From: Escherichia phage SP22
Length of the DNA stretch: 64,000 nucleotides
Sequence record: LC519489.1
Reading direction: 5' to 3' (one strand)
Shown: positions 1 to 64,000 of the stretch, piece by piece
How positions within the stretch are numbered: position 1 is the stretch's first letter
Layout: the number at the start of each line of letters is the position of its first letter
Notes under the pieces: generated by a model
The model's input: only the letters and a program-made list of their open reading frames with translations
Databases searched by the model: none
Told to the model about the DNA's origin: nothing
Position numbers and translations under genes: made by a program

Positions 1-2367
1 ATGCGCATGGTAAATGACCACGCAGAAGTGATTAAGAGTTCAACTTCTTTAGAGACGTCTCAAGCACAGATTACAATGACACCTGAGATGTTCAGCCTTT
101 TGAGTTCTGGTGTGTATACCTTTAAAGAAAGGGCAGTGATTCGTGAACTGTCATGTAACGCAGTAGATGCTCAGAAAGAAGCTGGAAAAGAGAACATTCC
201 GTTCCATGTGCATTTACCTACTCGTTTTGAGCCTTACTTTGAAGTTCGTGATTTTGGAACTGGATTGACTCATGATAAAGTTATGAGTTTGTACCTAAAC
301 TACGGGGCTTCTACGAAGAATGACTCTAATGACTACATTGGTGCAATGGGTATCGGCTCAAAATCCCCATTTGCAATTGCTCAGTCATTCACAGTATCTA
401 GCTATGTTGATGGTGTTGTTAATAAGTACTCTGTTTATCTTGAGAATGGTATCCCTCAAGTAACTAAGCTGACCACTAACCCAACAAAAGAACCTAATGG
501 TTTAGCTGTACGTGTGGCAGTTGCTGACCACCGTATCTCAAAGTTCTTTGAAGAAGCTGGAAATGTGTACTCATACTTCACTGTAAAACCAGAAAGTAAT
601 ATTGAGTACGACGATGTATTAGCAGATATGAACGTCATTGCCCGTGAAGAAGGTGTTTATGATGCCATGATTCATAAGCAAAGCTGGCGTTCTAGTGGTA
701 ACAGGACAGAGTTTAATGTGGTGATGGGTAATATTGCCTATCCAGTGAACATGGAAGCATTACTTGGTGATGATTTCTTCAAAGTCTTGCCAGAGTTTTT
801 CCGTAGGAGCGTAGACCTTGTAAACATCTACATGCCTATTGGTTCAGTTGCTATAGCAGCTTCTCGTGAAGCATTGCAGATGAATGATACGACAAAAAAT
901 GTTATCATCGAGGCTACCAAAAAGATAACTGAAGCAATTACAAAGGATGTTATCAAGAAAGTTAATAGCCAACCTACACTCATGGATGCTGCACAGGCTT
1001 ATGCAGAGCTACGTTTGAACTCACGAGAGATGTTTAATGCTGTGTGTCCAAAGCTAGAGTGGGGAGGCATTAAGCTTGATTCTCTGGAAGAAGAATTGTT
1101 AAACATTCGTCGTGGAATTATCTACGCAGAAGACGGCTCAGTCATTTATGAACGTGACGGTAAAGGCAATATTAAGGTTGATAGGAACGGGAACAATATC
1201 CCTAAAGTAGATTATCTTTATGACCCAGTTGCTTATGTCAAGTTCAACTCTTTAGAGAGTAAGATTCGTGCAACAGCACTTTCCTACACTCAAGAGGCAA
1301 GCATGTTCAATATCTTTGGTGCAATGCGTAAAAGCCAAATTGAACAGTTTTTGTTCGTGATTAATGACCGTCGCAATAAAAACGGTACTGAGAAGACTGT
1401 AGGACGCAATCAAATTTTGCGTGGTGCATGTCGAGACTACGCCAGTGAGTCAAATCTGTTTCACAGATACAATGGTATTGTCTTTGTATTCTCGACTGAA
1501 AAAGAGTTAGATGATTTAATCAATCTACACAAACTTGATAAAAGCTTGTTAAAGATTGTGAAGATGTCTGATAAGGAACACCACTATCAGCGTAAAGAAG
1601 CTGTAAGGGGTGTTGTAAAACTCTGGAAAGCTGTTCCAGCAGAAACTAAAGCTTCATACAAAGAGGTGTCAGAAGACTTAGACACAATTGAAGAGCCTCA
1701 GCTTTATATTAAGGCAGTAGGTGACACAGTTGATGGTAGATGTTTTTGCTCATCTCCAGAGGATGTAGCTAAGTCAGTTGCTAATGTTACAGGCAAGACA
1801 GTCTATGTTTTCCGAAAAGCAAATTGGAAAAAGATACCAGAAGACTGGATTGAAGTAGATGAGAAGCTCTTGAACGACAGCTTAACTGATGTTCATTGGA
1901 TTAACCATAACAGGTATATGACACGCATCTACATGGATGGTGTCCTCGACCTTACAAGCAGTTGGATTATTGCCAGAAACTTTACGTTCAATAACAGGAA
2001 GATTTCTCGCGGGTATTGTTATTCAAGGGATACTATTAAGACAATCTTCTTAGAAGGGAATGAAGATGCTGTTGAGGCAATGTTCGGTAAGATTCAGTAT
2101 GTGGCTGCACCGTTTGCATACACTTACACTATCAGTGTTCTTCAGGATTTGAAGTCATGCCTTGATAATGACACAAAACTGTACAAAAAGATTAAAAAAG
2201 CAGGTGACCGCATGGTTATCAAGCTGACAAACTATCTTTCAAAAAGAAAACAAGAAAACTTCTTGCTTTCACACTTAGATTGGAATAAAGTATCACCTAT
2301 CGAAGTGAGTAAGTTTTTAGGCTTTAATGTGAAATGTGTTCCAGAAGGTACAACAATTTACGATTAA
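1..2367 (+). CDS. rIIA: rIIA-like protein (GHKL/HATPase_c-type ATPase fold at N-terminus); ORF begins at window edge so 5' end may be truncated
   Basis: GHKL motifs read directly: N-box ELSCNAVDA, G1 box DFGTGL, G2 box GAMGIGSKS; 788 aa; followed by second large early gene as in rIIA-rIIB pairs. Confidence 0.55.
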   Translation: MRMVNDHAEVIKSSTSLETSQAQITMTPEMFSLLSSGVYTFKERAVIRELSCNAVDAQKEAGKENIPFHVHLPTRFEPYFEVRDFGTGLTHDKVMSLYLNYGASTKNDSNDYIGAMGIGSKSPFAIAQSFTVSSYVDGVVNKYSVYLENGIPQVTKLTTNPTKEPNGLAVRVAVADHRISKFFEEAGNVYSYFTVKPESNIEYDDVLADMNVIAREEGVYDAMIHKQSWRSSGNRTEFNVVMGNIAYPVNMEALLGDDFFKVLPEFFRRSVDLVNIYMPIGSVAIAASREALQMNDTTKNVIIEATKKITEAITKDVIKKVNSQPTLMDAAQAYAELRLNSREMFNAVCPKLEWGGIKLDSLEEELLNIRRGIIYAEDGSVIYERDGKGNIKVDRNGNNIPKVDYLYDPVAYVKFNSLESKIRATALSYTQEASMFNIFGAMRKSQIEQFLFVINDRRNKNGTEKTVGRNQILRGACRDYASESNLFHRYNGIVFVFSTEKELDDLINLHKLDKSLLKIVKMSDKEHHYQRKEAVRGVVKLWKAVPAETKASYKEVSEDLDTIEEPQLYIKAVGDTVDGRCFCSSPEDVAKSVANVTGKTVYVFRKANWKKIPEDWIEVDEKLLNDSLTDVHWINHNRYMTRIYMDGVLDLTSSWIIARNFTFNNRKISRGYCYSRDTIKTIFLEGNEDAVEAMFGKIQYVAAPFAYTYTISVLQDLKSCLDNDTKLYKKIKKAGDRMVIKLTNYLSKRKQENFLLSHLDWNKVSPIEVSKFLGFNVKCVPEGTTIYD

Positions 2368-2372
2368 AGTGT

Positions 2373-2400
2373 TTGACAAGGGGCTTTGAAGCCCCTTAGA
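2373..2400 (+). terminator. hairpin aaggggctttgaagcccctt after rIIA, no clear U-run; overlaps a TTGACA hexamer
   Basis: inverted repeat GGGGCT/AGCCCC seen in sequence. Confidence 0.3.
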
Positions 2401-2446
2401 ATAGCCTCACAAATTGATTGATTAACTAACAAGAGAGAGTAATAAG

Positions 2447-3556
2447 ATGACTACTAAAACTAAAGCACAGATTGACGCAGAAATTTACAAACTGGTTAAA
2501 GAAGGTAAGCTGACTAAAACAGCTATTGCACAGAAGTTCAATACTTCAACCCGTTCAGTTGGTCGTGCTGTAGAGCGTCATGAAGCAACCTTAAAAGGCA
2601 AGAAGAAGGCAACTTCTACACCAGCTACGAAGACTTTGAAACAAGTTGCTAAGACTTTTAAAAAGAAAGCTGGCAAACCAGTTGAAAAGGTCGTTAAAGA
2701 GACTGTACAGAAAGCTCCAGTAAATAAACTGCACGAAGCTATGCAGAAAGATGACAAAATTGAGTACATGATTACTGGTGACTCTGTAATTATGACTTAT
2801 GGTTCAGAATCTGAAATTGTTGAGTCTACTCATCCAAACTATCAAGAGATTGTAGTTCATGTTGTGAAAGGTGAGTTCAAGAAAGCATTTGAACTGATGA
2901 ACATCCGTAAGTCTATCGAAAACTTCACTCAGGGTGCTATTACAATCAAAGGTGACAAGCTATTCTACGGTGCTGTTGAGATGCGTTCTACTCTGGTTGA
3001 CCGTATTCTCCACATGATGAAGACTGGTGATAAAGGTTTTGAACGACTTGTAATGTTCTTCGAAAAACTGATGGAAAACCCATCTAAAGATTCTGTAGAA
3101 CAACTTTGGGGATTTGTATCTCACCTTGATGTTGAAATTGATGAAGAAGGCTACATCATTGGTTGGAAGAAAGTCTCTACTCGTGAAGGCAAGCTGGTTG
3201 ACTCTCACACCTACAAAGTGCCTAATGATTTGGGTAACATTGTAGAAATGCCACGTTGGATGGTTGATAATAACCGTAACGTAACTTGCTCTCAAGGTCT
3301 TCATGTTGGTGCTTGGGATTATGTTCGTTGCTTCTCAGGTGATACAATCCTGAAGGTTCGCGTACATCCACGAGATGTTGTATCTGTTCCAACTGATTAC
3401 AACGATATGAAGATGCGTTCCTCTCGTTATGAAGTTGCAGCAATCGTTGATAATCAACGTAAAGTGCTGGAAGCATGGGACGGTAAGACTGAAGCTTTGC
3501 ATGTCATCGTTGGCACTGCTGGTGAACTCATCTCTCAACGTAAACGTGAAATCTAA
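2447..3556 (+). CDS. putative rIIB-like protein (positional assignment only)
   Basis: 369-aa ORF with SD-like agagagag upstream, immediately downstream of rIIA-like gene; no motif recognised. Confidence 0.3.
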   Translation: MTTKTKAQIDAEIYKLVKEGKLTKTAIAQKFNTSTRSVGRAVERHEATLKGKKKATSTPATKTLKQVAKTFKKKAGKPVEKVVKETVQKAPVNKLHEAMQKDDKIEYMITGDSVIMTYGSESEIVESTHPNYQEIVVHVVKGEFKKAFELMNIRKSIENFTQGAITIKGDKLFYGAVEMRSTLVDRILHMMKTGDKGFERLVMFFEKLMENPSKDSVEQLWGFVSHLDVEIDEEGYIIGWKKVSTREGKLVDSHTYKVPNDLGNIVEMPRWMVDNNRNVTCSQGLHVGAWDYVRCFSGDTILKVRVHPRDVVSVPTDYNDMKMRSSRYEVAAIVDNQRKVLEAWDGKTEALHVIVGTAGELISQRKREI

Positions 3557-3572
3557 TAAGTAATTTCTTAAA

Positions 3573-3600
3573 AGGCTGCTTCGGCGGCCTTTTTTATTTG
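3573..3600 (+). terminator. rho-independent terminator
   Basis: stem aggctgc/gcggcct with ttcg tetraloop followed by tttttt. Confidence 0.7.
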
Positions 3601-3656
3601 TATTTTGTGCAGAGTGCTGTATAATTGTTGTCACGATAAACTAAACAGGAGAACCA

Positions 3657-4205
3657 ATGAAGAAATTGATTCTAGGTTTGTGCTTAATGTTTACAGCACA
3701 CTTATCTTATGCAGTTGACTGCCCAGAGCTATCAATTAGCCAAAAAGTGAACATGTTAAAAGCTTACCAGTATGGTGAGAATAACATGGGTAAAGGTTGG
3801 GGTATCACTCTAGCAGCTATAGCCTTACAAGAGTCAGAGTTAGGTCTGAAGGTAGAAAATAAAAAGACCCATGACTATGGTATCTTCCAGAATCACTTGA
3901 AGACTGTTGTAAAGCGTAACAAAATTAGTCCTAATGTTGCTAAAAAGAAACTCTTAAAAGATTTTGACTATGCTGCGAAGGAAACGCACAAAGAACTTGA
4001 GTTTTGGACAAAGGTGCATGGTCAGCCAAAGTCAAAGAAGACTTTACAAAAAGTTTTAGCATCATATAATGCTGGGTATTCGTACAGAATCCCTAAAGCT
4101 AAGAAGTATTCTCAAGATGTCTATAACAACATGAAAGTTATTGCTCAATGTGAATTTGCAACAAACATTTCTAAGGTAAACCATGAAAAAATTAAAAAAG
4201 TCTGA
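3657..4205 (+). CDS. secreted protein with lytic-transglycosylase-like (SLT/lysozyme-like) motif
   Basis: N-terminal signal peptide MKKLILGLCLMFTAHLSYA; QESELG...YGIFQ resembles the SLT catalytic-Glu region; SD aggag. Confidence 0.4.
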   Translation: MKKLILGLCLMFTAHLSYAVDCPELSISQKVNMLKAYQYGENNMGKGWGITLAAIALQESELGLKVENKKTHDYGIFQNHLKTVVKRNKISPNVAKKKLLKDFDYAAKETHKELEFWTKVHGQPKSKKTLQKVLASYNAGYSYRIPKAKKYSQDVYNNMKVIAQCEFATNISKVNHEKIKKV

Positions 4206-4878
4206 TGAAGTCCTGTGCCACGCTTATGACTTACATCCTCATGAGTTAGGTCTTGATTCCTGTGTATGGACTCCAGAACAGTGCAGAGATTTTGAAGACA
4301 CTGCAAGAGAGGTTGTATGTTCACTTGAAGAGTTCCACACATCAGAACCCATTGTGAACGTTGTGGACAAAGAGACTGGACAAACTATAGGTGTAAGGCG
4401 TGATAGTTTAGTGATAGTCAATAAAGACCTTGTAGAAAAAGGTAACCTCATCTTAGCAGATATTGATGGTGTTCTTACAAATTTTAATCACGAAGATTGC
4501 TCAACGGAATTGACTGATGGGTCATTCTCACAGTACACTAATCTTCTTGATTCTGTAAGAGCAAAACCAACATATGTTTTCAACATTATTGATGCAATTG
4601 CAAATCATGCAGCAGTTGGACTCTTGACAGCAAGAGGTGAATCTCAGAGAATACCTACTGAGATGTTTTTAAGGCACAATATAGAGCATGATTACTTGCT
4701 TTTTATGCGTGGTTTTGGAACTAACTCTATAAGTGCAGAAAGTTTGAAAGTGAGGATGATTCAGTCTTGCATTCTTCCTTACTTTAATATAGTATGCTTT
4801 ATAGAAGATACAGAGAAGAATGTTCAGAAGGTAAACAGAATCCTTCCACACATTAAAACCATGTTAGTTAAACATTGA
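4183..4878 (+). CDS. putative HAD-family hydrolase (possible nucleotidase)
   Basis: HAD motif-I-like LADIDGVLT, LLTARG motif II candidate; start overlaps upstream gene. Confidence 0.3.
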   Translation: MKKLKKSDEVLCHAYDLHPHELGLDSCVWTPEQCRDFEDTAREVVCSLEEFHTSEPIVNVVDKETGQTIGVRRDSLVIVNKDLVEKGNLILADIDGVLTNFNHEDCSTELTDGSFSQYTNLLDSVRAKPTYVFNIIDAIANHAAVGLLTARGESQRIPTEMFLRHNIEHDYLLFMRGFGTNSISAESLKVRMIQSCILPYFNIVCFIEDTEKNVQKVNRILPHIKTMLVKH

Positions 4879-4889
4879 GAGAAGAACTT

Positions 4890-5354
4890 ATGAACAATAT
4901 CATTACGGTAGCACTGGACGATACGGCAAACAAATCTGAAGTAGTTCGTAAAATGATTCAAGGTAACTTTGAAGGTAAAATTTTCCGTGCTGTTAATGTA
5001 AAAGCTGATGGCAGCATTCGTGAATATCGTGCATTGTTGAACGTTAAGAAGCACGTAAAAGGTGTTGGTTCAACGACTGCACACAAAGAAAACCTGATGA
5101 CTATCTATGATATGGGTAAGGCTTCAGAGTTAGGTGCTGAAGGTATCGTTAAAGAAGGTGCTCCGTATCGCTCTTTCAATCTGGAAACTACCCTTATGCT
5201 TTCCTTTACAAGTGGTTCCAAAACAATCACTTATCTCTTTACTGATGCTGCAACGGTATCTGCTATTAAGGATAGCACTGTCAAAGCTGGCGTAGTTGCT
5301 GCTGCAAAAGCTTCTTCGATGGCTGCAAATATCCTTGCTAAAGTCCTCGGTTAA
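4890..5354 (+). CDS. hypothetical protein (start moved to ATG with SD gagagaag; track ORF began at TTG 4875)
   Basis: ORF track plus RBS inspection. Confidence 0.45.
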   Translation: MNNIITVALDDTANKSEVVRKMIQGNFEGKIFRAVNVKADGSIREYRALLNVKKHVKGVGSTTAHKENLMTIYDMGKASELGAEGIVKEGAPYRSFNLETTLMLSFTSGSKTITYLFTDAATVSAIKDSTVKAGVVAAAKASSMAANILAKVLG

Positions 5355-5367
5355 GGTTAAGATACAG

Positions 5368-5390
5368 GCTCCTTCGGGAGCCTTTTTCAT
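5368..5390 (+). terminator. rho-independent terminator
   Basis: ggctccttcgggagcc hairpin + ttttt. Confidence 0.7.
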
Positions 5391-5406
5391 TTCAGGAGAT
5401 TGTTAA

Positions 5407-5754
5407 ATGACATTTAAAGAGTTCTGTCAAGCTACTTTCATAGTTGTTTTCTTAGTTGGGGCAGGTGTCTGGGGAGGATACTCTTACAGAGACTACCAAG
5501 TTGCTGAAACTGAGCTAAACAATGAGAAGCTGATAAGTGTTGCTAAAGATGCTTATCAGGAAGGATTAGCTACACTGAGCACCAATTACAAAAATGATTT
5601 GAAAGATGTGCTTGCTAAGAATAAGCACACAAAAGAGGTACTAACGTATGAAAAAACTAAGCCAGAGTTTTATAATGTTTGTGTTACTGATAATTATGTC
5701 AGGGTGTTCAACGAACAAAGTGAACAGTACATTCAAAAACTCCCAAGTAAGTGA
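5407..5754 (+). CDS. membrane protein with single N-terminal TM helix (i-spanin-like or exclusion protein candidate)
   Basis: hydrophobic segment FIVVFLVGAGVWGG near N-terminus; SD caggag; 3' end overlapped by lipoprotein ORF in another frame. Confidence 0.4.
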   Translation: MTFKEFCQATFIVVFLVGAGVWGGYSYRDYQVAETELNNEKLISVAKDAYQEGLATLSTNYKNDLKDVLAKNKHTKEVLTYEKTKPEFYNVCVTDNYVRVFNEQSEQYIQKLPSK

Positions 5755-5917
5755 GAGTGACAAGTACACTCAAGAAGAATCACGGTATATCATCAAAGGT
5801 AACACAGGCAGTGATGTAGCAGCAGCACTTGAGTTCTACCGTGACGGCTTTTACCAGTGTACAATTAAAGCTAATAACCTTATTGACATGATTTTATTAG
5901 GGAATAAGCAGCAATGA
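5648..5917 (+). CDS. putative lipoprotein (o-spanin-like or Llp/Cor-like exclusion lipoprotein candidate)
   Basis: lipobox LLIIMSG-C after basic N-terminus; ORF overlaps 3' end of preceding TM-protein gene by about 107 nt in a different frame. Confidence 0.4.
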   Translation: MKKLSQSFIMFVLLIIMSGCSTNKVNSTFKNSQVSESDKYTQEESRYIIKGNTGSDVAAALEFYRDGFYQCTIKANNLIDMILLGNKQQ

Positions 5918-6183
5918 CAGAGAATCAAGACACTTTCTATGTAGAAGGTTACTTACTGTTGCCACGACCAAAAGAAACTTATATGCGAATTGATTTCTTA
6001 CCAACCATTATGGATAATGTGATGTGTCATATCTTTATGCAAGGTGTCACAGCACAGCTTAAGCATGTTGGTAAAGATTGCAAAATAAAGGTTGACACTC
6101 ATCCAGAAATCAAAGAGAATCACTACACATGGTTCTTACCAGATTCTAAAGAAATCTTAGCAGTTCTTAAAACGAGGAAGTAA
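5914..6183 (+). CDS. hypothetical protein
   Basis: ORF track, start overlaps upstream stop. Confidence 0.4.
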   Translation: MTENQDTFYVEGYLLLPRPKETYMRIDFLPTIMDNVMCHIFMQGVTAQLKHVGKDCKIKVDTHPEIKENHYTWFLPDSKEILAVLKTRK

Positions 6184-6185
6184 CT

Positions 6186-6509
6186 ATGCAGATTAATGGA
6201 AGAGACTTTGTAGCCGTTTACTACGAGAAAGATAAAGAAGTTGGCGTAGCGCAAGTATCTTATGGCAATGGTGGGTGGCTATATGGAACAATCGCAGTAG
6301 TTGGAACGAGAAGTGATACAAAAACTTTTAAAGATTGTGTTGACCTTCTTGAAGAATCCATTCAGAATCATTGGTGTCTGATATGGATGACTGACAACGA
6401 AGTGATAGAACGCTTCAAAAAGGTTGATATCAACATTGATAGTATTGAGCATGTTGATTTATATGAGCTAACTGAGAAGGTAAATTATGAAAGCTCTAGA
6501 GGTAATTGA
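6186..6509 (+). CDS. hypothetical protein
   Basis: ORF with SD gaggaag. Confidence 0.45.
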   Translation: MQINGRDFVAVYYEKDKEVGVAQVSYGNGGWLYGTIAVVGTRSDTKTFKDCVDLLEESIQNHWCLIWMTDNEVIERFKKVDINIDSIEHVDLYELTEKVNYESSRGN

Positions 6510-6714
6510 TAAAGATACTGGAGAAGTCGTATCTGCATGTGTTTTCATGAGCGATGACACAGTAATACCGTTTTACAATCTTGATGGTTTTAGTTTTACA
6601 GGGATAACTCCAGAAGAATATTTTGAAGACCTTACCTTTGCCAGAATTTCTATAGATACATTCTATAAATGCTTCTATGATGAAGGTAAAGAATTACGAG
6701 AAACTGAACTATAA
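6487..6714 (+). CDS. hypothetical acidic small protein
   Basis: ORF track. Confidence 0.4.
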   Translation: MKALEVIDKDTGEVVSACVFMSDDTVIPFYNLDGFSFTGITPEEYFEDLTFARISIDTFYKCFYDEGKELRETEL

Positions 6715-6726
6715 GGTGTATGTTAT

Positions 6727-6927
6727 ATGGCTGACTTCTGCAAAGACTGTTCTATAGAAATGTTTGGACGTGATACAGGTGACTTAAAAGGTCTTATCAC
6801 TGAAGATGACTTTAAAGCTGGCTATGCAATGCCAGTAATCTGTGAAGGTTGTGGATGTATCTGGGTAGACCATGAGGGGCAACGTGTAAAACCTTCAGAA
6901 GATAAAGAATCTTGGGAGAGATGTTAA
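6727..6927 (+). CDS. small Cys-rich (zinc-ribbon-like) protein
   Basis: CxxC...CxGCGC motifs. Confidence 0.4.
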   Translation: MADFCKDCSIEMFGRDTGDLKGLITEDDFKAGYAMPVICEGCGCIWVDHEGQRVKPSEDKESWERC

Positions 6928-7713
6928 ATGGGTATTGTAAAAATAATCAATGGTGATATCTTTGCCGCATTTGATAAAGGTAAGTTTGACATCATCGGTC
7001 ACGGTTGCAACTGTATGAATTTAATGGGTGCAGGTATCGCTGACAAGATTTCTAAACTTTACCCAAAAGCATATGAGACCGATACAGAAGTTTATCTATA
7101 TGCAGGTGGTATAGGACACAAACCCTGTGAAAATTTACTGGGTAATTTCTCTGTAGCACGTTTAAAACAAGGTCGTATAGCTAACCTTTACACTCAGCTT
7201 AAGACTGGTAAAGATGCCCGATACAGTGCTTTAGAGTCATCTTTGAAACAGCTTAACAGATACTGTGAAGTTAATCAGTTGAGGAAAGTTGGTTTACCTA
7301 TGATTGGTGCAGGTATCGGTGGGTTGGACCCTCAAGCCGTCACAGTTATCATCAATCAGGTGATGAAGAGTGTAGATGTTTATCTATATGTCTATGAAGG
7401 AGAGATGTACCACAAGTTACGCTCAGGTTGGAATAACTACTGTGAACCAGAATACTTTGCAGGTGTAGTAACGTTCAAAGATGATACAGTTACCCTCTTC
7501 AGACGAAGAAAAGGTAAGATACATCAAAGTAACCCTCCGGTTGAGAAGATGTCTCTAAGTAACGCTCTAGTTACCCACCTGTCGAAGAGCAATCACAGGA
7601 TAGCCGTAACATTTGGCAGTGATGCAGATACATATATTTATGCAAGAACTGATGAGGATATCGAGACGGTCTTCTCTTCACCGGAAGTTACCTTCTTAGA
7701 CGCAAAGAACTAA
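6928..7713 (+). CDS. macro-domain-like protein (ADP-ribose binding/processing fold)
   Basis: INGDIF...DIIGHGCNCMNLMGAGIA and LPMIGAGIGGL resemble macro-domain Gly-rich motifs; 261 aa. Confidence 0.45.
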   Translation: MGIVKIINGDIFAAFDKGKFDIIGHGCNCMNLMGAGIADKISKLYPKAYETDTEVYLYAGGIGHKPCENLLGNFSVARLKQGRIANLYTQLKTGKDARYSALESSLKQLNRYCEVNQLRKVGLPMIGAGIGGLDPQAVTVIINQVMKSVDVYLYVYEGEMYHKLRSGWNNYCEPEYFAGVVTFKDDTVTLFRRRKGKIHQSNPPVEKMSLSNALVTHLSKSNHRIAVTFGSDADTYIYARTDEDIETVFSSPEVTFLDAKN

Positions 7714-7745
7714 GAAACTCTGTATAATATTCACAATAGACTAAG

Positions 7746-7790
7746 CCTTCCTTATCTGGTAAATTTTTCAGGTAAGGAGGGCTTTTTCAT
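7746..7790 (+). terminator. imperfect hairpin + U-run after macro-domain gene
   Basis: ccttcctta...taaggagg inverted repeat followed by gcttttt. Confidence 0.4.
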
Positions 7791-7964
7791 TTCAGGATTG
7801 TGCAGGTAGAGTTCTGTAGAGAAATCTGTAGAGAGAATTTTGAACTCCAAAGAGAAAATTCATTTTCAAACTGTGCAGGTAATCTCCAAAGAGCTTTTTC
7901 ATTTTCAAAAAGTGCACCCCGCCCAGGTCGGGCAAGAAAAATCATTTTAGAATTGTGCAGGTAG
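7783..7964 (+). repeat. four imperfect direct repeats, consensus TTTCATTTTCA-N5-TGTGCAGGTA (copies near 7783, 7856, 7895, 7937), followed by a C-rich tract 7985-8020
   Basis: read directly; the same CTTTTTCATTTCAGGA motif also sits upstream of the gene at 5407. Confidence 0.6.
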
Positions 7965-8139
7965 GTTTTTATGGAGAGCCATACCAACCCCTCTCCCCCT
8001 ATTACCCCCTCTCTCCCCAAAAGTCAAGAGAAAAATTTGTAGCGGATTGAAAAATAATTCTTGATTTGTGTTCTGTTTTGTGGTAGTCGTGTGCGCACGT
8101 TTCATTACAGTTTTTCCAAAAATATTTTTAAAATTTTTC

Positions 8140-8231
8140 TTGACTCTTTGAACGGGGTTATCTAGTATTTGCATCAACGGGGAGGGAATGACCTTCCCCA
8201 CTAAATAAAGTCCTAAACTGGAGATTCAAAA
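8140..8231 (+). promoter_or_regulatory. cassette type A copy 1: promoter (-35 ttgact 8140-8145, -10 tagtat 8163-8168) + stem-loop ggggagggaatgaccttcccc (8179-8199) + conserved leader ...cctaaactggagattcaaaa-ATG
   Basis: 17-bp spacing; hairpin and leader repeated 7 times in window. Confidence 0.65.
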
Positions 8232-8612
8232 ATGGCATACCGTGCACCTAAATTCATCAACAAAGACAACTTTCGCAACGCACTGGAGAAGTCACTTGAT
8301 GAGAATTTTAAAGGTAACGTTATTGTTGTTCACTCGTTCAATTTCAAGTATGATATTAACGGGAATAAAATCAACCATTACACGGCGACAATGCTAGATG
8401 GTACTCTTTCAAGTGAAAAAGCCATTTTACATGCACTTGCTGGACGTGGTAAAAACCTGATAAGATGCGATAAGAGACGTTATCAGGGTGGCGCATATGG
8501 TTACGATGATGCTGTTTATCATCTTGAAAATATGGGCTATCAAGTAGAAAAAGCTGGAGTGTCTCAAATAATCGGTAGTGATGGTTATGTAACAATCTTC
8601 AAAATTAACTGA
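8232..8612 (+). CDS. hypothetical protein (hyperplastic early region)
   Basis: ORF directly after conserved leader with GGAG SD. Confidence 0.55.
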   Translation: MAYRAPKFINKDNFRNALEKSLDENFKGNVIVVHSFNFKYDINGNKINHYTATMLDGTLSSEKAILHALAGRGKNLIRCDKRRYQGGAYGYDDAVYHLENMGYQVEKAGVSQIIGSDGYVTIFKIN

Positions 8613-8700
8613 TAAAGTACTTTACAAGGGGCTTATAGTTCGATAAAGTAAGCCCCAGATAAAGAGCTTTACCACTAAATCCTAAATTGGAGATTCAAAA
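8613..8700 (+). promoter_or_regulatory. cassette type B copy 1: hairpin ggggcttatagttcgataaagtaagcccc (8628-8656) + agataaagagctttaccactaaatcctaaattggagattcaaaa-ATG leader
   Basis: repeated 5 times with variable loop but conserved stem and leader. Confidence 0.6.
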
Positions 8701-8991
8701 ATGGCTACTATCAAAAACGTTGTAATTCCTGTAAAAACTCGTGATGACGCTCGCATCATGGCGAAAAAGTTAGGCGGGAAAGTGGTTGACAACGGAAAAC
8801 AATCTGCTGTAAGATGGGGTGTGAAGGCTGATAAACAGTTGAAGTTAAAAAATTCACCAAGAAATCTTTTTACATGTGTAAACACTATCGGAAAGACAAA
8901 TGTATACACGAAAAAGGCATATATTAGACGCGTAGCCTTAACATCTCCAATTCGTACAATGAGAGGTTATGCAAAGCTGAAAATTAGCTGA
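8701..8991 (+). CDS. hypothetical basic small protein
   Basis: ORF after type B cassette. Confidence 0.5.
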   Translation: MATIKNVVIPVKTRDDARIMAKKLGGKVVDNGKQSAVRWGVKADKQLKLKNSPRNLFTCVNTIGKTNVYTKKAYIRRVALTSPIRTMRGYAKLKIS

Positions 8992-9079
8992 TAAAGTACT
9001 TTACAAGGGGCTTAAAAGTTGGTATCTTAAGCCCCAGATAAAGAGCTTTACCACTCAATCCTAAACTGGAGATTCAAAA
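8992..9079 (+). promoter_or_regulatory. cassette type B copy 2 (hairpin 9007-9035)
   Basis: ggggcttaaaagttggtatcttaagcccc + conserved leader. Confidence 0.6.
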
Positions 9080-9376
9080 ATGAAATTATCAAATAAAGTT
9101 CGTGAAAATCTAAGCAAATTACTCAACAAAATTGATTTCATTGAAACATCAAGAAATAGCCATGATGTTATGGAATGGTTACACGGCAAAATAAAAGGTC
9201 GTCGTGTAGTGATTTGCTTATGGAATAGTTGCAGGGAGTATAAAAAACCTGTATTGCAAGTTAATATCTATGATGATACTCTTAAAAGTCCTGTCAAATC
9301 TAAAAGCGATTTACTAGATTCTTATGAGATAACTGTAAATGGCAAAGTATCACGTAAAGAGGAAGCACCATGTTAA
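9080..9376 (+). CDS. hypothetical protein
   Basis: ORF after cassette. Confidence 0.5.
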   Translation: MKLSNKVRENLSKLLNKIDFIETSRNSHDVMEWLHGKIKGRRVVICLWNSCREYKKPVLQVNIYDDTLKSPVKSKSDLLDSYEITVNGKVSRKEEAPC

Positions 9377-9702
9377 TGACTGGTATCACTGCAATCATTG
9401 CCATTTTCGCGCTCTATAAGGCATATAAAGCCTATAATCTAGCAAATAAGGCAATCACACAGCAGGTTAGCAATAACCTTGTAATGAGCTTTCTAGAGCG
9501 GTTGAGCGATGAACAATTAAAGCGGTTAGAAATGAGCTTCAGATTCAGGGCGAGAACTTATCAAATCAGCGACATTTTCAAAGATGATTTTCAATTAGTC
9601 GATGATTATAATTCTCTGATAAATGCTTTAAATATTAGTGACTTAAAAGACTATCATACTGTAATTGTTCAAGAGTTGAGCAAACGAAAACAAAACTGTT
9701 GA
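9370..9702 (+). CDS. hypothetical protein with N-terminal hydrophobic segment
   Basis: ORF with SD gagga, overlaps upstream stop; MLMTGITAIIAIFALY hydrophobic. Confidence 0.45.
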   Translation: MLMTGITAIIAIFALYKAYKAYNLANKAITQQVSNNLVMSFLERLSDEQLKRLEMSFRFRARTYQISDIFKDDFQLVDDYNSLINALNISDLKDYHTVIVQELSKRKQNC

Positions 9703-9791
9703 CACTGATTTTTAGATAGATTAAATTACACATCAACGGGGAGGCAATAAACACCCCACTAAATAAAGTCCTTAAACTAGGAGATTCTAAA
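9699..9791 (+). promoter_or_regulatory. cassette type A copy 2: -35 ttgaca 9699-9704, -10 taaatt 9722-9727, variant hairpin 9738-9757
   Basis: TTGACA-17-TAAATT then caacggggaggcaataaacacccc and conserved leader. Confidence 0.6.
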
Positions 9792-10064
9792 ATGTATACT
9801 ACTAACAACGGTCGCACTTTAAATGTCACTCTACGTCACTATGTAGACGGTGTGATGCACTTTGAGGATTTACAGGCTGAGCAACATATCTTAGATTGGC
9901 AAGTCGCAGGACTCCAAAAAACTGCTACCGGATACGGCAAAAAGATTCCAACTAGCTGGAAAGTATACTGTGAAGGACGTTTGCGCAGAATTTATCAGGA
10001 TGTATGTAGCAATAGCACATCAAGTTACATCATAGTAAAAGGTAAAAAACTGCATTTAGTATAA
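9792..10064 (+). CDS. hypothetical protein
   Basis: ORF after cassette. Confidence 0.5.
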   Translation: MYTTNNGRTLNVTLRHYVDGVMHFEDLQAEQHILDWQVAGLQKTATGYGKKIPTSWKVYCEGRLRRIYQDVCSNSTSSYIIVKGKKLHLV

Positions 10065-10149
10065 AGTACTTTACAGGGGGCTTATTAGTCTGTACAGTAA
10101 GCCCCAGATAAAGAGCTTTACCACTCAATCCTAAATTGGAGATTCTAAA
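10065..10149 (+). promoter_or_regulatory. cassette type B copy 3 (hairpin 10076-10105)
   Basis: gggggcttattagtctgtacagtaagcccc + leader. Confidence 0.6.
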
Positions 10150-10554
10150 ATGGCTATTAATAATCGTGAGTTGTCAATCTTAAAAGCACGTTTAACCGTT
10201 AATCGAATCAATGTTATTACATCATCAGCACCGGATGAAACATTGCACAACATTATCGGAAAGATTCAAAGCGTTATCTTAGACGTTGAAAACGTAAAAA
10301 ACTCATTGGCTGACGTTGCAGCAGGTATCACGCTAGACGGTGCACAATATGAAATGGTCGACATGTTAGGCAAATCTAAGGTAATGAATAAAGAGTTAGA
10401 CTTGAAAATGTTTAGATTTGCCGTGAAAGTGTGGCTATCTGTTGAGTATGATGCTAATTTTGCAATCGCTGATTTCTTTGCCACTTGGTTACAACGTAAT
10501 TTGGCAAATCATGACTTTCGTGACATCTGCGACGCAATTTATGCAGAACTCTAA
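10150..10554 (+). CDS. hypothetical protein
   Basis: ORF after cassette. Confidence 0.5.
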   Translation: MAINNRELSILKARLTVNRINVITSSAPDETLHNIIGKIQSVILDVENVKNSLADVAAGITLDGAQYEMVDMLGKSKVMNKELDLKMFRFAVKVWLSVEYDANFAIADFFATWLQRNLANHDFRDICDAIYAEL

Positions 10555-10562
10555 AAATTTTA

Positions 10563-10655
10563 TTGACACTGATTTTTAGATAGATTAAATTACACATCAA
10601 CGGGGAGGGAATGACCTTCCCCACTAAGTAAAGTCCTTAAACTAGGAGATTCAAA
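10563..10655 (+). promoter_or_regulatory. cassette type A copy 3: -35 ttgaca 10563-10568, -10 taaatt 10586-10591, hairpin 10602-10622
   Basis: identical architecture to copy 2. Confidence 0.65.
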
Positions 10656-10853
10656 ATGGCTATTATCAACGGTTTAACCATTGAAACCACGCACATCAAA
10701 GACATTAAAGTTGGTGATGTAGTTCTTTCCCACGGCGTAGAAAAAACAGTCACTGCAAAGGATATCAAAGATGATTCTTTCATGGGTAGAACTCTCTTCG
10801 GTGATTCTTATTGCTTAGGTTATCTTGCAGTTTTAAAAGTTGTCAAAAATTAA
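10656..10853 (+). CDS. hypothetical small protein
   Basis: ORF after cassette. Confidence 0.5.
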   Translation: MAIINGLTIETTHIKDIKVGDVVLSHGVEKTVTAKDIKDDSFMGRTLFGDSYCLGYLAVLKVVKN

Positions 10854-10856
10854 CTG

Positions 10857-10946
10857 ATAAAGTACTTTACAAGGGGCTTATAGTTCGATAAAGTAAGCCC
10901 CAGATAAAGAGCTTTACCACTAAATCCTTAAACTAGGAGATTCAAA
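10857..10946 (+). promoter_or_regulatory. cassette type B copy 4 (hairpin 10873-10901)
   Basis: near-identical to copy 1. Confidence 0.6.
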
Positions 10947-11489
10947 ATGAAATGCTTTCACGGTACTACTCAAGAAAACTTTATCAACCTGATTAATAAC
11001 GGTGATAAACCATCAGGTGTATGGAATTGTTCGGATATGGACGGCAATTTTTACGTGTACCCAGAAAATAAACTCTATGGTGATGATGAGGAAGAGATAG
11101 CATCGGAAGGTATCCAGCAAGCTCTAGGAAATGCCACTATCACGGCAGCTTTTCAGATGAAAACTCAAAATATTGTTATCTTAGAACTTGACATTCCAGA
11201 GGATGAGCTAAATGATGATTATTCTTGTGATAACATGTCAAATATAGCAAGCTTTACAGAGTACTTTGATGTAAATTGGATTAAAAAGGTCTATACAACA
11301 GAGTTCAATGCTATGTATTCACCTTTTTGTCTCCCTTCACTGGATAACCCAAATTTAAATTATCTTGATGAAACATTGGAGCTACTTGCTAAAAGTATCC
11401 AACAATCCGACAGTATTCAGGTTTTTTGTGACATCATGGATACACTGACAGAAAACATTGTAGAGAGTGATTTAAAGGTCTTTTTCTAA
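10947..11489 (+). CDS. hypothetical acidic protein
   Basis: ORF after cassette. Confidence 0.5.
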   Translation: MKCFHGTTQENFINLINNGDKPSGVWNCSDMDGNFYVYPENKLYGDDEEEIASEGIQQALGNATITAAFQMKTQNIVILELDIPEDELNDDYSCDNMSNIASFTEYFDVNWIKKVYTTEFNAMYSPFCLPSLDNPNLNYLDETLELLAKSIQQSDSIQVFCDIMDTLTENIVESDLKVFF

Positions 11490-11523
11490 AAACCTATACA
11501 TTCACCTTATAAACACTGATTAA

Positions 11524-11545
11524 CCCCTTACAGGGGCTTTTAGAG
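11524..11545 (+). terminator. hairpin ccccttacagggg + ctttt
   Basis: inverted repeat and T-run. Confidence 0.45.
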
Positions 11546-11555
11546 GGCTTAAATC

Positions 11556-11789
11556 ATGCTTACAACCATTTATCTCATCCTTTCCATTTGTAACGGCCAT
11601 TCATGTGACTTTAAAGGGCTTGAAGAGTTTACAGGAAGTAAAGAAAATGCTATTCAAGTTTGCCAGATAGCAAGACAAGACTACCCCGCCAGTGATGATA
11701 TACAATGTTACTTTAAGACAGAAGATGACGAAGGAATCTATTTCGACAGTGTCGATGGTCAATATGAAATTATCATTGAAAAAGACTAG
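11556..11789 (+). CDS. hypothetical small protein
   Basis: ORF track. Confidence 0.4.
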   Translation: MLTTIYLILSICNGHSCDFKGLEEFTGSKENAIQVCQIARQDYPASDDIQCYFKTEDDEGIYFDSVDGQYEIIIEKD

Positions 11790-11882
11790 ACAAGCCTGAT
11801 AAAAGTCTGTAAATTATCAATCAACGGGGAGGGAATGACCTTCCCCACTAAGTAAAGTCCTTAAACTAGGAGATTCCAAAAA
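11787..11882 (+). promoter_or_regulatory. cassette type A copy 4: -35-like tagaca 11787-11792, -10 taaatt 11810-11815, hairpin 11826-11846
   Basis: 17-bp spacing; hairpin and leader conserved. Confidence 0.55.
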
Positions 11883-12131
11883 ATGTATACTAAAACTCAA
11901 CTAAAAAACATGGTTAGCAATGGCTTAATGGATGAAGTCTATAAAGAGTGTAGACGCTACGGGGAAATTAAGGATAAGACTAGTTATGAGTATACCCACA
12001 CAATAGACTTTAAAACCAATGAGAAGAGGACTGACCTTGTTACTGTAATAGTGATTGAGTATAAACGAATTATTTGGACCTTTGAGCTAGTAAAAGGTGA
12101 GTGCACAGAGATAGAATATAAAGACGCTTAA
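11883..12131 (+). CDS. hypothetical small protein
   Basis: ORF after cassette. Confidence 0.5.
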   Translation: MYTKTQLKNMVSNGLMDEVYKECRRYGEIKDKTSYEYTHTIDFKTNEKRTDLVTVIVIEYKRIIWTFELVKGECTEIEYKDA

Positions 12132-12216
12132 AGTACTTTACATGGGGCTTATTAGTCTGTATAGTAAGCCCCAGATAAAGAGCTTTACCACTCAATCCTA
12201 AACTGGAGATTCTAAA
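12127..12216 (+). promoter_or_regulatory. cassette type B copy 5 (hairpin 12144-12172)
   Basis: ggggcttattagtctgtatagtaagcccc + leader. Confidence 0.6.
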
Positions 12217-12558
12217 ATGGCTTATGTAACCGTAATTACCGATAAAGCTGGCTCATCTTGGTCAACTCAAGTAAGTGATAAGATGTCACCTATGCAGTGC
12301 CTAAAATACTTTGAACAGTGGAACAAAGGCGAGGATGTAAGCCCCTTTCAAGTGATGCAAATCATCCATACAGATAACGAAGGGAACAAAACGACCTTGA
12401 ACAGTGAATACTACGCAAGCCGTTTTGAAACGAGAAGTAAAACAATGAAGCTTTTACGTGAATCCGGTTATGCACATATTGCCGCGTTAATCTGGGATGA
12501 CCTGCTAAAAAGTCAGCGTATCAGCTATGTAAAGCCTGAAAAAATCTTCATAAGTTAA
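12217..12558 (+). CDS. hypothetical protein
   Basis: ORF after cassette. Confidence 0.5.
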   Translation: MAYVTVITDKAGSSWSTQVSDKMSPMQCLKYFEQWNKGEDVSPFQVMQIIHTDNEGNKTTLNSEYYASRFETRSKTMKLLRESGYAHIAALIWDDLLKSQRISYVKPEKIFIS

Positions 12559-12590
12559 TCAATAACTTACAAAAAACTTTTAAAAAAGTG

Positions 12591-12619
12591 TTGACAATAC
12601 CCATTGACATTGGTAACTT
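12591..12619 (+). promoter_or_regulatory. sigma70-like promoter candidate (ttgaca 12591-12596, taactt 12614-12619)
   Basis: hexamers with 17-bp spacing. Confidence 0.35.
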
Positions 12620-12686
12620 TGTTCGAGGGGGTTATCTAAAAGGGATTCACTTAATAGATTCTTTATAGATAAACTTAAAAAATTGC

Positions 12687-12779
12687 TTGCAAAGGCAAAT
12701 CAAAACAAGTATAGTACTAATCAACGGGGAGGGAATGACCTTCCCCACTAAGTAAAGTCCTTAAACTAGGAGATTCAAA
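12687..12779 (+). promoter_or_regulatory. cassette type A copy 5: -35 ttgcaa 12687-12692, -10 tatagt 12710-12715, hairpin 12726-12746
   Basis: 17-bp spacing, conserved hairpin and leader. Confidence 0.6.
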
Positions 12780-13310
12780 ATGAACAAGTTTCAAGCTATC
12801 AACTACATTCGCTCATCTAACGTTATGACTAAACCCGTTAAAGATACCTTCGAATTTCGTTGCAACGGTGTACACTTTGCAACTATCACTAAATCAGAAA
12901 ACGGGGCTTATTATATACATCGTCGTAATGTTTCTACTGTTGTAGTATCTCACTTTATGCAAGCTGTAGCAGAACTGTTACCGTTATTCTTAGGTATTTA
13001 CTTAGATGAGTGTAAAAACGTTCGCAACCACGTTAAAGACCTTTTAAATAGTTATAAAATGGCTTATGAACGTTCTATCAAGAATCTTAACAAGTTCTAT
13101 AAAGCTCCTGAAAACACCGTATCAATAGCTTATGATGTAAGCGGTGAAATGGTCAACCTCTCCAATGTAGAACAAATTTGCCTTTATGATTTACGTCCTA
13201 GCGGTTATTCTAAGACTCTCGGTGAAGGCTTATCCTTCAATATCAAGAACTTAGAAAAAACTTTAAAAGATATTGAAAAAGATATTGACGAGACAATCAA
13301 AAGTCTGTAA
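12780..13310 (+). CDS. hypothetical protein
   Basis: ORF after cassette. Confidence 0.5.
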   Translation: MNKFQAINYIRSSNVMTKPVKDTFEFRCNGVHFATITKSENGAYYIHRRNVSTVVVSHFMQAVAELLPLFLGIYLDECKNVRNHVKDLLNSYKMAYERSIKNLNKFYKAPENTVSIAYDVSGEMVNLSNVEQICLYDLRPSGYSKTLGEGLSFNIKNLEKTLKDIEKDIDETIKSL

Positions 13311-13377
13311 ATTGTCAATCAACGGGGAGGGATTAACCTTCCCACTAAGTAAAGTCCTTAAACTAGGAGATTCAAAA
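13285..13377 (+). promoter_or_regulatory. cassette type A copy 6: -35 ttgacg 13285-13290, -10 taaatt 13308-13313, variant hairpin 13324-13343
   Basis: promoter embedded in 3' end of upstream ORF. Confidence 0.55.
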
Positions 13378-13641
13378 ATGGAACACGTAGAATTAACCAC
13401 ACTATTGCAGATTGCAACTAACAAAGAAGACGTAGCGTTGTTTCACCGTATCGAAAGTGATTTGTTCAATGGTGAAATCATTAAAGAATCTTACGAAGTT
13501 GTCGGATTCAAAGATGGTAAAGCATTTGGCTTTTTTGACCTCGACAAAAGCAAAGCGGTTACAATGTACGATGTTCTATCTTGTGAAATTCTGACAAAAT
13601 ACAACGAAAAAAGGCTTGCAACCTACGCCAATATGCAGTAA
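13378..13641 (+). CDS. hypothetical small protein (start set at ATG after conserved leader; track ORF 13273 is an artefactual upstream extension)
   Basis: MEHVELT start directly follows ggagattcaaaa. Confidence 0.5.
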   Translation: MEHVELTTLLQIATNKEDVALFHRIESDLFNGEIIKESYEVVGFKDGKAFGFFDLDKSKAVTMYDVLSCEILTKYNEKRLATYANMQ

Positions 13642-13708
13642 ATTACTAATCAACGGGGAGGGAATGACCTTCCCACTAAACAAAGTCCTAAACTGGAGAA
13701 TCTAAATT
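13616..13708 (+). promoter_or_regulatory. cassette type A copy 7: -35 ttgcaa 13616-13621, -10 taaatt 13639-13644, hairpin 13654-13673
   Basis: 17-bp spacing, conserved hairpin. Confidence 0.55.
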
Positions 13709-13957
13709 ATGTCAACTATCCGCGTAACTGTTAATGCTTATGGCTGCCACAAACTTGATGCAAAATTCGATATCGGTGGAACAGATAACACCTTTGACCT
13801 TATCAAAATGCTGATTCAGCAGGTGATACCAGATTATAACCCTACTGATGACTTCTGGAAAGATGCCGTAAAAGAAGCCATAAACGAGGAATCTCACTAC
13901 CATTATTGGGGTGACTTGATTGTCTCTCTATACTACAGCAAACAAGGCTACAACTAA
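13709..13957 (+). CDS. hypothetical small protein
   Basis: ORF after cassette. Confidence 0.5.
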   Translation: MSTIRVTVNAYGCHKLDAKFDIGGTDNTFDLIKMLIQQVIPDYNPTDDFWKDAVKEAINEESHYHYWGDLIVSLYYSKQGYN

Positions 13958-13965
13958 TCGACGCA

Positions 13966-14019
13966 ACGGGGCTAAATAGCCCCAGATACCTTTACAGCCC
14001 CTTAAATGGGGCTTTTTTA
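13966..14019 (+). terminator. tandem hairpins (ggggctaaatagcccc; gccccttaaatggggc + tttttt) ending the + strand early block
   Basis: inverted repeats and U-run. Confidence 0.65.
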
Positions 14020-14029
14020 CGTCTATCAA

Positions 14030-15560
14030 ATCCTTATACAATCCCTTTCCTTTCCTTTCCAGAATCTTATCAGACCTTAAAAGCAATAACTCTATAGTCT
14101 ACTCTATAACCTTTTATCAAATCAACTTAAATATAAGCCCATAACCCGAAAGGGAAGGGCAACCCCTTAAACGCTCTATAACGCTCTATAACAGCCTTAT
14201 CAACCTAACTTAAGCAATCATATTAACCCACTCTAAAAAGCCCTTTATAGAGCTTCCCAGAGCCTTAGAAGAATCTTATAAGGGTGTAAGCTTTATCATC
14301 TCGTTAGTATTCTTGTGAACTACTAAAAAGGGCTTGGTAGTTCCTTTAAAGTATGTTATAGGGGCTATAAAGTTACTCAAAAGTTACGTAAATGCTAGCC
14401 CCCTTAACATTTTCTTAACAATTTCTTAACAAACCCTACATAGTTATGCTTGTTAGAGACTTGTTAGCCTCTTGTTAAATCTCTGTTAAGACCACGTAAA
14501 AGCCTTGTAAGAACCTTTGACATAGCCTTTAAAGCCCCTGTAAAGCCCTATAAAGAGGTATCTGTACAGTTGGGGTGTAATTACTAGGAAGAGGCTTAAA
14601 AGGGCTTACAAGGAGCTATAGAGAGCTTTTAAGAGGTATGTTTAGAGAATCACTAAGAAAGAGAGGGAACGATAAGAAAAGAGATAGTGACCTTGTTAAC
14701 AGCTTGTTAAAAAGATTAAACACTTGTTAGAAACTTGTTAATTATCTTAACAAAATAACTCTTAAAAATTAACTTGTTAGCTCTTGTTAGTCATCTGTTA
14801 AGCATCTGTAAAGACTATTCAGCACTTGTTAAGAAACTGTTAAGCTCTTGTTAGTTCTGTTAAGAATCTGTTAAGACCTTTGAAGAGTTGTTAAGAAGAT
14901 GTGAGAACTGTTAAGAGATTGTTAAGGATATTTTAAAATTTTGCAAAGGGGGTGTTACAGGGATGTTAAGGGCTACCAAGCAGATATACATCTTCTACAG
15001 ATATTTTTCAGTTCCTTCAAAGACCCTAAAAATGACTTGACAGTCCTATTTTATAAAAATTTTAAAATTCTGAATAATTACCTAGACAGTCTTTTAAAAA
15101 TACAGGCATAAACAGGCTTATAAGATACCTTGTTAGTACCGTGTTAGACCTTGTGAGATAAGGTCTGTAAAGATATTCCTGTTAAGTTTGTTAAAACAGT
15201 CTATATAGAGGCTTAGTAATACCTAGTGAACACCTATAGAGGGTATCATAGCTGACATAATGGGTTACTGTTAAGTAACACAGGTAACCTAGAGATTAAG
15301 AGGTGTATAGGAGCTTCTAAGAGGGTGTAGAGGTATGGTTAAGGTGATTGTATAGGTTGTTAAGAAGGCTTGTTAGAAGAGTGTTTAGAAGGGCTATACA
15401 GAGGGGCTATTAAGACCACTAGATAGTTACTAAGATACTATATAGTACTATATAACTATATATAGAGAGTAAGATTAAGAAGGTTGTTAAGAAGGATAGA
15501 TATTTTATTCACATATGATGGTGACCCATAGGTTGGGACAACCGATAAAATTTTATAAAA
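14030..15560. repeat. ORF-free 1.5-kb region with dense short dispersed repeats, consensus (C)TTGTTA(A/G) or CTGTTAAG, in both orientations (25 or more copies, densest 14400-14930)
   Basis: no ORF of 60 aa or more in any frame; motif counted by eye; flanked by convergent terminators. Confidence 0.7.
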
Positions 15561-15598
15561 ATTAAAAAGCCCCCAATTAAGGAGGCTCTTAAGATATT

Positions 15599-16192
15599 TT
15601 AAACCAGTGTTTCCAGAACTGTCTTCAGTGATGACTTGGTTGTCTGATAAAAATGAGTAAATCCATTGTTATTATCGAATACCTGCATCATGATATCATC
15701 ACCCTTGATTGGGTAAACTCGGATATCGTAGTGAAAACCATTAAAGACACAAGAACCACTACAGAATGCTCTAAAGTCATCCACTGAGATATACTCTTCA
15801 TGACCTGTGATTTTTATACAAACACCTTTACTCGGTCTCTTAGGGTTGATATCTTCCATCACAGACATACTCTGTCCACCAAGAGATACCATAGTGACCA
15901 CTTTACGGTTCTTCTGTCTAAAGTACATCTTAACTTTCTGTAAAGTGTCTTCATAGAACGGATAAGACCTTTCTACAAAGATTCCTTCAAGTGGCTCTTT
16001 ACCATTTTCAACTTCTCTGTTATGCCGTACTGCAAAGATAATTTGTTGGAACCAGTCAAAATTTTCTTCGGAGAGTCCTTCCCGAATATCATTCCAGTCA
16101 AGGACTAGATAGTTACCTTCAACTTTTTTTAAGTTATCTTTTTTCATATCTATCACACCGTTATCGTAAAACTTGGTAAGCTGGAACTGCAA
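15599..16192 (-). CDS. hypothetical protein
   Basis: ORF track. Confidence 0.45.
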   Translation of the reverse strand: MQFQLTKFYDNGVIDMKKDNLKKVEGNYLVLDWNDIREGLSEENFDWFQQIIFAVRHNREVENGKEPLEGIFVERSYPFYEDTLQKVKMYFRQKNRKVVTMVSLGGQSMSVMEDINPKRPSKGVCIKITGHEEYISVDDFRAFCSGSCVFNGFHYDIRVYPIKGDDIMMQVFDNNNGFTHFYQTTKSSLKTVLETLV

Positions 16193-16625
16193 ACTTGTTG
16201 CCGTTGTTCCTAATGAGGTCTTCTTCTGTTACTAAGAATGTAAGACCAAACAAATGTAAATAGATGCTATCACACTCAAATATCTTAAATAGGTATTTAC
16301 CGTCATGATAAACAGACTCTACTACACCTTTTGCAACAACCTCTCCAGTCTTGAAGTCTTTAAGGCGGTGTACATTACCAACTTTAGGAACTGTTTTCAT
16401 CTCAGGTTCTTTTAGTTTCTCACCAACTTCTACATCACCTGGTAAGTTGGAACTTTCAAAAGCTATATGCTTCATATAAGCTTCTGAGCATTCCAAGATA
16501 AAGCAATGCACAAGAGCCTTAGCAGCATGTCTTGAACAACTCAGCTTATCACAAATCTCTTTGTACATTTTATCTTTAGTTGAATTGTTAAGCATTGCTT
16601 TTTGAACAACTACTTTAACTTTCAT
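16161..16625 (-). CDS. hypothetical protein
   Basis: ORF track. Confidence 0.45.
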   Translation of the reverse strand: MKVKVVVQKAMLNNSTKDKMYKEICDKLSCSRHAAKALVHCFILECSEAYMKHIAFESSNLPGDVEVGEKLKEPEMKTVPKVGNVHRLKDFKTGEVVAKGVVESVYHDGKYLFKIFECDSIYLHLFGLTFLVTEEDLIRNNGNKFAVPAYQVLR

Positions 16626-17043
16626 AAGCTCTCCGAATAACCCTATTAAGCATCTCTAAAGTCAGCTTTCCAGATTCTAAATGTGGCACAATAAGTTTTA
16701 AAGCTTTTTCAACATCATGCACAACATCTATTATACCTTCTTCATAGGCTTCTACAAGAATATCTTTTACATTTTGTGATTTACCTTTTTGTGGTATCAC
16801 TAGACGCATATCAAACTCATTTGCTTGAGGATGGTTCTTACCTTGCCAATAACCGTCTTTGTTAAAGCTGATGTAGTCACCATGATAAAAGTGTATACCA
16901 TTAGCTTTAAACTTTTCCAGCACAAGGCATTGAATGGGGTATTCAGTATTCCAATCCCTAACTCCTATAGCCTTCACTGTTGCGATATACTTCTGTGTTT
17001 TTGCATCTACGATGTCAAGTTCTTGACCAGCAATGATTTGCAT
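16615..17043 (-). CDS. hypothetical protein
   Basis: ORF track. Confidence 0.45.
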   Translation of the reverse strand: MQIIAGQELDIVDAKTQKYIATVKAIGVRDWNTEYPIQCLVLEKFKANGIHFYHGDYISFNKDGYWQGKNHPQANEFDMRLVIPQKGKSQNVKDILVEAYEEGIIDVVHDVEKALKLIVPHLESGKLTLEMLNRVIRRAYES

Positions 17044-17097
17044 ATTCGCTACCTTCTAAGTTTCTATAAAGGGGCTATCAAGTAACCCCTCAAGTTA

Positions 17098-17322
17098 CTA
17101 CTCAGACTTTTCAGTCTTCTTATCGGACTTCTTACTAGTCTTCTTCTCAGCTTTCTGCTCAGGTTCCTTCTCAGAAGTTGCCTTGATAACCATATCAAGA
17201 AGCTCTGATAAGTCACTCTTCAGCAAAGTAACAGGCTGCTCATTGTAGAAGTTTTTGTCAAGATAAACTTTGAACTCTTCTATAGATGGAAATCCAAAAA
17301 TTGGTACAGGTGTCTTAGTCAT
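17098..17322 (-). CDS. hypothetical small protein with Lys-rich C-terminus
   Basis: ORF track. Confidence 0.4.
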   Translation of the reverse strand: MTKTPVPIFGFPSIEEFKVYLDKNFYNEQPVTLLKSDLSELLDMVIKATSEKEPEQKAEKKTSKKSDKKTEKSE

Positions 17323-17398
17323 TACTTAGTTTCTCCATAGGCATCTTTCAAGATTGCCTTGTTAATCATTTCAGCGATTGCAAAACGAACACATACAG

Positions 17399-17902
17399 CT
17401 ATAATTGTAGGTTGCATTCTTTACTTACCTCTTCAAGTTTAACCTCAGAGTCCTTGAGTCGCTTCTTATGAACTCTGAATCTTAGTAGTGAGATGATGAT
17501 ACCAACTAAAGGAACAACATACAAGTACCAAACATCATACACCTTTGCAGTAATCTGTGTAATGGTTAAATCTTGAGCTATGGAACTAATTGTTGATACT
17601 GCCAGCAACGTTGCTAAGAAAAATGCCAGTACCATCACAGTACTTAAACAACCTCTGGCATGGTGTTCATGCTTAATGCACTTATTTTTCTCGTCAACAA
17701 CCCTGTTGTAGTCGTTTGTAAAGTCTCTGTAGAAAGCTTTCAAGTATTCTTGACTGTATCCTTCAAAGCAACCTGTACCGTACCAATAATCACCACCAAA
17801 ATGTGCTATGATACCAGTATCCCCATTTGGTTTGGTTACTCTCAAAGAGGTGTGATGACGAGTATCTTGATAGTCTATTTTGTATCTTTCTTCGTAAATC
17901 AT
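17399..17902 (-). CDS. membrane protein (two predicted TM helices in C-terminal half)
   Basis: hydrophobic stretches LSTVMVLAFFLATLLAVSTI and YLYVVPLVGIIISLL. Confidence 0.45.
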   Translation of the reverse strand: MIYEERYKIDYQDTRHHTSLRVTKPNGDTGIIAHFGGDYWYGTGCFEGYSQEYLKAFYRDFTNDYNRVVDEKNKCIKHEHHARGCLSTVMVLAFFLATLLAVSTISSIAQDLTITQITAKVYDVWYLYVVPLVGIIISLLRFRVHKKRLKDSEVKLEEVSKECNLQL

Positions 17903-18117
17903 TTTTCAACCCCTCTCAATCGTTTGTTCCACTCAAGGTCAACAAGTCTTTGCAGGACTTTCCCTCTAGGTGTCACACCTTTTAAATCTGCATCATAACA
18001 ATGGTAAAAATCACCTTCAGCATGTTTACCATAGCATTTTCTGATGTTCTGACTCCTACGATACTGCTCTAATAGGGACAGTTTGTAGTAATCTTCAACT
18101 GTAGTTAGTTTTTTCAT
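17899..18117 (-). CDS. hypothetical small protein
   Basis: ORF track. Confidence 0.4.
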   Translation of the reverse strand: MKKLTTVEDYYKLSLLEQYRRSQNIRKCYGKHAEGDFYHCYDADLKGVTPRGKVLQRLVDLEWNKRLRGVEK

Positions 18118-26668: not shown

Positions 26669-26815
26669 ATTATCTTTGTAGATAAGTTATTAAGCTTACC
26701 TGTGAGTATGCGACCACAAAGGGTGAAATGGTAAATTCTAGATTTAAACCCAACAATGCACATCGCTACAGACCTTAAGCAAGTCTGGGTAGCTTATCTA
26801 CAAAGATAATTTAAT

Positions 26816-26891
26816 GGAAGTGTAGCAGAATGGTGATGCGGCAGACTTTTAATCTGACAGGCGATGGGTTCGAATCCCTCCACTTCTACCA
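26816..26891 (+). tRNA. tRNA-Lys (anticodon TTT)
   Basis: acceptor ggaagtg/cacttct, anticodon loop cttttaa, T-loop ttcgaat, CCA. Confidence 0.65.
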
Positions 26892-26895
26892 ATAT

Positions 26896-26972
26896 GGTTC
26901 AGTCGCAGATAAGGTAATGCAGGGGTTTCATAAGCCCTATGAATGTGGGTTCGATTCCCATCTGAACCTCCA
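26896..26972 (+). tRNA. tRNA with anticodon CAT (elongator Met or Ile-lysidine type)
   Basis: acceptor ggttcag/ctgaacc, anticodon stem ggggt/gccct loop ttcataa, T-loop ttcgatt, CCA. Confidence 0.6.
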
Positions 26973-26973
26973 A

Positions 26974-27049
26974 GCTGGTATAGTTAAGAAGGTTATAACA
27001 CTCCCCTGATAAGGGAACATCGGTGGTTCGATTCCACCTACCAGTACCA
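26974..27049 (+). tRNA. tRNA-Ile (anticodon GAT)
   Basis: acceptor gctggta/taccagt, anticodon loop ctgataa, T-arm ggtgg-ttcgatt-ccacc, CCA. Confidence 0.65.
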
Positions 27050-27064
27050 ATTTCAATAAAGTTG

Positions 27065-27093
27065 TTGACATTGAGATGTGACTACTTTATAGT
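27065..27093 (+). promoter_or_regulatory. sigma70-like promoter (ttgaca 27065-27070, 17 bp, tatagt 27088-27093)
   Basis: consensus hexamers with 17-bp spacer. Confidence 0.55.
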
Positions 27094-27099
27094 AACTGA

Positions 27100-27387
27100 A
27101 AATGATTCAGCATATGTATAATTCAAACACCAATACATGAGCGTTAGACGTAACACAATGTGGGGAAATTTGTTGTACATATTCTGAATAGTTTTCGTTG
27201 CGTAGCGTCTATTTTGCAAATTTAAAATAAATGCAAACGACAATGTTTTTCTGGCAGTAGCTTGATAGGCTAAACACCAGTGAGGTCTTCCAATCCCTCA
27301 TCAAAGAATTTGGCGTACTCGCCCACGGTATGATTAATAAGGTGGGCATCTTTAAGGGCTTTCTAAGAGAGTCTTTAAAGATAATTA
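27100..27387 (+). ncRNA. candidate non-coding transcript downstream of the promoter and upstream of the atypical tRNA-like gene
   Basis: about 290 nt with no ORF of 60 aa or more in any frame, inside the tRNA cluster. Confidence 0.25.
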
Positions 27388-27469
27388 CGGGGCGTATCTC
27401 AGCGGTCTTCTAAACCGCCGTTAACCGAGTAAGTGGAGTATGCGGGTTCGAGTCCTGCCGCCTCGACCA
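27388..27469 (+). tRNA. atypical tRNA-like gene: canonical T-arm and acceptor with CCA, anticodon-like hairpin gcggt-cTTCTaa-accgc (TCT, Arg-type), no canonical D-arm, 23-nt extra region
   Basis: acceptor cggggcg/cgcctcg, T-arm gcggg-ttcgagt-cctgc; only 7 nt between acceptor and hairpin. Confidence 0.4.
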
Positions 27470-27483
27470 ATTTTGGAGAAATC

Positions 27484-27831
27484 ATGAAAACTTGTATTAG
27501 GTGCAAACTTAGCAAGGATGAAAATGATTTCTACATGAAAGATGGTAAGAGAACTCATTCATACTGTAAAAAGTGTGTTAATGAGCAAACCATAGAAAGA
27601 CAAAGAGCACTTAAACTTTCAGCTATTGAGTACAAAGGTGGGGTTTGTCATGATTGTGGTAAAAGGTATCATCCAGCAGTGTATGACTTCCATCATTTGA
27701 ATCCTTCAGAGAAAGATTTTAACATTGGTCATAGAAAAAGTCTGAAGTTCTCTCAAGAACTAAAAGATGAACTTGACAAATGTGTTTTGCTATGTTCAAA
27801 TTGCCATAGGGTAAGACATGCAAAGTATTAG
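27484..27831 (+). CDS. HNH homing endonuclease (paralog of 29214-29627)
   Basis: CxxC...CHDCG...HHLNP...CSNCHRVRH motifs; start set at ATG after SD ggag (track ORF 27433 overlaps the tRNA-like gene). Confidence 0.7.
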   Translation: MKTCIRCKLSKDENDFYMKDGKRTHSYCKKCVNEQTIERQRALKLSAIEYKGGVCHDCGKRYHPAVYDFHHLNPSEKDFNIGHRKSLKFSQELKDELDKCVLLCSNCHRVRHAKY

Positions 27832-27968
27832 TTAGCAGATTGCTTAGACGACCTTATCGGGTCTCCGTGTAAGGAGGTGGTCTGTATCTCATGTTTTCCA
27901 GAACATGTAAATAATCTGAGAAGGGGCTTTACAGTGTTGCGAAAATACGGTAAGCTTCGAATTACAAT

Positions 27969-28051
27969 ATGGGACGATGTTAAGACTCTAAGGCATGAGC
28001 AACGGCCTCCAAAACCGTTTCAAAGGGGTTCAACTCCTCCGTCCCATGCCA
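27969..28051 (+). tRNA. non-canonical tRNA-like element or pseudo-tRNA
   Basis: perfect acceptor atgggac/gtcccat-g-cca and T-loop ttcaact, but anticodon hairpin aacgg-cctccaaaa-ccgtt has a 9-nt loop and there is an about 8-nt insertion before the D-stem. Confidence 0.3.
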
Positions 28052-28064
28052 AAGTCTTATTAGG

Positions 28065-28154
28065 GGTAGGTAGCGGCTAATGGCAGCCAAACAGTCTTGA
28101 AAACTGTTGCCACTGTAGAGATACGGTGAGGGTTCGACTCCTTTACTTACCGCC
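28065..28154 (+). tRNA. tRNA-Ser (anticodon TGA), class II
   Basis: acceptor ggtaggt/acttacc, anticodon stem acagt/actgt loop cttgaaa, long variable arm, T-loop ttcgact. Confidence 0.65.
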
Positions 28155-28422
28155 TAATAAGATTTATACCGTCCATGCTTGCTCGCATTTTCGGTTTATC
28201 CTCGTGTATTGGTTGTACACACTGATAAAGCACCTAGTAGGTGTCACGGAGAAGAGATAATATCAAGCTCTCCAAAGGTTCTAGTCACCGGATTAAACAA
28301 GACTATGCAAAGACCAAATTAGGTCTTTTTAGAGGGCTTCTAAGGTTATTACAGCTTGTTGTGGAACCTTGTTGCTTAGGTTCTTAGAAGTTCTCTAAAA
28401 AGATTTAATGGGAGATTGACAC

Positions 28423-28875
28423 ATGGCACGTAGCAGTTTGACTAAAGATATTCTTGAACCTTTAGTAAAGGATTCAGTATCATTCAGAGAAGTACTTATT
28501 AAGCTTGGGAGAAAACCAGCAGGTGGTTCTCAGTCACATCTAAAGCGTGTTATAGAGAAGTTTGAAATAGACACTTCTCATTTCCTCGGACAAAAGGCTG
28601 GTAAGGTTAAAACTGTACCAAAAAGAAAGCCTGAAGAAATACTAATTCTGCGTGAATCTGGTGAAAGAGCTAGGTCTTCACAACTAAGAAGAGCTTTAAT
28701 AGCCTCTGGTGTCGAATACAAATGCTCTAAATGTGGTCAGTTACCGTATTGGTTGGGTAACCCTCTAACTCTTGATGTTGACCACATTAACGAGAACTGG
28801 TTAGATGATAGAAAAGAGAATCTTCGGTTCTTGTGTCCAAATTGCCACAGTCAATTCTCAAGACATTTGATTTAA
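28423..28875 (+). CDS. HNH homing endonuclease
   Basis: YKCSKCG...DHINENWLDDRKENLRFLCPNCH motif; SD gggag. Confidence 0.65.
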   Translation: MARSSLTKDILEPLVKDSVSFREVLIKLGRKPAGGSQSHLKRVIEKFEIDTSHFLGQKAGKVKTVPKRKPEEILILRESGERARSSQLRRALIASGVEYKCSKCGQLPYWLGNPLTLDVDHINENWLDDRKENLRFLCPNCHSQFSRHLI

Positions 28876-28876
28876 T

Positions 28877-28953
28877 GCACCTATAGCCCAACTGGTAGAG
28901 GCAGCAGACTTAGAATCTGCTCAGTGTGAGTTCGAATCTCTCTAGGTGTACCA
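28877..28953 (+). tRNA. tRNA with anticodon TAG (Leu-type anticodon) but short variable arm
   Basis: acceptor gcaccta/taggtgt-a-cca, anticodon stem gcaga/tctgc loop cttagaa, T-loop ttcgaat. Confidence 0.55.
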
Positions 28954-28960
28954 AATTAAT

Positions 28961-29036
28961 GCAGGTGTAGCAAAATGGTTATGCGGCTGACTCTTAATCA
29001 GTAAGACGATGGGTTCAATTCCCTCCACCTGTACCA
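28961..29036 (+). tRNA. tRNA-Lys (anticodon CTT), paralog of the TTT tRNA
   Basis: acceptor gcaggtg/cacctgt, anticodon loop ctcttaa, T-loop ttcaatt, CCA. Confidence 0.6.
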
Positions 29037-29042
29037 AACATT

Positions 29043-29118
29043 GGGGATGTAGTTTACATGGTTAAAACATAAGTTTTGCAAACTTAAGTACAGGGTTCAA
29101 TTCCCTGCTTCTCCACCA
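29043..29118 (+). tRNA. tRNA-Ala (anticodon TGC)
   Basis: anticodon stem taagt/actta loop tttgcaa, T-arm caggg-ttcaatt-ccctg, CCA. Confidence 0.6.
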
Positions 29119-29124
29119 ATTAGT

Positions 29125-29199
29125 GCATCCATAGTTTAAACGGGAAAATTACAGTCTTCCAAACTGAGGTTGAGGGTTCGATTCCCTCTGGATGCTCCA
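29125..29199 (+). tRNA. tRNA-Gly (anticodon TCC)
   Basis: acceptor gcatcca/tggatgc, anticodon loop cttccaa, T-arm gaggg-ttcgatt-ccctc, CCA. Confidence 0.65.
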
Positions 29200-29213
29200 A
29201 ATTAAGGTGTGAT

Positions 29214-29627
29214 ATGAAAATATGTAGTACTTGCAGAATACCAAAAGATGAAAGCTTATTCCATAAGAATAAGAACAAGAAAGATGGTCTTCAAAGTCAA
29301 TGCAAAGACTGTGCAAGACTTCGTGATGCAAAGAGTTATCAAGCAAATGATAAAAGGAAAGAGGCTATCAAAAGCACTCGTAACTTCAAGAGGGAGTATA
29401 ATAAAACTCTAGCTAGAAGGTACAAAGCTTTATGCAAATGTCATATATGTGGTGAGAAAGAACCAGCTGCACTGGATTTACACCATACAGACCCTTCCCA
29501 GAAAGATTTGAATCCTGCATCACTTTATTCATACTCCACAAAAAGATTAAAAGATGAAATCAGAAAGTGTATCGTCTTGTGTGCTAACTGTCACAGAAAA
29601 GTACACGCTGGTATCATACAAGTTTAA
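29214..29627 (+). CDS. HNH homing endonuclease (paralog of 27484-27831)
   Basis: CSTCR...CKDC...CHICG...HHTDPS...CANCHRKVH. Confidence 0.7.
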   Translation: MKICSTCRIPKDESLFHKNKNKKDGLQSQCKDCARLRDAKSYQANDKRKEAIKSTRNFKREYNKTLARRYKALCKCHICGEKEPAALDLHHTDPSQKDLNPASLYSYSTKRLKDEIRKCIVLCANCHRKVHAGIIQV

Positions 29628-29628
29628 T

Positions 29629-29705
29629 GCTGCTTTCGTATAATTGGCTATTACACATCCCTTGTAAGGATGGAAATGCAGGTTCGAGTCCTGTGAGCAG
29701 CACCA
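29629..29705 (+). tRNA. tRNA-Thr (anticodon TGT)
   Basis: acceptor gctgctt/gagcagc, anticodon stem catcc/ggatg loop cttgtaa, T-loop ttcgagt, CCA. Confidence 0.7.
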
Positions 29706-29801
29706 ATTTAGAGGTCAAGTGAAAGACCGCTTTGAGTCAACTGAAGACCGTAACAAATCCCACGGAGTTGAGTTAGCGGCACAACTTCAGACCTCTTTCA
29801 T
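29706..29801 (+). ncRNA. structured intergenic element with nested inverted repeats between tRNA-Thr and tRNA-Val
   Basis: gaggtc...gacctc, ctgaag...cttcag and ccgt...acgg inverted repeats; contains the gaagaccgt motif. Confidence 0.3.
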
Positions 29802-29876
29802 ACTCGCTTAGTTTATATGGTAAAACATCACCCTTACAAGATGAAGAAAAAGGTTCAAGTCCTTTAGTGAGTACCA
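29802..29876 (+). tRNA. tRNA-Val (anticodon TAC)
   Basis: acceptor actcgct/agtgagt, D-stem gttt/aaac, anticodon loop cttacaa, T-arm aaagg-ttcaagt-ccttt, CCA. Confidence 0.6.
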
Positions 29877-29877
29877 T

Positions 29878-29955
29878 GTTCCAGTATCCCAATTGGCAGA
29901 GGATGCAAGCTCAAACCTTGTACTAGTGACGGTTCGAATCCGTCTTGGAACACCA
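29878..29955 (+). tRNA. tRNA with anticodon CAA (Leu-type anticodon), short variable arm
   Basis: acceptor gttccag/ttggaac, anticodon stem gcaag/cttgt loop ctcaaac, T-arm gacgg-ttcgaat-ccgtc, CCA. Confidence 0.55.
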
Positions 29956-29960
29956 ATTTT

Positions 29961-30036
29961 GCAGGATTAGTTCAAATGGATAGAGCAACAGTCTACGAAG
30001 CTGTTAATAGGGGTTCGAATCCCTTATCCTGCGCCA
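29961..30036 (+). tRNA. tRNA-Arg (anticodon ACG)
   Basis: perfect acceptor gcaggat/atcctgc, D-stem gttc/gagc, anticodon stem acagt/gctgt loop ctacgaa, T-loop ttcgaat, CCA. Confidence 0.75.
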
Positions 30037-30055
30037 ATTTAAAGAGGCTATTTAG

Positions 30056-30613
30056 ATGAGATATTTGAAGTATGCTTCATGGATTTTCTTAGCTTTGTTA
30101 GAACCATTTGCAGCAATCTTAGCAGTTATCTTAGCACCTTTCGTAGTCCCATTCTACAGTGAGAAGAAAGGACACTTACCTTTCGGCTTCAGATGGATGG
30201 AGACATATGACAACCCAATTGATGGTGATAAAGGGCATGTCGAACGATGGGCTAAGATTAGAAAGATTGGCAAGCTTGGTGTCTATATGCAGAGAGTCGG
30301 TTGGCTCTGGAGAAACAAAGCTTATAACTTCTCTTACCATGTGTTAGGAAGAGATGTAAAAGATGTTACTAAGTGGAAAGGCAATATCAACGTAAGTTCT
30401 AACCCTGAAGATAATCAGACAGGTTATCTCCTAATGTGGAACAGCAATGCTTGGGGATTATTCGCTTTTATCCCATCAATTAAAGTCTTTGGTAAACAAT
30501 TTTACTGGAGAATTTATATTGGGTGGAAGCTAAAAAGTGTTGTCCCAGAAGAAAGAGCATTCTCAAGGGAAAGAGTTATGTTGGCATTCTTTATTCATCC
30601 ACTAAGAAAGTAA
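30056..30613 (+). CDS. hypothetical Trp-rich membrane protein encoded inside the tRNA cluster
   Basis: N-terminal hydrophobic segment WIFLALLEPFAAILAVILAPFVVPF. Confidence 0.45.
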   Translation: MRYLKYASWIFLALLEPFAAILAVILAPFVVPFYSEKKGHLPFGFRWMETYDNPIDGDKGHVERWAKIRKIGKLGVYMQRVGWLWRNKAYNFSYHVLGRDVKDVTKWKGNINVSSNPEDNQTGYLLMWNSNAWGLFAFIPSIKVFGKQFYWRIYIGWKLKSVVPEERAFSRERVMLAFFIHPLRK

Positions 30614-30621
30614 AGATTTAA

Positions 30622-30697
30622 AGGGGATTAGTTTACAAGGTTAAAACCTCGGTCTTTGAAATCGAAGAAGTTGGTTCAATTCCAACATCCCCCGCCA
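30622..30697 (+). tRNA. tRNA-Gln (anticodon TTG)
   Basis: anticodon stem tcggt/atcga loop ctttgaa, D-stem gttt/aaac, T-arm gttgg-ttcaatt-ccaac, CCA; A1:C72 unpaired. Confidence 0.6.
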
Positions 30698-30699
30698 AT

Positions 30700-30778
30700 G
30701 CTCCATTACTCCAATTGGCAGAGAGGCCAGACTTAAAATCTGTGTTATGTATCGGTTCGAATCCGATATGGAGTACCA
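30700..30778 (+). tRNA. tRNA with anticodon TAA (Leu-type anticodon), short variable arm
   Basis: acceptor gctccat/atggagt, anticodon loop cttaaaa, T-arm atcgg-ttcgaat-ccgat, CCA. Confidence 0.55.
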
Positions 30779-30783
30779 AATTT

Positions 30784-30859
30784 AGCGGTATAGCATAACT
30801 GGCAATGCAGCAGTCTCTGAAGCTGTCTTATTAAGGTTCAAATCCTTATGCCGCTGCCA
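30784..30859 (+). tRNA. tRNA with anticodon CTG (Gln-type)
   Basis: acceptor agcggta/tgccgct, D-stem gcat/atgc, anticodon loop ctctgaa, T-arm taagg-ttcaaat-cctta, CCA. Confidence 0.55.
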
Positions 30860-30890
30860 CTTCTAAGGGTTCTTACGAGAGTCCTTAAAT

Positions 30891-30966
30891 GTGGCCTTAT
30901 CATAAATGGTAATGACCCATGCTGTGAACATGGTCTATACGGGTTCAAATCCCGTAGGTCACCCCA
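30891..30966 (+). tRNA. tRNA-His (anticodon GTG)
   Basis: acceptor gtggcct/aggtcac, anticodon stem ccatg/catgg loop ctgtgaa, T-loop ttcaaat, CCA. Confidence 0.7.
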
Positions 30967-30971
30967 ATTTA

Positions 30972-31046
30972 TAGTCCAAGTAGCTTATATGGTTAAAGCG
31001 CGTGTCTGAAAAACATGAGAAGAGGGTTCAAATCCCACTGGACTAC
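30972..31046 (+). tRNA. tRNA-Phe (anticodon GAA); 3' CCA not fully encoded
   Basis: acceptor tagtcca/tggacta, anticodon stem cgtgt/acatg loop ctgaaaa, T-loop ttcaaat. Confidence 0.55.
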
Positions 31047-31064
31047 CAATTTCAAAGGTGCTTA

Positions 31065-31799
31065 ATGAAAGAGATGACAGAACAAGGTAAGGAGATTTTT
31101 AATCTCTTAAAAACCGGTAAAGGGTTTTCTAATCCCCTTATTACTGGTGCAGCAGTTCTCGGTGGAACCGTAGCTGCCTCTACATCACTTGTAAGCTCTA
31201 TTAGCTCTGTAACAGACCCTACAATAAAAGATAAGCTTGTTGCTGCTGGACTTACAACAGTCCTGCTTAACAGCTTTACAACGAGTCTGACAAGCACTAC
31301 ATCAACTACCAAAACACTGACAGATTACGGTCAAAAATCTATTGATGAGTTTTCATCACGTATGCAGGTAGCAAAAGGCTATTCTAATGTTATGGGTGCA
31401 GCAGGAGAGCAGGTTGGTTGTACACCATTTAGTGGTATTATGGGTGTTGCTACAGAGTATGGTCAAAAAGCTATTGACACGATTAACAGTGCACTAGATG
31501 GTGTTAATGATGTATTAAGTGACTTACAAGATGCTATTGACAAAGGTCTTGATACTATTTCTGATTTAGCTAACCAAGCTGTTAGTAAGATTAATGAAGG
31601 TATTTCGAAGATTACAGCTTATGCAGATGAAGTTGTGCAGATGATTGAAGAAGAAGCTGCTCTTATTGCAGAGTACCTTAAAACGAATATCAATGGGTTC
31701 TTAGCAGGTATCTTACCAGACTGGTTTGATGATGCTTGTAAAACTGGTGTAATTGATACTATTGCAACACCAGAAATGAAGAACGCATTACAGAAATAA
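31065..31799 (+). CDS. hypothetical Ser/Thr/Ala-rich protein (start set at internal ATG after the tRNA; track ORF 31002 overlaps tRNA-Phe)
   Basis: ORF track with start adjusted. Confidence 0.45.
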   Translation: MKEMTEQGKEIFNLLKTGKGFSNPLITGAAVLGGTVAASTSLVSSISSVTDPTIKDKLVAAGLTTVLLNSFTTSLTSTTSTTKTLTDYGQKSIDEFSSRMQVAKGYSNVMGAAGEQVGCTPFSGIMGVATEYGQKAIDTINSALDGVNDVLSDLQDAIDKGLDTISDLANQAVSKINEGISKITAYADEVVQMIEEEAALIAEYLKTNINGFLAGILPDWFDDACKTGVIDTIATPEMKNALQK

Positions 31800-31800
31800 T

Positions 31801-31893
31801 GGAAGATTAACCCTAAAAGGTAAGGGAGCAGTTTGCTAAACTGCCAGTAGCTGAGAAATCGGTGTACCAGTTCAAGTCTGGTATCTTCCTCCA
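31801..31893 (+). tRNA. tRNA-Ser (anticodon GCT), class II
   Basis: perfect acceptor ggaagat/atcttcc, anticodon stem gcagt/actgc loop ttgctaa, long variable arm, T-arm accag-ttcaagt-ctggt, CCA. Confidence 0.75.
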
Positions 31894-31897
31894 ATTT

Positions 31898-31973
31898 GAA
31901 TCCGTGACAGAAATGGTTATGTGCCTGTCTGCAAAACAGGTTTATAAGGGTTCGAGTCCCTTCGGATTCTCCA
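31898..31973 (+). tRNA. tRNA-Cys (anticodon GCA)
   Basis: perfect acceptor gaatccg/cggattc, anticodon stem cctgt/acagg loop ctgcaaa, T-arm aaggg-ttcgagt-ccctt, CCA. Confidence 0.75.
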
Positions 31974-32010
31974 AGTTATTTTACTCTCTCTCAATTAAAA
32001 TAATAATAAT

Positions 32011-32070
32011 GCCCTGCTATAAGTATTCTTCCTTTCGCTACCGAAGAGTATTTTTAGACAGGGCTTTTTT
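32011..32070 (+). terminator. long hairpin + tttttt closing the tRNA operon
   Basis: gccctg...cagggc followed by U-run. Confidence 0.6.
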
Positions 32071-32135
32071 ACAGAGTTATACTTTATAAGAAGACTTATA
32101 CAGTATGTCTCTGACGTACATTGTGGTTTCTCCTT

Positions 32136-32159
32136 GACGGTCTCTGTACCGTCTTTTTT
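32136..32159 (+). terminator. rho-independent terminator
   Basis: gacggt-ctctgt-accgtc + tttttt. Confidence 0.65.
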
Positions 32160-32195
32160 AAGGGGAAACATGGTTAACTATTTGGAGAAAACATA

Positions 32196-32396
32196 ATGAG
32201 CGAGACCGTTTATAAAGAACTTTACGAAGCTAACAAGAAGCTAGAATTTATGCAGAACACTATCATGGCAATTGCAGACAGATTATCTGTAGCAACAGGT
32301 ATTGATATTCAAGAAGCGTCTATGGATGCACTTCTTGATGCTGTTGATGCAAAGTTCGAAGTTAAGAAAGAAGAGACTGCTACAGACTCTGAATAA
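32196..32396 (+). CDS. hypothetical small acidic protein preceding the terminase gene
   Basis: ORF with SD ggagaaa. Confidence 0.45.
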   Translation: MSETVYKELYEANKKLEFMQNTIMAIADRLSVATGIDIQEASMDALLDAVDAKFEVKKEETATDSE

Positions 32397-32417
32397 TTCT
32401 ATTTGCGGAGGTGCTTA

Positions 32418-34019
32418 ATGGACTTAAATGCTGTTAAGCAGAAGCGAGTGGAAGATGTTAGGAAAGTCCTAGCTGGAGAGTTGGGGCTTTCTGATGAAGT
32501 AAAAGAAATTATCAAATCATTCGGTAAAGACCCCTCTAAATTCCTTCCAACTCAAATTCTGACTTTATTAAGATACACACCAGACCAAGTTAGACTTATC
32601 TTCAAATTGATGACTGATAAGAACTATGTAGCCCCTCAGCCGGGTTCTCAAGAGGTCTTTTTAAATACTAATGCTGACTTGGTTCTCTATGGTGGTGCTG
32701 CTGGTGCTGGTAAGACTGCTGCATTGTTAATGGACTCTTTAAGGTTTATTGAAGACCCTAACTATAATGCTGTATATTTCCGTCGAAATACAACACAGTT
32801 ACAAGGTGGTTTATGGCCTGCTGCAAAGAAACTATTTGGTAAGTTTGGTGGCGTTCCTCACGAGCAGAAGATGACTATCACATTCCCTTCTGGGGCAACT
32901 ATCAAGTTCACCTACCTAGAACTTGAAAAGCACGCTGAAGGTCATCAGGGTATTGAGTACTCAGCTATCTACTTTGACGAAGGTACGCACTTCTCTGCTT
33001 CACAGATTTCATACCTACAGACTCGTCTGCGTTCTGGTGCTGAAGGTGATTCATACATGAAGATTTCTATGAACCCAGATAGAGACCATTTCATTTACGA
33101 TTGGGTAGAACCATTCTTAGATGAAGAAGGTTACCCAGACCCTGAAAAGTGTGGTCGTATCCGTTGGTATGTTATGAACGATGGTGTGATGGTTTCTGAT
33201 TGGGAGAGAGACAAGATTCTTGAAATGTTTCCTCTTGAGATTCCTCAGACATACACCTTCATCTCTGGTACGATTGATGATAACCCAATTCTTGACTTCT
33301 TAGAACCTAAATATCGTGGTAAGTTGGAAAACAACACACCTGTAAACGTTGCAAGACTTCGTTTCGGTAACTGGAAGGCTCGTGCAGAAGGTTCAAACTA
33401 TTGGCAAAGACAATGGTGTGAAATTGTTGATTCACTCCCAGAAGATGTATTCGATGTCAGAGCATGGGACTTAGCAGCAACTTTACCATCTGAGATTAAC
33501 CCTAATCCAGACTGGACAGCAGGTGTTAAGATGGGTAAATCTAAAAAAGACGGTTGCTATTATATCATTGATGTAGTAAGATTTAGAGATAGACCCTCTG
33601 GAGTCGAAACACAAATTAATTTGACTGCTGAAAGTGACGGTAAGCGAACTGGTATTTTTATCCCTCAAGACCCAGGCGCTGCTGGTAAATCCTACGCAAC
33701 ATCCCTCATCAGGAAACTTGCCGAGAAAGGTTATCGAGCAAGAGCTAAACCAACAAATAAAGATAAAGTTACCCGATTTGCGGGGTTTTCTGCTGCTTCT
33801 GAAGCTGGACTTGTAAAAGTCTTGAGAGGTAGTTGGAATGAAGCTTACTTCCAAGAACTTGAAGGCTTTTGTGGTGATGGTAAAACTAAAGATGACCAAG
33901 TGGATGCTACCAGTGATGCTTTCAACAGTCTTAACGAAGTTAAATTATTCAAGCCACCATCAATGGGCGCTCACACAGACTTAGTGAGAGGAAACCCATA
34001 TGAGGGGCTTAGACGTTGA
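32418..34019 (+). CDS. terL: terminase large subunit
   Basis: Walker A-like YGGAAGAGKT and Walker B-like IYFDEG in N-terminal ATPase region, acidic C-terminal nuclease-like region; start set at ATG after SD ggagg; followed by portal candidate. Confidence 0.75.
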   Translation: MDLNAVKQKRVEDVRKVLAGELGLSDEVKEIIKSFGKDPSKFLPTQILTLLRYTPDQVRLIFKLMTDKNYVAPQPGSQEVFLNTNADLVLYGGAAGAGKTAALLMDSLRFIEDPNYNAVYFRRNTTQLQGGLWPAAKKLFGKFGGVPHEQKMTITFPSGATIKFTYLELEKHAEGHQGIEYSAIYFDEGTHFSASQISYLQTRLRSGAEGDSYMKISMNPDRDHFIYDWVEPFLDEEGYPDPEKCGRIRWYVMNDGVMVSDWERDKILEMFPLEIPQTYTFISGTIDDNPILDFLEPKYRGKLENNTPVNVARLRFGNWKARAEGSNYWQRQWCEIVDSLPEDVFDVRAWDLAATLPSEINPNPDWTAGVKMGKSKKDGCYYIIDVVRFRDRPSGVETQINLTAESDGKRTGIFIPQDPGAAGKSYATSLIRKLAEKGYRARAKPTNKDKVTRFAGFSAASEAGLVKVLRGSWNEAYFQELEGFCGDGKTKDDQVDATSDAFNSLNEVKLFKPPSMGAHTDLVRGNPYEGLRR

Positions 34020-34035
34020 TAGCTAGGTGAGAAGA

Positions 34036-35502
34036 ATGGCAGATATTACAGAAACACAAGAAAGCTTACCACCATTTAGAATGGGTGAAGTAGGTTCTTT
34101 GGGTCTGAAGGTTAAGAATGGAAGAATCTATGAAGAACCTCGTCAGGCACTAAGGTTCCCTGAAAGTATTAAAACTTTCCAATTAATGATGCGTGACCCT
34201 GCTGTAGCAGCATCTGTAAATATTATTAAGATGTTTGTCAGAAAAGTCAACTGGAGATTCGTACCTCCAAAGGGAAAAGAGCAAGACCCTAAAATGCTTG
34301 AAAGAGCAGACTTCTTTAATTCTTTAATGGATGACATGGAGCATGATTGGGCAGATTTTATTAACTCTGTAATGTCATTCTGCACTTATGGGTTCTGTGT
34401 TAACGAAAAGGTTTATAAGAAACGTCAGGGTAAAAAAGGAAAGTACCAGTCAAAATTTGATGATGGTCTAATTGGGTGGGCTAAATTACCAATCAGAAAC
34501 CAGTCAACACTTGATAAGTGGTATTTTGACGAAGACTTTAGAAAAGTTACTGGTGTTAGACAGAATCTGAGAAATGTTTCACATATTGCTGGAGCAATCA
34601 ATCTCGGAGAAAGACCACTAACAAGAAAACTTCCACGAGCTAAATTCATGCTGTTTAAGTATGACGATGAATATGGAAATCCAGAAGGTCGTTCACCATT
34701 ACTTAATGCTTATGTACCGTGGAAATATAAAGTACAGATTGAAGAGTATGAAGCTGTTGGTGTTTCAAGAGACTTAGTAGGTATGCCAAAGATTGGTTTA
34801 CCACCAGACTATCTGGATGAAAATGCAGAACCTGAAAAGAAAGCTTTCGTACAATACTGCAAAACTGTTGTTAATGATATGATTGCTAACGACAGAGCAG
34901 GTTTAATCTGGCCTAGATATATCGACCCAGATACTAAAGAGGATATCTTTGAGTTCTCATTAGTTTCTAGACAGGGTGCTAAAGCATACGATACAGGCTC
35001 TATTATTGATAGATATTCCAAGCAGATTATGATGGCATTTATGTCAGATGTTCTTGCTATGGGTCAGTCAAAATATGGTTCATTCTCTCTTGCAGATTCT
35101 AAGACAAGCCTATTAGCAATGTCAGTAGATATTCTGCTGAAGCAAATTAAGAACGTAATTAACCGTGATTTAGTTGCACAAACTTATGCTCTTAATATGT
35201 GGGATGATGAAGAACATGTACAAATCACATATGATGATATCGAAACTCCAGACCTTGAAGCAATTGGTTCTTATATTCAGAAGACTGTTGCAGTAGGTGC
35301 TTTGGAAGTTGACAAAGAGCTATCTAACAAACTTAGAGAGCATATTGGTCTTCCTCCTGCTGATGAGTCTCAGCCAGTATCTGAAAAACTTTCTCCAAAT
35401 AGCCAAAGCCGTTCAGGAGATGGTTATAAGACCGCTGGAGAAGGTACTGCAAAGACACCTTCAGCGAAAGACCCAAGCACAGCAAATAAGGCAAATAAAT
35501 AA
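34036..35502 (+). CDS. putative portal protein
   Basis: 491 aa, immediately downstream of terL; start set at ATG after SD aggtgag. Confidence 0.5.
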   Translation: MADITETQESLPPFRMGEVGSLGLKVKNGRIYEEPRQALRFPESIKTFQLMMRDPAVAASVNIIKMFVRKVNWRFVPPKGKEQDPKMLERADFFNSLMDDMEHDWADFINSVMSFCTYGFCVNEKVYKKRQGKKGKYQSKFDDGLIGWAKLPIRNQSTLDKWYFDEDFRKVTGVRQNLRNVSHIAGAINLGERPLTRKLPRAKFMLFKYDDEYGNPEGRSPLLNAYVPWKYKVQIEEYEAVGVSRDLVGMPKIGLPPDYLDENAEPEKKAFVQYCKTVVNDMIANDRAGLIWPRYIDPDTKEDIFEFSLVSRQGAKAYDTGSIIDRYSKQIMMAFMSDVLAMGQSKYGSFSLADSKTSLLAMSVDILLKQIKNVINRDLVAQTYALNMWDDEEHVQITYDDIETPDLEAIGSYIQKTVAVGALEVDKELSNKLREHIGLPPADESQPVSEKLSPNSQSRSGDGYKTAGEGTAKTPSAKDPSTANKANK

Positions 35503-36002
35503 TGGCTGAAGTTATCTCTATTTCAAATGCTACACGAGTGCATTCGTATAGGGGTGTTCTTATCATTACTGATGAGTTATCTGTAGAGGCTGGCTCAAGG
35601 GTCAGCCTTTCAGGTTATGTTAGTGATGGTGGAATCTCTGACGTTTTCACTATTTGTAGGTTACTTGATGCACCAATGAGTGGAAAACCGTTTATTTCAG
35701 GAAATTGTAGTGAAATTGTTAAAATTCCATTTGACAGTTCATGCCTTTTGGGTGTAAAGTTATATAACTGCGAGAATAAACGTATCAATGTTAATAGCAT
35801 TGAAGCCGCTTTCATTACCCTCGATACTGCATTTCAATCCCCAATGACAGTTAACAAAGAAACAAACAGACTTGAATACATTTTTTCACAAAATGATTAC
35901 AAAGTACTTGTCAAAGGTAAAGTATATGATATGATTGTAAATGTGGTAGATGAATCTGGTAACCATTCAACAGTCCTTAAACAAAAAGTAAGGTTTAATT
36001 AA
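35502..36002 (+). CDS. hypothetical head-module protein
   Basis: ORF track, translationally coupled. Confidence 0.4.
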   Translation: MAEVISISNATRVHSYRGVLIITDELSVEAGSRVSLSGYVSDGGISDVFTICRLLDAPMSGKPFISGNCSEIVKIPFDSSCLLGVKLYNCENKRINVNSIEAAFITLDTAFQSPMTVNKETNRLEYIFSQNDYKVLVKGKVYDMIVNVVDESGNHSTVLKQKVRFN

Positions 36003-36334
36003 TGGGAACATTAACTATTGATGGTAAGAATAAAATCCTCGCCACGCTAACCCCAACGACTATTATTTTACACAATGTAGACCCAACGGCAGACCCTACA
36101 GCAAATAAGGTTACTCAGCCAGTGGCTATTTATTTTTCTGAACCGGATAATGGCTTAATTGCCTCAGAAGACACAGTTAATATTACTGTTCCAGCTTCTG
36201 CAACGGTCTCACACTATAGCTTGTGGGATGCTAACGATAAATGCGTGGCAACTGGTACTCTTAGCAAACCTCAATTCTTTGCTGAAGAAGGTATCTATGT
36301 TATCTCTTCAGTCTCTGTAGATTTAAACAAATAG
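36002..36334 (+). CDS. hypothetical head-module protein
   Basis: ORF track. Confidence 0.4.
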   Translation: MGTLTIDGKNKILATLTPTTIILHNVDPTADPTANKVTQPVAIYFSEPDNGLIASEDTVNITVPASATVSHYSLWDANDKCVATGTLSKPQFFAEEGIYVISSVSVDLNK

Positions 36335-36345
36335 GGTGAGTAAAA

Positions 36346-37692
36346 ATGAGTTCGAATATCTTCAGACTTGCTGATAGATTATTCAACCAACCTTTACTAG
36401 CCACTGAATCATTAGCTCACTCAGCAGCAACTTATGTGAATAACAGATTGCTGGGTGATGTCCAAGCAGCAGTAAACTTTGATAAACCTAAAGGTGAAGC
36501 AAGAAGTCTTTTAAAAGTAAAAGATGATATTGCTATTATCCCTATTATGGGTGGCTTAACCCATCGTATGACATTCATTGATGCAATGTGTACTGGTGGT
36601 TTAAGCTCTTATGAAGGTTTACGTAGAGGCTTTGACGAAGCTTTAGCAGATGAGTCAATCAAGACTATTGTTCTGCATATTGATTCTGGTGGTGGTGAAG
36701 CTTCAGGTTGCTTTGAATTAGCACGTCACATTATGGCTTCAAGAGGCCAAAAGAAAATTATTGCTTATGTAGATGAGTTCGCTTGTTCCGCTGCATATGC
36801 TCTTGCATCTTCTGCTGAAGAAATTATTGCATCACCAGATGCAGATGTTGGTTCTATTGGTGTAATCATGGTTCATCAGGAATTAACTAAGGCATTTGAA
36901 AAGAATGGCGTAACAATTAACGTCATCAAAGCTGGTGAGTTTAAAGGTATGGGTTCACCATTCCAAGCACTTTCAGAAGAAAGCAAAGAAAGACTTCAAA
37001 AGAGAATTAATGATACCTACGCAACCTTCACAGGTTTTGTAGCTGAATCTCGTAATCTCTCTGAAGAAGCTGTAAAGAATACTGAGGCGAATGTTTATTC
37101 TGCTCAGGAAGCTCTTGAACTTGGTTTAATTAACTCAATCATGTCTCAAGATGATTTCTTAAATTACTTACAAGGTTCTGAAGAGGCTCCTGTAAGTTTA
37201 AACGTTAACAATTCAGGTGAAGAAATGACTGAACAAGAAAAGCAAGAACTAGAAGCTTTGCGTCTTCAGGTTGCTCAAATGAAAGCTAAAGAACAGGAAG
37301 CTGCTTTGTCAGATTTGACTAATAAGATTTCTGCTTCTGCTGAAGCTTTTGGATTTGATGCAAAAGAAGCTGCAACGACTATTTTAGGTGCTGGTCTTGA
37401 TAACCCTCTGAGTGTTCTGTTTATGAATGCTATGGAAGGTGCTAACCAGAAACTTAATGAAACTATCGCGTCCCATGCTTCTGCAATGGAAGAAAAAGAA
37501 TCAGAAATTACCAAGCTGAAAGAAACTGCTGGTGCTGTTCTTGAACATTCCAACGCTATGGAAGAAGTGGGTAATGACGGCGAAGCTGATTTGGTTGAAG
37601 AAGAAAAAGAACCAGCTAAGAATGCTTCCGAAGACACCGCTGAACAACGCAAACTGGCTCTCCAGAATGCTCTAAAATCTCTTATCAAATAA
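36346..37692 (+). CDS. prohead protease with C-terminal coiled-coil (scaffold-like) region; S49/ClpP-like peptidase fold
   Basis: motifs IIPIMGG, DSGGGE, AYVDEFACSAAYALASSA typical of S49 (SppA-like) phage head maturation proteases; Glu/Ala/Lys-rich C-terminal third. Confidence 0.55.
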   Translation: MSSNIFRLADRLFNQPLLATESLAHSAATYVNNRLLGDVQAAVNFDKPKGEARSLLKVKDDIAIIPIMGGLTHRMTFIDAMCTGGLSSYEGLRRGFDEALADESIKTIVLHIDSGGGEASGCFELARHIMASRGQKKIIAYVDEFACSAAYALASSAEEIIASPDADVGSIGVIMVHQELTKAFEKNGVTINVIKAGEFKGMGSPFQALSEESKERLQKRINDTYATFTGFVAESRNLSEEAVKNTEANVYSAQEALELGLINSIMSQDDFLNYLQGSEEAPVSLNVNNSGEEMTEQEKQELEALRLQVAQMKAKEQEAALSDLTNKISASAEAFGFDAKEAATTILGAGLDNPLSVLFMNAMEGANQKLNETIASHASAMEEKESEITKLKETAGAVLEHSNAMEEVGNDGEADLVEEEKEPAKNASEDTAEQRKLALQNALKSLIK

Positions 37693-37703
37693 GGAACACA
37701 ACA

Positions 37704-38081
37704 ATGGCATATCAAGGTTTTACTAAGTTAGGTAAAAGAGAACCTCTGAATGATATCATTCTTTGGGAACAGGTTACCCCAACAGGCCACTCTCGTAAAG
37801 AGTACACTCCGGTTGCTTCAACAGAATACCGTGTAGGTGAAGTTCTGAAAGCAGACGGTACTAAAGTTACAGCAGGGCAAGAAGCTCAGGCTGATTCTGT
37901 ATGTATCGTTAACTTCTATGCAGACCTGCAACTGTCTTACCACGGTCAGTTGAAAGTTGTTGGTATTTACCGCGACGCAGAGCTAAAAGACCTGCTTACT
38001 CTTGAGTCAGGTGTTGATGCTGCCGCAGTCAAGACAGCTCTGGCTGCTAAAGGTATCGATTTCGTACCAACTGGCCTGTAA
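37704..38081 (+). CDS. putative head decoration or accessory protein
   Basis: 125 aa between protease/scaffold and capsid genes. Confidence 0.3.
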   Translation: MAYQGFTKLGKREPLNDIILWEQVTPTGHSRKEYTPVASTEYRVGEVLKADGTKVTAGQEAQADSVCIVNFYADLQLSYHGQLKVVGIYRDAELKDLLTLESGVDAAAVKTALAAKGIDFVPTGL

Positions 38082-38114
38082 TAACAATAATAAGACATTC
38101 TGGAGAATTTTACA

Positions 38115-39224
38115 ATGTTGACTAATTCTGAAAAAAGCAGATTTTTCCTTGCTGACCTGACTGGTGAAGTCCAGTCTATCCCAAATACTTATGGGTATAT
38201 TTCCAACTTAGGTCTGTTCCGTTCAGCACCAATCACCCAAACTACTTTCCTTATGGACTTGACTGATTGGGATGTTAGCTTGCTTGATGCGGTAGACCGC
38301 GATAGCCGTAAAGCAGAGACTAGCGCACCTGAGCGTGTTCGTCAAATCAGCTTCCCAATGATGTATTTCAAAGAAGTTGAAAGCATCACTCCTGATGAAA
38401 TTCAGGGTGTACGTCAGCCAGGCACTGCAAACGAACTGACTACTGAAGCTGTAGTACGTGCTAAGAAGCTGATGAAGATTCGTACCAAGTTCGATATTAC
38501 TCGTGAGTTCCTGTTTATGCAAGCTCTGAAGGGTAAAGTTGTTGATGCTCGTGGTACTCTGTATGCTGACCTGTACAAGCAGTTCGACGTTGAGAAGAAG
38601 ACTGTTCACTTCGACCTCGACAATCCTAATGCTGACATCGACGCTGCTATTGAAGAACTGCGTATGCACATGGAAGACGAAGCTAAGACTGGCACTGTAA
38701 TCAACGGTGAAGAAATTCACGTAGTTGTTGACCGTGTATTCTTCAGCAAACTGGTTAAGCATCCTAAGATTCGTGACGCTTATCTTGCACAGCAGACTCC
38801 GCTGGCTTGGCAACAGATTACTGGTTCTCTGAGAACTGGTGGTACTGACGGCGTTCAGGCTCACATGAACACTTTCTACTATGGTGGTGTTAAGTTTGTC
38901 CAGTACAACGGTAAGTTCAAAGACAAGCGCGGTAAGGTTCACACTCTGGTTAGCATTGATGGTGTTACTCAGGATGGAACTGTAGGTGTAGGACACGCTT
39001 TCCCTAACGTTTCTATGCTGGGTGAAGCAAACAACATCTTCGAAGTGGCATATGGTCCATGTCCTAAGATGGGTTATGCAAATACGCTTGGTCAGGAACT
39101 GTACGTATTTGAATACGAAAAAGACCGTGACGAAGGTATCGACTTTGAAGCTCACTCTTACATGCTGCCATACTGTACTCGTCCTCAGTTGCTGGTAGAC
39201 GTTCGTTCTGACGCTCAAGGCTAA
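38115..39224 (+). CDS. putative major capsid protein
   Basis: 369 aa downstream of protease/scaffold; strongly biased codon usage typical of highly expressed structural genes. Confidence 0.55.
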   Translation: MLTNSEKSRFFLADLTGEVQSIPNTYGYISNLGLFRSAPITQTTFLMDLTDWDVSLLDAVDRDSRKAETSAPERVRQISFPMMYFKEVESITPDEIQGVRQPGTANELTTEAVVRAKKLMKIRTKFDITREFLFMQALKGKVVDARGTLYADLYKQFDVEKKTVHFDLDNPNADIDAAIEELRMHMEDEAKTGTVINGEEIHVVVDRVFFSKLVKHPKIRDAYLAQQTPLAWQQITGSLRTGGTDGVQAHMNTFYYGGVKFVQYNGKFKDKRGKVHTLVSIDGVTQDGTVGVGHAFPNVSMLGEANNIFEVAYGPCPKMGYANTLGQELYVFEYEKDRDEGIDFEAHSYMLPYCTRPQLLVDVRSDAQG

Positions 39225-39245
39225 TATTCTTAAGGAGGGTTATGA

Positions 39246-39695
39246 ATGTGCTATACAGGCGACCCAGCCAATAACCCTCTTGATAGAGTAAGAATCCTCT
39301 GCACAGACACCAATAATGATGAAATTCTTATTGAACAGTCTGTGCTAGAGTGGTTCTATCTAGAATCTGGAAAGGATGAAAAGAAAGCAGCCATCAAAGC
39401 TCTTAAATATTTACTCTTTCAAGTAGCCAAGATGGGAGATGAGAAGGTTGGTGGTGTTTATTTACGTAACTCTTCCAGATTCAAATCTCTGAAAGCTGTT
39501 TATGACGACCTTGTTAAAAGCTCTGTTTCAGGACTACCCTATGCAGGTGGTATTAATCAGTGTGATATTGATATGCGTCGTCAAAATCCTTGCTCTGTCA
39601 AGAAATACACAGAATATGGTGATGCTGCCAGATACGAAGGCAGAGATTACTGCAACCGTGTTAATGGCGTATTTATTATCGAGCGAGATGAATAA
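39246..39695 (+). CDS. putative head completion/connector protein
   Basis: position between capsid and tail genes. Confidence 0.3.
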   Translation: MCYTGDPANNPLDRVRILCTDTNNDEILIEQSVLEWFYLESGKDEKKAAIKALKYLLFQVAKMGDEKVGGVYLRNSSRFKSLKAVYDDLVKSSVSGLPYAGGINQCDIDMRRQNPCSVKKYTEYGDAARYEGRDYCNRVNGVFIIERDE

Positions 39696-40177
39696 TGGTT
39701 AAAAGGGTTATTCACCCCGCTAGAGCAAAATTAGTCGGGGCTATGAAGAACTTGCAAACGGCTAATGCTCAAGTTGGGTATTTTCAAGAACAAGGTCAAC
39801 ATAGCTCTGGTTTTTCTTATCCTGCTTTAATGTATTTACAAGAAGTTATTGGGGTTCCCTCAGCTTCTGGTAAAGTATATCGTAGGTTGTTTGAAATCAC
39901 TATGATGCTAAACAGACAGACCTTGTTAGAGCAGACTAAGAAGAATCTATATAAGCAACTTAGCAGTCTCAACACAGACCCTTCAAATACCTTAGAAGCA
40001 TTTGCAAAGAATGCTCAAAAGGCAATTAAAAGAGGTTTTGGTAATTCTGCTATCCTCCCTCCTAACGCACCTTCCACAGTCAAGAAAAAAGGCTTTAATG
40101 CACCTCTTGTTGAGACAGGTGACTTAAGGGATAACCTTGCTTATAAAATTTCTACTAAGAAGGGTATTAAAAAATGA
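39695..40177 (+). CDS. putative head-tail joining protein
   Basis: position. Confidence 0.3.
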   Translation: MVKRVIHPARAKLVGAMKNLQTANAQVGYFQEQGQHSSGFSYPALMYLQEVIGVPSASGKVYRRLFEITMMLNRQTLLEQTKKNLYKQLSSLNTDPSNTLEAFAKNAQKAIKRGFGNSAILPPNAPSTVKKKGFNAPLVETGDLRDNLAYKISTKKGIKK

Positions 40178-40575
40178 GACTCTTAAACAGACACAGCTTT
40201 GTAGTAAAGCGCAAAGCCTCTGAAGATGGTTATTACAATGATGATGGTGATTGGGTAGCTTCACAAGATATTGTAGAGGTTAACTGTAAAGGTAATATCC
40301 AGCCATATATCAAAGGTTCTGTAAAGAATGGTACACAGATTGCTTTACCGGAAGGTATCAGACTTACCGATACAAGAATCCTGTATACTACATATAAACT
40401 TAGAACTTCAGATGATGTAGAGTGGAATGAGTCTGACATTGTTATGATTGATGGTCATGAGTATGAAGTATTTATGACTATGGATTGGTCACAGCAATTA
40501 GCCCATACGTCCCATTATGAATATATCATTATTAGAAGGGATAAAATGAATGCAGTTAGAAACAGCAGAACTTGA
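40174..40575 (+). CDS. putative head-tail joining protein
   Basis: position, overlapping start. Confidence 0.3.
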   Translation: MRLLNRHSFVVKRKASEDGYYNDDGDWVASQDIVEVNCKGNIQPYIKGSVKNGTQIALPEGIRLTDTRILYTTYKLRTSDDVEWNESDIVMIDGHEYEVFMTMDWSQQLAHTSHYEYIIIRRDKMNAVRNSRT

Positions 40576-41149
40576 AAAAGGTCTAGTTAGAACCTTAGTG
40601 GATGTTATTGGTCACAGACTAGCTCGTGATAAAAATAATAGACCAAATGTAATTAGAGCTTACCCTTCTGATAACTCAAATGACAAAGGTTTAAAACCTG
40701 ACCAGCCATTTATTACCGTATATTGTCAAGATGCTGCAACACCTTATGGTTGGGTTCTTGATAAGTTTGTTGAGGATGATGTAGTTTGCTATAGAATTGC
40801 TTTTCAAATTCCAGTATTAATTACGGTAAATGGTAAAGGTGCTCACAGTATTATGCTTGAGCTTAAACAACGATTAGAGATGAGTTCAGTCAGAGATTTA
40901 ATTCTTGAAGAGACAGGAGCTACAGTTTTAGACACTGGAGCTATCCCAAATGACTACACTTATCTTAATACAGATTTCGAAAATTCTGCACCTCTTGTTG
41001 TAACTCTTGTAAAAAATTCAGTCCTGAAAGATGAACGTGGAAGTATTATTGAGCGTGTCATTGTTGATGGTGAATTAGTTTACGAAGAAGGACAAGAGCC
41101 ACCAGAATATACTATCCATCTAGATGTAGACTCCAAAGGGGTAAAATAA
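40550..41149 (+). CDS. putative tail completion/terminator protein
   Basis: position. Confidence 0.3.
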   Translation: MQLETAELEKGLVRTLVDVIGHRLARDKNNRPNVIRAYPSDNSNDKGLKPDQPFITVYCQDAATPYGWVLDKFVEDDVVCYRIAFQIPVLITVNGKGAHSIMLELKQRLEMSSVRDLILEETGATVLDTGAIPNDYTYLNTDFENSAPLVVTLVKNSVLKDERGSIIERVIVDGELVYEEGQEPPEYTIHLDVDSKGVK

Positions 41150-42502
41150 ATGTGGAATCCAATTGTTAATGTAGATATTACATTGAACACCGCAGGAACT
41201 ACAAGAGAAGGTTTTGGGCTGCCACTATTTTTAGCTTCAACAGATAACTTTGAAGAAAGAGTCCGTGGTTACACTTCCTTAACTGAAGTTGCTGAAGATT
41301 TCGATGAAAATTCTGCTGCATATAAGGCTGCTAAACAACTTTGGAGTCAGACTCCTAAAGTAACTCAGCTTTATATTGGTAGACGTGCTATGCAGTACAC
41401 TGTATCAATTCCTGATGAGGTTACTGAGAGCACCGATTATTCTTTAACTGTAGCTGTGGGCGGTGGAGTTTCTCAGCCATTCCAGTATACAGCACAGACA
41501 TCAGATACCGCTGAGAAGGTGTTGCAGCAGCTTAAAACACAAATTGAAGCAGAACCTTCTGTAAAAGACCTTGTTACTGTCAATGTAACTGGTTCTGGTG
41601 GTTCAGCAACAATGGTAATCACCAAAGCTGGTGTCAACGACTTCGTGAAGGTTACTACTACAGCACAAACAGTGTCAATTGCAAGTACAACTGCTGACAC
41701 AGCATCGACTGCTCTGGCAGCTATTGAAGCGTATTCAACTGACTGGTATTTCATTGCAGCAGAAGACAGAACTCAACAGTTTGTCTTAGCAATGGCTTCT
41801 GAGATTCAAGCTCGTAAGAAGATTTTCTTTACAGCTAACTCCGATGTAGCAGCACTGCAAGGTACAGAATTAGCCAGTGCAAATGATGTTCCAGCACAAC
41901 TTGCTAAGAATAAGTACACTCGCACAGTTTGCTTGTGGCATCACACAGCAGCAGAAGACTATCCAGAAATGGCATACATCGCTTATGGTGCTCCATATGA
42001 TGCAGGTTCAATTGCTTGGGGTAACGCACAGCTAACTGGCGTAGCTGCTTCTCTACAGCCATCTAATCAGAGACCTCTGACAAGTATTCAGAAGTCAGCT
42101 TTAGATGCACGTCACTGTAACTTTATTGACCTTGATGGTGGTGTTCCAGTGGTTCGTAGAGGGATTACTTCTGGTGGGGAATGGATTGATATCATCCGTG
42201 GTGTTGACTGGTTAGAATCAGACCTGAAAACTTCTCTGAGAGACTTGCTAATTAACCAGAAGGGTGGTAAGATTACTTATGATGATACTGGTATTACCCG
42301 TATTCGTCAAGTCATTGAAACCTCTCTGCAAAGAGCAGTCAACAGAAACTTCCTGTCATCTTACACAGTTAATGTTCCTAAAGCCTCTCAAGTTGCTTTG
42401 GCAGACAAGAAAGCTCGTATCCTGAAAGATGTTACCTTCGCAGGTATCTTAGCAGGGGCTATCTTGGATGTTGACTTGAAAGGTACAGTGGCTTACGAAT
42501 AA
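41150..42502 (+). CDS. putative tail sheath protein
   Basis: 450 aa immediately upstream of a 148-aa tube-size ORF, chaperone pair and tape measure gene. Confidence 0.45.
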   Translation: MWNPIVNVDITLNTAGTTREGFGLPLFLASTDNFEERVRGYTSLTEVAEDFDENSAAYKAAKQLWSQTPKVTQLYIGRRAMQYTVSIPDEVTESTDYSLTVAVGGGVSQPFQYTAQTSDTAEKVLQQLKTQIEAEPSVKDLVTVNVTGSGGSATMVITKAGVNDFVKVTTTAQTVSIASTTADTASTALAAIEAYSTDWYFIAAEDRTQQFVLAMASEIQARKKIFFTANSDVAALQGTELASANDVPAQLAKNKYTRTVCLWHHTAAEDYPEMAYIAYGAPYDAGSIAWGNAQLTGVAASLQPSNQRPLTSIQKSALDARHCNFIDLDGGVPVVRRGITSGGEWIDIIRGVDWLESDLKTSLRDLLINQKGGKITYDDTGITRIRQVIETSLQRAVNRNFLSSYTVNVPKASQVALADKKARILKDVTFAGILAGAILDVDLKGTVAYE

Positions 42503-42517
42503 TAGAGGTAAATTGGA

Positions 42518-42964
42518 ATGGCTATGTATCAGCAATATTCCCCTAAAGACGTTGTGTGTAGCTGGAATGGTATTGCCATTGAAGGCTTTGCCCCAGACTC
42601 ATTCTTACGTCTACAGAGAACATCACCACTTGTGACACCAGTTGTAGGTGCAGGTGGTCAGGTTGCTCTGACAAGAAATGCAGACAAGACAGGTACTATT
42701 GAGATTGAGCTAATGCAGACTTCTCTCTCTAATCAGATGCTTTCTGCAATTCAAGCTAAACAAGACAATATGGAACTTGAAGAAGATATCTCTTCTAACT
42801 TCGTAATCTACGACCCATCAGGCTCTGTTCTGGCAACTGGTATTAATGCTTGGTTGCAGGAATTACCACAGATTGAACTTGGTCGTGACCAGAACTCTAA
42901 AACTTGGATTTTTGGTTGTGAGAAGCTAGACTATACTTCTACAATTCCAGCGTCAAGTGTTTAA
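42518..42964 (+). CDS. putative tail tube protein
   Basis: 148 aa, followed by strong terminator then chaperone genes. Confidence 0.45.
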   Translation: MAMYQQYSPKDVVCSWNGIAIEGFAPDSFLRLQRTSPLVTPVVGAGGQVALTRNADKTGTIEIELMQTSLSNQMLSAIQAKQDNMELEEDISSNFVIYDPSGSVLATGINAWLQELPQIELGRDQNSKTWIFGCEKLDYTSTIPASSV

Positions 42965-42975
42965 TAAATCCTATA

Positions 42976-43008
42976 AGGGGGAGACTTTAAAAGGTCTTCC
43001 CCTTTTTT
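42976..43008 (+). terminator. rho-independent terminator after tube gene
   Basis: gggggagac...gtcttcccc + tttttt. Confidence 0.6.
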
Positions 43009-43036
43009 GTTTCTTTTAAAGTATTAAGGAATCACA

Positions 43037-43435
43037 ATGAAAACAGAATCTAGAGTAATTAATGGTAAGAAAGTAAATATCGTTCTGCTTGGGGCAAGAG
43101 ATGGTATTAAGATGTCTATGAAGTTGGGTAAAATTGTTGTTCCAACATTTGCACAGATGCTGTCAAGCCTGACTGATAAAGATAAGAAAGAAGCTCCAAT
43201 GGTTCCATTTAAAGAACTTGTTGAAGCTTGTTTTGACAGAATTGAAGAAATTAACCTTGAAGAAATGGCTACCATGTTATTTCAAGGGGCAACTGTTGAT
43301 GACTTCCCACTTAATATTGATACATACTTCCAAGCAAACTACGGTGAATTTATTGATTACTTAGCATTTGCGCTGGAGGCAAACTTCGGAAGTTTTTTCG
43401 AAGCAAGCATTTTCAAAAGCCTAACTTCTCAGTAA
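43037..43435 (+). CDS. tail assembly chaperone (G-like)
   Basis: position between tube and tape-measure genes; slippery site near 3' end. Confidence 0.5.
   Translation: MKTESRVINGKKVNIVLLGARDGIKMSMKLGKIVVPTFAQMLSSLTDKDKKEAPMVPFKELVEACFDRIEEINLEEMATMLFQGATVDDFPLNIDTYFQANYGEFIDYLAFALEANFGSFFEASIFKSLTSQ
43393..43399 (+). other. candidate -1 programmed ribosomal frameshift site T_TTT_TTC
   Basis: heptamer in codon register X_XXY_YYZ 13 codons before the stop; the -1 frame is open from here into ORF 43438-43677. Confidence 0.5.
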
Positions 43436-43437
43436 AC

Positions 43438-43676
43438 ATGGGTAACACTCTACAGACACCACTAACTGATGCTGCTGTAGAGGCAACCTATGAAGAAGCA
43501 GACGAGATGAAATTTGTGCTTGCTATTTATGGTATGGAAGGGTGTAAAGAAACACTTGACCAACTCTTTGCTATGACATTCTCTGATTTATTATCATTGA
43601 GACAATTTCTTGAAATTCAGAGGTCGTATAAAGAGGAAATTGCTTACAACGAACTTAGAAGAGCAGGAAAAATGTA

Positions 43677-43677
<1 letters not shown>
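43438..43677 (+). CDS. tail assembly chaperone C-terminal extension ORF (GT-like, probably expressed by frameshift fusion)
   Basis: in -1 frame relative to upstream chaperone, directly abutting the tape measure gene. Confidence 0.45.
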
Positions 43678-49040
<5,363 letters not shown>

Positions 49041-49041
<1 letters not shown>

Positions 49042-50510
49042 TGGCAGGATTAACTACAACAGGATTACAAACTCTAAGATATCAGGAAATTTTTGATAAT
49101 ATCAAATCAAGACTTCTTAGAGATATTTCACCCAACCTTGACGTTTCTGAAGATAGTCAATTAGGACTCTTCCTAGCTTCAATTGCAAGGTCTTTAGCTG
49201 ATACTCATGAGATTCTATCAGAAATCTACGATGGAGGTACAATTGATAAGGCTGAAGGGTTTAACCTTGATGATATTACAGCTTTAAATGCGGTATACAG
49301 ATATGTTGCTCAGGCAACAAGAGGTCAAGTTGAGTTTACTGGAACGACTGGTGCTACCATTCCTTCAACAACAAGGTTAAGAAGTACTGCCGGAAACATC
49401 TTTTATCCAGTTAATAATATTACCCTTACTCCATCATATTGTGTTGAAGCTATCCTTGAAGTTAACTCTTTACGAACTGATGCAGATTATGTTATTATTA
49501 TTGATAACGTCATTTTCTCATATAAACCAACCTCATCAGACACAATCACCACGCTTCTAACAAAATTAGCAGAAGCTATTAATGGTGGTATTGTAGCAAA
49601 AGCAGAAGTCATTAATGATGGAGCCGCACTAAGAGTCTATAAAGACGAGGGTGATATCATTGCAAGAACAAATCCTATGGTTGTCACTGCAACAACGTTT
49701 CTGACCTTTACAAAAATTACAACTATTTCAGATGTAGTAGCTGAAGAGGTTGGTGCTACCCCTGCTTTGGCTGGTACGCTTATTGAGATTGAGACAACTG
49801 TTGATGGTCTTGACAGTATTTATAACAGGTATGACTTAACAACTGGTAGAAACGAAGAAACTGACACAGAACTTAGACAGAGATATTTAGAATCTTTAGC
49901 AGTTACTGGTGTAGGGACTTTGGATGCAATTGTAGCTGCTGTTAAAAGAGTTCAAGGTGTCTCAGATGCTTCAGGTGTTGAGAATGATACTGAAGAGACA
50001 AGCTCAGAAGGTCTTCCACCAAAATCTTTTAAGATTGTTGTAGTTGGTGGTCAAAATGATAATGTTGCTCAAGCAATCTGGGATACAAAACCTGCTGGTA
50101 TTAGAGCTTATGGCTCAATTTTTGGTACAGCCCATGATTTAGGTGGATTGGCACATAATATTTATTTTAGCAGACCAACACCAAAATACGCATTTGTTAA
50201 AGTCTCTTACTCTTTATATGATGAAGAAAGCTTGACAATCCCTGAAGAGGATATCAGAGACAGCATTGTACAAGGTATTAATGCTTATGGGAGAACTCTT
50301 AAGGTTGGTAATGATGTTATCCCTAACAGAATCTATGGATATATCTATGACGTAATTAAAGGTATTGAGATTAATGAGGTTAAAGTAGCCTTATCAAACA
50401 GCCAATCAGTCCCACCTAGTGACGGGCAGTATACTACAGCAAGAATTACTGTTGACGGTGACCAATATACTGTTTGGGAAAGCAGCCAGTATACCATCAC
50501 TAAGGAGTAA
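49041..50510 (+). CDS. putative baseplate wedge protein (J/gp6-like)
   Basis: position and size. Confidence 0.35.
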
Positions 50511-50512
50511 TA

Positions 50513-51367
50513 ATGTTTGAAAAGATTGATAGTGTTTATTACAAAACACTTGATGAAAGGACTGTAACACAGTTTAAAGATAAATTTATCTATACAAGTA
50601 TCTTGAAAGCAATCACTGATGAATTACAAACTCTAGAGGATGTTTGCTGGCAGATGCACACAGAGAGAAATATCAGGACGTCAGTAGGCCAACAGCTTGA
50701 TAACATTGGCTCACTGATTAAAGTTCCTAGACCTTTAGGTGCAGATGATGAAACATATAGGGCTATGCTTTATATTCAAATCTTCCTAAGACGCTCTGAC
50801 ACCACCCCAACATTCTTGCAAAAAGCAATTATGACGCTATACGGTGCAACTTTCTCTCAGATTTTTGAGCATATTACTCCTAAGACTGGTGGTATCGTTA
50901 TCCGTATCAACACTAGAAAAAGCGTTCTAGATGCTGCATATACACTGTCAAAGATTTCTGCAACAACTACTGGCTCCGCTGTTATCTTAAGAGATGTTAC
51001 TTTAAATGGGACTGCTTGGACACCTGTAGAGGTTGCTGATTCATCACTTGCTATTGTTGATGATAAAGAGAACTGGTTTGTAACTGATGCTAACAGAGGT
51101 CTTGTCACAAATAACACTGGTGGCTCTCTGGAGTCCAACTTAGTAGGTAGTCTTGCAGATGCTGGTGTTATTGATGGTTACTTTAGGGTTGACAGAACAG
51201 CAAACTCACAGAGTGATGATTATATGACTGTAGATAGGTCCAATAATAGTGGTTATTTCATCGTTGGTAAAGAAGCTATTGCAGGTGGTGCATATGGAAT
51301 CATGGCTGAGGTTGCACAAATTGTCAAAGGCAGAAAAGATAAATCACAACAAGAAGGAAATTCTTAA
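50513..51367 (+). CDS. putative baseplate/tail-fibre-associated protein
   Basis: position. Confidence 0.3.
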
Positions 51368-51669
51368 TGGCAGTTTTAAATTGGTCTACAAATGAAGTAG
51401 ATACTGATGGTAACCAGTTAAAAGTTTTACCACCACCGGAAGTTCAAGAGACAGGTCTTTTAAAGGGTGAACCTATGGGTAGACAGTGGTTCAACTATAT
51501 TATCAACTACCTGCTTAATAAAGTAAACGGCACTGTTGGTGAAGTTCGCTCATATGCAACTGAGCAACCAGATTTAGTGGCTAATGGATGGAATCTGATT
51601 AAATCTGAGACAGGGACTGCATCAACAAGTACAGGAAACCTTTACACATATGAATATGTAGGAGCTTAA
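51367..51669 (+). CDS. hypothetical tail-module protein
   Basis: ORF track. Confidence 0.3.
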
Positions 51670-51671
51670 TA

Positions 51672-52847
51672 ATGGCAGTAGGTGAAATTCAAATTAGTGC
51701 CTTGCCACAAGCGGCCTTACCAGTTGATTTAAGTGATATCTTCCATCTTAAGCAAGGTGTTGAGGATAAAAGATGTACGCTTGAACAGTTGTTAGCACCT
51801 CACGCATCTTTGAGGAATAATCCTCATGGTGTAACCAAATCGCAAGTGGGTCTTGATAATGTTATTAACTCTCTCCAATTAGTTGCAGCTAATAACTTGT
51901 CAGACATTGTGAATGTTGCTGAGGCAAGAGCAAATCTACAAATTATGTCGTCAGAGGAAGTGAATAACTTAATTCAGCAACATATTGACGACAAAAGTAA
52001 CCCACACAATACAACGAAAGCGCAGGTCGGTTTAAGTAATGTTCAGAACTGGACAACATCTAATCTGTACAATGAAGATGCTGATAAGTACGCTACCGCG
52101 AGAGCAGTGAATAATTTATACAAAGCTATTCAAGCATCATATCCAGTAGGGACTATTCATCTATCTGTTAACTCTGCTAACCCATCAACTTACTTGCTTT
52201 GTGGAGGTACTTGGGAGTTAGTTTCTAAAGGTAGAGCACTAGTTGGTTATGATACAGATTCTAGACCTGTTGGTTCAATGTTTGGTTCTCAGACTGTAGC
52301 ATTAACGAATAATAATTTACCAGCACACACACACTCTATCTATCTAACAGGTGGTGGTCATACACACTCTGCAAGTGTATCTATCTCTAGTTTTGATTAT
52401 GGTTCAAAGAGTACATCAACTTTTGACTACGGTACAAAAACGACTAATAGTACTGGTGCTCATACTCACACGTTTAGTGGTACAACAAGTAATGCTGGTA
52501 ACCACAACCATAGAGTACCTATGAGGGGTAATGATAGGGGCGGTACAAATGCTATTACTGCATCTGCTGATGCTGGTGTTGGTAATGCTATGTATACTGA
52601 TTTAGCTGGTGCTCACACCCATAGCTTCTCAGGCACAACTGCATCATCTGGTGCTCATAGCCATACTGTTGCAATTGGTGCTCACAGCCACACTGTTAAT
52701 ATTGGTTCACACAGTCATACTGGCACTGTTACTGTTTCTAGCTCTGAGCATACACACTCAGGGACATCTGGTTCTGTTGGTGGTGGTCAAGCTTTCAGTG
52801 TTGAGCAACCATCTTTTGTAGTATATGTGTGGCAGAGAACAGCTTAA
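51672..52847 (+). CDS. tail fibre protein with His-x-His repeat tip domain
   Basis: C-terminal repeats GAHTHSFSGTT, GAHSHTV, GSHSHTG; shared C-terminal ending W(Q/V)RTA with the next gene. Confidence 0.5.
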   Translation: MAVGEIQISALPQAALPVDLSDIFHLKQGVEDKRCTLEQLLAPHASLRNNPHGVTKSQVGLDNVINSLQLVAANNLSDIVNVAEARANLQIMSSEEVNNLIQQHIDDKSNPHNTTKAQVGLSNVQNWTTSNLYNEDADKYATARAVNNLYKAIQASYPVGTIHLSVNSANPSTYLLCGGTWELVSKGRALVGYDTDSRPVGSMFGSQTVALTNNNLPAHTHSIYLTGGGHTHSASVSISSFDYGSKSTSTFDYGTKTTNSTGAHTHTFSGTTSNAGNHNHRVPMRGNDRGGTNAITASADAGVGNAMYTDLAGAHTHSFSGTTASSGAHSHTVAIGAHSHTVNIGSHSHTGTVTVSSSEHTHSGTSGSVGGGQAFSVEQPSFVVYVWQRTA

Positions 52848-52866
52848 TTTCTTTACAGGGGTTTTG

Positions 52867-52886
52867 TAGCCCCTTTTAAGAGGAAA
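52867..52886 (+). terminator. rho-independent terminator
   Basis: ggggttttgtagcccc + tttt. Confidence 0.6.
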
Positions 52887-52893
52887 ATTTATA

Positions 52894-55263
52894 ATGGCAG
52901 ATTACAAATTGAGTCAATTAAACTCAATCGACACAATTCGTTCAGAAGACCTATTGCACATCAGAGTTAAGAAAAGACCTGAAATGTTGGGTGACGAAGA
53001 CCGTAGAATGACCTATCAAGACTTCTTAGCTTCCTTCAAACTAGAAAGGTTTGTTCAGATTGCTGGGAGTACTATGACGGGAGACTTAGGTATTGTCAAG
53101 TTACTTTACGGTGGTAAGGCAGTATTTGACCCAACAGGCTCTTCTGAGATTACTATTGGGGATATTTTAAAGACTTTTAAAATTAACTCAAATGGGCTTA
53201 AACTCACTATTGCAGATGCCACAAGGTCGGCAACTGTTTATCATACTTTGAATAAACCAAGCCCTAATGAACTTGGTATGAGAACTAATGAAGAGAATGA
53301 TGCAAGATATGCAAGGCTTGCTGTTACAAACACATTCTCTGGAACTCAGAACATTCAAGGTGATGCTAACTTACTTCGTCTTAGAAACCAGAATGCAAAT
53401 AATGCGCAATATATTGAGGGTGTGAACTTAGATGGTTCAGCTAGATGGTGGGTTGGTATTGGTAGTAATGGCTCTGATGAAGTAAAACTGTACAATAACA
53501 AATACAACTCAGCTTTGACTATTGCAAGCAATATCTCTGTTAATAAGTCTTTAGCAATCACTGGTCAAGTTCAACCTTCAGACTTCTCTAACTTAGATGC
53601 TAGATACTTCACTCAGACAGTTGCTAATCAGAGATTTGCACAGTTAGCTGGTAATAACACTTTTACAGGTGCTAACACATTTAGGACTATGAGTGTTATT
53701 TCAAATGCTGCTGCTATCACACTGCAATGTGCATCAGCAAACGAATCCCTGTATCTACTTGCAAAAGATTATGAAGGTGGAAACTTATGGTATCTTGGTA
53801 AAGGTAGTTCAGGTGCTGGTGTAACTATCTACAACTATACCACTAACACCTCTTTGGTCTTAGATGCTGCTGGGGTATCAGCAAATAAAAATGTCAGAAT
53901 CACTGGTCAAGTTCAACCTTCAGATTGGGCTAACATTGACTCTAGATATATTCCGGCAGCAACATTAAGCACGATTGCAAGAACTAATGCACAAAATACT
54001 TTTAATGGTGTACAGAAAGTTGTTACGGATGATGAAGCCCTAATTGTGAAAAACTCTACTCAGAACAGACCATTGTATATCCGTGGTGTGGACACTGCTA
54101 ATGTTTCAAGATGGTGGGTAGGTGTTGGTGGGGCAGATACTAATGACGTGACACTAAATAACAGTTTTTCTGGAACTCAGTTAGTTTTAGGTAACTCATC
54201 TGCAAGTATCAACAAAACACTAACTCTAACTGGACAGATTCAACCTTCAGATTTCTCTAACTTAGATGCTAGATACTACGTTAAATCTGCAACAGATGCA
54301 AAGTACTTATGGTCATCAGCCAGAGCTTTGGTGGAGGAGTCTGATGGTGGTGTGGCTTGGAACCAACCTTCAGGAATTTATGCAGAGACTATCAATGGTG
54401 GTGGTTCAAGCCGTTTAGTCTTACACCTATTCGCTAATATGTTAGCATCAACACCAACTGCACAATTAAGATTTGATTACAGGAATAGTGGTTTATGGTA
54501 TAGAACAGCCAGAGATAGGTATGGTTTTGAGGCTGAATGGTCTAAGGTTTACACTGAAGCTCAGAAACCAACACCTTCAGAAATTGGTGCATACACTAAA
54601 GCAGAGACTGACCAGAAGATTGCAGAGGCGATTAGTGACTCTACAGACCTGAATAAAATCTATCCAGTAGGTATTGTAACGTGGTTTAACAGTAATGTTA
54701 ACCCTAATACAGCACTTCCTGGATTAACTTGGACGTACCTGAACAATGGTGTTGGTAGAACTATTAGAATTGCAGCAGCAAATGGTTCAGATGTTGCTAC
54801 AACTGGTGGTTCAGACTCTGTAACGTTGTCTGTCGGTAACTTACCTTCACATACACATAGCTTCTCTGCTACCACTTCATCATTTGATTATGGTACTAAG
54901 ACAACAAATACGACTGGCAACCATGCTCATGATAGAGGTAACATGGAAATCTCTGGTGTGTTTGGTTGGTTCAGAAGTGACAATGGTGCATTTTACACTG
55001 CGAGTGGTGCGTTTGTGATGGGTAGTAGTCAGGCTTCACATGGCTTCACAGGCTCTAACTTCACTTACGGTGCTCCTGTTGATTTCCACGCGTCAAGAAC
55101 TTGGACAGGTGTAACTAATACAACCGGTAACCACGCTCACAGCGTCGGTATTGGTGCTCACAACCACACAGTTAGCGGTAACACTGGTGGTACAGGTTCT
55201 GGTTCAGCATTTAGTGTTACTAACCAGTTCTACAAGTTAATGGCTTGGGTGAGAACTGCTTAA
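52894..55263 (+). CDS. long tail fibre protein with three internal repeats and HxH-repeat C-terminal tip
   Basis: internal repeats containing ITGQVQPSDFSNLDARY (x3); C-terminal GNHAHSVGIGAHNHTVSGNT and ...MAWVRTA. Confidence 0.55.
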   Translation: MADYKLSQLNSIDTIRSEDLLHIRVKKRPEMLGDEDRRMTYQDFLASFKLERFVQIAGSTMTGDLGIVKLLYGGKAVFDPTGSSEITIGDILKTFKINSNGLKLTIADATRSATVYHTLNKPSPNELGMRTNEENDARYARLAVTNTFSGTQNIQGDANLLRLRNQNANNAQYIEGVNLDGSARWWVGIGSNGSDEVKLYNNKYNSALTIASNISVNKSLAITGQVQPSDFSNLDARYFTQTVANQRFAQLAGNNTFTGANTFRTMSVISNAAAITLQCASANESLYLLAKDYEGGNLWYLGKGSSGAGVTIYNYTTNTSLVLDAAGVSANKNVRITGQVQPSDWANIDSRYIPAATLSTIARTNAQNTFNGVQKVVTDDEALIVKNSTQNRPLYIRGVDTANVSRWWVGVGGADTNDVTLNNSFSGTQLVLGNSSASINKTLTLTGQIQPSDFSNLDARYYVKSATDAKYLWSSARALVEESDGGVAWNQPSGIYAETINGGGSSRLVLHLFANMLASTPTAQLRFDYRNSGLWYRTARDRYGFEAEWSKVYTEAQKPTPSEIGAYTKAETDQKIAEAISDSTDLNKIYPVGIVTWFNSNVNPNTALPGLTWTYLNNGVGRTIRIAAANGSDVATTGGSDSVTLSVGNLPSHTHSFSATTSSFDYGTKTTNTTGNHAHDRGNMEISGVFGWFRSDNGAFYTASGAFVMGSSQASHGFTGSNFTYGAPVDFHASRTWTGVTNTTGNHAHSVGIGAHNHTVSGNTGGTGSGSAFSVTNQFYKLMAWVRTA

Positions 55264-55342
55264 TCACTTGTTGACTGATTGTTAAGATGGTGTTAATATT
55301 CTTTATAGGTATTCTCACCATCTTGGCTGATGAGGTGATTAA

Positions 55343-55540
55343 ATGCCTACAATCCTAGCAATTCTTCTAAAAAATCTAGGTAGCTTCTTCTGGAAACTCG
55401 TTTTATCCCTTCTAAGTGAATACATGATTGAGAAAGTGTTCTTCAGACTTGCAAGATATCTTGCGAGTAAAACAGATACACCTATTGATGATGAGTTCGT
55501 AGATAACTTAGAAAAAGCTTTTAAGGGGGAGAATAAATGA
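55343..55540 (+). CDS. small membrane-associated protein
   Basis: hydrophobic N-terminus; ORF track. Confidence 0.3.
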   Translation: MPTILAILLKNLGSFFWKLVLSLLSEYMIEKVFFRLARYLASKTDTPIDDEFVDNLEKAFKGENK

Positions 55541-55908
55541 AGTGGCTAGAGGAAGCTTTTAAAAATAATATTGGTGCAATTGTAGTTGGTATTTTTAGTG
55601 TTATTGGGATGTATACCACCATGCAAGTTTCGGATGGTAAGCAAGAAGTGTCTGTCACAACAAAGTTACAACAGCTAGATAATTATTCCAAAAGTAACTA
55701 TTCAGCTATTCGTGATTTACAGTCTGACATGAGACTGATTCAGCTAGGGATGGAGAACCAGAAAGTTCAGTTAGAGAATGTTAAGGGTGAGAATGCAAAA
55801 CTTACCAAAACTCTTGATAAATTCTCTGACAGTGTGAACAATCTGGCTCAATCAGTATCAGCCTTGCAAGCTATTACTGAAAAGAACACAAAGAATACTG
55901 AAAAATAA
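55537..55908 (+). CDS. membrane-anchored coiled-coil protein (N-terminal TM helix)
   Basis: IGAIVVGIFSVIGMY hydrophobic segment then heptad-like Q/L/N-rich sequence. Confidence 0.35.
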   Translation: MKWLEEAFKNNIGAIVVGIFSVIGMYTTMQVSDGKQEVSVTTKLQQLDNYSKSNYSAIRDLQSDMRLIQLGMENQKVQLENVKGENAKLTKTLDKFSDSVNNLAQSVSALQAITEKNTKNTEK

Positions 55909-55916
55909 AATTTTAA

Positions 55917-55944
55917 GGCTCCCGTAAAAAGGAGCCTTTTTTGT
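55917..55944. terminator. bidirectional terminator between convergent structural and replication blocks
   Basis: aggctcc-cgtaaaaa-ggagcct hairpin flanked by A-run and T-run. Confidence 0.65.
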
Positions 55945-55945
55945 T

Positions 55946-56845
55946 TTATTTACCTACTGATAAAGGTGCTTCAATTTTTCCTGCATGTTGGTAATTATTA
56001 ATACCACCGATAAAATCACTTGCAGTGAGATGTTTTAAGTCACTTAAAGTGTTAAGTGGGATACCAATCTCAAAAGTTGGTGCATGGAACTCTTCATTGT
56101 TCATCAGTTCATAAACCTGTTTCATATGGTTCTGATAAATCTGAGTATCTCCAAAGACTCCTATCAAGTACCGTGGAGTGTATCCAGTCATCTTACAAAG
56201 AACTTCCAGAATAAAGCCGTAAGATGCAATGTTAAATGGAAGTCCTAAAAAGGTGTCTACAGAACGCTGATACCATTGCAAATCTACTTCACCTTCATTA
56301 GTAATGTAAATCTGAAACAGAACATGACAAGGTGCTAAAGCCATTGAGTTTGCTGCGATATCTGCTGCATTCCAAGCATTAACAAGCATGTATCTGTCTG
56401 TGATATCACCCTTCATCTTCGTTACTAAGGTCTCTAGCTGGTCTACAACACAACCGTTATGACCTTCAAAGTTTCTCCACTGAACTCCATAGATTCTCCC
56501 ACCTGCATCCTCTAACCAATCTTGTTCAGAAGAATAATTAGAGCTTAACCAACGTTTAAAATCATCTGACCAGATAGTCCAGCGTTCTCCGTCATTTTCA
56601 TCCCAAGTACGGTAACGAAGTTCACCCAGCTTATTCTCACCATTCAGGAACCATAAAGCCTCCCCAATAACTTGCCGTGTAAACACCTGTTTAGATGTTA
56701 AGAGCGGGAAACCAGTCCTCATATCAAAACGAAACTGAGGTGGAGCAAAAGCAGAGATAACATCTCCAGTTCGTGTAGTACGCAGTTCACCAACGGATAA
56801 AACATGGTTCAGGATATTTTTGTAACTTGTATCTGCTTGTGACAT
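55946..56845 (-). CDS. thyA: thymidylate synthase
   Basis: active-site region MALAPCHVLFQIY and other ThyA-conserved blocks; 299 aa; apparently uninterrupted. Confidence 0.85.
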   Translation of the reverse strand: MSQADTSYKNILNHVLSVGELRTTRTGDVISAFAPPQFRFDMRTGFPLLTSKQVFTRQVIGEALWFLNGENKLGELRYRTWDENDGERWTIWSDDFKRWLSSNYSSEQDWLEDAGGRIYGVQWRNFEGHNGCVVDQLETLVTKMKGDITDRYMLVNAWNAADIAANSMALAPCHVLFQIYITNEGEVDLQWYQRSVDTFLGLPFNIASYGFILEVLCKMTGYTPRYLIGVFGDTQIYQNHMKQVYELMNNEEFHAPTFEIGIPLNTLSDLKHLTASDFIGGINNYQHAGKIEAPLSVGK

Positions 56846-56846
56846 A

Positions 56847-57392
56847 TCAAAAGTGTCCTTTTACTTGTGGAACATAAATTTCAAAAGTTGCTTTACCATC
56901 CTCTGATGGTTTTGACTGTACCTTTGTAAACACACGGTTATCATACAGCTTCTCAAAGAAGTTTTCAAAAGGTAAATGCACAGTGGCCTCTTCAGTAACT
57001 TTATGGAAAACAGTATGGAACACCACACTAGCATACGGTAAAGCATTGACAAGGATATCTGCACCACCAATTACAAAGACATCTTCATCAATAGAGCTAT
57101 CAAGATACTTCAAAAATGCTCCAAATGACTCTTTACTGGCTTTAGCATACATTACATCATCTTTGCCAAAGTCTATGCCTAAGTATGGTACAGAATTTGT
57201 TAAGATGAGGTTTGCACGTTCTGGTAAAGGTTTACTACCCAGAGTCTTAAAAGTCTCATTACCCATGACTACTAAGTTATTTTTAGTGAGTCTCTTAAAC
57301 TCTTGCATGTCCTGTTTATGTCGAGGCCACGGCATACCAGTCGGTGTACCAAATTCACCGTTTTCACCACTTGCAAATATTAGCTTAATCAT
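56847..57392 (-). CDS. folA: dihydrofolate reductase
   Basis: N-terminal MIKLIFASGENGEFG...MPWP and VVMGNETFKTLG motifs typical of DHFR; adjacent to thyA. Confidence 0.8.
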   Translation of the reverse strand: MIKLIFASGENGEFGTPTGMPWPRHKQDMQEFKRLTKNNLVVMGNETFKTLGSKPLPERANLILTNSVPYLGIDFGKDDVMYAKASKESFGAFLKYLDSSIDEDVFVIGGADILVNALPYASVVFHTVFHKVTEEATVHLPFENFFEKLYDNRVFTKVQSKPSEDGKATFEIYVPQVKGHF

Positions 57393-57649
57393 TTTGTAAA
57401 CCCTTTCTTAATGAACCAGTTAATAACATTCTTCACAGCTTTATTGCTGTGGTAGATTAAGTGTGGTGTAGGTTGGTATGAACCATAGGCCCAGAATGAT
57501 AGATGCTCACCACAACCAACACATGTAGTACTTTCTTCAGCTATATGGCCATTAACAATCACATGAACTTCACCTTGTAAGTCTGTACACCCACAATGTG
57601 GACATCGGATAGGTGTTCCGTCAGGCTCATAGCAGTGTTCAATTTTCAT
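57389..57649 (-). CDS. small zinc-ribbon protein
   Basis: CPHCGC...CVGCGEH motif. Confidence 0.4.
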   Translation of the reverse strand: MKIEHCYEPDGTPIRCPHCGCTDLQGEVHVIVNGHIAEESTTCVGCGEHLSFWAYGSYQPTPHLIYHSNKAVKNVINWFIKKGFTK

Positions 57650-58165
57650 TTATTTAACCTCAAAAACTGGTTCAAGAACCAATATAAAGTCTACACAGTC
57701 ATCTTCTTCATCCAGAATACCATCAAAGTTCTTAGGAACGAAGTCGAAGAGGCTCATCACAAAACAGTCAGAAGTAACCTTTATAGTTCCCCCCATGTTC
57801 TCTACAGTTAACACTGTACGACTTTCTTTTACCTCCCTCAGAAGATTACCCACAAAGTCATCTAAGAAGTACTTCATCAATGACTTGAAACCTTTAGGGT
57901 AATCTGTACCAGAGTATGTTTCAATCTGAGGCACAAGCTTAACATTTATACTAGTCTTTGTTAAGAATGCACTAGAGAACATACTATCAGGTAGCTTACA
58001 AACAGTCTTTCCAGTACCTTCATGTTCAATCTCAACAAAACCAGCTTCATCGCCACATGTAACTATTTTAAAAGATGCTTCATTCTCATACTGTGAAGCC
58101 ATAAACTTTTTAAGCATCTCTTTAAGGAAGTCTGCATGAGCATCTTGTAAGAAGATATCAATCAT
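57650..58165 (-). CDS. hypothetical protein
   Basis: ORF track. Confidence 0.45.
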   Translation of the reverse strand: MIDIFLQDAHADFLKEMLKKFMASQYENEASFKIVTCGDEAGFVEIEHEGTGKTVCKLPDSMFSSAFLTKTSINVKLVPQIETYSGTDYPKGFKSLMKYFLDDFVGNLLREVKESRTVLTVENMGGTIKVTSDCFVMSLFDFVPKNFDGILDEEDDCVDFILVLEPVFEVK

Positions 58166-58178
58166 AGTTAATCACCTA

Positions 58179-58538
58179 TTATGGGAACAAGCACTTAATG
58201 TCGTCGTTTTTGAAAACAAAACTCGTGTAGTTGTGACCATCAACATCCAACCAAACAGCCTGAACATCTACACCGTCAAGATTATGGTAAAGCTCTTTGA
58301 TGAAGTGGTCTTTTACAATCTGACTACTAGTGGTTTCCAGCTTAATGTTCGAGATTGCTGAACCTACAGCCATGTAGCCCATGACACGTTTCTTCTCAGT
58401 GTGCTTAATCTTACCATCTTTGTAAGCCATAATGAGATTGGAAAGAATTTTTACACCGTAGTACTTTTCAAGGTGAGTAGGTGCACCATAAAAGCCTAAT
58501 GCGAAGTTTTCAGAGTGGATAATGTTTTCACGTTTCAT
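58179..58538 (-). CDS. hypothetical protein
   Basis: ORF track. Confidence 0.45.
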   Translation of the reverse strand: MKRENIIHSENFALGFYGAPTHLEKYYGVKILSNLIMAYKDGKIKHTEKKRVMGYMAVGSAISNIKLETTSSQIVKDHFIKELYHNLDGVDVQAVWLDVDGHNYTSFVFKNDDIKCLFP

Positions 58539-58539
58539 A

Positions 58540-58869
58540 TTAATCTGCCAACCTTAAATTGAAATTAACACCAAATTTTTCACACACTTCCAACATATAC
58601 TCAAGAGAGACATTCCCAGTGAGGTGGATTATGTTGGATACACGAGCTTGAGAGATACCACAAATTTTAGCGACTTGTTCTTGAGAAAGACCTCTGGATT
58701 TAATCTCTCTCTTAAAACGATGTGCAACGAAGTCTCTCATTTCGTCTACATCCATTGGACAAATATAACTCTCCATTTCAGCCTCTCTATCAGCCTCCCA
58801 ATCATCTTGTGGAGCATAAGGGTCAAAAACCTCATTCATCTTTCTTCTTCCGTTTACGTGAAGTATCAA
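58540..58869 (-). CDS. helix-turn-helix DNA-binding protein (putative transcriptional regulator)
   Basis: LSQEQVAKICGISQARVSNI resembles an XRE-type HTH. Confidence 0.5.
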   Translation of the reverse strand: MILHVNGRRKMNEVFDPYAPQDDWEADREAEMESYICPMDVDEMRDFVAHRFKREIKSRGLSQEQVAKICGISQARVSNIIHLTGNVSLEYMLEVCEKFGVNFNLRLAD

Positions 58870-59044
58870 TTAATGAGTCTATGTTTGTAGCTCTGACCTT
58901 TTCACGTTCATCATTAAGATAATCATCAAGAGCCTTTTCAATCTGTGAATCATCTTGACAGATGACTGTAAAGACTGTAAAGCCGTCTGTATCGTCAATT
59001 ATCTTACCATAACCGCTTCTGGGATGTAACTTTTTAAGAGCCAT
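58832..59044 (-). CDS. hypothetical small protein with basic C-terminus
   Basis: ORF track. Confidence 0.35.
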   Translation of the reverse strand: MALKKLHPRSGYGKIIDDTDGFTVFTVICQDDSQIEKALDDYLNDEREKVRATNIDSLIDTSRKRKKKDE

Positions 59045-59045
59045 A

Positions 59046-59429
59046 TCAAATACCTGTGCAGCTTCTGTTTTCTAAGAAATACTCAACACCATACATAGCT
59101 TTTTGCATCAAATCTTCTTTAAACTGGATACGGTGGTTGAGCATCGCCTGTACATCAATATCATCATGGTGCTTCTCTTTAATATTTGCAGATTGCAGGA
59201 AATACTCTGCAAGAACGCGATATTGATAGTCAGTCACCTTATCAGTCATCTCTGTCAAAGACTCTTCAGAAATTGGTTTTAGTAGCTCACCATTAGCTAG
59301 AGCAACACCTTTTACAATCTGACAAGTATCCTCTGGGACACCTGATAAGTTCACATTTGGCAGTTCTGTTGCATTGACTGGTAAATTCATTGCCATAATC
59401 ATTGCAGCAGCTAATAAAATCTTTTTCAT
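59046..59429 (-). CDS. secreted/periplasmic protein
   Basis: signal peptide MKKILLAAAMIMAMNLPVNA. Confidence 0.45.
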   Translation of the reverse strand: MKKILLAAAMIMAMNLPVNATELPNVNLSGVPEDTCQIVKGVALANGELLKPISEESLTEMTDKVTDYQYRVLAEYFLQSANIKEKHHDDIDVQAMLNHRIQFKEDLMQKAMYGVEYFLENRSCTGI

Positions 59430-59710
59430 AATGACCTCAAAGTTATATTAAATTTTGTATTACGTTGAGTATAAAAATAAGCTATAACACCTGACTTGTC
59501 AACAGATTTTATAGCTTATTTGGCAGATTTTTTATAAGGCTACTGCCATCCTTCCATACCAGACTACACCATGCAAGACCAGACTTCACATCACCTTACC
59601 GTGCAATACATTACTTAAAAACCCTCTTAGAAGACTCTTAAGTGATGCTGGTGAGTACCTGTTGGTTTATGCTGCTCAGTATACTCACCAAATTTTCTAT
59701 GTCAACAACT

Positions 59711-59857
59711 TTATATAAAAGCCCTGATAACTATATGTGTTACAAAACAGAAGATTGTGAACAAGACACCCATTGCAAAGGATGTGTTCAAAAGTTTACT
59801 TGTTATGTAAGATAACACAAAGACAACTAATGCAAACAGAATGATTGTGCTTAACAT
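59711..59857 (-). CDS. candidate 48-aa double-TM hydrophobic peptide, below the ORF-track cutoff
   Basis: manual translation MLSTIILFALVVFVLSYITSKLLNTSFAMGVLFTIFCFVTHIVIRAFI; ATG 4 nt downstream of the ligase stop. Confidence 0.25.
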   Translation of the reverse strand: MLSTIILFALVVFVLSYITSKLLNTSFAMGVLFTIFCFVTHIVIRAFI

Positions 59858-59860
59858 AGT

Positions 59861-60964
59861 TTACTCATAATCCCTAATAACTAGCCCAACAGGGAACTGT
59901 AAAGACCCTTTACGAGTCATCTTCTGGAACTGAACCGTTAAAGGTTTCCCGATAAACTCATCAGGATGCTCAGCAAGGTACTGTTTCTTCTCATGAGTAG
60001 TCTTCCATGAGACATCTACAAAGACGTTAGGAAGAGTCTCTACAACGAACTTGCCATGACCACGTTTATCGGTCTTTACACCAGTCACTTTAAACTCTTC
60101 AGTGTGCATCTTCTTGTGCTTAATCAAGAAGTATGAACGGTGACCACACTCGTAGAAGGAGTCTTCAGAGATTGAACGGTACATTGCACCTTCAAACTTA
60201 GCTTCAACCCACTTATCATGAGCTTCATCAAACTCTTCCCAAGAATTTACACGACGAGACTTAACAGGAACAACTTTACAGCCATCCCTGAAGTCATTCA
60301 ATGGTGAAGTCTCAATGATATCTCTACGCTCAGGCCACGTCTTAGTACTGTCACAGATATCATACCAGTAAAACTTGAGTAGGTGTCTGTCAGGATTGTC
60401 TTCATTTTTAATCATGGAGACGATATCTTCTAAGTCCCACCCATGAGCATAAATCTCTCCATCAAATTCATCAACATCTTTGTGGAGCCTTAACATTACC
60501 ATAATGTCAGGTATTAGTTCAGTAGGGATTTTGTAAACAGTATTCTCACGAGAATATGCTGTAAATACACTGCCAATACTCAAGTGCCTTGAAATCCTAC
60601 AACGGACACCATCAAGTTTCGGTTGAGCATCAGCAGGGAACTTCAGATACTTTGCATGGCTAACCTTTGCAGCATCATGAGCAAGCTGTACACCTACCTT
60701 CTCGGTATTCTGTGCAGACTCTTTTGTGTAAGCATAACCTTTGCGGTCAACCTGCTTTTTATACTTTGCAGCAACTTCAAAGAGAGCTTGCTGTTCAGCG
60801 TTACGCTCATTCTTTTTACCGATGTTTTTAGGTTCTGCTGTATACTCTTCAAACATCATCTTGCCATTTTCTTTACCATACGTGGTAACAACTTTGTCAC
60901 CTACAGCAACACATGACCAGACGTTGAAGGAGCCATCTTTATTTTGTTTGTACAGAATTGTCAT
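59861..60964 (-). CDS. ATP-dependent DNA ligase
   Basis: adenylation motif I KLDG (AQPKLDGVRCR) and downstream FDGE/WYD-type motifs; start set at ATG with SD agagg (track ORF begins 12 codons upstream). Confidence 0.7.
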   Translation of the reverse strand: MTILYKQNKDGSFNVWSCVAVGDKVVTTYGKENGKMMFEEYTAEPKNIGKKNERNAEQQALFEVAAKYKKQVDRKGYAYTKESAQNTEKVGVQLAHDAAKVSHAKYLKFPADAQPKLDGVRCRISRHLSIGSVFTAYSRENTVYKIPTELIPDIMVMLRLHKDVDEFDGEIYAHGWDLEDIVSMIKNEDNPDRHLLKFYWYDICDSTKTWPERRDIIETSPLNDFRDGCKVVPVKSRRVNSWEEFDEAHDKWVEAKFEGAMYRSISEDSFYECGHRSYFLIKHKKMHTEEFKVTGVKTDKRGHGKFVVETLPNVFVDVSWKTTHEKKQYLAEHPDEFIGKPLTVQFQKMTRKGSLQFPVGLVIRDYE

Positions 60965-61157
60965 TTTTAACCTCTGAATGATACCAAGTATAACAAGCAT
61001 TACATGCGTAAAGCTCTAAGTCATTTTTATCTGGTTTATGGAAACAGTTTGACCCACAACGACACCGGAATAGCTTACCATCAACACGAAGAATGAATGT
61101 TTCAAGCTCACCATCTTCTGTAAGAACTGCGTTCTTAAATTTATCTTCTACAGTCAT
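60939..61157 (-). CDS. small Cys-rich zinc-binding protein
   Basis: CRCGSNC...CNAC motifs. Confidence 0.4.
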   Translation of the reverse strand: MTVEDKFKNAVLTEDGELETFILRVDGKLFRCRCGSNCFHKPDKNDLELYACNACYTWYHSEVKNDNSVQTK

Positions 61158-61459
61158 TTTCTCTTACCACCAATCTCTACGTCGATAACCTGAACATCAC
61201 CAGCAACATCAAACTTATGGATGATGCTTTCCACAGTGTAAGTCCAACCCTCGATGCGAACCAACTCACCTTCTCGTGGGACGATTGGGTTACGTTGAGC
61301 TACGGTTGTAGTGGAGTGAACAACATCATAACAATAGATATAGTTTACTAGGACTTCCATCGTGAAAACCTCACTCAATAACCGTAGTGTGTGATTGACC
61401 ATTTTTCCCATAACTATAAGATGTTGTTGTTTGAGAGTTTGGACATCTGACAACAACAA
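61154..61459 (-). CDS. hypothetical protein
   Basis: ORF track. Confidence 0.4.
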   Translation of the reverse strand: MLLSDVQTLKQQHLIVMGKMVNHTLRLLSEVFTMEVLVNYIYCYDVVHSTTTVAQRNPIVPREGELVRIEGWTYTVESIIHKFDVAGDVQVIDVEIGGKRK

Positions 61460-61628
61460 TATCTCTGCTTATGGCATCACCATGTAACTTATAGACTTTG
61501 CAATCTTGCATCTCTGGTGGGAGGCTATAAGAAGCGTTTTTGTCCTCGTAAGAGGGGTTGCAGCCAGATAGAAAAATTACTCCAAGTGCAACCATTGCTT
61601 TCACACAACTCTTAACCTTATTGTTCAC
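61371..61628 (-). CDS. putative lipoprotein
   Basis: signal peptide + lipobox FLSG-C. Confidence 0.4.
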   Translation of the reverse strand: MNNKVKSCVKAMVALGVIFLSGCNPSYEDKNASYSLPPEMQDCKVYKLHGDAISRDIVVVRCPNSQTTTSYSYGKNGQSHTTVIE

Positions 61629-61760
61629 GATAGTCTACCTCTCTGTATGTTTTTAAATAGTGAGTAATGAGTTCTGGTAATTCACTACGTTTAACGTTTG
61701 AACGAAGAAGTGTCCAGTCAAAACCTTTACCAACCCTTCCCCAGAGACTGTACATTTTCT

Positions 61761-61994
61761 TCATAGCAACTCCAGAATATCAATACGCTCGCCTTTGAGT
61801 ACTCCAGTACGGTCTTTTGCAATCTTACCTTCAACAATAAGAATGTGTGTAGACCTTAAAGTGTCGCTGTTAAAGGTTTTTACGAACCTACTAGGCATGA
61901 CTACAATGCACATCTCCTGAATCAACTCTGGAGTATAGCAGTTGTCGTGAAGTTGCTGAATAACGTCTGCAAGTGTCATTTTTGATGCCTCCAA
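61761..61994 (-). CDS. hypothetical small protein
   Basis: ORF track. Confidence 0.4.
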   Translation of the reverse strand: MEASKMTLADVIQQLHDNCYTPELIQEMCIVVMPSRFVKTFNSDTLRSTHILIVEGKIAKDRTGVLKGERIDILELL

Positions 61995-62185
61995 TACTCA
62001 ATATCAATAAGTTCTTGTGCAATGCTTTTAAGGTTACCTTTCAAGAAAAACTTCTCAGAACCTGAAAGAGATGAATTGTCAATTAACCTGTTCATCCTCT
62101 CAAACAACTTCTGCTTACGATTCTTGATAGTCTCTTTTGAAGCACCTTTCATCATCGCTGCATGGGTTCTTCCACGGTGGCTCAT
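61976..62185 (-). CDS. hypothetical small basic protein
   Basis: ORF track. Confidence 0.4.
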   Translation of the reverse strand: MSHRGRTHAAMMKGASKETIKNRKQKLFERMNRLIDNSSLSGSEKFFLKGNLKSIAQELIDIEYWRHQK

Positions 62186-62236
62186 AAGCCCTCCTATATA
62201 AGATATAGTATAAGGTACTCTTCCATGAGCACCTTG

Positions 62237-62803
62237 TCAACTTAGTTTTGCAAACTCTCCGTGGAGTTTAATAGCAGCTTCACAGTAAGCTTTATGGGCT
62301 TCTTCAGGCGTGTCATAGTAACCTAATGACATCTTTTTACCTTTATAGCTTATTTGCGCAACCCACCTACCAGACTTCTTCTTCAGGCTTACACCTTTAT
62401 AGCCTGATTTATTGGTGGATAGTTTGCTTTTATTCCAAGCACTTTGGCAGTCATCTGCTTCTCTTAAGTTTACAACCCTGTTATCAAGAGAGTCCCCATT
62501 AATATGGTCAATAACACCTTTCGGTAGCCTACCATACACGTACAGCCATGCGAGTCTGTGTGCTTTATGTGCTTTCTTGTCAAAATAGATAGTAATCTGC
62601 TTATGACCAGTTGAGTCAATCTGGATGCTCCCCGCTACCTGTCCGGCGTACTTACTATTAAAGACTTTAACAGCCCTTGAGTCACCATCTCTACGAAGCC
62701 AAGTAAAGACCCCTGTTTCGGGGTCATAGTGTAGTAGTTCCTTTAAACGTTCTTGTGTAATCATTTTGTCACCATTAATGCACTTCCAACCACGATTTAC
62801 CAA
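62237..62803 (-). CDS. HNH homing endonuclease with C-terminal AP2-like DNA-binding domain
   Basis: HNH region HRLAWLYVYG...DHINGDSLDNRVVNLR; AP2-like YKGVS...GRWVAQI...YYDTPEEAHKAY; overlaps the 3' end of the polymerase gene by 29 nt. Confidence 0.7.
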   Translation of the reverse strand: MVNRGWKCINGDKMITQERLKELLHYDPETGVFTWLRRDGDSRAVKVFNSKYAGQVAGSIQIDSTGHKQITIYFDKKAHKAHRLAWLYVYGRLPKGVIDHINGDSLDNRVVNLREADDCQSAWNKSKLSTNKSGYKGVSLKKKSGRWVAQISYKGKKMSLGYYDTPEEAHKAYCEAAIKLHGEFAKLS

Positions 62804-64000
62804 CCTTACCAGTACCAGTTACCAGTGTTTCACTCTTTAGTCCTAAGTTCTTAGAGGCTTGCCCGTAATACCAATCAGTGACAGCCTTCACCTCTGCCGT
62901 CATACTTTCTGGACATTCCCAACTTGTCTCGTCGTGATAGGAGCACAATAAACGAGCACCTATAGCTGGTTTACGACCGTTCAACTTCATCAAACCTTCG
63001 TCAATCATACGACGGCAAGCAAGGTTAATTGCCTCGTTCTGAATCTGACTTTCCGAACCCATGAGCAAATAATTCAACAGTTTGTGTGGAGATTTACACC
63101 ACAACCAAGCTCCAGCAACCTTTACAAAACCTCCTTTAGAGATTGCAGCAGTCTTACCAAACACCTCTTCAAGTGCCTTTTTAGTTGCTTTGTAGTCAGC
63201 TTCCAAGTCATCTAGCAGCTTCTTAATTTTAGGCAAACGAATAAAGTAAGTCTGTTTAGTCAGCGCACCTTCCTGAGTAGTTGCAGCTTTAATCGTCTTA
63301 GCAAACTTCTCATCCCCTGCACCGAACAGTAGTGCATAGATACCATTCTTAGCTTTCTTACGACCTTTACTAATCTCATGAAGAAGATTCTCATCCTGCG
63401 TTGCACGACAAGTCAAGATATCCTGCTCATCATTCAAGCTAAAGTAAATACTGTTCAGTGTGTGTGCATCAGTCCCTGAATAGACAACGTATAGGTCATT
63501 CTCAGAGTCATAGCGAAGGTACTTATCAATCTCTGGGTTGAGGTACTCATCAAAGTGTTTGCAGTAATAGCGTCCATCTTCTTGACGAATGAACTCAATT
63601 TCTTCTTTACCTTGCGTTACCGCTTTGGTGAAGTCTTTATCACCCATAAAGTTACAAAGAAGAACTAGCTGGGCTGAGTTCATATCTACAGAGACAACGT
63701 TAGTACCTTCCTCACAAATCCACACTGCCCTCATTGGTTCCCCATAGACAGCAGCACCAGACGGTACGTTTACAATACCATATTGTGTCATACGTCCAGT
63801 TGAAGTACCAAACACCATTGCACCAGCACTAAGGCGACCATCAGGACGAATCTGGTTCAACCAACCTTTTTCATCATCCTTTGAGTTCTCAATAGTTCTG
63901 CGTCGGTGCATCAAAGTATAGTACTTAGCAATCTTCTGTCCAAGCTCACCTTCAATCGTATCATAAGATGATTCAGTAAGTTTTGGTGAAGTACGGATTA
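62775..64000 (-). CDS. DNA polymerase, family A (C-terminal polymerase domain; gene continues beyond window end)
   Basis: TGR-containing O-helix-like GTSTGRMTQYGIVNVP, motif A VSVDMNSAQLVLL, motif B KNGIYALLFGAG, motif C SYHDE, C-terminal His; reading frame stays open to position 64000. Confidence 0.8.
   Translation of the reverse strand, partial: IRTSPKLTESSYDTIEGELGQKIAKYYTLMHRRRTIENSKDDEKGWLNQIRPDGRLSAGAMVFGTSTGRMTQYGIVNVPSGAAVYGEPMRAVWICEEGTNVVSVDMNSAQLVLLCNFMGDKDFTKAVTQGKEEIEFIRQEDGRYYCKHFDEYLNPEIDKYLRYDSENDLYVVYSGTDAHTLNSIYFSLNDEQDILTCRATQDENLLHEISKGRKKAKNGIYALLFGAGDEKFAKTIKAATTQEGALTKQTYFIRLPKIKKLLDDLEADYKATKKALEEVFGKTAAISKGGFVKVAGAWLWCKSPHKLLNYLLMGSESQIQNEAINLACRRMIDEGLMKLNGRKPAIGARLLCSYHDETSWECPESMTAEVKAVTDWYYGQASKNLGLKSETLVTGTGKVGKSWLEVH

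Follow-up and report, generated by a model that had tools for sequence, protein, structure and literature searches.

The window analysed is a 64,000-nucleotide stretch of Escherichia phage SP22 (LC519489.1). Within its tRNA cluster, an interval of about 290 nt lies between a sigma-70-type promoter and an atypical tRNA-like gene, which is followed by an HNH open reading frame. The layout given in a preliminary description is borne out: the near-consensus promoter at 27065–27093 matches at 11 of 12 positions, the tRNA-like gene and then the HNH gene follow in that order, and the ~290 nt are free of ORFs of 60 aa or more. The longest ORFs in 27094–27387, both on the minus strand, have 53 aa (27082–27243) and 46 aa (27209–27349). 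The promoter is the top-scoring match within 24500–33000, a region in which promoter-like sites as a class show no enrichment (20 observed vs 20.0 expected), and the same promoter is annotated in the record of phage ASO1A. From its position, transcription is expected to start at ~27099–27101. Transcription jointly with the tRNA-like gene, also proposed earlier, is very probable because no terminator-like site is found from the promoter up to that gene and because the leader hairpin segment, ending in AAUUA, abuts its 5′ end. The HNH gene is a clean later insertion that close relatives lack, and it is thus not a functional partner of the RNA.

The features of the locus are as follows.

27065–27093, + strand: sigma-70-type promoter, TTGACA-17-TATAGT
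27097–27188, + strand: module A, an optional structured 5′ domain with hairpins AUGUAU/AUACAU and GCGUUA-GACG-UAACAC
27189–27218, + strand: putative antisense arm UAGUUUUCGUUGCGUAGCGUCUAUUUUGCA, 30 nt, complementary to E. coli tmRNA nt ~77–107
27219–27232, + strand: A/U-rich spacer AAUUUAAAAUAAAU, the resume-codon context
27233–27268, + strand: tag frame GCA AAC GAC AAU GUU UUU CUG GCA GUA GCU UGA UAG, reading ANDNVFLAVA and two stops
27251–27280, + strand: P5-like helix, outer stem CUGG/CCAG, inner stem UAGCU/GGCUA, stop codons in the loop
27281–27313, + strand: pseudoknot PK2, H6 27281–27285 with 27296–27300, loop CCAA 27290–27293 with UUGG 27310–27313
27314–27347, + strand: pseudoknot PK3, CGUACU 27314–27319 with GGUAUG 27327–27332 in the H7 loop
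27321–27326 with 27342–27347, + strand: hairpin H7, whose loop holds the conserved GAUUAAUAA
27348–27387, + strand: leader hairpin of 16 bp (27348–27382) plus AAUUA, present in the MFE and centroid structures
27388–27469: atypical tRNA-like gene, directly 3′ of the interval
27485 (ATG) to 27831: HNH ORF, after the tRNA-like gene

The interval folds with an MFE of -83.7 kcal/mol, compared with -59.7±4.7 for dinucleotide shuffles (z = -5.1). At its 5′ end, module A is precisely missing from ASO1A and many other Felixounaviruses. In the Chaseviridae phage flopper it again precedes the element; both hairpins there show compensatory changes, and the GACG loop is conserved. As a candidate antisense or homologue of a host RNA it was rejected, with no match in 5426 E. 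coli genomes. At the other end, similar hairpins ending AAAGAUAAUU(U)A also precede other tRNAs, and alignments to relatives with a different tRNA in the same slot stop at 27382. The 3′ end of the RNA is presumed to be the RNase P cleavage site 27387/27388.

Between these ends, the sequence indicates a conserved, structured RNA modelled on the message part of tmRNA, the bacterial ribosome-rescue RNA; the tRNA part is missing, and a 5′ arm is complementary to host tmRNA. The resume context AAAAUAAAU is followed by GCA and then by a tag frame of 10 codons and two stops with no start codon; the components of a tmRNA message domain are an A-rich spacer, a resume codon that is usually GCA, and a short frame whose last residues are hydrophobic ones plus Ala before the stop. 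AUAAAU-GCA is invariant in all homologues, the spacer and resume point agree with the Rfam tmRNA and tmRNA_permuted consensus, and in phage Moogle ARAGORN reads a 'resume consensus' and the tag ANDNVFLAVA. Of 47 distinct variants, 45 keep a frame of precisely 10 codons and a stop, with the tag pattern AN[DE]...[L/R/K]x[A/V]A; the final codon is GCN, with all four third bases found, and Leu is encoded by CUG or UUG. The invariant GC of the last tag codon could stem from the P5 helix and not from translation.

It is scarcely credible that the product of the segment is a small protein or a C-terminal degron translated in cis. Such a product could be sought in the two minus-strand ORFs of 53 and 46 aa, but among homologues their frame and length vary and no start is conserved, or in the conserved plus-strand frame, but this lacks an upstream ORF as well as a start codon, and in several phages the expected transcription start is only 40–60 nt upstream of it. 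No conserved ORF with a start codon was found. The preliminary description had set a conserved small-peptide ORF against a non-coding RNA, and this was right to the extent that a 10-codon frame is conserved; its form is that of a tmRNA tag and not of a free-peptide gene.

Downstream of the resume codon, the predicted RNA contains a helix 5 holding the stop codons, followed by pseudoknots, as tmRNA does. In the P5 outer stem all five pairs are changed on both sides (CUGGC/…CCAG to AAAGC/GCUUU or CUGAU/AUCAG); the inner stem is assigned by eye only. Both helices of PK2 are 100% paired, with both-side changes in three H6 pairs and in all four loop pairs. PK3, too, is 100% paired and shows compensatory changes, one pair occurring as CG, GC and UA, and H7 is 92.6% paired with both-side changes in all four pairs. 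Overall, 91.8–93.3% of alignment cells form pairs vs 77–79% in shuffles, both-side changes occur in 18–19 of 24 pairs (a number reached by 0 of 500 shuffles), and pairing drops to 29–46% of cells when partner columns are slid. Structure prediction with covariation from related phages had been proposed earlier as a check, and the folding score and these compensatory changes both point to a structured RNA.

A covariance model, R1, built from non-Felixounavirus homologues only, matches the window once, at 27223–27352 (113.3 bits, E = 6e-24). It also matches genuine E. coli tmRNA weakly, at nt 80–192 in the sense orientation (22.4 bits, E = 0.003). Rfam matches, sought with permissive cut-offs, are below threshold: the tmRNA model aligns 27197–27386 to model positions 56–295 with 16 bits (gathering threshold 47 bits) and tmRNA_permuted scores 22.2 bits, and these weak alignments are centred on AUAAAUGCAAACGA. 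At other loci Rfam gives no tmRNA match in five and alpha_tmRNA at 17.8 bits in flopper. Genome-scan matches in Advenella and Flavobacterium were rejected as chance pattern matches that have no tag frame and no R1 match.

The element is present in 648 phage records, which span many families and many unrelated groups of enterobacterial phages, and among the records listed none has a tRNA or ncRNA annotation over it. It is also found in 154 of 5426 E. coli genomes, between Q and holin in both inspected cases. In lambdoid phages it is located in the late leader between Q and holin, and in the Schitoviridae phage Pollock it has its own terminator; neither context has an adjoining tRNA cluster or HNH gene. 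The tie to the tRNA cluster and HNH gene drawn in the preliminary description is not general, and its suggestion of a generic leader gives way to a core that appears to be a message domain derived from tmRNA and equipped with an arm antisense to the host's own tmRNA. Its other suggestion, a small RNA, fits: the interval is predicted to encode a small, structured, promoter-driven RNA that does not code for protein. A search of full-text literature, including the tag peptide strings, returned phage tmRNAs and a form in phage DS6A consisting of the tRNA-like domain only, and did not return a description of this element.

These data also bear on whether the segment is a tRNA-operon spacer or leader that aids processing, or tmRNA DNA that was once captured and no longer functions. 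Its position at the 5′ end of a tRNA precursor, its termination in a type of leader hairpin repeated before other tRNAs, and the variability of module A and of the neighbouring genes would suit such an origin. However, the element is kept at 71–87% identity across unrelated phage families and non-tRNA contexts, with many compensatory changes across five helices, a maintained frame length and stop, and a single-copy 113-bit match to a model built from distant relatives, and we regard this explanation as very improbable.

No tRNA-like domain can be assigned to the element. A 7-bp acceptor with G3:U70, a T-arm and a 3′ CCA enclosing the rest of the RNA was not found, and a scripted search within 900–1200 nt for a T-arm plus 7-bp acceptor enclosing the element returned ordinary tRNAs only. 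Applied to the window and to 131 homologous loci (1.1 Mb), ARAGORN makes a single tmRNA call, in Moogle, which is rejected as an artefact, the 5′ domain of this 'permuted tmRNA' belonging to tRNA-Lys. In several phages the transcript is expected to begin at the antisense arm.

Two-piece (permuted) tmRNAs are found in Alphaproteobacteria, some Betaproteobacteria, Cyanobacteria and marine phages, and the element might be the coding piece of a split phage tmRNA whose tRNA-like domain is either the 27388–27469 gene or a permuted tRNA-like sequence at 26591–26642. The former has G3:U70, A73 and an encoded CCA, and in a local search it matches the ends of the Rfam tmRNA model (22.1 bits, E = 4e-7). 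Yet it also has a covarying anticodon stem with the loop CUUCUAA (anticodon UCU), genes of its type occur without the message domain in T5-like phages, Mydovirus and other phages, its counterpart in L011 has G3-C70, and a canonical tRNA-Arg(UCU) occupies the same slot in JH2; it was rejected as the tRNA-like domain on these grounds. Moreover, no base-pairing between it and the message RNA was found, and RNase P cleavage would leave them as separate molecules. A 12-nt complementarity between 26666–26682 and 27372–27388 was considered as a P2-like link and rejected as reflecting paralogous leader hairpins; chance alone should produce a 12-mer match in 7 kb of AT-rich DNA. As to the permuted tRNA-like sequence, ARAGORN does assemble the Moogle call from it and the tag, but it is C3-G70 in the window and A3-U70 in Moogle, and so lacks G3:U70, and it lies 600 nt upstream, beyond three tRNAs and the promoter. 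Most other lineages have no enclosing T-arm and acceptor pair, the nearby ones being ordinary tRNAs. An acceptor and a coding piece belonging to one gene and paired through acceptor and P2 were not found, and the 5′ acceptor strand is absent. A split phage tmRNA is accordingly a poor prospect.

The 30-nt arm immediately 5′ of the spacer is an interrupted antisense copy whose predicted target comprises the spacer AAAAAAUAGUC, the resume codon and codons 2–6 of host tmRNA. Its seed is UAGUUUUCGU; GUUUUC is invariant, and a perfect complement of 8–11 nt to tmRNA 96–107 is present in 41 of 46 representatives. Full-length RNA duplex prediction returns a meaningless end-to-end duplex, and k-mer, local-alignment and domain-restricted duplex tests were used instead. 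The window arm aligns locally to the reverse complement of tmRNA with a score of 31 vs 15.7±2.7 for shuffles; taken alone, it has 81% identity over 27 nt, which is not significant against 64 kb (BLAST E ~1). The arm draws its evidential weight from its position and from the matches in other lineages, which are stronger and collinear, in blocks complementary to tmRNA 68–107: in 17 of 19 representatives the alignment scores are 27–44 vs ~16±2.5, reached by 0 of 300 shuffles. In the sense orientation the arm has no similarity to tmRNA, with scores at background. The predicted duplex of the window arm is -27.3 kcal/mol with host nt 76–107, compared with -15.3 for its own sense region and -12.6±3.4 for shuffles; across representatives the corresponding values are -23 to -40, -10 to -21 and -11 to -20 kcal/mol. 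The arm thus has the predicted features of an sRNA seed, conserved, single-stranded and complementary to a defined target. All complementarity was computed against E. coli K-12 tmRNA only, and many carriers are Salmonella phages; the Salmonella tag, ANDETYALAA with codon 5 ACC in place of AAC, would mean one mismatch in the arm seed.

Equivalent promoters are situated immediately 5′ of the UAGUUUUCG arm motif in ASO1A, Roscha1, L016 and Pantoea L139, placing the motif 0–10 nt from the expected transcription start, and in the window module A shifts the arm ~90 nt away from the RNA 5′ end. A pseudoknot-1-like fold can be drawn by eye (UUGC/GCAA plus AAUAG/CUAUU here; CUUUGCGG/CCACAAAG in other lineages), and no consistent covariation for it is found in the homologue alignment, where the same nucleotides form the antisense arm. 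Such a local fold would compete with pairing in trans.

The element could also act, with neither pairing nor translation, as a mimic of the tmRNA body that titrates either tmRNA-binding proteins (SmpB, S1, RNase R) or a host defence factor by which tmRNA is sensed or cut. The resume context, P5 and the pseudoknots are indeed kept tmRNA-like, and there is a precedent for a partial-tmRNA inhibitor in phage DS6A, whose molecule consisting of the tRNA-like domain only is thought to titrate SmpB (PMC4131195; PMC11915505). Such a decoy nevertheless leaves unexplained both the conserved arm, which complements the host RNA and not itself, and the strict 10-codon frame ending in Ala, and the tRNA-like domain that is SmpB's main site is absent here; we consider it improbable. 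DS6A is also comparable in that a phage has only a portion of a tmRNA and presumably disturbs trans-translation in its host, and other tmRNAs without a coding sequence exist (PMC4131195; PMC11915505). It is the reciprocal arrangement, keeping the tRNA-like domain without the message, whereas the SP22 RNA would keep the message and pseudoknots without the tRNA-like domain.

The predicted RNA shares with one-piece tmRNA (SsrA; RF00023) an A/U-rich spacer with UA at -5/-4, GCA as resume codon, a short tag with AND at its start and Ala at its end, stops in the P5 loop, H-type pseudoknots downstream, and the weak sense homology to E. coli tmRNA nt 80–192. It differs in that the acceptor stem, T-arm, D-loop analogue and closing P2 helix are all missing; it also has two downstream pseudoknots instead of three, encodes a tag ending LAVA, LMAA or similar and not ALAA, bears an arm antisense to tmRNA itself, scores under the Rfam gathering threshold, and is not called by ARAGORN in the window. 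Its tag start ANDN… resembles the tmRNA_permuted consensus, and as in two-piece tmRNA the message domain would be on an RNA separate from the tRNA-like 3′ half and held to it by base-pairing (PMC9004378), which here is predicted. The coding pieces of two-piece tmRNAs, in contrast, start with the 5′ acceptor strand and pair through acceptor and P2 with the cognate acceptor piece encoded by the same gene, while this RNA has no acceptor strand and its only convincing complementarity is to the message region of host tmRNA.

That the element specifies a functional tmRNA-derived RNA with no tRNA-like domain is very probable, and the chances that it acts through pairing with host tmRNA seem about even; for identity and pairing mechanism taken jointly we estimate a probability of roughly 0.5. 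Its most likely function would be to dock on host tmRNA and then to block or replace the host tag. An RNA of ~200–290 nt would be transcribed from the promoter at 27065–27093 as the 5′ part of a tRNA precursor and freed by RNase P cleavage at 27387/27388, with the terminal hairpin shielding its 3′ end. In host tmRNA, the arm would pair with a single-stranded stretch made up of the spacer, the resume codon and the first six codons, masking the host tag template and setting the phage spacer and resume codon beside host pseudoknot 1, and host tmRNA-SmpB would still be able to rescue stalled ribosomes. Either the host degradation tag would not be added, or translation would resume on the phage frame and truncated proteins would receive …LAVA or …LMAA instead of the ClpXP/SspB-optimised ANDENYALAA. 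The second outcome, a specific tag swap by a hybrid two-piece tmRNA in which the host tRNA-like domain and SmpB are combined with a phage template, is put forward as a tentative possibility. No earlier example is known to us in which tmRNA receives its message domain in trans; a tag swap, if true, would be the first such case and the first of a virus reprogramming trans-translation.

Trans-translation is the main bacterial ribosome-rescue and quality-control pathway and an antibiotic target, and several phages depend on it. The element looks like a previously undescribed phage tool to interfere with or hijack ribosome rescue, and if a message domain without a tRNA domain and its pairing with the host RNA were confirmed, they would add a new layer of phage-host conflict over stalled ribosomes and truncated proteins. 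They would also provide a natural means of re-targeting the tag and account for long 'non-coding gaps', both in lambdoid prophages of pathogenic E. coli and in therapeutic phages (Felixounavirus, Kuttervirus and Klebsiella siphoviruses). A further implication would be that an entire class of tmRNA relatives escapes those tmRNA search tools that depend on a tRNA-like domain.

Two other types of phage RNA are comparable in part. Tree and colleagues reportedly described, in 2014, the prophage anti-sRNAs AgvB and AsxR of pathogenic E. coli. Like these, the element is a phage or prophage RNA, often in the lambdoid late region, that is predicted to pair with a core-genome RNA so as to neutralise it; however, AgvB and AsxR are short sponges imitating the mRNAs on which Hfq-dependent sRNAs act, whereas the predicted target here is tmRNA and the RNA contains a full message domain. 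The T4 species 1 and 2 RNAs (rnaC and rnaD) are stable RNAs of unknown function in a phage tRNA cluster, and the likeness, by description only, is that a stable RNA of small size shares its transcript and its processing with phage tRNAs; to our knowledge they have no tmRNA resemblance. At lambdoid-type loci the element has flanking repeats, AGUGCUCUU and AAGAGCAUU. A helix formed from them that would close the message domain was rejected by eye on the Carvaje sequence, and compensatory changes at these loci favour each neighbouring module closing on itself.

The window derives from a Felixounavirus-like phage, sharing 98% identity with Escherichia phage mio over 26980-27480, and the interval 27100-27387 is part of a 25-gene tRNA cluster (25.6-32 kb). 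The preliminary description suggested that this interval may be a leader or small RNA expressed with the downstream tRNA and HNH genes. Both sequence features on which it drew hold: the promoter at 27065-27093 (TTGACA-17-TATAGT) is the top sigma-70 match within 8.5 kb, a region in which sigma-70-like matches are no more frequent than in shuffled sequence, and 27094-27387 contains no ORF that reaches 60 aa. The stretch from the promoter to the tRNA-like gene (27388) has no terminator-like site. We put at about 0.85 the probability that the interval encodes a conserved tmRNA-derived RNA without a tRNA-like domain.

Conservation reaches far outside the Felixounavirus-like group, and BLASTN with 27100-27387 matches 648 phage records. 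Carriers include Erwinia Kolesnikvirus, Kuttervirus (Ackermannviridae), Klebsiella siphoviruses, lambdoid HK633, Schitoviridae (Pollock), Chaseviridae (flopper, Bp7), one G7C-like phage and one T5-like phage. Among the records listed, annotation under the match consists of occasional short hypothetical proteins or none, and in all eight loci inspected the element occupies an unannotated gap. Of 5426 complete E. coli genomes, 154 carry a related version, also without annotation; in HK633 and one O26 strain the element is situated between antiterminator Q/PR' and the holin gene. An exact search pattern taken from the element retrieved more than 120 IMG/VR contigs and, applied to one genome per bacterial species, found true copies in Enterobacterales only (Rosenbergiella, Pantoea, Pseudocitrobacter).

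The core has a tmRNA-type resume context and tag frame, in which AAAAUAAAU is followed at 27233-27268 by GCA AAC GAC AAU GUU UUU CUG GCA GUA GCU UGA UAG, read from the sequence as ANDNVFLAVA and two stops. Among the 47 distinct variants (128 copies), 45 have a frame of 10 codons and a stop. Other tags include ANEEMYLAVA, ANDDVVLMAA, ANDEQFLAVA and ANDSEMRVAA; all end in (A/V)A and start with AN(D/E), a start partly imposed by the retrieval pattern (GCA AAY GA). All four third bases are used in the final Ala codon, and Leu is CUG or UUG. The Rfam tmRNA and tmRNA_permuted models align exactly at the resume/tag site, at 16 and 22 bits and far under threshold; in Citrobacter phage Moogle, both the resume consensus and the tag are picked up by ARAGORN.

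Downstream of the frame come a P5-like helix, whose loop contains the stop codons, and two pseudoknots: PK2, in which the loop of a hairpin (H6) pairs with a downstream strand, and PK3, in which a strand pairs with the loop of the next hairpin, bearing the conserved GAUUAAUAA. In two alignments of 20 and 17 homologues (pairwise identity <90%), standard pairs occupy 91.8% and 93.3% of cells, compared with 79% and 77% after shuffling. Both sides change at 19 and 18 of 24 pairs, matched by none of 500 shuffles, and pairing falls to 29-46% when partner columns are slid. H6, PK2 and PK3 are paired in all aligned sequences, and the 288-nt RNA has a folding z of -5.1. A covariance model built from 17 sequences, with Felixounaviruses left out, has a single match in the 64-kb window (27223-27352; 113.3 bits, E = 6e-24), recovers all homologues tested, including Roscha1, which the exact pattern missed, and matches genuine E. 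coli tmRNA nt 80-192 in sense (22.4 bits, E = 0.003). We conclude that the core and the tmRNA segment running from the spacer through message and helix 5 to pseudoknot 2 are homologous.

The element differs from tmRNA in lacking the defining tRNA-like domain and P2 helix, and is therefore classed as a tmRNA-derived variant, not a member. Phage tmRNAs are already known from mycobacteriophages, Bacillus phage G and marine two-piece forms, ARAGORN reports tmRNA in 402 of 18,146 phage genomes, and DS6A has a form with the tRNA-like domain only (PMC4131195, PMC11915505, PMC9004378). Such surveys rely on ARAGORN/Rfam matches and discard truncated forms, and would therefore miss the present element. 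In the literature searched, with tag strings among the queries, no tmRNA relative that has only the message domain or is antisense to tmRNA is described.

Upstream of the core is a 5' arm (27189-27218), whose counterparts carry the best-conserved 5' motif, (U)AGUUUUCGU(C). In 41 of 46 representatives this motif is perfectly complementary over 8-11 nt to E. coli tmRNA nt 96-107 (tag codons Asp-Glu-Asn-Tyr). The complementarity extends through collinear blocks: GCGACU (GCGUCUAUUUU in the window) matches tmRNA 80-91, with the resume codon and UAGUC determinants, and further blocks UUUGCGG(C) and (G/C)UUUUUA correspond to tmRNA 74-81 and 68-74. In local alignments between the arm and the tmRNA reverse complement, 17 of 19 representatives reach 27-44 (shuffles ~16 +/- 2.5; equalled by 0 of 300), nearly always inside nt 57-107 and mostly at 68-106; alignment to sense tmRNA gives background scores only. 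Predicted duplexes with host nt 60-118 range from -23 to -40 kcal/mol, and those with the RNA's own resume region from -10 to -21 kcal/mol, as for shuffles. For the window arm, the duplex with host nt 76-107 is predicted at -27.3 kcal/mol, and the match of this arm alone is not significant against 64 kb (E ~1); the antisense case is based on the family-wide sequence pattern and on where the arm lies. Overall, the RNA resembles an antisense version of tmRNA 68-107 fused to a diverged sense copy from ~nt 75 on, with complementarity to the host apparently kept by the antisense part only. The odds that it acts by pairing with host tmRNA are about even.

Transcription would start from the 27065-27093 promoter, and the RNA would be cut from the tRNA precursor at 27387/27388, with hairpin 27348-27382 forming its 3' end. 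The arm would pair with host tmRNA over its spacer, resume codon and early codons, which are naturally single-stranded. Such pairing should at minimum impede loading of the host template; taken alone, this would be a pure block of host tmRNA. The phage strand would exit the duplex beside host pseudoknot 1 and reach its own GCA after an A/U-rich spacer of 14-22 nt, giving the complex a two-piece tmRNA topology with a template from the phage. Such a tag swap, with the phage template in place of the host's, is a doubtful proposal that accounts jointly for the absence of a tRNA-like domain, the conserved resume context, the tag-like frame and the antisense arm. We rate the pure block lower, as we do a protein decoy or a relic.

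A split phage tmRNA is also rated below the tag swap. The element has no tRNA-like domain of its own: neither the window nor the homologous loci give a tmRNA call with ARAGORN, apart from the Moogle call discussed below, and a scripted search around the element for a T-arm with a 7-bp acceptor returned ordinary tRNAs only. ASO1A lacks 27097-27188 and its promoter leads straight into the core, and a consensus promoter lies a few bases 5' of the core in Roscha1, an IMG/VR locus (L016) and a Pantoea prophage; the RNA therefore cannot start with an acceptor strand. Neighbouring tRNA-like genes are as follows.

26591-26642, circularly permuted tRNA-like: T-arm (26591-26607), 3' acceptor ACUCGGC + A, 3-nt spacer, 5' acceptor GUCGAGU, D-arm
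27388-27469, atypical tRNA-like gene: missed by ARAGORN, no D-arm, anticodon loop CUUCUAA (UCU) with covarying stem, encoded CCA
27969-28051, second atypical tRNA-like gene: acceptor AUGGGAC/GUCCCAU + G + CCA, T-arm, 9-nt anticodon loop CCUCCAAAA (CCA, Trp)

The gene at 27388-27469 has G3:U70, A73, CCA and a likeness to tmRNA ends. Against it as the tRNA-like domain, its anticodon arm (anticodon UCU) covaries, it is also found alone in other phage families, with G3-C70 in one, and the same slot in JH2 holds a canonical tRNA-Arg(UCU). Copies 83-89% identical occur in T5-like, Mydovirus, Justusliebigvirus and jumbo phages, and the gene is a candidate pairing of an alanine-identity acceptor with an arginine anticodon. 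The permuted element, used by ARAGORN in Moogle, has no G3:U70 and is separated from the core by three tRNAs and the promoter; the permuted tmRNA call in Moogle is a misuse of this element. Its acceptor helix is fully compensated in Moogle, with CCA encoded (ACCCUUC-G-CCA-AACA-GAAGGGU), and in the window a 22-bp inverted repeat with 100 nt between its arms lies 3' of the element (26668-26689 / 26790-26811). The 27969-28051 gene, uncalled by ARAGORN and with a weak Rfam match, is the sole candidate tRNA-Trp of the cluster.

Between the promoter and antisense arm lies module A (27097-27188; 92 nt), a structured, optional domain with compensatory changes and a conserved GACG loop. It is common only to some Felixounaviruses and Chaseviridae (flopper, Bp7), and no match was found in E. 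coli genomes. Long hairpins with related arms (…UCUUUAAAG…/…CUUUAAAGAUAAUU(U)A) are located at 26668-26811, 27348-27382, 28318-28409 and also 26398-26440; their arms end directly 5' of tRNA genes, and they may be processing or leader structures. A repeated motif 3' of tRNAs, CAGAAGACC(N5-6)CAGCAA (25795-25822, 25962-25989, 26437-26464, 26527-26554), is partly complementary to GGUCUGG motifs 5' of tRNAs (GGTCTGG at 25870, 26513, 26657). In lambdoid/siphovirus-type loci the tmRNA-like element lies within arrays of further hairpin-closed RNA modules. Module arrays are present in the following homologous loci.

L006, 2300-2830 (HK633)
L001, 2340-2810 (Carvaje)
L019
L133, 3126-4197
L002, 1796-4171 (Kuttervirus SenASZ3)

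Inverted repeats (CAGGUAAGAGCAUU … AGUGCUCUUUCCG or GUUGUGGUG … CACCACAAC) delimit the modules, T-arm-like hairpins are found in some of them, and none matches Rfam; in Kuttervirus such structures form an unannotated 2.4-kb stretch.

The HNH gene 3' of the tRNA-like gene at 27388-27469 is a clean insertion at 27474-27827 (ORF 27485-27831) that is missing from ASO1A and JH2. A second HNH ORF (28423-28875) lies 3' of the 28318-28409 hairpin, where JH2 has a tRNA, and the two ORFs form a pattern typical of homing-endonuclease turnover in a tRNA cluster.

Follow-up and report, generated by a model that had tools for sequence, protein, structure and literature searches.

Candidate tRNA-Arg(UCU) and tRNA-Trp(CCA) genes with non-standard cores in the Felix O1-like Escherichia phage SP22

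Two tRNA-like elements at positions 27388-27469 (element 1) and 27969-28051 (element 2) of Escherichia phage SP22 are probably functional elongator tRNAs that are encoded by the phage and have non-standard cores; they are not pseudogenes. The analysed window comprised 64,000 nt of this Felix O1-like phage (LC519489.1). The assignment was based on conservation, covariation, allelic replacement, anticodon restriction and codon demand. A sequence-only reading had described two non-canonical tRNA-like genes; both were present at these coordinates with all of the structural features listed for them. ARAGORN called 25 other tRNAs in the window and left elements 1 and 2 uncalled. The only gaps among these 25 were Trp and a reader of AGA, and elements 1 and 2 complete the tRNA set for the 20 amino acids. 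The possibility had been raised that standard predictors would recover a canonical cloverleaf overlooked by eye. ARAGORN found none, and with relaxed thresholds, in tmRNA mode or with introns allowed it called neither element and returned implausible models only. The ARAGORN tmRNA search of the window yielded no tmRNA. A 96-nt tRNA-Arg reported by ARAGORN in L033 was rejected as a canonical fold, its mismatched acceptor stem being borrowed from flanking sequence. MFE z-scores were unremarkable (0.04 and -1.39 for elements 1 and 2, respectively). The features of both elements are far beyond chance, as seen from compensatory changes across many phages and from a control pattern whose spacer differed by one position, which gave 0 matches in the viral collection.

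Element 1 was assigned as a non-canonical tRNA-Arg(UCU) gene of 82 nt on the plus strand, including the encoded CCA, based on the Rfam tRNA score, a shared genomic slot and covariation within its family. The Rfam tRNA model RF00005 matched it with 31.7 bits, narrowly above the gathering score of 29, and in the alignment the D-arm was deleted and 20 nt were inserted. The acceptor stem CGGGGCG/CGCCTCG comprised 7 bp including G3.U70, formed by 27388-27394 and 27459-27465, and was followed by the discriminator A73 (27466) and the CCA end (27467-27469). The connector UAUCUCA (27395-27401) held U8-A9 and then CUC (27398-27400), the 5' strand of a D-stem that appears to be relocated. The anticodon arm (27402-27418) was the hairpin GCGGT-CTTCTAA-ACCGC, with a 5-bp stem (27402-27406/27414-27418), a 7-nt loop CUUCUAA (27407-27413) with U33 and a purine at position 37, and the anticodon UCU (27409-27411; TCT in the DNA). 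The 23-nt insert (27419-27441) consisted of a linker (27419-27426), the putative D-stem 3' strand GAG (27427-27429), the motif UAAGUGGA (27430-27437) and GUAU. It led into the T-arm GCGGG-TTCGAGT-CCTGC (27442-27458; stem 27442-27446/27454-27458), whose loop UUCGAGU conformed to the T-loop consensus UUCRANY. With 7 nt (TATCTCA) between the acceptor and anticodon stems in the D-arm position, and 23 nt ahead of the T-arm, element 1 formed no local D-arm hairpin between positions 9 and 26. The T-arm, acceptor stem, CCA, TCT hairpin, 7-nt gap and 23-nt segment noticed in the sequence-only reading were thus all confirmed.

Covariation in the element 1 family was evaluated with 39 distinct sequences for the helices. 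The acceptor, anticodon and T helices were paired in 99.0% of cells, compared with 70.8% in shuffles. Compensatory changes occurred in 15 of 20 pairs and 207 cells (0 of 500 shuffles), and pairing collapsed in slid registers. All seven acceptor pairs had double-sided compensatory changes, with 98.2% of cells paired. The anticodon stem was 100% paired with 5/5 pairs compensatory and its loop was invariant, and the T-stem was 99% paired with 3/5 pairs compensatory. The discriminator, compared in 41 sequences, was G in 24, A in 13, U in 3 and C in 1. In the type-1 family the connector was invariant and the 23-nt insert nearly so.

Judging by covariation, the D-stem of element 1 is relocated and not lost, as its connector pairs with the 23-nt insert. 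In the wider family of 74 distinct sequences, examined under one fixed rule, the connector bases covaried with the three nucleotides before the UAAYUGGA motif and were paired in 74/74, 74/74 and 60/74 sequences. The observed count was reached by 0 of 2000 shuffles, and slid registers gave 0-1 fully paired sequences. Four combinations were fully complementary (CTC/GAG, CGG/CCG, CAC/GTG and CAG/CTG) and four further combinations kept two covarying pairs. The stem comprised 3 bp only, and in 14 of the 74 sequences the third pair was mismatched unless a G was bulged. Every connector listed for the family started with UA. Because the connector CUC pairs with the GAG located 5' of UAAYUGGA, the anticodon arm would be nested inside the D-stem. 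The UAAYUGGA motif itself would match A14 A15 N U G18 G19 A20 of the D-loop in the canonical sister tRNA-Arg. Two other foldings of the insert were rejected. A small hairpin within it, predicted by RNAalifold and RNAfold, showed one-sided changes only, competed with the covarying D-stem for G40 and could not form in other subtypes. Pairing of the connector with the 3' GAGUAU of the insert was unsupported.

The slot of element 1, with the same flanks, held a tRNA-Arg in SUT_S820, SFPB, Mijalis, Sf16 and pEC-M719. In four of these five phages the anticodon was TCT according to ARAGORN or the record annotation. Comparison with tRNA-Arg(TCT) genes of related phages, proposed as a check in the sequence-only reading, thus revealed a canonical UCU allele in the same slot of sister phages. 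The canonical tRNA-Arg(UCU) of Salmonella phage SUT_S820 and Citrobacter phage Mijalis shared the slot, flanks, strand, loop CUUCUAA, 7-bp acceptor stem and CCA with element 1, and its T-arm was similar; presumably both do the same AGA-decoding job. They differ in the order of their parts. The canonical tRNA-Arg runs from the D 5' strand through the D-loop, D 3' strand, N26 and anticodon arm to a 5-nt variable loop, whereas in element 1 the putative D 5' strand is followed by N, the anticodon arm, the linker, the D 3' strand and the D-loop-like motif, with no separate variable loop. About half of the related phages retained the canonical allele, and the rearranged form is therefore not required. 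An ARAGORN-called Arg(tct) was absent from 63 of 68 loci with the element 1 type; among these 63 were the window and ten further loci that had 22-26 tRNAs. At all 68 loci, the element was co-oriented with all neighbouring tRNA genes. AGA accounted for 43.6% of the arginine codons in the window's 43 long ORFs, and the Felix O1 genome paper had reported AGA as over-represented with no tRNA found for it (PMC3185647).

The anticodons of the family were confined to arginine. With the anticodon arm left free, the type-1 pattern retrieved 62 copies with TCT and one with CCT. A scan for the architecture in 3.76 Mb, also with a free anticodon, detected TCT 61 times, CCT twice, ACG once and no others; the patterns used to retrieve most family members had a fixed UCU loop, which biases the ratio of 61:2:1 to UCU and leaves the absence of non-arginine anticodons unaffected. 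The same architecture was present in unrelated phages (phi92, PBECO4, Mydo and jumbo phages) with completely different acceptor stems. When 185,579 bacterial and archaeal species were searched with one genome per species, the element 1 family had two matches in total, and none was detected in 5,426 E. coli genomes. A host origin of element 1 was rejected on its absence from these E. coli genomes. The class is phage-restricted, widespread and arginine-specific.

Element 1 would act as a tRNA-Arg reading AGA. In the proposed fold, U8-A9 would be followed by CUC as the 5' strand of the D-stem, directly by the anticodon arm and then by the linker and the GAG 3' strand. The D-loop-like UAAYUGGA motif would take the usual place of the variable loop, directly before the T-arm. 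The D-stem and anticodon stem could still stack into a long arm and the relocated G18-G19-like bases would dock on the T-loop, while the A20-like base together with C35 would provide the usual identity elements for arginyl-tRNA synthetase. RNase P would release both elements from cluster transcripts and host enzymes would charge them. From the sequence evidence, we infer transcription, processing, aminoacylation and ribosomal use of both elements as well as their tertiary contacts.

Element 2 was assigned as a non-canonical tRNA-Trp(CCA) gene of 83 nt on the plus strand, including the encoded CCA, based on covariation and its presence in about 235 Ounavirinae records; in 0 of 40 listed records was it annotated as a tRNA. 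It had a perfect acceptor stem ATGGGAC/GTCCCAT, G73, CCA and the T-loop TTCAACT. The connector GAUGUUAAGA (27976-27985) was extended by 8 nt, to 10 nt from the 2 nt of canonical tRNAs. This 10-nt connector (GATGTTAAGA in the DNA) preceded the 3-bp D-stem CTC/GAG and was conserved even in Pectobacterium phage Arno18, which was 76% identical overall. The D-arm (27986-27999) consisted of the stem CUC/GAG (27986-27988/27997-27999) and the 8-nt loop UAAGGCAU; the middle pair changed from U-A to A-U in three of eight sequences. The anticodon arm (28002-28018) had its stem at 28002-28006/28014-28018 and the anticodon CCA at 28009-28011. Its hairpin can be read with a 5-bp stem and a 9-nt loop or with a 7-nt loop CTCCAAA closed by a conserved C31.A39 mismatch. 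The acceptor stem, T-loop and roughly 8 extra nucleotides of the sequence-only reading were retained; its 9-nt loop was replaced by the better description as a normal CUCCAAA loop closed by C31.A39. The canonical tRNA-Trp of phiEa104 had the same mismatch and loop in a hand reading of the aligned sequence.

Six compensatory pairs were found in eight distinct sequences of element 2. For four of five measures the value observed was matched by no shuffle, and for the fifth by 4 of 500. All four helices were present: the acceptor stem was 100% paired, and the anticodon stem and T-stem had four and one compensatory pairs, respectively. The T-stem contained an A49.C65 mismatch in all copies and a further mismatch in BPS15Q2. 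No Rfam model reached its threshold on element 2, the best match being tRNA-Sec with 23 bits and E = 0.13. A loose element 2 pattern retrieved mostly chance matches and, after filtering, only the Ounavirinae copies. The identity set of E. coli TrpRS comprises the CCA anticodon, G73 and A1-U72. The CCA anticodon and G73 were conserved in 8/8 variants, with A-U or G.U as pair 1-72. Judged by these bases, element 2 carries the TrpRS identity set and is probably a tRNA-Trp(CCA) of the Felix O1 group.

The elements had been noted beside homing endonuclease genes, and an HNH ORF does lie between them. The gene at 27484-27831 on the plus strand encoded a free-standing HNH homing endonuclease (PHROG 2255, E = 1e-39); the Pfam HNH model matched its product with 16.7 bits, under the cutoff. 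Two more HNH genes were located at 28423-28875 and 29214-29627. The gene at 27484-27831 was precisely absent in BPS15Q2 and lay beside the canonical tRNA-Arg in Sf16, and the region spanning elements 1 and 2 was a mosaic of optional HNH insertions. The HNH gene between the elements is an independent, optional mobile insertion.

Just upstream of element 1, the window encodes a putative tmRNA-like RNA in which a tag template is joined by an arm complementary in antisense to the tmRNA of the host. It extended over 27187-27387 on the plus strand and comprised the antisense arm (about 27187-27222), the tag frame ANDNVFLAVA with two stops (27233-27268), a pseudoknot (27281-27313) and hairpins. The tag reading frame, 120 nt upstream of element 1 on the same strand, was under purifying selection. 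A sigma-70-type promoter at 27065-27093 on the plus strand (TTGACA, 17 nt, TATAGT; 11/12 consensus matches) was conserved in relatives and would drive the tmRNA-like RNA and element 1 as one transcript. The tag module was rejected as host ssrA; the 291 of 5,426 E. coli genomes that had it carried it on prophages and plasmids. When a tRNA-like domain of the tag RNA was sought, matches were as frequent as expected by chance, and the candidate in Vi01 had U3.G70. A literature search for phage RNA antisense to tmRNA found none. Y-RNA families were absent among the listed Rfam matches, both in the window at the gathering score and at 27050-28900 with E up to 10. A Ro60/Y-RNA (YrlA) system was likewise rejected, as the neighbouring DUF2828/DUF7788 protein had no Pfam TROVE match and no relative with a solved structure.

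Non-canonical tRNAs, endonuclease-damaged pseudogenes and regulatory RNAs had been offered as readings of the two elements. The first fits best, except for the lack of a D-arm in element 1, and regulatory RNAs are disfavoured. Decaying pseudogenes, damaged by indels during repair after cleavage by the adjacent HNH enzyme, are scarcely credible. The two elements flank an HNH gene in a region of optional HNH insertions, tools have reported pseudo-tRNAs in Felix O1-like phages (PMC3185647, PMC4392139) and element 2 of BPS15Q2 has its extra T-stem mismatch, all of which would fit decay. However, every helix was maintained by compensatory substitutions, and the supposed damage, namely the invariant connector and nearly invariant 23-nt insert, was the most conserved part. 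The recurrence of the architecture in unrelated phages with different acceptor stems and the independent assortment of HNH presence and tRNA allele also contradict damage by the neighbouring gene. Decay is effectively refuted by the covariation, and the divergent stems exclude a single recent horizontal transfer.

Alternatively, a phage tmRNA might be split, with element 1 as its tRNA-like domain; element 1 would then receive alanine by virtue of G3.U70 and A73 and act in trans-translation with the upstream ANDNVFLAVA RNA. The Rfam tmRNA model matched 27388-27469 (22 bits, E = 1.7e-6 in a 1.9-kb search) and 27197-27386, the window copy resembles a tmRNA domain in having G3.U70, A73, CCA and no D hairpin, and the selected tag frame lies close upstream on the same strand. 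Against this, both RF00023 scores were far under the gathering score of 47, G3.U70 occurred in only 6 of 39 family members with otherwise unconstrained acceptor stems, and the conserved arginine anticodon loop is absent from tmRNA domains. The two modules were also separable. In phi92, PBECO4, Mydo and Kae01, element 1 was present and no tag module was detected; conversely, Vi01, HK633 and Pollock had the tag module and lacked element 1. In phiEa104 the tag module preceded an ordinary tRNA-Leu, and in SUT_S820 the canonical tRNA-Arg. The tag frame of the window was located wholly upstream of element 1. Element 1 was rejected as a tmRNA, and a split tmRNA is very improbable. Somewhat less remote, though still unlikely, are tRNA-shaped RNAs outside decoding, serving as decoys for host tRNA nucleases or modification enzymes or as processing punctuation for RNase P or RNase Z. 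Element 1 is immediately preceded by a structured non-coding RNA whose transcription the promoter at 27065-27093 would drive, so that RNase P cleavage at 27388 would define the 3' end of that RNA. Rejection of both elements by ARAGORN agrees with such a role, and a decoy of an arginine-tRNA-specific nuclease would also conserve the anticodon loop. A processing signal, however, needs no anticodon loop, yet the loop was invariant and the anticodons, of three kinds, were all for arginine. The acceptor end, discriminator and CCA were retained, AGA demand was high, and element 1 replaced the canonical tRNA-Arg(UCU), the two being mutually exclusive in 63/68 loci. Many family members also resided in clusters without an upstream non-coding RNA.

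As elongator tRNAs, the elements can be compared with known systems. Mitochondrial tRNA-Ser(AGY/AGN) without a D-arm, as in the bovine and human forms and in Ascaris suum tRNA-Ser(UCU), is functional despite a non-cloverleaf core (PMC7609411). Like element 1, it has a short connector in place of the D hairpin and a UCU/GCU anticodon for AGN-type codons. It is organellar, specific for serine, served by co-evolved synthetases, EF-Tu and ribosomes and devoid of a relocated D-stem or D-loop motif, whereas the phage class has a full T-arm and a 19-24-nt insert, is arginine-specific and must use unmodified bacterial machinery. The engineered D-arm-less mini HisT was accepted by E. coli HisRS, EF-Tu and ribosome (PMC11551756, Nucleic Acids Res 2024), which makes function of element 1 mechanistically plausible. 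A pnp mutation was required to stabilise this artificial tRNA, and all known bacterial tRNAs were described as canonical in that work (PMC11551756). In contrast, the phage class is natural and widespread, and would retain elements of the D-stem and D-loop, arranged in a new topology. Class II tRNAs and allo-tRNAs (8/4 or 9/3 acceptor/T), which standard predictors often overlook or score wrongly (PMC7609411), share the extra sequence between anticodon arm and T-arm. They have a normal D hairpin and a self-contained hairpin as extra arm, whereas the element 1 insert appears to pair back to the 5' connector. The tRNA-like domain of tmRNA (RF00023) resembles element 1 in its acceptor stem, T-arm, CCA and missing D hairpin, as does the 'TLD only' molecule of mycobacteriophage DS6A (PMC4131195). 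Element 1 differs by its conserved anticodon arm with arginine anticodons, its unconserved G3.U70 and its 22 bits against the required 47. A literature search for D-arm-less phage tRNA-Arg found none. Element 1 may represent the first natural class of non-cloverleaf elongator tRNAs working on ordinary bacterial ribosomes, a proposition that we would believe about as readily as doubt. The class would be phage-only and arginine-specific, with a nested anticodon arm, A14/G18/G19/A20 in the variable-loop position and charging by ArgRS via C35 and the relocated A20. Its core was maybe selected because it evades the tRNA turnover of the host, or host or competitor factors directed against arginine tRNAs, of which colicin-D-type tRNases are an example.

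The annotation of Felix O1-type phages is corrected in that they encode a predicted AGA reader and a predicted Trp tRNA, a class that standard pipelines systematically miss. The AGA reader would answer the puzzle of the Felix O1 genome paper. The confinement of the anticodons to arginine hints that arginine tRNAs in particular come under selection in infected cells. The combination of a tmRNA-type tag template with an anti-tmRNA arm in one phage RNA is undescribed and suggests that phages tamper with ribosome rescue. If the tRNA assignment is true, Felix O1, phi92 and related coliphages would offer a system in which ArgRS, EF-Tu, RNase P, modification enzymes and the ribosome meet a new tRNA topology, together with a ready scaffold for orthogonal tRNA engineering. 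If such a natural and widespread tRNA works in E. coli and Salmonella despite its rewired core, the cloverleaf-only view of bacterial translation would be overturned.

The window was assigned to a Felix O1-like myovirus (Felixounavirus), with Escherichia phage KEP2 as the best match (98.8% over the region). ARAGORN called 25 tRNAs in a co-oriented cluster at 25634-31973, representing 18 amino acids plus three arginine-box or isoacceptor duplicates. Neither a tryptophan tRNA nor a reader of AGA/AGG was among these 25. Two further tRNA-like genes lay within the cluster and on its strand: element 1 (27388-27469, +), with an Arg(UCU) anticodon, and element 2 (27969-28051, +), with a Trp(CCA) anticodon. 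ARAGORN called neither of them on the window with default or relaxed settings, which agreed with the sequence-only reading of both as noncanonical. Against the Rfam tRNA model, element 1 reached 31.7 bits (threshold 29), fitted by a D-arm deletion and a 20-nt insertion. Element 2 was below every Rfam threshold. Directly upstream of the cluster, a 471-aa protein (23948-25363, +) carried DUF2828 and DUF7788 domains and a vWA-like DxSxS motif. It matched the PHROGs family 'RNA-binding protein' (phrog_850, E = 5e-184); a TROVE domain was not detected in it and a relative with a solved structure was not found.

Element 1 comprised a 7-bp acceptor stem, A73, an encoded CCA, a consensus T-arm and an anticodon arm with a 5-bp stem and the loop CUUCUAA. 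Only 7 nt (UAUCUCA) separated the acceptor stem from the anticodon stem, and a 23-nt stretch led from the anticodon stem to the T-arm; the acceptor stem, CCA, T-arm, anticodon hairpin and both spacings had been noted earlier and were confirmed. The public record of VpaE1_ev78 labels the element as an unnamed 'tRNA'. Comparison with homologous tRNA-Arg(TCT) genes placed a canonical gene in the same slot of related phages. In SUT_S820, SFPB, Mijalis, Sf16 and pEC-M719, the DNA was identical to the window up to a hairpin ending ...CTTTAAAGA, and a canonical tRNA-Arg(tct) of 77 nt with an identical anticodon loop stood exactly where the window has element 1. The normal tRNA-Arg(UCU) has thus been replaced by element 1 as an allelic xenologue. 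Its allele was contiguous with the upstream tmRNA-like module in at least 115 phage records.

As described earlier, an HNH endonuclease ORF (27484-27831; PHROG 2255, E = 1e-39) was flanked by the two elements, and two further HNH genes started downstream at 28423 and 29214. The ORF was precisely missing in BPS15Q2, where both elements were kept. In Sf16 the same HNH gene adjoined the canonical tRNA-Arg, and in VpaE1_ev78 another tRNA-Trp allele was followed by yet another HNH gene. The HNH genes are free-standing insertions in intergenic spacers and bystanders to the tRNA shapes, and the endonuclease origin proposed for these shapes was not upheld. Ahead of the second HNH gene, a long and nearly perfect inverted repeat (28315-28414, +) gave spurious Rfam matches to plant microRNA precursors (MIR473, E = 0.003) and may form a hairpin with a regulatory or terminator role.

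BLAST retrieved homologues of element 1 with 83-90% identity from the unrelated phages phi92, PBECO4 and other jumbo phages, Proteus phage Mydo and Klebsiella phage KpS8. They were unannotated and located inside tRNA clusters or solitary. Pattern scans of IMG/VR yielded at least 55 loci and 41 distinct sequences of element 1's own family (type-1), and a control pattern whose spacer was wrong by one position had no match in the viral scan. The type-1 pattern was present in only two MAG contigs when 185,579 species of bacteria and archaea were scanned with one genome per species, and a BLAST search of 5,426 complete E. coli genomes found no element 1. The family appears from these scans to be widespread and phage-only. 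The element was co-oriented with all neighbouring tRNA genes in 68/68 loci. An ARAGORN-called tRNA-Arg(tct) was absent at 63 of these, including the window and ten more loci with 22-26 tRNAs. Type-1 acceptor stems were wholly unlike one another, each being complementary to its own 3' strand. Across 39 sequences, the helices held standard pairs in 99.0% of cells, compared with 70.8% in shuffles, and double-sided changes occurred at 15 of 20 pairs (207 cells). None of 500 shuffles matched any measure and slid registers collapsed.

Within type-1, the 7-nt connector between the acceptor and anticodon stems was invariant and the 23-nt insert ahead of the T-arm nearly so; both were hence uninformative on folding. 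A second noncanonical tRNA-Arg(UCU), on contig L071, led to a new scan anchored on the motif UAAUUGGAU, which returned 34 more distinct genes; these shared the architecture but differed in connector and insert. One pairing rule was fixed for 74 distinct sequences, setting the three connector bases that precede its last base against the three directly 5' of UAAYUGGA. Positions 1 and 2 were paired in 74/74 and all three in 60/74. Four combinations were fully complementary (CTC/GAG, CGG/CCG, CAC/GTG and CAG/CTG) and four others retained two covarying pairs. The observed count was equalled by 0 of 2000 shuffles, and slid registers gave 0-1 fully paired sequences. Along the RNA, the acceptor 5' strand is thus followed by U8-A9-N, the D-stem 5' strand, N, the anticodon arm, a linker, the D-stem 3' strand and UAAYUGGA, and then by a few bases, the T-arm and the acceptor 3' strand. 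In element 1, the D-stem is formed by CUC (27398-27400) and GAG (27427-27429), and the motif occupies 27430-27437. By this covariation, the core of element 1 is rearranged rather than truncated. Of the earlier suggestion of a D-arm-lacking tRNA, the noncanonical tRNA stood, but a D-stem is present and relocated between connector and insert. A 3-bp hairpin inside the insert, proposed by RNAalifold, was backed only by C-to-U changes opposite G; it was excluded, as G40 is taken by the D-stem and other subtypes are unable to form it.

UAAYUGGA matched the D-loops of canonical sisters (AACUGGACA and AAACGGAUA) at A14, A15, G18, G19 and A20, and would map onto these D-loop positions. All connectors began with UA. 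Residues able to form the U8-A14 pair and to bring G18/G19 against the T-loop would thus be in place. ArgRS uses A20 together with C35, and the motif of element 1 would supply this A20. When the anticodon arm of the type-1 pattern was left free, 62 copies carried UCU and one CCU. A scan for the architecture in 3.76 Mb of collected sequence, likewise with a free anticodon, gave UCU 61, CCU 2 and ACG 1, all arginine and all with C35; locus collection inflates the UCU count, and the lack of non-arginine anticodons is unaffected.

Element 2 showed a perfect acceptor stem, G73, CCA and a T-arm. Ten nt rather than two preceded its 3-bp D-stem, corresponding to the perfect acceptor and about 8 extra nt noted earlier. 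The 9-nt anticodon loop of the earlier description fits a 5-bp stem, but is equivalent to the loop CUCCAAA above a C.A mismatch. Erwinia phage phiEa104 also has C31.A39 in its canonical tRNA-Trp, as read by hand. The mismatch belongs to the lineage and does not reflect damage. The identity set of E. coli TrpRS consists of the CCA anticodon, G73 and A1-U72, all of which were found in element 2. The element was present in about 235 Ounavirinae records, with a tRNA annotation in 0/40 of the records listed, and was not found outside Ounavirinae with a structural filter on IMG/VR. Eight distinct variants, including that of Pectobacterium phage Arno18 (76% identity), contained six compensatory pairs: four in the anticodon stem including 26-44, one in the T-stem and one at the middle pair of the D-stem. 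Shuffles did not match the observation on four of five measures and did so in 4/500 on the fifth; slid registers had no compensatory change. The extra GAUGUUAAGA and the anticodon loop were conserved. Element 2 is read as an Ounavirinae tRNA-Trp with an extended connector. A weak promoter-like pair upstream (TTTACA 27928-27933, 17 nt, TAAGCT 27951-27956) was seen by eye, below the scanner threshold; the VpaE1_ev78 counterpart of the upstream hexamer is TTGACA. The element-2 slot of VpaE1_ev78 (L001, 2336-2406) held an unrelated tRNA-Trp of 71 nt with the anticodon at position 30, and so a shortened D region, followed by the extra HNH-like ORF (2421-2825). The Trp slot is therefore polymorphic, as is the Arg slot.

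A structured non-coding region (+) extended between a promoter (27065-27093) and element 1. It held a tmRNA-like RNA (27187-27387) with a tag frame at 27233-27268 (GCA AAC GAC AAT GTT TTT CTG GCA GTA GCT TGA TAG), encoding ANDNVFLAVA and two stops. Homologues with synonymous third-position changes occurred in Vi01-like, lambdoid (HK633, late leader), N4-like (Pollock) and Erwinia phages and in phage-plasmids (L008 ~1160-1330, L009 ~1150-1340, L010 ~1150-1430, L011 1197-1395, L012 ~1200-1330). A viral scan for the tag module gave 81 loci and 16 tags, always of 10 codons and fitting A-N-[D/E]-x-x-hydrophobic-[L/M]-x-x-A. A covarying pseudoknot followed the stop codons (27281-27313); as read from the sequences, one stem is TGAGG/CCTCA, CAAGG/CCTTG, TAGGG/CCCTA or CGAGG/CCTCG and the other CCAA/TTGG, CCAG/CTGG or CCGA/TCGG. 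No convincing tRNA-like domain was found in the five distant homologues scanned (HK633, Vi01, Pollock, phiEa104 and a phage-plasmid). In Vi01 (L009, 1598-1625), a T-arm-like hairpin and AAACGGC-TCCA, conceivably left over from such a domain, lay ~390 nt downstream of the tag frame; the sole complementary upstream 7-mer would give U3.G70, and chance suffices to find one. In phiEa104 (L011, 985-1153), a T-arm and the acceptor stem GGGTGAT...ATCACTC, then GCCA, spanned 139 nt just upstream of the module, uncalled by ARAGORN; this may be a noncanonical or interrupted tRNA.

The segment 5' of the phage resume codon matched, with gaps, the reverse complement of about nt 68-108 of E. coli ssrA. This part of ssrA takes in the PK1 3' side, the resume-selector region and the resume codon together with the first five or six codons. 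In 6/7 copies, 0-2 of 500 shuffles attained the alignment score. Predicted duplexes of this arm with ssrA had -26 to -44 kcal/mol, shuffled arms -12 to -23, and the arm with its own tag region -13 to -19 kcal/mol. The median z-score over 38 distinct arms was -6.4 (predicted duplexes -26 to -50 kcal/mol), with an 8-nt core fixed by the search pattern. This suggests, as a hypothesis only, that the RNA docks on host tmRNA and there either blocks the tag template of the host or presents that of the phage on the host tRNA-like domain. A tmRNA-like RNA with an antisense arm was not described in the literature searched. Between promoter and arm, an optional insertion of ~95 nt (27100-27197) forms a long imperfect hairpin with a weak Rfam 'tmRNA_permuted' match (22 bits). 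The window shares it with Felix O1 and BPS15Q2, and it is cleanly missing from VpaE1_ev78 and several records (two-piece matches). At the 3' end of the RNA, the hairpin just 5' of element 1 (27348-27385) was swapped in Felix O1 (L002, 1798-1865) for a longer one of other sequence (AACATTCTAAAGGGTA...TACCCTTTAAAATGTT), with structure kept and sequence not. The ARAGORN 'tmRNA*' in Mijalis (L013, 1916-2664) was not credible: its 749 nt span three ordinary tRNA genes and it rests solely on the ANDNVFLAVA tag. This model probably explains the reported 'ssrA' of Moogle and Felix O1. An exhaustive survey of RefSeq viruses had ssrA only in mycobacteriophages within its set and also names Bacillus phage G and DS6A (PMC4131195).

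The tag frame upstream, the Rfam tmRNA match and the G3.U70 and A73 of the window copy would suit element 1 as the tRNA-like half of a split tmRNA. However, this explanation fails on G3.U70 being present in only 6/39 members, on the conserved anticodon loop and on the independent occurrence of element 1 and the tag module. Covariation excludes that the two elements are tRNA pseudogenes, and with it the endonuclease-damaged pseudogenes considered earlier. The tRNA-like regulatory RNA of the sequence-only reading is possible, but a decoy or processing-signal role leaves the arginine-anticodon restriction and the replacement of a canonical gene unexplained.

AGA accounted for 43.6% of arginine codons in the 43 long ORFs of the window, and the Felix O1 genome paper reported AGA as over-used with no tRNA found for it (PMC3185647). 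In E. coli, HisRS, EF-Tu and the ribosome all accept an engineered tRNA that has no D-arm (PMC11551756). Taken together, context, demand, arginine restriction and allelic replacement make an AGA-decoding tRNA-Arg of the phage the best explanation of element 1. Phage examples were mentioned neither in a review of noncanonical tRNAs (PMC7609411) nor in the 2024 paper (PMC11551756), and no published description of an element-1-type phage tRNA was found in the literature searched. Two rearranged arginine tRNAs per contig were observed on L071 (12998-13080 and 13332-13429) and L362, each with CCU and UCU, and on L066 with UCU and ACG. Some phages thus hold several arginine isoacceptors in the noncanonical format.

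Follow-up and report, generated by a model that had tools for sequence, protein, structure and literature searches.

Three genes in the tRNA cluster of this Felix O1-like phage carry leucine anticodons together with all leucine identity elements of the E. coli type, lacking only the long variable arm, and we consider it probable that they are genuine, functional class-I leucine isoacceptors, most likely charged by the host's leucyl-tRNA synthetase (LeuRS). The window, that is, the whole 64-kb stretch of DNA that was analysed, was assigned to the Felix O1-like phages (Felixounavirus) by BLAST, and the same result removed the T5-like identity that the HNH-rich tRNA cluster had suggested. The original prediction had left two options for these genes, either unusual short-arm leucine isoacceptors or tRNA bodies charged with another amino acid; the evidence collected here supports the former and disfavours the latter.

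The automated calls of ARAGORN coincide exactly with the coordinates and with the UAG, CAA, and UAA anticodons first proposed for the three genes, none of the anticodons being placed elsewhere, and all three genes score above the 29-bit gathering score of Rfam RF00005 (Table 1). Cloverleaf parsing also bore out the predicted lengths of 77-79 nt and variable regions of 5-7 nt, the latter being of 5 nt in the UAG gene (TCAGT), 6 nt in the CAA gene (ACTAGT), and 7 nt in the UAA gene (GTTATGT), with no helix in any of them. All three are therefore class-I (type-I) tRNAs, defined by a helix-free variable region of 4-7 nt between the anticodon and T stems, and they are not filed as class-II tRNA-Leu, whose hallmark is the long variable arm. 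Some irregularities are present: a G1:U72 wobble occurs in both the Leu(UAG) and the Leu(UAA) gene, and the former shows in addition a U50:U64 mismatch and A37. The Leu(UAA) gene is a paralogue of Leu(CAA), the two having the same D loop (positions 13-22, edit distance 0) and similar acceptor stems. Public records annotate these genes as tRNA-Leu in Felix O1, wV8, and many other relatives.

Table 1. Short-arm tRNA-Leu genes and neighbouring features of the tRNA cluster (positions are those of the window).
Feature	Position	Strand	Call and remarks	Layout
tRNA cluster (25 tRNAs)	25634-31973	+ (all tRNAs)	ARAGORN; small HNH-endonuclease-type ORFs in between	
ORF	27433-27831		Cys-rich HNH-like motif; counterpart in Felix O1 annotated HNH endonuclease	
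ORF	28423-28875		Clearest HNH: domain E 3.7e-4, 21.0 bits, slightly below the Pfam cut-off of 21.4	
tRNA-Leu(UAG), class I	28877-28953	+	77 nt including encoded CCA; ARAGORN, Rfam 57.3 bits	GCACCTA-TA-GCC-CAACTGGTAGA-GGC-A-GCAGA-CTTAGAA-TCTGC-TCAGT-GTGAG-TTCGAAT-CTCTC-TAGGTGT-A-CCA
ORF	29214-29627		Cys-rich HNH-like motif; counterpart in Felix O1 annotated HNH endonuclease	
tRNA-Leu(CAA), class I	29878-29955	+	78 nt including encoded CCA; ARAGORN, Rfam 43.6 bits	GTTCCAG-TA-TCC-CAATTGGCAGA-GGA-T-GCAAG-CTCAAAC-CTTGT-ACTAGT-GACGG-TTCGAAT-CCGTC-TTGGAAC-A-CCA
DUF7338 ORF	30056-30613		Inside the tRNA cluster	
tRNA-Leu(UAA), class I	30700-30778	+	79 nt including encoded CCA; ARAGORN, Rfam 47.5 bits	GCTCCAT-TA-CTC-CAATTGGCAGA-GAG-G-CCAGA-CTTAAAA-TCTGT-GTTATGT-ATCGG-TTCGAAT-CCGAT-ATGGAGT-A-CCA

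The long arms are kept in the tRNA-Tyr of the window (15-nt variable region) and in its two tRNA-Ser (20 and 21 nt). It had been claimed that no class-II tRNA-Leu and no tRNA-Trp accompany the short-arm genes, and this held: ARAGORN found neither of them across the whole 64-kb window, and neither did a permissive Rfam scan between 24500 and 33000. A tRNA-like element at 27388-27469 was considered as a hidden class-II tRNA-Leu and ruled out, given its UCU anticodon-like loop and the lack of a D arm. No LeuRS gene was noticed among the ORFs examined, which cover part of the window. The missing tRNA-Trp is unrelated to the short-arm Leu genes, because phage phiEa21-4 has a tRNA-Trp besides three short-arm Leu tRNAs of its own.

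A73, U8, A14, and A15 are present in the three genes, with U48 as the last variable nucleotide (T), and their D arms share the same construction: a 3-bp stem, a 13:22 mismatch, and an 11-nt loop of the form N-A-A-Y-Y-G-G-Y-A-G-A, where G18G19 takes loop positions 6-7 and is accompanied by A20a. The T loop, TTCGAAT in each case, is able to form G18:U55, G19:C56, and U54:A58. The D-arm motif NNN-N-AA-YY-GG-Y-A-GA-NNN is shared by the three genes and 6/6 distinct tRNA-Leu of E. coli K-12. It is absent from 30 further distinct tRNAs of E. coli, in which all 20 isotypes are represented, the E. coli set being a sample and not the full complement, and from the 22 other tRNAs of the window.

The likeness to the class-II tRNA-Leu of E. 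coli (leuQPVT, leuU, leuW, leuX, and leuZ) thus extends to A73, U8:A14, A15:U48, the canonical T loop, the 3-bp D stem with its 13:22 mismatch, and the D loop A14-A15-Y-Y-G18-G19-Y-A20a-G-A, and the phage anticodons are those of leuW (UAG), leuX (CAA), and leuZ (UAA). Overall identity is nevertheless only 52-68%, and the variable region has 5-7 nt in the phage genes vs. 13-15 in the E. coli tRNA-Leu. Further differences are A instead of G at position 9, C instead of G or A at position 13, C instead of U at position 32, A instead of the G37 of the E. coli CUN-reading tRNA-Leu in the case of Leu(UAG), and the G1:U72 pair of two of the three phage genes.

As to which synthetase would accept these tRNAs, the identity elements of E. 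coli LeuRS include A73, U8:A14, A15:U48, and leucine-specific D-arm features, and the long arm is not one of them; arm-less variants of E. coli tRNA-Leu are charged by this enzyme (PMC9976931). U8:A14 and A15:U48 are also named as identity elements by Fan et al. 2019 (PMC6614811), who report that the transcript of the type-I tRNA-Leu(CAA) of S. coelicolor was not charged by E. coli LeuRS and describe this enzyme as charging type II only; Streptomyces, the one bacterial exception studied, is treated there as a rarity that relies on a specialised LeuRS. The literature on the enterobacterial charging of arm-less or type-I tRNA-Leu is therefore divided (PMC9976931 vs. PMC6614811). The phage genes resemble the type-I tRNA-Leu of Streptomyces and other actinobacteria in their short loop, leucine anticodon, and bacterial setting; in contrast, the actinobacterial genes are chromosomal and belong to high-G+C hosts, with a leucine-specific domain adapted at least in the Streptomyces LeuRS, and the phage genes are those of a phage of Enterobacteriaceae, where all host tRNA-Leu are class II and the host type of LeuRS reportedly does not charge the Streptomyces type-I tRNA (PMC6614811). 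Animal mitochondrial tRNA-Leu share the class-I shape and the leucine anticodons, with A73 and A14 acting as identity elements (PMC9976931); however, their D and T loops are degenerate and a mitochondrial LeuRS is dedicated to them, whereas the D and T loops of the phage genes are fully canonical, and there is no indication of common descent between them.

Within the Felix O1-like phages, the three genes are strongly conserved. Identical or nearly identical copies of Leu(UAG) are found in about 84 phage records of this group, copies of Leu(CAA) with 97% identity or more occur in about 250 phage records, and copies of Leu(UAA) with 95% or more in 252; Leu(UAG) and Leu(CAA) are labelled tRNA-Leu where annotated. 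Two unrelated short-arm alleles occupy the Leu(UAG) position in these phages, and in the Salmonella phage Si3, the alternative allele is labelled tRNA-OTHER/pseudo by the NCBI pipeline; a deletion in the same phage has joined the CAA gene to the UAA gene as a chimera. Farther away, tRNA-Leu genes about 80% identical to Leu(UAG) occur in Mycobacterium, Streptomyces, Cronobacter, and Enterococcus phages, and part of Leu(CAA) (query 8-64) is matched at 84% identity in phiEa21-4 (Kolesnikvirus), whose three short-arm Leu tRNAs have the same D arm on entirely different stems.

Contrary to what had been implied, the type is not peculiar to this phage but is widespread in phages and native to many Actinomycetota. 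It is present in phiEa21-4, in the T5-like phage DT57C, and in Cronobacter, Mycobacterium, and Streptomyces phages, and three collection scans were made, each covering at least 120 loci, so that the following counts are samples and not censuses. Among the IMG/VR matches listed, in a sample not chosen on the type of Leu gene, the tRNA-Leu was short-armed in 34 out of 91 cases (about one third), long in 55, and intermediate in 2, and the short ones always had A73. The long arm was kept in 118/121 and 37/37 viral tRNA-Ser and in 46/46 and 19/19 viral tRNA-Tyr, also among the matches listed; the arm loss is thus specific to Leu, while Ser and Tyr, whose arms are needed, keep theirs. At least 14 viral loci contain both short and long Leu genes. 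The second viral seed that was used, GGTTCGAATCC-N10-ACCA, may favour some lineages. In the genome scan, the matches listed were mostly from Actinomycetota and up to 80% identical to the Leu(UAG) of the window, with solitary chromosomal short-arm Leu genes in Nocardia, Mycobacterium, Gordonia, Arthrobacter, Bifidobacterium, and others. These Actinomycetota genes have U8-A9, a D arm of the form NCC-CAATTGGYAGA-GGN, the variable region NCAGT, and A73, and the architecture common to phage and chromosomal class-I Leu is U8-A9, C13, CAAYYGGYAGA, NCAGU, and A73. In addition, three cyanobacterial array loci (L299, L358, and L365) have short-arm Leu genes only. To date, our literature search found no dedicated description of phage class-I tRNA-Leu; a tRNA-Leu(TAG) with a short variable loop in a mycobacterial tRNA array was the subject of a passing remark (PMC6582537). 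The classical phages T4 and T5, considered as a precedent, were ruled out because their tRNA-Leu (87 and 85 nt, respectively) are class II, unlike the genes described here, although their tRNA clusters, like the bacterial tRNA arrays spread by horizontal transfer (L-arrays), are similarly dense and same-stranded, with homing endonuclease genes in between.

How these genes are maintained can be read from 155 distinct viral short-arm Leu tRNAs among the matches listed. All 20 stem positions are paired in 90-100% of them, against 56% in a control with shuffled stem partners, bearing in mind that the stem assignment of ARAGORN itself favours pairing somewhat, and 19 of the 20 show 4-6 pair types, the exception being the near-invariant G53:C61. 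A73 is found in 155/155 and U48 in 152/155, and in the subset that was not selected by the D-loop pattern (n = 78, also among the matches listed), the same nucleotides are found in 78/78 and 75/78. As judged from these alignments, the short-arm Leu family is held by purifying selection, with covarying stems. Such invariant A73, U48, and D-loop identity positions, together with the covarying stems, would be difficult to account for if they were not read by a LeuRS.

Charging with another amino acid, by which UUA, UUG, and CUA would be partly recoded in phage proteins, is favoured only by the class-I shape, which is unusual, and by the lack of a tRNA-Trp in the cluster, and we give it almost no credence. 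Base pair 3:70 is A:T in the UAG gene and T:A in the other two, and the G3:U70 of tRNA-Ala, which the phage's own tRNA-Ala does carry, is therefore absent; neither the long arm and G73 of Ser nor the CCA anticodon and G73 of Trp are present, and for most of the remaining synthetases, the anticodon is well established as the main determinant (reviewed in PMC9976931), the three genes lacking the anticodons that such enzymes need. The Leu-specific D arm is, moreover, common to all three. In a comparison of four genes with their phiEa21-4 orthologues, TTA codons of the window corresponded to Leu in 23/34 cases, TTG in 5/10, and CTA in 6/9, about the same rate as CTT (27/38), CTC (4/7), and CTG (9/11), and the facing Leu codons were often CTG, CTT, or CTC; this comparison shows the Leu codons to be mutually equivalent, but phiEa21-4 itself carries short-arm Leu tRNAs. 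Against E. coli ThyA, the TTA codons of the phage ThyA align to L, V, I, or Y, UUG and CUA codons being too few there for this comparison to be telling by itself. Given that UUA, UUG, and CUA stand at leucine or other aliphatic positions and interchange with CUG, CUU, and CUC in orthologues, as ordinary leucine codons of conserved proteins do, their recoding appears unlikely.

Another reading takes the genes as uncharged or poorly charged tRNA-shaped RNAs, either decaying passengers of a mobile cluster or molecules with a non-decoding role, e.g., decoys. The failure of E. coli LeuRS on the Streptomyces type-I tRNA-Leu (PMC6614811), the G1:U72 pairs and the U50:U64 mismatch, the tRNA-OTHER/pseudo labels of some relatives' alleles, and the fusion tolerated by Si3 would fit it; nevertheless, the near-identical sequence is kept in about 250 phage genomes while the cluster is mosaic in its ORFs and intergenic stretches, the identity positions are invariant and the stems covary in very divergent members, CCA is encoded, phiEa21-4 retains three such genes with different stems, and E. 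coli LeuRS does charge variants of its own tRNA-Leu that lack the arm (PMC9976931), all of which makes this reading quite improbable. We also regard as doubtful, although less so, that the short arm is an adaptation allowing escape from a nuclease or toxin, host- or phage-encoded, or from a phage shut-off factor, that recognises host tRNA-Leu by the long arm. The tRNAs would still be LeuRS substrates in that case, the idea being an addition to the preferred explanation, and the arm loss would be a recurrent, selected counter-measure of phage and mobile-array genes by which leucine decoding continues while host tRNA-Leu is destroyed. In its favour, counter-defence roles of phage tRNAs in general have been proposed in the literature, and the arm has been lost repeatedly: the acceptor stem and T arm of one viral class-I Leu(UAA) (L153) are also those of a class-II Leu(UAA) of another contig (L202), the arm being the main difference; in T5, a Leu(UAG) of 85 nt lies between the Ala and Ser genes, where T5-like DT57C has one of 77 nt; and the Felix O1-like phages have their two Leu(UAG) alleles. 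Such recurrence suggests selection rather than drift. T-even infection causes the cleavage of a host tRNA-Leu, as old T4 reports have it, none of which was retrieved in our literature search. However, neither our analysis nor that search turned up an arm-specific tRNA-Leu nuclease, many Actinomycetota hold the type as a solitary chromosomal gene for which a counter-defence role is not obvious, at least 14 viral loci keep both forms, and the neutral loss of a dispensable arm fits the data equally well.

Under the preferred explanation of functional class-I isoacceptors, the three tRNAs would be transcribed and processed and then leucylated by the host's own LeuRS. The enterobacterial enzyme ignores the anticodon and has no need of the long arm, reading instead A73 and the shape of the corner formed by the D and T loops (U8:A14, A15:U48, the G18G19 register, and A20a), all of which is retained. 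The UAA and CAA tRNAs would decode UUA and UUG, and the UAG tRNA would decode CUA and probably other CUN codons. The benefit would be codon supply: TTA and CTA make up 30% and 12% of the Leu codons of the window vs. 16% and 6% in a small E. coli sample of 25 ORFs, about twofold more, in a phage of 39% G+C. The CAA gene is poorly explained in this manner, because the phage shows no enrichment of UUG (ratio of 0.8 to the same sample). The short arm itself would be a tolerated, heritable simplification, given up by no class-II tRNA type other than the one whose synthetase does without it, and the genes would be part of a widespread pool of short-arm tRNA-Leu moving among the tRNA clusters of phages and the tRNA arrays of bacteria, probably aided by the homing endonucleases that lie scattered through such clusters.

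For the window itself, the conclusion is most likely an ordinary one, i.e., these are leucine tRNAs and not evidence of recoding. Annotation pipelines sometimes label such genes as tRNA-OTHER or pseudogenes, and the design of compact leucine tRNAs may be helped by them. More broadly, short-arm tRNA-Leu is common in phages, including those of E. coli and Salmonella, whose hosts have long-armed tRNA-Leu exclusively, and the short-arm genes retain precisely those elements that E. coli LeuRS is known to read; these results point in the opposite direction to the rare, specialised-LeuRS picture drawn from Streptomyces (PMC6614811). These genes offer a natural test set for the dispensability of the arm in vivo, for the action of E. 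coli LeuRS on type-I substrates, and for the retention of the arm in Ser and Tyr vs. its loss in Leu. If the enterobacterial LeuRS efficiently charges natural class-I tRNA-Leu, this would contradict the published view that, among prokaryotic LeuRSs, only that of Streptomyces accepts both types.

ARAGORN places 25 tRNA genes on the + strand of the window, and among them those for tRNA-Leu(UAG), (CAA) and (UAA) encode their CCA ends and, by cloverleaf parsing, have variable regions of 5, 6 and 7 nt, respectively, without a helix. Long arms are kept in the same cluster by tRNA-Tyr (15 nt) and by two tRNA-Ser (20 and 21 nt), and a long-armed tRNA-Leu or a tRNA-Trp is found neither by ARAGORN in the window nor by a permissive Rfam scan of 24500-33000. 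ARAGORN, Rfam and cloverleaf parsing therefore confirm the original prediction in every detail: its coordinates and anticodons match the ARAGORN calls exactly, and its lengths of 77–79 nt, its variable regions of 5–7 nt and its lack of class-II tRNA-Leu and of tRNA-Trp are all borne out. Small HNH-type endonuclease ORFs are scattered through the cluster. We also observed that the 5' acceptor strand of tRNA-Glu(UUC), GTTCCAG, is identical to that of tRNA-Leu(CAA), and that its D arm is Leu-like, with a 3-bp stem and an 11-nt loop (GAC-AAAATGGTAAA-GTC), quite unlike the D arm of E. coli tRNA-Glu, which GluRS recognises.

Features of the window and of the related loci of Felix O1 (L001), Salmonella phage Si3 (L017), T5 (L138) and DT57C (L382); scores are from Rfam, whose tRNA model has a threshold of 29 bits
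Feature	Locus	Position	Strand	Remarks
471-aa ORF	window	23948-25363	+	DUF2828 and DUF7788 domains; directly upstream of the tRNA cluster; Felix O1 counterpart annotated 'RNA-binding protein'
tRNA cluster	window	25634-31973	+	ARAGORN
tRNA-Glu(UUC)	window	25718-25795	+	
tRNA-like match	window	26551-26615		sub-threshold, 24.7 bits; in the 458-nt tRNA-Asp/tRNA-Lys gap
Gap after tRNA-Ile	window	27098-27469	+	weak tmRNA and tmRNA_permuted matches, 22 bits
tmRNA-tag-like frame	window	27232-27267		
tRNA-like element	window	27388-27469		
tRNA-Ser(UGA)	window	28065-28154		GCC end, no encoded CCA
HNH endonuclease ORF	window	28423-28875		
tRNA-Leu(UAG)	window	28877-28953	+	77 nt; ARAGORN; 57.3 bits
tRNA-Leu(CAA)	window	29878-29955	+	78 nt; ARAGORN; 43.6 bits
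tRNA-Leu(UAA)	window	30700-30778	+	79 nt; ARAGORN; 47.5 bits
tRNA-Phe	window	30973-31048		irregular acceptor/T-stem junction; ARAGORN and Rfam starts differ by one base
Alternative Leu(UAG) allele	L001	4428-4505		
Alternative Leu(UAG) allele	L017	4546-4623		labelled tRNA-OTHER/pseudo
Chimeric tRNA	L017	5124-5202		
T5 Leu(UAG)	L138	3625-3709		85 nt, class II
DT57C Leu(UAG)	L382	4997-5073		77 nt, class I

The tRNA bodies were compared, domain by domain, with 36 distinct E. coli K-12 tRNAs, among which each of the 20 isotypes and each of the five Leu isoacceptors is represented. All three phage tRNA-Leu have A73, U8 and A14, and also A15 with U as the final variable nucleotide, thus giving the A15:U48 Levitt pair; their D stem has 3 bp and a mismatch at 13:22, their D loop of 11 nt follows N-A-A-Y-Y-G-G-Y-A-G-A, with G18G19 and A20a placed exactly as in E. 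coli tRNA-Leu, and their T loop reads TTCGAAT. Taken together, these features form a signature found in 6/6 distinct E. coli tRNA-Leu, in none of the 30 other E. coli sequences and in none of the 22 other tRNAs of the window. In E. coli, LeuRS identity resides in exactly such elements, namely, A73, A15:U48, G18G19, A20a and the tertiary pairs between D and T loops, with the anticodon and the long arm both dispensable and arm-less variants still active (PMC9976931). Of the two remaining synthetases that do not depend on the anticodon, the Ala type is excluded by a 3:70 pair that is A:U or U:A (the phage's own tRNA-Ala has G3:U70), and the Ser type by the lack of both a long arm and G73. The signature thus favours unusual Leu isoacceptors, one of the two alternatives originally offered.

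The other alternative, that these bodies are charged with another amino acid, finds no favour in the codons. In four conserved window genes aligned with their phiEa21-4 orthologues (1401 aligned residues, 61% identity), Leu stands opposite TTA, TTG and CTA in 23/34, 5/10 and 6/9 cases, and opposite CTT, CTC and CTG in 27/38, 4/7 and 9/11, the codons read by the short-arm tRNAs behaving much like the latter three. The phiEa21-4 Leu codons facing TTA, TTG and CTA are often CTG, CTT or CTC; where the facing residue is not Leu, it is usually I, V, M or F, and in the window thymidylate synthase TTA lies opposite L, V, I or Y of E. coli ThyA. Judging from these alignments, recoding of UUA, UUG or CUA is very unlikely. 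As for usage, TTA, CTA and CTG account for 30%, 12% and 13% of window Leu codons, where a small sample from E. coli gives 16%, 6% and 36%, respectively. TTA and CTA are enriched and UUG is not, a usage that fits codon supply as the role of two genes out of the three.

Short-arm tRNA-Leu are not peculiar to this phage. By BLAST, the window Leu(UAG) matches tRNA-Leu genes of phages of Mycobacterium, Streptomyces, Cronobacter, Enterococcus and Pseudomonas at about 80% identity. Leu genes measure 78 and 80 nt in Cronobacter phage CR9 and 74–76 nt in mycobacteriophage QBert, which has three. A first scan of IMG/VR with a short-arm, UUR-reading Leu pattern returned at least 120 loci, where, among the matches listed, ARAGORN called 178 Leu genes with a short arm, of which 128 are distinct and whose anticodons are CAA, UAA, UAG, GAG, CAG and AAG; A73, not demanded by the pattern, is present in 128/128, and the arm is kept in 118/121 Ser and 46/46 Tyr. 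The second viral scan was seeded with a generic T arm plus A73-CCA, and hence did not select for Leu type; among the matches listed, 91 tRNA-Leu comprised 34 short, 55 long and 2 intermediate (20 short and 44 long without the seed-matching tRNAs), with no short arm in 37 Ser or 19 Tyr. Over 155 distinct short-arm sequences from the matches listed, all 20 stem pairs are 90–100% paired, 19 of them using 4–6 pair types, against 56% pairing in a shuffled-partner control.

The first pattern also returned at least 120 loci from bacterial genomes, and most of the matches listed are solitary chromosomal genes of Actinomycetota (Nocardia, Mycobacterium, Gordonia, Arthrobacter, Bifidobacterium and others), 102 of the 120 genome loci listed (L261-L380) containing one tRNA, a short-arm tRNA-Leu, mostly UAA. 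A few of those listed lie in long tRNA arrays, which belong to cyanobacteria and to other phyla; in three of these loci (L299, L358 and L365), arrays of 24–26 genes have only short-arm Leu, with long-armed Ser and Tyr. Enterobacterales are absent from the 80 genome-scan matches inspected, and the best of the matches listed to the window Leu(UAG) have 80% identity.

Closer to the window, the region is 94–98% identical to myoviruses of the Felix O1 type from Escherichia, Salmonella, Shigella and Citrobacter (Felixounavirus, Ounavirinae, the group of this phage), and Felix O1 itself and many relatives annotate the three genes as tRNA-Leu. In another genus, the Erwinia phage phiEa21-4 also has three Leu tRNAs with short arms (CAA, AAG and UAA; 77–78 nt), with the same D arm and completely different stems, and beside them a tRNA-Trp. 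At the Leu(UAG) position, two short-arm alleles that are unrelated to each other occur among Felix O1-like phages, the window type resembling phiEa21-4 Leu(AAG) and the Felix O1 type, also present in Si3, resembling Leu(UAG) of the T5-like DT57C. An HNH endonuclease ORF stops 2 nt ahead of the window gene, which suggests allele replacement by homing; in T5, the hegC homing endonuclease adjoins tRNA-Leu(UAG). The chimeric tRNA of Si3 joins 5' Leu(CAA) to 3' Leu(UAA) across the shared CAATTGGCAGAG, a fusion by which the Arg, ORF and Gln(UUG) genes between the two are lost; 6/7 acceptor pairs still form.

Two sub-types of short-arm genes can be distinguished. The majority, including the window's three, have U8-A9, C13, the D loop CAAYYGGYAGA and variable loops such as NCAGU or AUGUU; the second, including DT57C, has U8-G9 and G13, as in class-II tRNA-Leu, with the D loop GAAUUGGYAUA and the variable loop GUUUU. 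The alternative Felix O1/Si3 allele combines U8-G9 and the T arm of DT57C with an irregular D arm. Position 9 tracks arm type, being G in 53/55 long and A in 23/34 short genes of the second viral scan, among the matches listed. In two viral contigs, a short-arm Leu(UAA) (L153) and a long-arm Leu(UAA) (L202) have acceptor stem and T arm in common, the arm being the essential difference; and DT57C carries its class-I gene in the place where T5 has a class-II one, between the Ala and Ser genes. The two sub-types and the L153/L202 pair suggest more than one loss of the long arm.

Outside the Leu genes, the gap after tRNA-Ile contains a tmRNA-tag-like frame, GCA AAC GAC AAT GTT TTT CTG GCA GTA GCT TGA TAG (ANDNVFLAVA and two stops), and, 3' of it, a contiguous tRNA-like element that has an acceptor stem, a T arm, an anticodon-like stem-loop with UCU, and ACCA, and that lacks a D arm. 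ARAGORN calls no tRNA or tmRNA in this gap; Felix O1 has identical copies of both the tag-like segment and the tRNA-like element, and Si3 of the tag-like segment. The two may belong to a tmRNA-like phage RNA with an unusual topology; alternatively, a decayed tRNA-Arg(UCU) may lie beside a chance ORF.

The best-supported reading is that the three genes are working Leu isoacceptors, which the host LeuRS, we infer, would charge with Leu; LeuRS does not require the long arm, as SerRS and bacterial TyrRS do, and this would be why the arm is missing. Real evidence against taking this charging for granted is that the type-I tRNA-Leu(CAA) of Streptomyces was left uncharged by E. coli LeuRS, type-I charging having been attributed to an adapted leucine-specific domain (Fan et al., PMC6614811). 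The genes might, alternatively, be non-functional, and they do show irregularities, all minor: two of them have a G1:U72 wobble, one has mismatched U50:U64, and the CUN reader has A37. Against such a loss of function stand three facts, namely, that about 250 genomes have these genes in near-identical form in an otherwise mosaic cluster, that stems covary across the short-arm family, and that not even its very distant members vary at the positions read by LeuRS.

Class-I tRNA-Leu were previously known from animal mitochondria (PMC9976931) and Streptomyces (PMC6614811), with a mycobacterial example mentioned in passing in a tRNA-array paper (PMC6582537), and the current review considers the long arm universal outside animal mitochondria (PMC9976931). 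The Felix O1 genes have been annotated tRNA-Leu for years; our literature search found no description of how frequent short-arm tRNA-Leu are in phages, of their presence in enterobacterial phages or of the E. coli-type identity set they retain. These short-arm phage tRNA-Leu make the tolerance of LeuRS directly testable.

Follow-up and report, generated by a model that had tools for sequence, protein, structure and literature searches.

A class of tail assembly chaperone gene pairs, the G/GT type, in which the two genes are connected by a programmed −1 frameshift, was reportedly described by Xu, Hendrix and Duda in 2004. Phages of this class make a short protein together with its fusion form, the two standing at a fixed low ratio, and tail assembly requires both. 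Among experimentally proven cases, the one closest to the locus analyzed here is the E/E+E' pair of phage P2, whose frameshift is said to have been demonstrated experimentally by Christie et al. in 2002. Published accounts of P2 place the −1 shift at T_TTT_TTG, with no ribosome binding site for E' and no downstream hairpin (PMC3091744, PMC3931495). In lambda, G binds the tape measure protein and T binds the tube protein (PMC5009743).

Within the Felix O1-like phages the frameshift has been called before, and the site in Escherichia phage SP22 is almost certainly this already-known tail-chaperone frameshift. The genome announcements of phages Moogle and Mijalis state it (PMC4319497, PMC5543628). 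Salmonella phage Meda (MH586731, Meda_064), which belongs to the same genus as SP22, carries a two-piece CDS with the note 'Tape measure chaperone frameshift product'; Citrobacter phage Moogle also has a two-piece CDS, whose product YP_009145710.1 is identical to the fusion that we predict for Moogle; and Citrobacter phages Michonne and Mordin have a joined CDS encoding a 212-aa fusion. The position had been read from the letters alone as that of a G/GT-type chaperone frameshift (we refer to this as the sequence-only reading), and the same join is in fact deposited for both the same and a sister genus. Identity to the SP22 fusion is 96% for Meda and about 70-74% for Mooglevirus. These phages share with SP22 the heptamer, its register and the junction (..SFF followed by R..) and show no difference of substance; their annotations are predictions. 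Most sibling records are without the join, and the Felix O1 RefSeq record shows two separate genes. The records of phiEa21-4 and Pectobacterium phage Wc4-1 leave the −1 frame unannotated, and those of CR8 and Av-05 treat it as a small ORF of its own.

By its sequence, the window (the whole 64,000-nt stretch of SP22 DNA that was analyzed, record LC519489.1) comes from a Felixounavirus, a Felix O1-like myovirus. When 1.7 kb around the site were used as a query, 296 phage records matched; Felixounavirus of Escherichia and Salmonella, with identities of 95-99%, made up most of them. The gene order on the + strand is sheath, tube, tail assembly chaperone, tail assembly chaperone and tape measure protein, which puts the chaperone pair between tube and tape measure (Table 1). 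ORF1 matches the Pfam family Phage_TAC_15 (PF21822) with E = 1.1e-19 and 71.7 bits against a curated gathering threshold of 22, residues 9-124 of ORF1 aligning on model positions 1-124 of 127, and its match to phrog_1613 has a value of 2.6e-49. The Pfam search of ORF2 returned no match. The description of both ORFs as tail chaperones in the sequence-only reading is upheld by the PF21822 match of ORF1 and by the PHROG of ORF2, which is annotated as tail assembly chaperone. By analogy to lambda, the T (−1 frame) domain would probably bind the tube-like protein. A search for solved-structure relatives of the fusion found none. A terminator-like hairpin lies between the tube and chaperone genes, where it forms part of the context and stands outside the frameshift signal; at the homologous position a terminator is annotated in phage Meda.

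Table 1. Coordinates of genes and signals around the predicted frameshift site in the window
Feature	Position	Strand	Details
Tail terminator-like gene	40550-41149	+	
Tail sheath	41150-42502	+	phrog_205
Tail tube-like structural protein, 148 aa	42518..42964	+	PF11681, phrog_280; directly after sheath gene
Intrinsic-terminator-like hairpin and T-run	42975..43004	+	13-pair stem, 6 GC pairs, then TTTTGTTT
Shine-Dalgarno-like AAGGA	43026..43030	+	6 nt 5' of ORF1 ATG; sequence reading
ORF1, G-like tail assembly chaperone, zero-frame product, 132 aa, 14.9 kDa	43037..43435	+	PF21822, phrog_1613
Zero-frame/−1-frame overlap, both open, 26 codons	43357..43435	+	
Internal Shine-Dalgarno-like GGAGG, candidate 5' stimulator	43375..43379	+	13 nt upstream of heptamer
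Slippery heptamer T_TTT_TTC, predicted −1 shift site	43393..43399	+	Position and register from sequence; conserved
−1 frame extension, 92 codons and stop	43399..43677	+	RSKHFQKPNFSVN, then ORF2
ORF2 as usually annotated, 79 aa	43438..43677	+	phrog_4963 (annotated tail assembly chaperone), 2.8e-55
Tape measure protein gene, 735 aa	43677..45884	+	PF20155 TMP_3, phrog_4036

The codon AGT has 43393 as its third base, and the zero frame is accordingly read as AG-T TTT TTC, which is the X_XXY_YYZ register. TTTTTTC is the sole in-register XXXYYYZ heptamer within ORF1, and its TTT is the 13th codon ahead of the ORF1 TAA. ORF2 is in −1 relative to ORF1; the frame to which it belongs runs open from 43357 as far as the TAA at 43675-43677, and this stop overlaps the tape measure ATG at 43677 (TAATG). 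The register of the heptamer, its distance of 13 codons from the stop and a −1 frame open into the next ORF, which adjoins the tape measure gene, had all been put forward in the sequence-only reading, and each agrees with the sequence as we read it; the fusion of about 210 aa proposed there comes to 213 aa when computed. This predicted GT-like fusion has a mass of 24.3 kDa, is encoded by join(43037..43399,43399..43677), and would run through its junction as ..ANFGSFF, then RSKHFQKPNFSVN, then MGNT.., where RSKHFQKPNFSVN represents the 13 −1-frame codons upstream of the ORF2 ATG. Digestion with GluC is predicted to yield the junction peptide ANFGSFFRSKHFQKPNFSVNMGNTLQTPLTDAAVE, and the tryptic peptide predicted across the ORF1 stop and the ORF2 ATG is HFQKPNFSVNMGNTLQTPLTDAAVEATYEEADEMK. 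We found no deposited copy of the window's own 213-aa fusion sequence. There are 57 in-register XXXYYYZ heptamers per 16,210 codons in the window, and the chance of at least one in the 26-codon overlap is P = 0.088, or P = 0.014 for the A6/T6 type. The heptamer in this genome taken alone is suggestive, being only modestly above chance, and the decisive support for the site comes from its conservation.

T_TTT_TTC is present in register, inside the −1 overlap, in every relative examined, a set covering six Ounavirinae lineages and two Vequintavirinae phages. These relatives include the Felixounavirus genomes ekra, Pr103Blw, Felix O1 and Meda, the Suspvirus mistaenkt, the Mooglevirus Moogle, the Kolesnikvirus phages phiEa21-4 and SE5, Yersinia phage P778, Hafnia phage SarahDanielle and Pectobacterium phage Wc4-1. 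The in-register heptamer is also kept in the Vequintavirinae phages CR8 and Av-05 at 27-28% ORF1 identity, and these two were picked up by tblastn similarity alone, with no motif used. The sequence-only reading had pointed to loss of the heptamer from genomes that keep both ORFs as the outcome that would speak against a frameshift; in all relatives examined the heptamer is conserved. At the nucleotide level, an alignment of seven lineages has only 19% invariant columns; no invariant stretch in it is longer than the 11 nt of AGTTTTTTCGA (43391-43401), which include the heptamer, and the runner-up measures 5 nt. When the 641-nt query was compared by blastn with Erwinia and Yersinia phages, 43382-43422 was the sole part that still aligned.

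We extended the comparison with a scan of IMG/VR seeded on the peptide motif [LV]ExN[FY][GSK][SC]FF, which gave 76 loci whose ORF1 identity ranges between 23% and 99%. Because the seed includes the FF motif, the scan tests codon choice and the openness of the frame, not the retention of the peptide, and relatives without the motif are invisible to it. T_TTT_TTY was found in all 76 loci (TTTTTTC in 71 and TTTTTTT in 5): the first Phe codon is TTT in 76/76, and the Ser or Cys codon at the heptamer always ends in T, Ser being encoded by AGT or TCT only. After the slip, the −1 frame is open for 76-116 codons across the 76 loci; its end falls between −14 and +6 nt relative to a long ORF in 10 of the 12 lineage representatives. 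Clustering of ORF1 by single linkage at 50% identity chained all of the sequences together, and 70% gave 12 groups; 12 lineages is a conservative count because the clustering at 70% over-merges. Over the 12 lineages, the probability of this combination of codons, given local codon usage, is about 1e-9.9, and the combination is kept in contigs with 57-64% GC, in which Phe is encoded by TTT less often than by TTC. An hhalign comparison of the −1-frame domain of Ounavirinae with that of the distant lineages gave P = 0.0046 with a probability of just 7.6%, and homology between the two was given no weight here.

The sequences around the heptamer were searched for auxiliary signals. Most lineages carry GAGG or GGAGG at a fixed spacing of 13 nt from the heptamer, and the Glu codon at this place is GAG, not GAA, in 24 of 30 distinct codon contexts, where 12.2 would be expected (P = 6e-6). 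The spacing falls inside the range of 6-17 nt reported as stimulatory for Shine-Dalgarno sequences (PMC4066793). Kolesnikvirus, Hafnia, Yersinia P778 and CR8 lack the element but keep the heptamer, and because of these four lineages GGAGG is a candidate for an auxiliary stimulator only; from the sequence, such a role for GGAGG at 43375-43379 is plausible. A check for a stimulatory RNA structure downstream of the heptamer had also been proposed from the sequence, and in this lineage no conserved structure came to light. The single-sequence fold of the window gave z = −1.64, and RNAalifold over seven lineages gave −0.83 kcal/mol with 0 compensatory pairs, the pairing being just that of the U-run with downstream A's. 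On this evidence a conserved stimulatory stem-loop or pseudoknot 5-9 nt past the heptamer was rejected for the lineage of the window. A GC-rich environmental subgroup does have a stable hairpin 7 nt downstream of the heptamer. A weak upstream hairpin (43373-43389) was likewise considered as a functional element and rejected, its conservation being no better than that of shuffles: 75% of cells were paired, compared with 73.9% in shuffles, and 246 of 500 shuffles reached at least the observed value.

Slippage of RNA polymerase, adding an extra U on the T6 run, would make the same fusion by another mechanism. Sequence alone cannot tell ribosomal from polymerase slippage, and several features of the site suit the latter: the run is homopolymeric and is T7 in 5 of the 76 loci, the weak upstream hairpin precedes it in a terminator-like geometry, and the deposited sequence of phage CL1 has T7, which joins the two ORFs in frame and implies that the run is prone to indels at some level, either sequencing or replication. 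Documented transcriptional slippage sites in bacteria are, however, usually A or T runs of about 8-9 or more, so that a run of six residues is short; the upstream hairpin is paired at the level of its shuffles; the flanking elements of the family are of the ribosomal type (a Shine-Dalgarno-like sequence at 13 nt and, in the GC-rich subgroup, the hairpin 7 nt downstream); and U_UUU_UUC is experimentally efficient as a ribosomal shifter. We consider polymerase slippage to be very improbable.

We give still less credit to an arrangement without recoding, in which ORF2 would be an independent gene translated by reinitiation at the ATG at 43438 and the heptamer would be incidental. This ATG lies 2 nt past the ORF1 TAA in the window and in most Felixounavirus genomes, most GenBank records, the Felix O1 RefSeq included, show two separate genes, and Vladimirov et al. 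2022 reportedly found that T4-like phages make their chaperone pair without frameshifting. Against this, there is no Shine-Dalgarno-like sequence before the ATG in the upstream sequence agcctaacttctcagtaaac, and the start codon is absent or displaced in many relatives in which the −1-frame peptide is nevertheless conserved. In phiEa21-4 and SE5 the −1 frame has no ATG, GTG or TTG for 55 post-slip codons, and the Kolesnikvirus −1-frame peptide still matches the ORF2 of the window by tblastn in two pieces with 100% coverage (9e-42). TTG is the sole start-like codon for ORF2 in Yersinia phage P778, ATA replaces the ATG in a contig near-identical to the window (L026), and in most of the distant lineages the first start-like codon comes 35-65 codons past the slip site. 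Independent initiation of ORF2 is contradicted because some lineages have no start codon for it, and, judged over the whole family, ORF2 does not appear to be a gene in its own right. An incidental heptamer would also leave the invariant synonymous positions across lineages unexplained. Within Felixounavirus, the ATG may permit some independent reinitiation. The least probable account is one of chance juxtaposition, in which the protein needs Ser-Phe-Phe and no shift takes place at a meaningful rate. The probabilities calculated within the window (0.088 when any heptamer counts, 0.014 when only the A6/T6 type does) leave room for it, as does conservation of the peptide motif LExNFxSFF around the site. 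Pure coincidence is nevertheless contradicted by the fixed wobble bases, which are found in 76/76 loci and in all GenBank relatives examined, even in GC-rich genomes where TTT makes up just 20-40% of Phe codons; moreover, an open −1 frame of 76-130 codons is a constant feature, and the +1 frame is short in most cases.

In our judgment, therefore, it is highly probable that this Felixounavirus uses a programmed −1 ribosomal frameshift of the type known from lambda G/GT and P2 E/E+E'. Most ribosomes on ORF1 would terminate at the TAA at 43433-43435, where the zero frame ends, and release the 132-aa chaperone. A minority would pause with tRNA-Phe on UUU in the P site and on UUC in the A site; both tRNAs would slip one base back onto UUU UUU, and translation would resume at CGA (43399). 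The shifted ribosomes would read 92 more codons, the −1 frame being open to the TAA at 43675-43677, and produce the 213-aa fusion. Pairing of the GGAGG 13 nt upstream with the anti-Shine-Dalgarno of the 16S rRNA may raise the rate of shifting, and a downstream RNA structure appears to have no part in this lineage, given that none is conserved. U_UU.U_UU.C belongs to the H_HH.U_UU.Y class, which is efficient in E. coli and shifts above 0.1% without stimulators (PMC4066793). If the products behave like lambda gpG and gpGT, the shared N-terminal domain would coat the tape measure protein, the −1-frame C-terminal domain would recruit the tube protein, and neither chaperone product would stay in the virion. 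Our search of the literature for protein-level evidence (a fusion band, a junction peptide or a reporter assay) found none for any Ounavirinae phage, and the cryo-EM paper on the Bas63 virion mentions neither the chaperones nor the frameshift.

We also put forward, tentatively and as a reading that we hold somewhat doubtful, that the signal of the family is a two-part RNA element consisting of U_UUU_UUY and an in-ORF GAGG or GGAGG at 13 nt. This reading spans Ounavirinae, Vequintavirinae and many uncultivated phages. If it is true, selection on the RNA signal would account for part of the conservation of the LExNFxSFF peptide, and lineages would swap the stimulator (a 5' Shine-Dalgarno-like sequence in most and a 3' hairpin in the GC-rich subgroup) while the heptamer is kept. 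It would also provide a documented dnaX-like 5' stimulator in phage tail-chaperone frameshifting. The enrichment of the Shine-Dalgarno-like sequence at a fixed spacing gives a small lead on how such sites are tuned and on a possible two-part signal shared by the two subfamilies.

The annotation of the window should gain join(43037..43399,43399..43677) with its predicted 213-aa fusion. Most Felixounavirus records, among them the Felix O1 RefSeq, need the same correction, as do those of phiEa21-4, Pectobacterium phage Wc4-1, CR8 and Av-05. As a further example of the conserved tail-chaperone frameshift, the site is nothing new in kind. The heptamer is invariant across the family, and the family can therefore serve as a clean positive control for frameshift predictors.

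Among the known systems, the −1 frameshift signals of E. coli dnaX and the IS911 type are stimulated by a Shine-Dalgarno sequence and in addition rely on a hairpin downstream, of which the lineage of the window shows no conserved counterpart. The founding case of the class, lambda gpG/gpGT (G_GGA_AAG), resembles the window in that the pair precedes the tape measure gene and gives two products sharing their N-terminus; it differs in that lambda is a siphovirus with another heptamer and no sequence similarity to the window, for which the domain roles are inferred. P2 and the window likewise have no detectable sequence similarity, the last base of the heptamer is G in P2 and C in the window, and the products are 91 and 142 aa in P2, compared with 132 and predicted 213 aa in the window. 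The GGAGG 13 nt upstream of the heptamer in the window is unreported for P2 (PMC3091744, PMC3931495). In its arrangement, P2 is like the window: the tail is contractile, a small gene pair sits between the tube and tape measure genes, a T6-type heptamer is found near the end of the first ORF, and the downstream frame has neither a ribosome binding site nor a hairpin. The locus shows the gene position, the −1 overlap, the in-register slippery site and the conservation in diverged relatives that characterize the G/GT class.

Among the loci related to the window, L026 (IMGVR_UViG_3300045988_004167) is a near-identical Felixounavirus contig with an ORF1 identity of 98%. At the site homologous to window 43438-43440, the ATG of ORF2 is replaced by ATA, and no start-like codon appears in the −1 frame of this contig until 36 codons past the slip site. 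The records of phiEa21-4 and Pectobacterium Wc4-1 have a seeming gap of ~235 nt upstream of the tape measure gene where the extension is located (see the table), and that of SE5 annotates just a 37-aa fragment of it. Escherichia phage CL1 (OK040806.1) was deposited with T7 at 957-964, the homolog of window 43393-43399, versus T6 in the other relatives. As a result ORF1 and ORF2 of CL1 are in one frame, and its record has a single annotated CDS product, a 213-aa "tape measure chaperone". Either the T7 reflects an error in sequencing the homopolymer, or CL1 is a genuine variant and would yield the fusion alone. Other irregularities in the database concern labels: Felixounavirus chaperone sequences with ~96-100% identity are filed under the improbable host names "Campylobacter phage A132" (MG065664.1) and "Staphylococcus hyicus" (WP_252560994.1), which suggests contamination or mislabelling, and in VpaE1_ev78 (LR597663.1) the product names (head closure, tail completion, sheath) are shifted against the genes at the match.

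Coordinates of features in the window and in related phages
Feature	Sequence	Position	Remarks
−1-frame chaperone extension	phiEa21-4 (L003)	1569-1806	Wholly unannotated in GenBank record
−1-frame chaperone extension	Pectobacterium Wc4-1 (L012)	1923-2159	Wholly unannotated in GenBank record
Slip heptamer	Cronobacter phage CR8 (L013)	1848-1854	T_TTT_TTC in register
Slip heptamer	Escherichia phage Av-05 (L090)	1473-1479	T_TTT_TTC in register
Strong intrinsic-terminator-like hairpin	Window	42975-43004	13 pairs then T-run; between tube gene and chaperone gene
tRNA gene cluster	Window	25634-31973	25 tRNA genes
tRNA-Phe(GAA)	Window	30973-31048	Member of the 25-tRNA cluster

The heptamer extends to the Vequintavirinae (rV5-like), where CR8, Av-05 and the IMG/VR loci L084-L088 carry it in register within a distant ORF1 homolog of 27-28% identity. 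The −1 frame is 116-130 codons long in these phages and terminates at a small ORF, labelled hypothetical protein, directly before the tape measure gene; no joined CDS is present in the CR8 or Av-05 records.

The hairpin upstream of the chaperone gene in the window, for which the Meda, wV8 and AYO145A records give a terminator, probably keeps the expression of the chaperones and the tape measure below that of sheath and tube. The tRNA cluster includes, besides tRNA-Phe(GAA), the genes for tRNA-Ser(GCT), tRNA-Arg(ACG) and tRNA-Glu(TTC), and these four phage tRNAs, whose supply might influence how efficiently the shift occurs, are the decoders of the slip-site codons UUU/UUC, AGT, CGA (the first −1-frame codon) and GAA (the next zero-frame codon), respectively.

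Shortly 3' of the heptamer, TTTTCAAAA (window 43410-43418) forms a second invariant block in 6 of the 7 lineages aligned. Within it, the zero frame has a U_UUC tetramer in register and the −1 frame has an A_AAG tetramer, and the peptides encoded across it are IFK in one frame and HFQK in the other; its invariance would probably be explained by a dual-frame coding constraint. On the 5' side, most lineages have an SD-like GAGG/GGAGG (window 43375-43379 and homologous sites) at a constant distance of 13 nt from the heptamer. Of 48 AT-rich loci, 45 use GAG for Glu at this position, while GAG is otherwise the minor Glu codon (~30%). Among the GC-rich environmental IMG/VR contigs (L065-L086), one subgroup, whose motif is LEANFSSFF, shows a GC-rich stem of 9 bp, CCGCGAGCG/CGCTCGCGG, with a consensus energy of −14.2 kcal/mol and z of about −2.3 to −3.1; no compensatory pairs were seen in this stem, its changes being one-sided G-U only. 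Unlike the lineage of the window, which is without such a stem, this subgroup has the classic geometry of a −1 PRF stimulator, the stem beginning exactly 7 nt 3' of TTTTTTC.

Follow-up and report, generated by a model that had tools for sequence, protein, structure and literature searches.

A short and a long tail fibre of a Felixounavirus, very likely both with T4 gp37-type tips

Two sets of tail fibres have been described in phages related to Felix O1. Escherichia phage JohannRWettstein (Bas63, PDB 9NDY) carries a short fibre, gp26, and a long fibre, gp27, and cryo-EM shows a gp37-like collar, needle and head in them. In the long fibre there are five beta-helix domains, and the Bas63 authors compared its rod to T4 gp34 (Sci Adv 2025, PMC12609058). 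Shigella phage Sf14, a member of the same subfamily, Ounavirinae, has two sets of fibres folded up alongside the sheath, with gp52 ("long tail fiber") in one and gp53 ("longer tail fiber") in the other. Mass spectrometry identified each of the two proteins, and the sets "may bind different receptors" (PMC11821841). The Sf14 authors likened both fibres to those of phage Mu; in the shorter one they assigned the gp37/C24-like domain to mid-fibre, not to the tip (PMC11821841). This placement is at odds with the interpretation given for Bas63. For Salmonella phage Felix O1, the genome paper of 2010 already reported that the fibre proteins are similar to the C-terminus of T4 gp37 and that the two genes share nucleotide repeats; the virion proteome contained gp77, and gp76, with 9% coverage, was omitted from the list of positively identified proteins (PMC3185647). 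The two-fibre arrangement with gp37-type tips is already known from Felix O1 (2010), Bas63 (2025) and Sf14 (2025), and the finding presented here is genuine yet ordinary for a Felix O1-like coliphage.

In the T4 gp37 tip (PDB 2XGF), the needle has six strands and holds seven iron atoms along its length, coordinated by HxH motifs from three chains, and residues 1010–1026 go back to collar domain D10 (PMC6957217). The replacement of the iron-binding His929 and His931 by alanine abolishes plaque formation (PMC6957217).

The window analysed here is a stretch of 64,000 nucleotides of Escherichia phage SP22 (LC519489.1), and all features given below are on its plus strand. It belongs to a Felixounavirus: the region is 94% identical in nucleotides to Felixounavirus phages, and the gene order agrees with that of Felix O1 and wV8. 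Two fibre genes come immediately after the genes for the baseplate wedge and for the long-fibre platform protein (51367–51669; 100 residues; phrog_4141). The latter would attach the long fibre to the baseplate wedge, and matches 9NDY chain S, the "LTF platform protein (gp025)" of Bas63, over 100 of 100 residues (E 4.2e-58). The order of wedge, platform, short fibre and long fibre is that of Bas63, a phage of the same genus. ORF1 (51672–52847) encodes a short tail fibre protein of 391 residues orthologous to Felix O1 gp76. It matches phrog_2097 (tail fibre, E 5e-139), 2XGF and Pfam Gp10_C (66.6 bits), and is 98–99% identical to its counterparts in wV8, KEP3 and Pr103Blw. ORF2 (52894–55263) encodes a long tail fibre protein of 789 residues orthologous to Felix O1 gp77. 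It is 100% identical to "putative tail fiber [Escherichia phage SP22]" (P0121) and matches phrog_4277 (E 0), Pfam gp37_trimer in three places, gp37_C, and Gp10_C with 25.9 bits, slightly below the gathering threshold of 27 bits. The Felix O1 orthologues display 77% identity to ORF1 and 75% to ORF2. Both reading frames fall exactly on the coordinates given in the initial annotation. By synteny, ORF1 is the counterpart of Bas63 gp26 and Sf14 gp52, and ORF2 that of Bas63 gp27 and Sf14 gp53. It is very likely that the locus encodes both virion fibre types of a Felixounavirus, the short and the long one, with gp37-type tips.

The two genes are separated by a 46-nt spacer (52848–52893), in which a GC-rich hairpin of 7 bp precedes UUUU. 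Its folding energy is not significant (MFE −14.1 kcal/mol, z −1.8), and a consensus terminator scan gave no call for the hairpin; the wV8 record has a rho-independent terminator annotated in the equivalent spacer. The hairpin is possibly a weak terminator or attenuator.

The motif NPHxxTKxQVGLxNVxN occurs twice by regular-expression search in the shaft of ORF1, at residues 50–66 and 110–126 (51819–52049), and would correspond to the fibre-shaft structure described in PMC12609058. Residues 154–218 form the N-terminal part of the collar domain (52131–52325). Alignment to T4 places the ascending needle strand next (52326–52514), with HxH at residues 219, 230, 264 and 278 and a duplication of FDYG(S/T)K; it aligns to T4 gp37 H883, H915 and H929, with one motif extra. 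The distal head, residues 282–312 (52515–52607), is HxH-free and hypervariable. It aligns to the T4 tip subdomain 932–959, exhibits 30% identity to Felix O1, compared with 85–100% for the rest of the protein, and has pLDDT below 50 in the AF2 monomer model. The descending strand (52608–52757) carries HxH at residues 315, 329, 338, 347 and 360, in alignment with T4 H966, H980, H989 and H998, again with one motif extra. The C-terminal segment ...AFSVEQPSFVVYVWQRTA (52758–52847, stop codon included) aligns to ...NIAFNYIVRLA of T4 gp37 and is the predicted collar-closing strand.

In ORF2, residues 1–139 (52894–53310) comprise the putative baseplate-binding N-terminus and the first rod domain, with column identity of 92–99% per 20-residue block among 84 orthologues. 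They end in a linker KPSPNELG...DARY common to domain 5 (BLASTP E 2e-4). Three homologous rod units follow at residues 140–238, 239–352 and 353–461 (53311–54276), found by both Pfam (gp37_trimer, PF20744, three stretches, E 8.7e-79) and BLASTP (E 2e-19 to 6e-30, pairwise identity 32–45%). Each consists of a variable beta-rich domain and a conserved linker, (I/L)TGQ(V/I)QPSD(F/W)(S/A)N(L/I)D(A/S)RY, with conservation of 58–75% in the domain cores and 95–97% in the linkers. A 49-nt DNA repeat family, D3, recurs within the triplication at 53560, 53902 and 54229. The initial annotation had reported three copies of about 110 residues, each with ITGQVQPSDFSNLDARY; the three units are real, with 99, 114 and 109 residues, but the exact string is present once only, at residue 222, with variants at residues 336 and 445. 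The fifth rod domain, residues 462–576 (54277–54621), is of the gp37_C type (PF12604, E 5.3e-16) and is homologous to a domain of the fibre protein S of phage Mu (PDB 8JU3, E 2.3e-23). The 848-residue fibres of the wV8/KEP3 type (class B) have an unrelated, longer domain in its place. ORF2 gave no significant sequence match to gp34 structures, and nothing can be read from its weak match to the tip of T7 gp17 (E 0.009).

The N-terminal part of the ORF2 collar, residues 587–652 (54652–54849), is 99–100% conserved among orthologues, and hhalign relates it to the ORF1 family (99.9%). T4 alignment and conservation place the ascending needle at 54850–54933, with HxH at residues 653 and 677, and the descending needle at 55126–55173, with HxH at residues 747 and 756. 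Between them lies the HxH-free, variable head of about 64 residues, 681–744 (54934–55125). Its column identity is 67–73% against 99–100% in the flanks, its identity to Felix O1 is 10–25%, and its pLDDT is 43–54 in the AF2 monomer model. The C-terminal segment ...AFSVTNQFYKLMAWVRTA (55174–55263, stop codon included), the likely collar-closing part, is 99–100% conserved and aligns with the T4 gp37 C-terminus.

The HxH motifs number nine in ORF1 and four in ORF2, far above the expectation from shuffled sequences (mean 1.4 and maximum 6 in 5000 shuffles for ORF1; mean 0.2 and maximum 3 for ORF2). The strings quoted in the initial annotation were located at ORF1 residue 313 (GAHTHSFSG), ORF1 residues 327 and 336 (GAHSHTV) and ORF2 residue 745 (GNHAHSVGIGAHNHTV), and the final five residues are WQRTA in ORF1 and WVRTA in ORF2, so that both the clusters and the shared terminus are borne out. 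The proposed paralogy holds as well. Judged by sequence comparison, the two tips are paralogous: BLASTP aligns them at E 2e-10, and hhalign of the two families gives 99.9% (E 6.5e-37, 195 columns), with homology spanning the C-terminal 200 residues or so. Conservation in orthologues had been set in advance as the refutation test, and the histidines are kept in orthologues and distant homologues. Those of ORF1 are present in 51 to 76 of 77 homologues, as distant as 35% identity, and those of ORF2 are invariant in all 85 orthologues and all 109 tip homologues. The ending W-x-R-(T/V)-(A/S) is preserved in nearly all of the 77 ORF1 homologues, and AWVRTA terminates 120 of 120 ORF2 orthologues. Felix O1 gp76 and gp77 have the same termini, VWQRTA and AWVRTA.

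The relation to T4 gp37 extends over the whole tip. ORF1 matches 2XGF at E 1.8e-27 over residues 145–362, which include the collar and both needle strands; ORF2 matches it at E 4.2e-5 as a single sequence and at E 1.9e-15 as a profile of 109 sequences. A three-way alignment brings the HxH motifs of ORF1 and ORF2 into register with T4 H883, H915, H929, H966, H980, H989 and H998, and W(Q/V)RTA opposite IVRLA. As in T4 gp37 (D10 collar, D11 needle), the aligned tips would have a collar, a needle that leads out and back with HxH on each strand, a small head and a C-terminus that returns to the collar, and the FDYGTK segment and GxHxH spacing are retained. Unlike T4 gp37, ORF1 has two additional HxH motifs and ORF2 lacks three of the seven, so the distal needle of ORF2 may differ in construction; the ORF2 head has about 64 residues against 28 in the T4 tip subdomain. 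The tips are also borne by short one-protein fibres, not by a four-protein long fibre. T4 gp37 requires the chaperone gp38; a search of the window found no gp38 homologue. By analogy with T4, the histidine-rich needle of the gp37 type at the end of both fibres probably binds iron. The metal-coordinating receptor-binding tip of the initial annotation is therefore retained as a shared gp37-type tip with putative metal sites, but not with HxH as the receptor-contacting surface, for on the same analogy the HxH clusters would be the needle shaft. Likewise, W(Q/V)RTA would not lie at the distal tip, because it returns to the collar in the T4 fold. AF2 models of the monomers, of proteins expected to be intertwined trimers, have mean pLDDT of 66 and 73 and provide fold-level support for the collar only; Foldseek with these models returned no significant match and did not retrieve 2XGF.

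We propose that each fibre protein is a homotrimer with its N-terminus docked on the baseplate and its C-terminal 210–250 residues or so folded as a T4 gp37 receptor-binding tip. Each chain would run from a gp10/gp11/gp12-type collar out along the needle, through the distal head and back to the collar, which the last stretch, the shared ...W(Q/V)RTA strand, would close. One HxH from each of three chains would place six imidazoles around the three-fold axis as one octahedral metal site. ORF1 could have up to nine such sites, the seven of T4 and one more per strand, and ORF2 four, and they would be structural, riveting the needle. Host contact would be made through the variable HxH-free heads, ORF1 residues 282–312 and ORF2 residues 681–744, which are the probable receptor-contacting segments. 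The long fibre would add a five-domain rod with conserved linkers, three of its domains being the recognisable triplication. Variable heads and rod domains are set between conserved linkers and collar, a mosaicism in which host range may evolve as phages exchange heads and rod domains 3 and 5. The relatives suggest the LPS outer core as a target. The genes, motifs, repeats and paralogy, the homology to 2XGF, the conservation and the mosaicism are shown by the sequences; the trimer state, metal identity and occupancy, fibre–receptor pairing and binding order are what we infer.

The same organisation is seen in Bas63, where both fibres have the collar, HxH needle and head, five rod domains are joined by conserved linkers, and the tips and rod domains 2–5 vary across the genus as they do here. 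Set beside its published description, the HxH counts differ: seven in the short and six in the long fibre, including HHxH, versus nine and four here. HHxH was absent from the retrieved homologues of more than 700 residues.

Because the heads of ORF1 (31 residues) and ORF2 (64 residues) are unrelated in the phage studied and can not be aligned, the two sets of fibres probably have different surface structures as their targets, and the dual-receptor recognition suggested by the initial annotation is plausible. The head types also differ in distribution: at 90% identity or more, that of ORF1 occurs in 30 phage records, mostly isolates on E. coli O157:H7, and that of ORF2 in just 9. Both differences speak against redundant fibres that bind one receptor, the duplication adding avidity and not specificity. 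Such redundancy would suit Felix O1, whose two heads are nearly identical, and the generally reported reliance of Felixounaviruses on the LPS core alone (PMC8594841, PMC11821841); for the present phage we hold it unlikely, though a serious contender. The ORF1-type head of Shigella phage Sf13, a close relative of Sf14, is only about 59% identical, and ORF2 residues 660–760 have 82% identity to the head region of the long fibre of Sf14. Host-range switching, in which one tip at a time would be used through inversion, a diversity-generating retroelement or alternative expression, was also put forward earlier. The paralogous tips in tandem and the weak hairpin between the genes could be read that way, but the genes are on the same strand, each with its own start codon. 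Moreover, tblastn found no other tip cassette in the 64-kb window and no inverted repeat of at least 16 nt exists at 45–60 kb, and cryo-EM contradicts a switch by showing both fibre sets on the same virions in Bas63 and Sf14. The idea of a switch is dropped as next to impossible.

It is scarcely more credible that ORF1 is a T4 gp10-type baseplate wedge or pin protein, a mere anchor for other fibres. The gp10 matches are limited to the ORF1 collar (residues 140–240), whereas the 2XGF match is much stronger and extends over both HxH strands beyond the gp10 alignments; the PHROG families are tail fibre, and the Bas63 orthologue is visible as a 430-angstrom fibre (PMC12609058). The HxH repeats could instead act mainly as DNA, as "His-box" homologies for tip recombination, with metal binding secondary. 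Recombination at His boxes is an idea known for T-even adhesin genes, and conserved segments flank variable modules here. Felix O1 gp76 and gp77 share a 270-nt tract of 81% identity with exact repeats of 51, 32 and 32 nt (PMC3185647), covering the distal needle and head and thus giving both fibres the same head. In the phage studied, the longest identical run common to ORF1 and ORF2 is 13 nt and the HxH repeat family is merely 62–79% identical, which is insufficient for homologous exchange to be efficient. Conservation of the histidines also holds in the protein among homologues of 35–45% identity despite diverged DNA, which points to selection on the protein. A mainly DNA-level function is accordingly a rather improbable account. 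Protein-level and DNA-level roles of the repeats can coexist.

Further differences from relatives concern the tips. The distal needle and head are near-identical between the two fibres of Felix O1, unlike the unrelated heads here, and gp77 has six HxH motifs to the four of ORF2. The collar and HxH needle module is also found in prophage fibres of Erwinia, Photorhabdus, Providencia, Xenorhabdus and Mixta and in lambda orf-314/stf, the side tail fibre, at 42–50% identity to the ORF2 tip and with the eight histidines invariant. These fibres differ from ORF2 in having other N-terminal shafts (Pfam Phage_fiber and Phage_fiber_2 repeats) and other heads, and many carry, in the consensus, three descending HxH motifs and not two.

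The short tail fibre gene (ORF1) lies at 51672-52847 on the plus strand and encodes a protein of 391 residues, and the long tail fibre gene (ORF2), at 52894-55263 on the same strand, encodes 789 residues. The initial annotation had placed both reading frames at these positions, and all the peptides it quoted are present in them. Upstream are a baseplate J-like wedge gene (49041-50510), a wedge protein gene (50513-51367) and a gene for a 100-residue protein (51367-51669), which matches the Bas63 'LTF platform protein gp025' (PDB 9NDY, E 4.2e-58). The long fibre gene is followed by two small genes of unknown function, at 55343-55540 and 55537-55908, encoding 65 residues (phrog_402) and 123 residues (phrog_4038). 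The order of wedge, long-fibre platform, short fibre, long fibre, two small membrane-protein genes and a convergent thymidylate synthase gene is that of Felix O1 and wV8.

The 5-kb region displays about 94% nucleotide identity to Felixounavirus phages that infect E. coli O157 (KEP3, wV8 and the O157 typing phages). Compared with Salmonella phage Felix O1, the fibre genes are about 80% identical and the sequence after them 93%. ORF2 is 100% identical to the entry 'putative tail fiber [Escherichia phage SP22]' and 75-85% identical to its orthologues in Felix O1, wV8, KEP3 and Pr103Blw. For ORF1, identity is 98-99% with the corresponding proteins of wV8, KEP3 and Pr103Blw and 77% with Felix O1 gp76. 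Both proteins are orthologous over their full length to fibres of the genus Felixounavirus. No paper mentioning the name of phage SP22 was found in the literature. In relatives, both proteins are reported on the virion, from mass spectrometry of Sf14 (PMC11821841), the Felix O1 proteome (PMC3185647) and the density of Bas63 (PMC12609058).

ORF1 contains nine His-x-His (HxH) motifs, at residues 219, 230, 264, 278, 315, 329, 338, 347 and 360, while 5000 shuffles of the same protein give a mean of 1.4 and a maximum of 6. ORF2 contains four, at residues 653, 677, 747 and 756, where shuffling gives 0.2 on average and never more than 3. The two proteins terminate in VWQRTA and AWVRTA, respectively. 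Each ORF1 histidine is kept in 51-76 of 77 homologues, down to 35% identity, and all eight HxH histidines of ORF2 are invariant in 85 of 85 orthologues. The related class of 848-residue fibres also has four HxH motifs in all 36 orthologues. The eight ORF2-type histidines are invariant in 109 of 109 tip homologues, including prophage fibres of Erwinia, Photorhabdus, Providencia and Xenorhabdus with 42-50% identity. The shuffles together with this conservation rule out chance or low complexity as the source of the motifs. The HxH clusters and shared W(Q/V)RTA ends pointed out in the initial annotation are therefore real, and the conservation in orthologues on which it had made its proposal depend holds. 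The HHxH motif specific to Bas63 was not found among the retrieved homologues longer than 700 residues.

The two tips belong to the type of T4 gp37. The alignment of ORF1 residues 145-362 with 2XGF, the crystal structure of the T4 gp37 receptor-binding tip, has an E of 1.8e-27 and spans the collar, the FDYGTK segment and both histidine-rich strands. ORF2 residues 647-768 match 2XGF with an E of 4.2e-5 as a single sequence and 1.9e-15 as a profile of the 109 tip homologues. The similarity extends over the collar and both strands of the needle, the out-and-back strands bearing the HxH motifs. When the ORF1 and ORF2 tip families are aligned with each other, hhalign gives a probability of 99.9% (E 6.5e-37) for 195 columns that begin at the YPVG collar motif and continue to the very end of the proteins; the tips are thus true paralogues, as had been proposed.

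A three-way alignment of ORF1, ORF2 and T4 gp37 residues 795-1026 places the motifs along the needle. ORF1 has four HxH motifs on the ascending strand and five on the descending strand, and ORF2 has two on each. ORF1 retains all seven T4 HxH positions (883, 915, 929, 966, 980, 989 and 998) with one extra motif per strand; ORF2 retains four of the seven and is without the equivalents of 929, 966 and 998. The W(Q/V)RTA terminus falls opposite NYIVRLA at the T4 end, and a collar fold of the gp10/gp11/gp12 type, closed by the C-terminal strand, is supported.

In T4 gp37, the collar (D10) is formed by residues 811-881 and 1010-1026 (Islam et al. 2019, PMC6957217), and the needle, residues 882-1009, is inserted into it. 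Residues 932-959 are the tip that contacts the receptor. Along its length the needle coordinates seven iron atoms, and replacement of the iron-binding histidines by alanine abolishes plaque formation (PMC6957217). Given this domain layout and the three-way alignment, the HxH clusters of ORF1 and ORF2 would rivet the needle shaft, and the C-terminal strand that both proteins have in common would close the collar. Host contact would be made by the heads, the HxH-free stretches between the needle strands, at residues 282-312 of ORF1 and 681-744 of ORF2. The initial annotation had read the HxH clusters and the terminus as a metal-coordinating receptor-binding tip. Its assignment to a receptor-binding tip is borne out by the homology to gp37, but the motifs themselves are placed in the shaft and the C-terminus in the collar. 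By analogy with T4 only, iron would be bound by six histidines at each HxH level (PMC6957217). Cryo-EM of the Bas63 fibres revealed a homotrimeric needle with a six-stranded beta-barrel architecture (PMC12609058). AF2 models of single chains have mean pLDDT values of 66 and 73, and Foldseek searches with these monomer models retrieved no significant match, 2XGF not being among those retrieved.

T4 gp37 requires gp38 and gp57A (PMC6957217). No homologue of the gp38 chaperone was detected in the window, where tblastn yields noise only (E > 8). The slot that holds gp38 in T4 contains no fibre chaperone gene but the two small membrane-protein-like genes. It was also considered that ORF1 is the T4 gp10 baseplate wedge protein, to which it does have matches; these cover only about residues 439-529 of the 602 in gp10, and no other gp10 Pfam domain is present, so that this identity is rejected in favour of a fibre with a gp37-type tip.

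The ORF2-type module of collar and four-HxH needle is widespread in prophage fibres of Erwinia, Mixta, Photorhabdus, Xenorhabdus, Providencia, Arsenophonus and Serratia, with 42-50% identity. The NCBI name for such prophage fibres is often 'phage baseplate protein', probably a misnomer carried over from the name of the Pfam domain Gp10_C.

The paralogy of the fibres had been proposed as a possible basis for either dual-receptor recognition or host-range switching. In the window, no stretch longer than 13 nt is identical between the two genes, and their heads show no relation in length or sequence. Thus the two fibres plausibly see different structures, as this part of the proposal had it. Sf14 was likewise described as having two fibre types 'which may bind different receptors' (PMC11821841). 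Relatives of the window phage depend on the LPS core (PMC8594841, PMC11821841), and both fibre sets are present on the same particles in Bas63 (PMC12609058) and Sf14 (PMC11821841). Switching did not hold up. A programmed change of tropism, by an invertible segment of the Mu/P1 type or by a diversity-generating retroelement, is rejected for want of an alternative tip cassette or an inverted repeat in the stretches searched: tblastn reveals no further tip cassette within the 64-kb window, and inverted repeats of 16 nt or longer are absent between 45 and 60 kb.

Felix O1 gp76 and gp77 have in common a 270-nt tract, 81% identical, at 7418-7687 and 9877-10146 of the sequence as retrieved (L001, in its own coordinates). 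Exact repeats of 51, 32 and 32 nt lie within it, keeping a constant offset. The tract takes in the distal needle and the head, which are therefore almost the same in both Felix O1 fibres. The two Felix O1 fibres may see one and the same structure. The tract looks as if the paralogues had undergone gene conversion in a single lineage; Whichard et al. 2010 had already pointed out the shared repeats (PMC3185647).

The triplication noticed inside the long fibre is confirmed. Three homologous units occupy ORF2 residues 140-238, 239-352 and 353-461, with pairwise identities of 32-45% and BLASTP E values from 2e-19 to 6e-30. Pfam gp37_trimer matches ORF2 three times (E 8.7e-79), and each of the three linkers of the units is marked by a member of a 49-nt DNA repeat family. 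Two further domains, at residues about 55-121 and 462-557, flank the units; they have no detectable kinship to them, and both end in the common linker type KP(S/T)P(N/S)E(L/I)G (E 2e-4). The last of these, rod domain 5, falls in the Pfam family gp37_C and has a match in a domain of fibre protein S from phage Mu (8JU3, E 2.3e-23). The conservation profile of ORF2 displays five variable blocks between conserved linkers. Judged from sequence, ORF2 is a rod of five domains parted by conserved linkers, the count reported from cryo-EM for the Bas63 long fibre (PMC12609058). In ORF1, two copies of the shaft motif NPHxxTKxQVGLxNVxN are found at 51819-51869 and 51999-52049, 60 residues apart; PHROG matches to many unrelated tail-fibre families stem from motifs of this kind.

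Rod and head are where the fibres vary. Among 84 orthologues of the 789-residue class, the N-terminus (residues 1-140), the linkers, the collar (581-660) and the C-terminus (761-789) are 92-100% conserved, while rod domains 2-5 and the head (681-740) fall to 52-79%. The 848-residue fibres (wV8, KEP3 and the O157 typing phages) make up about 30% of the retrieved orthologues. In this second class only domain 5 (54277-54621, ORF2 residues 462-576) is replaced, by an unrelated domain about 60 residues longer. The collar, needle and C-terminus are kept, and the wV8-type head is moderately diverged (65% identity per 20-residue block). Rod domain 3 of the window phage is common to KEP3 and is not found in wV8 or Pr103Blw; KEP3 combines the same domain 3 with a different domain 5. 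The ORF1 head is 30% identical to that of Felix O1, against 85-100% for the remainder of ORF1. Thirty phage records, most of them from isolations on E. coli O157:H7, contain this head type with at least 90% identity. For the ORF2 head type, identity reaches at least 90% in only nine phage records and is 82% in Shigella phage Sf14. The variation seen here is ordinary modular evolution of phage fibres.

In a published challenge experiment, mutations at long-fibre residues 497 and 534 were reported as enriched in a Salmonella Felixounavirus after host exposure (PMC6669636); if the numbering matches, the two residues may fall in rod domain 5. Since domains 3 and 5 exchange independently of the head, and with these two residues in mind, the rod domains could bind receptors laterally. 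That the long fibre is a multi-site adhesin, with lateral receptor-binding sites in domains 3 and 5, and not a rod with one tip, seems to us rather unlikely. If true, the rod domains and occasional gene conversion between short- and long-fibre heads, as in Felix O1, would form a combinatorial host-range system. Such a reading goes only a little further than the literature, because the Bas63 authors already list host recognition by the rod domains as one of three possibilities (PMC12609058).

The main interpretation of the initial annotation is right and already known. Publications, including cryo-EM of close relatives, already cover the gp37-like HxH needles, the arrangement with two fibres and the repetition of rod domains. 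The Felix O1 genome paper of 2010 reported the gp37 similarity and the shared repeats (PMC3185647). Bas63 carries a short fibre, gp26, of 430 angstrom and a long fibre, gp27, of 630 angstrom; gp27 contains five beta-helix repeat domains, and across the genus both tips and rod domains are highly variable (PMC12609058). The window differs from these published relatives only in the pairing of heads and in the HxH numbers of the short and long fibre, which are nine and four here, seven and six in Bas63 (PMC12609058), and nine and six in Felix O1. Both are well-annotated fibre genes of a common coliphage genus, with little significance for the window itself. In practice they can serve as a map for engineering the host range of Felix O1-like phages, which find use in diagnostics and biocontrol of Salmonella and E. 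coli O157. Such engineering should leave intact the conserved collar, the HxH rungs and the C-terminal strand; the natural swap units are the heads (ORF1 residues 282-312, ORF2 residues 681-744) and rod domains 3 and 5.

Several minor features accompany the two genes. The 46-nt spacer between them (52848-52893) contains a 7-bp GC-rich hairpin followed by UUUU (MFE -14.1 kcal/mol, z -1.8, not significant), and the wV8 record annotates a rho-independent terminator at the same spacer. This hairpin might lower read-through into the long fibre gene. Between the end of the late operon and the convergent thymidylate synthase gene, at 55915-55938, is a hairpin that resembles a bidirectional terminator, AAGGCTCC...GGAGCCTT, with a T-run on either strand. 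Apart from this terminator, a scan of 51300-56000 for consensus promoters and terminators stays at background level. A 70-residue ORF in another frame inside ORF1 (52609-52821), rich in Leu, His and Val, is a by-product of the repeated GGT-GCT-CAC-NNN-CAC (His/Thr/Ser) codons and no gene. The N-terminal parts of both small proteins encoded after the long fibre are hydrophobic; the second (55537-55908) has a long coiled-coil-like tail and is annotated 'putative holin' in one relative. Elsewhere in the window, 25 tRNA genes are clustered at 25634-31973 on the plus strand, among them tRNA-His (GTG) at 30891-30966; for Felix O1, 22 tRNA genes are reported.
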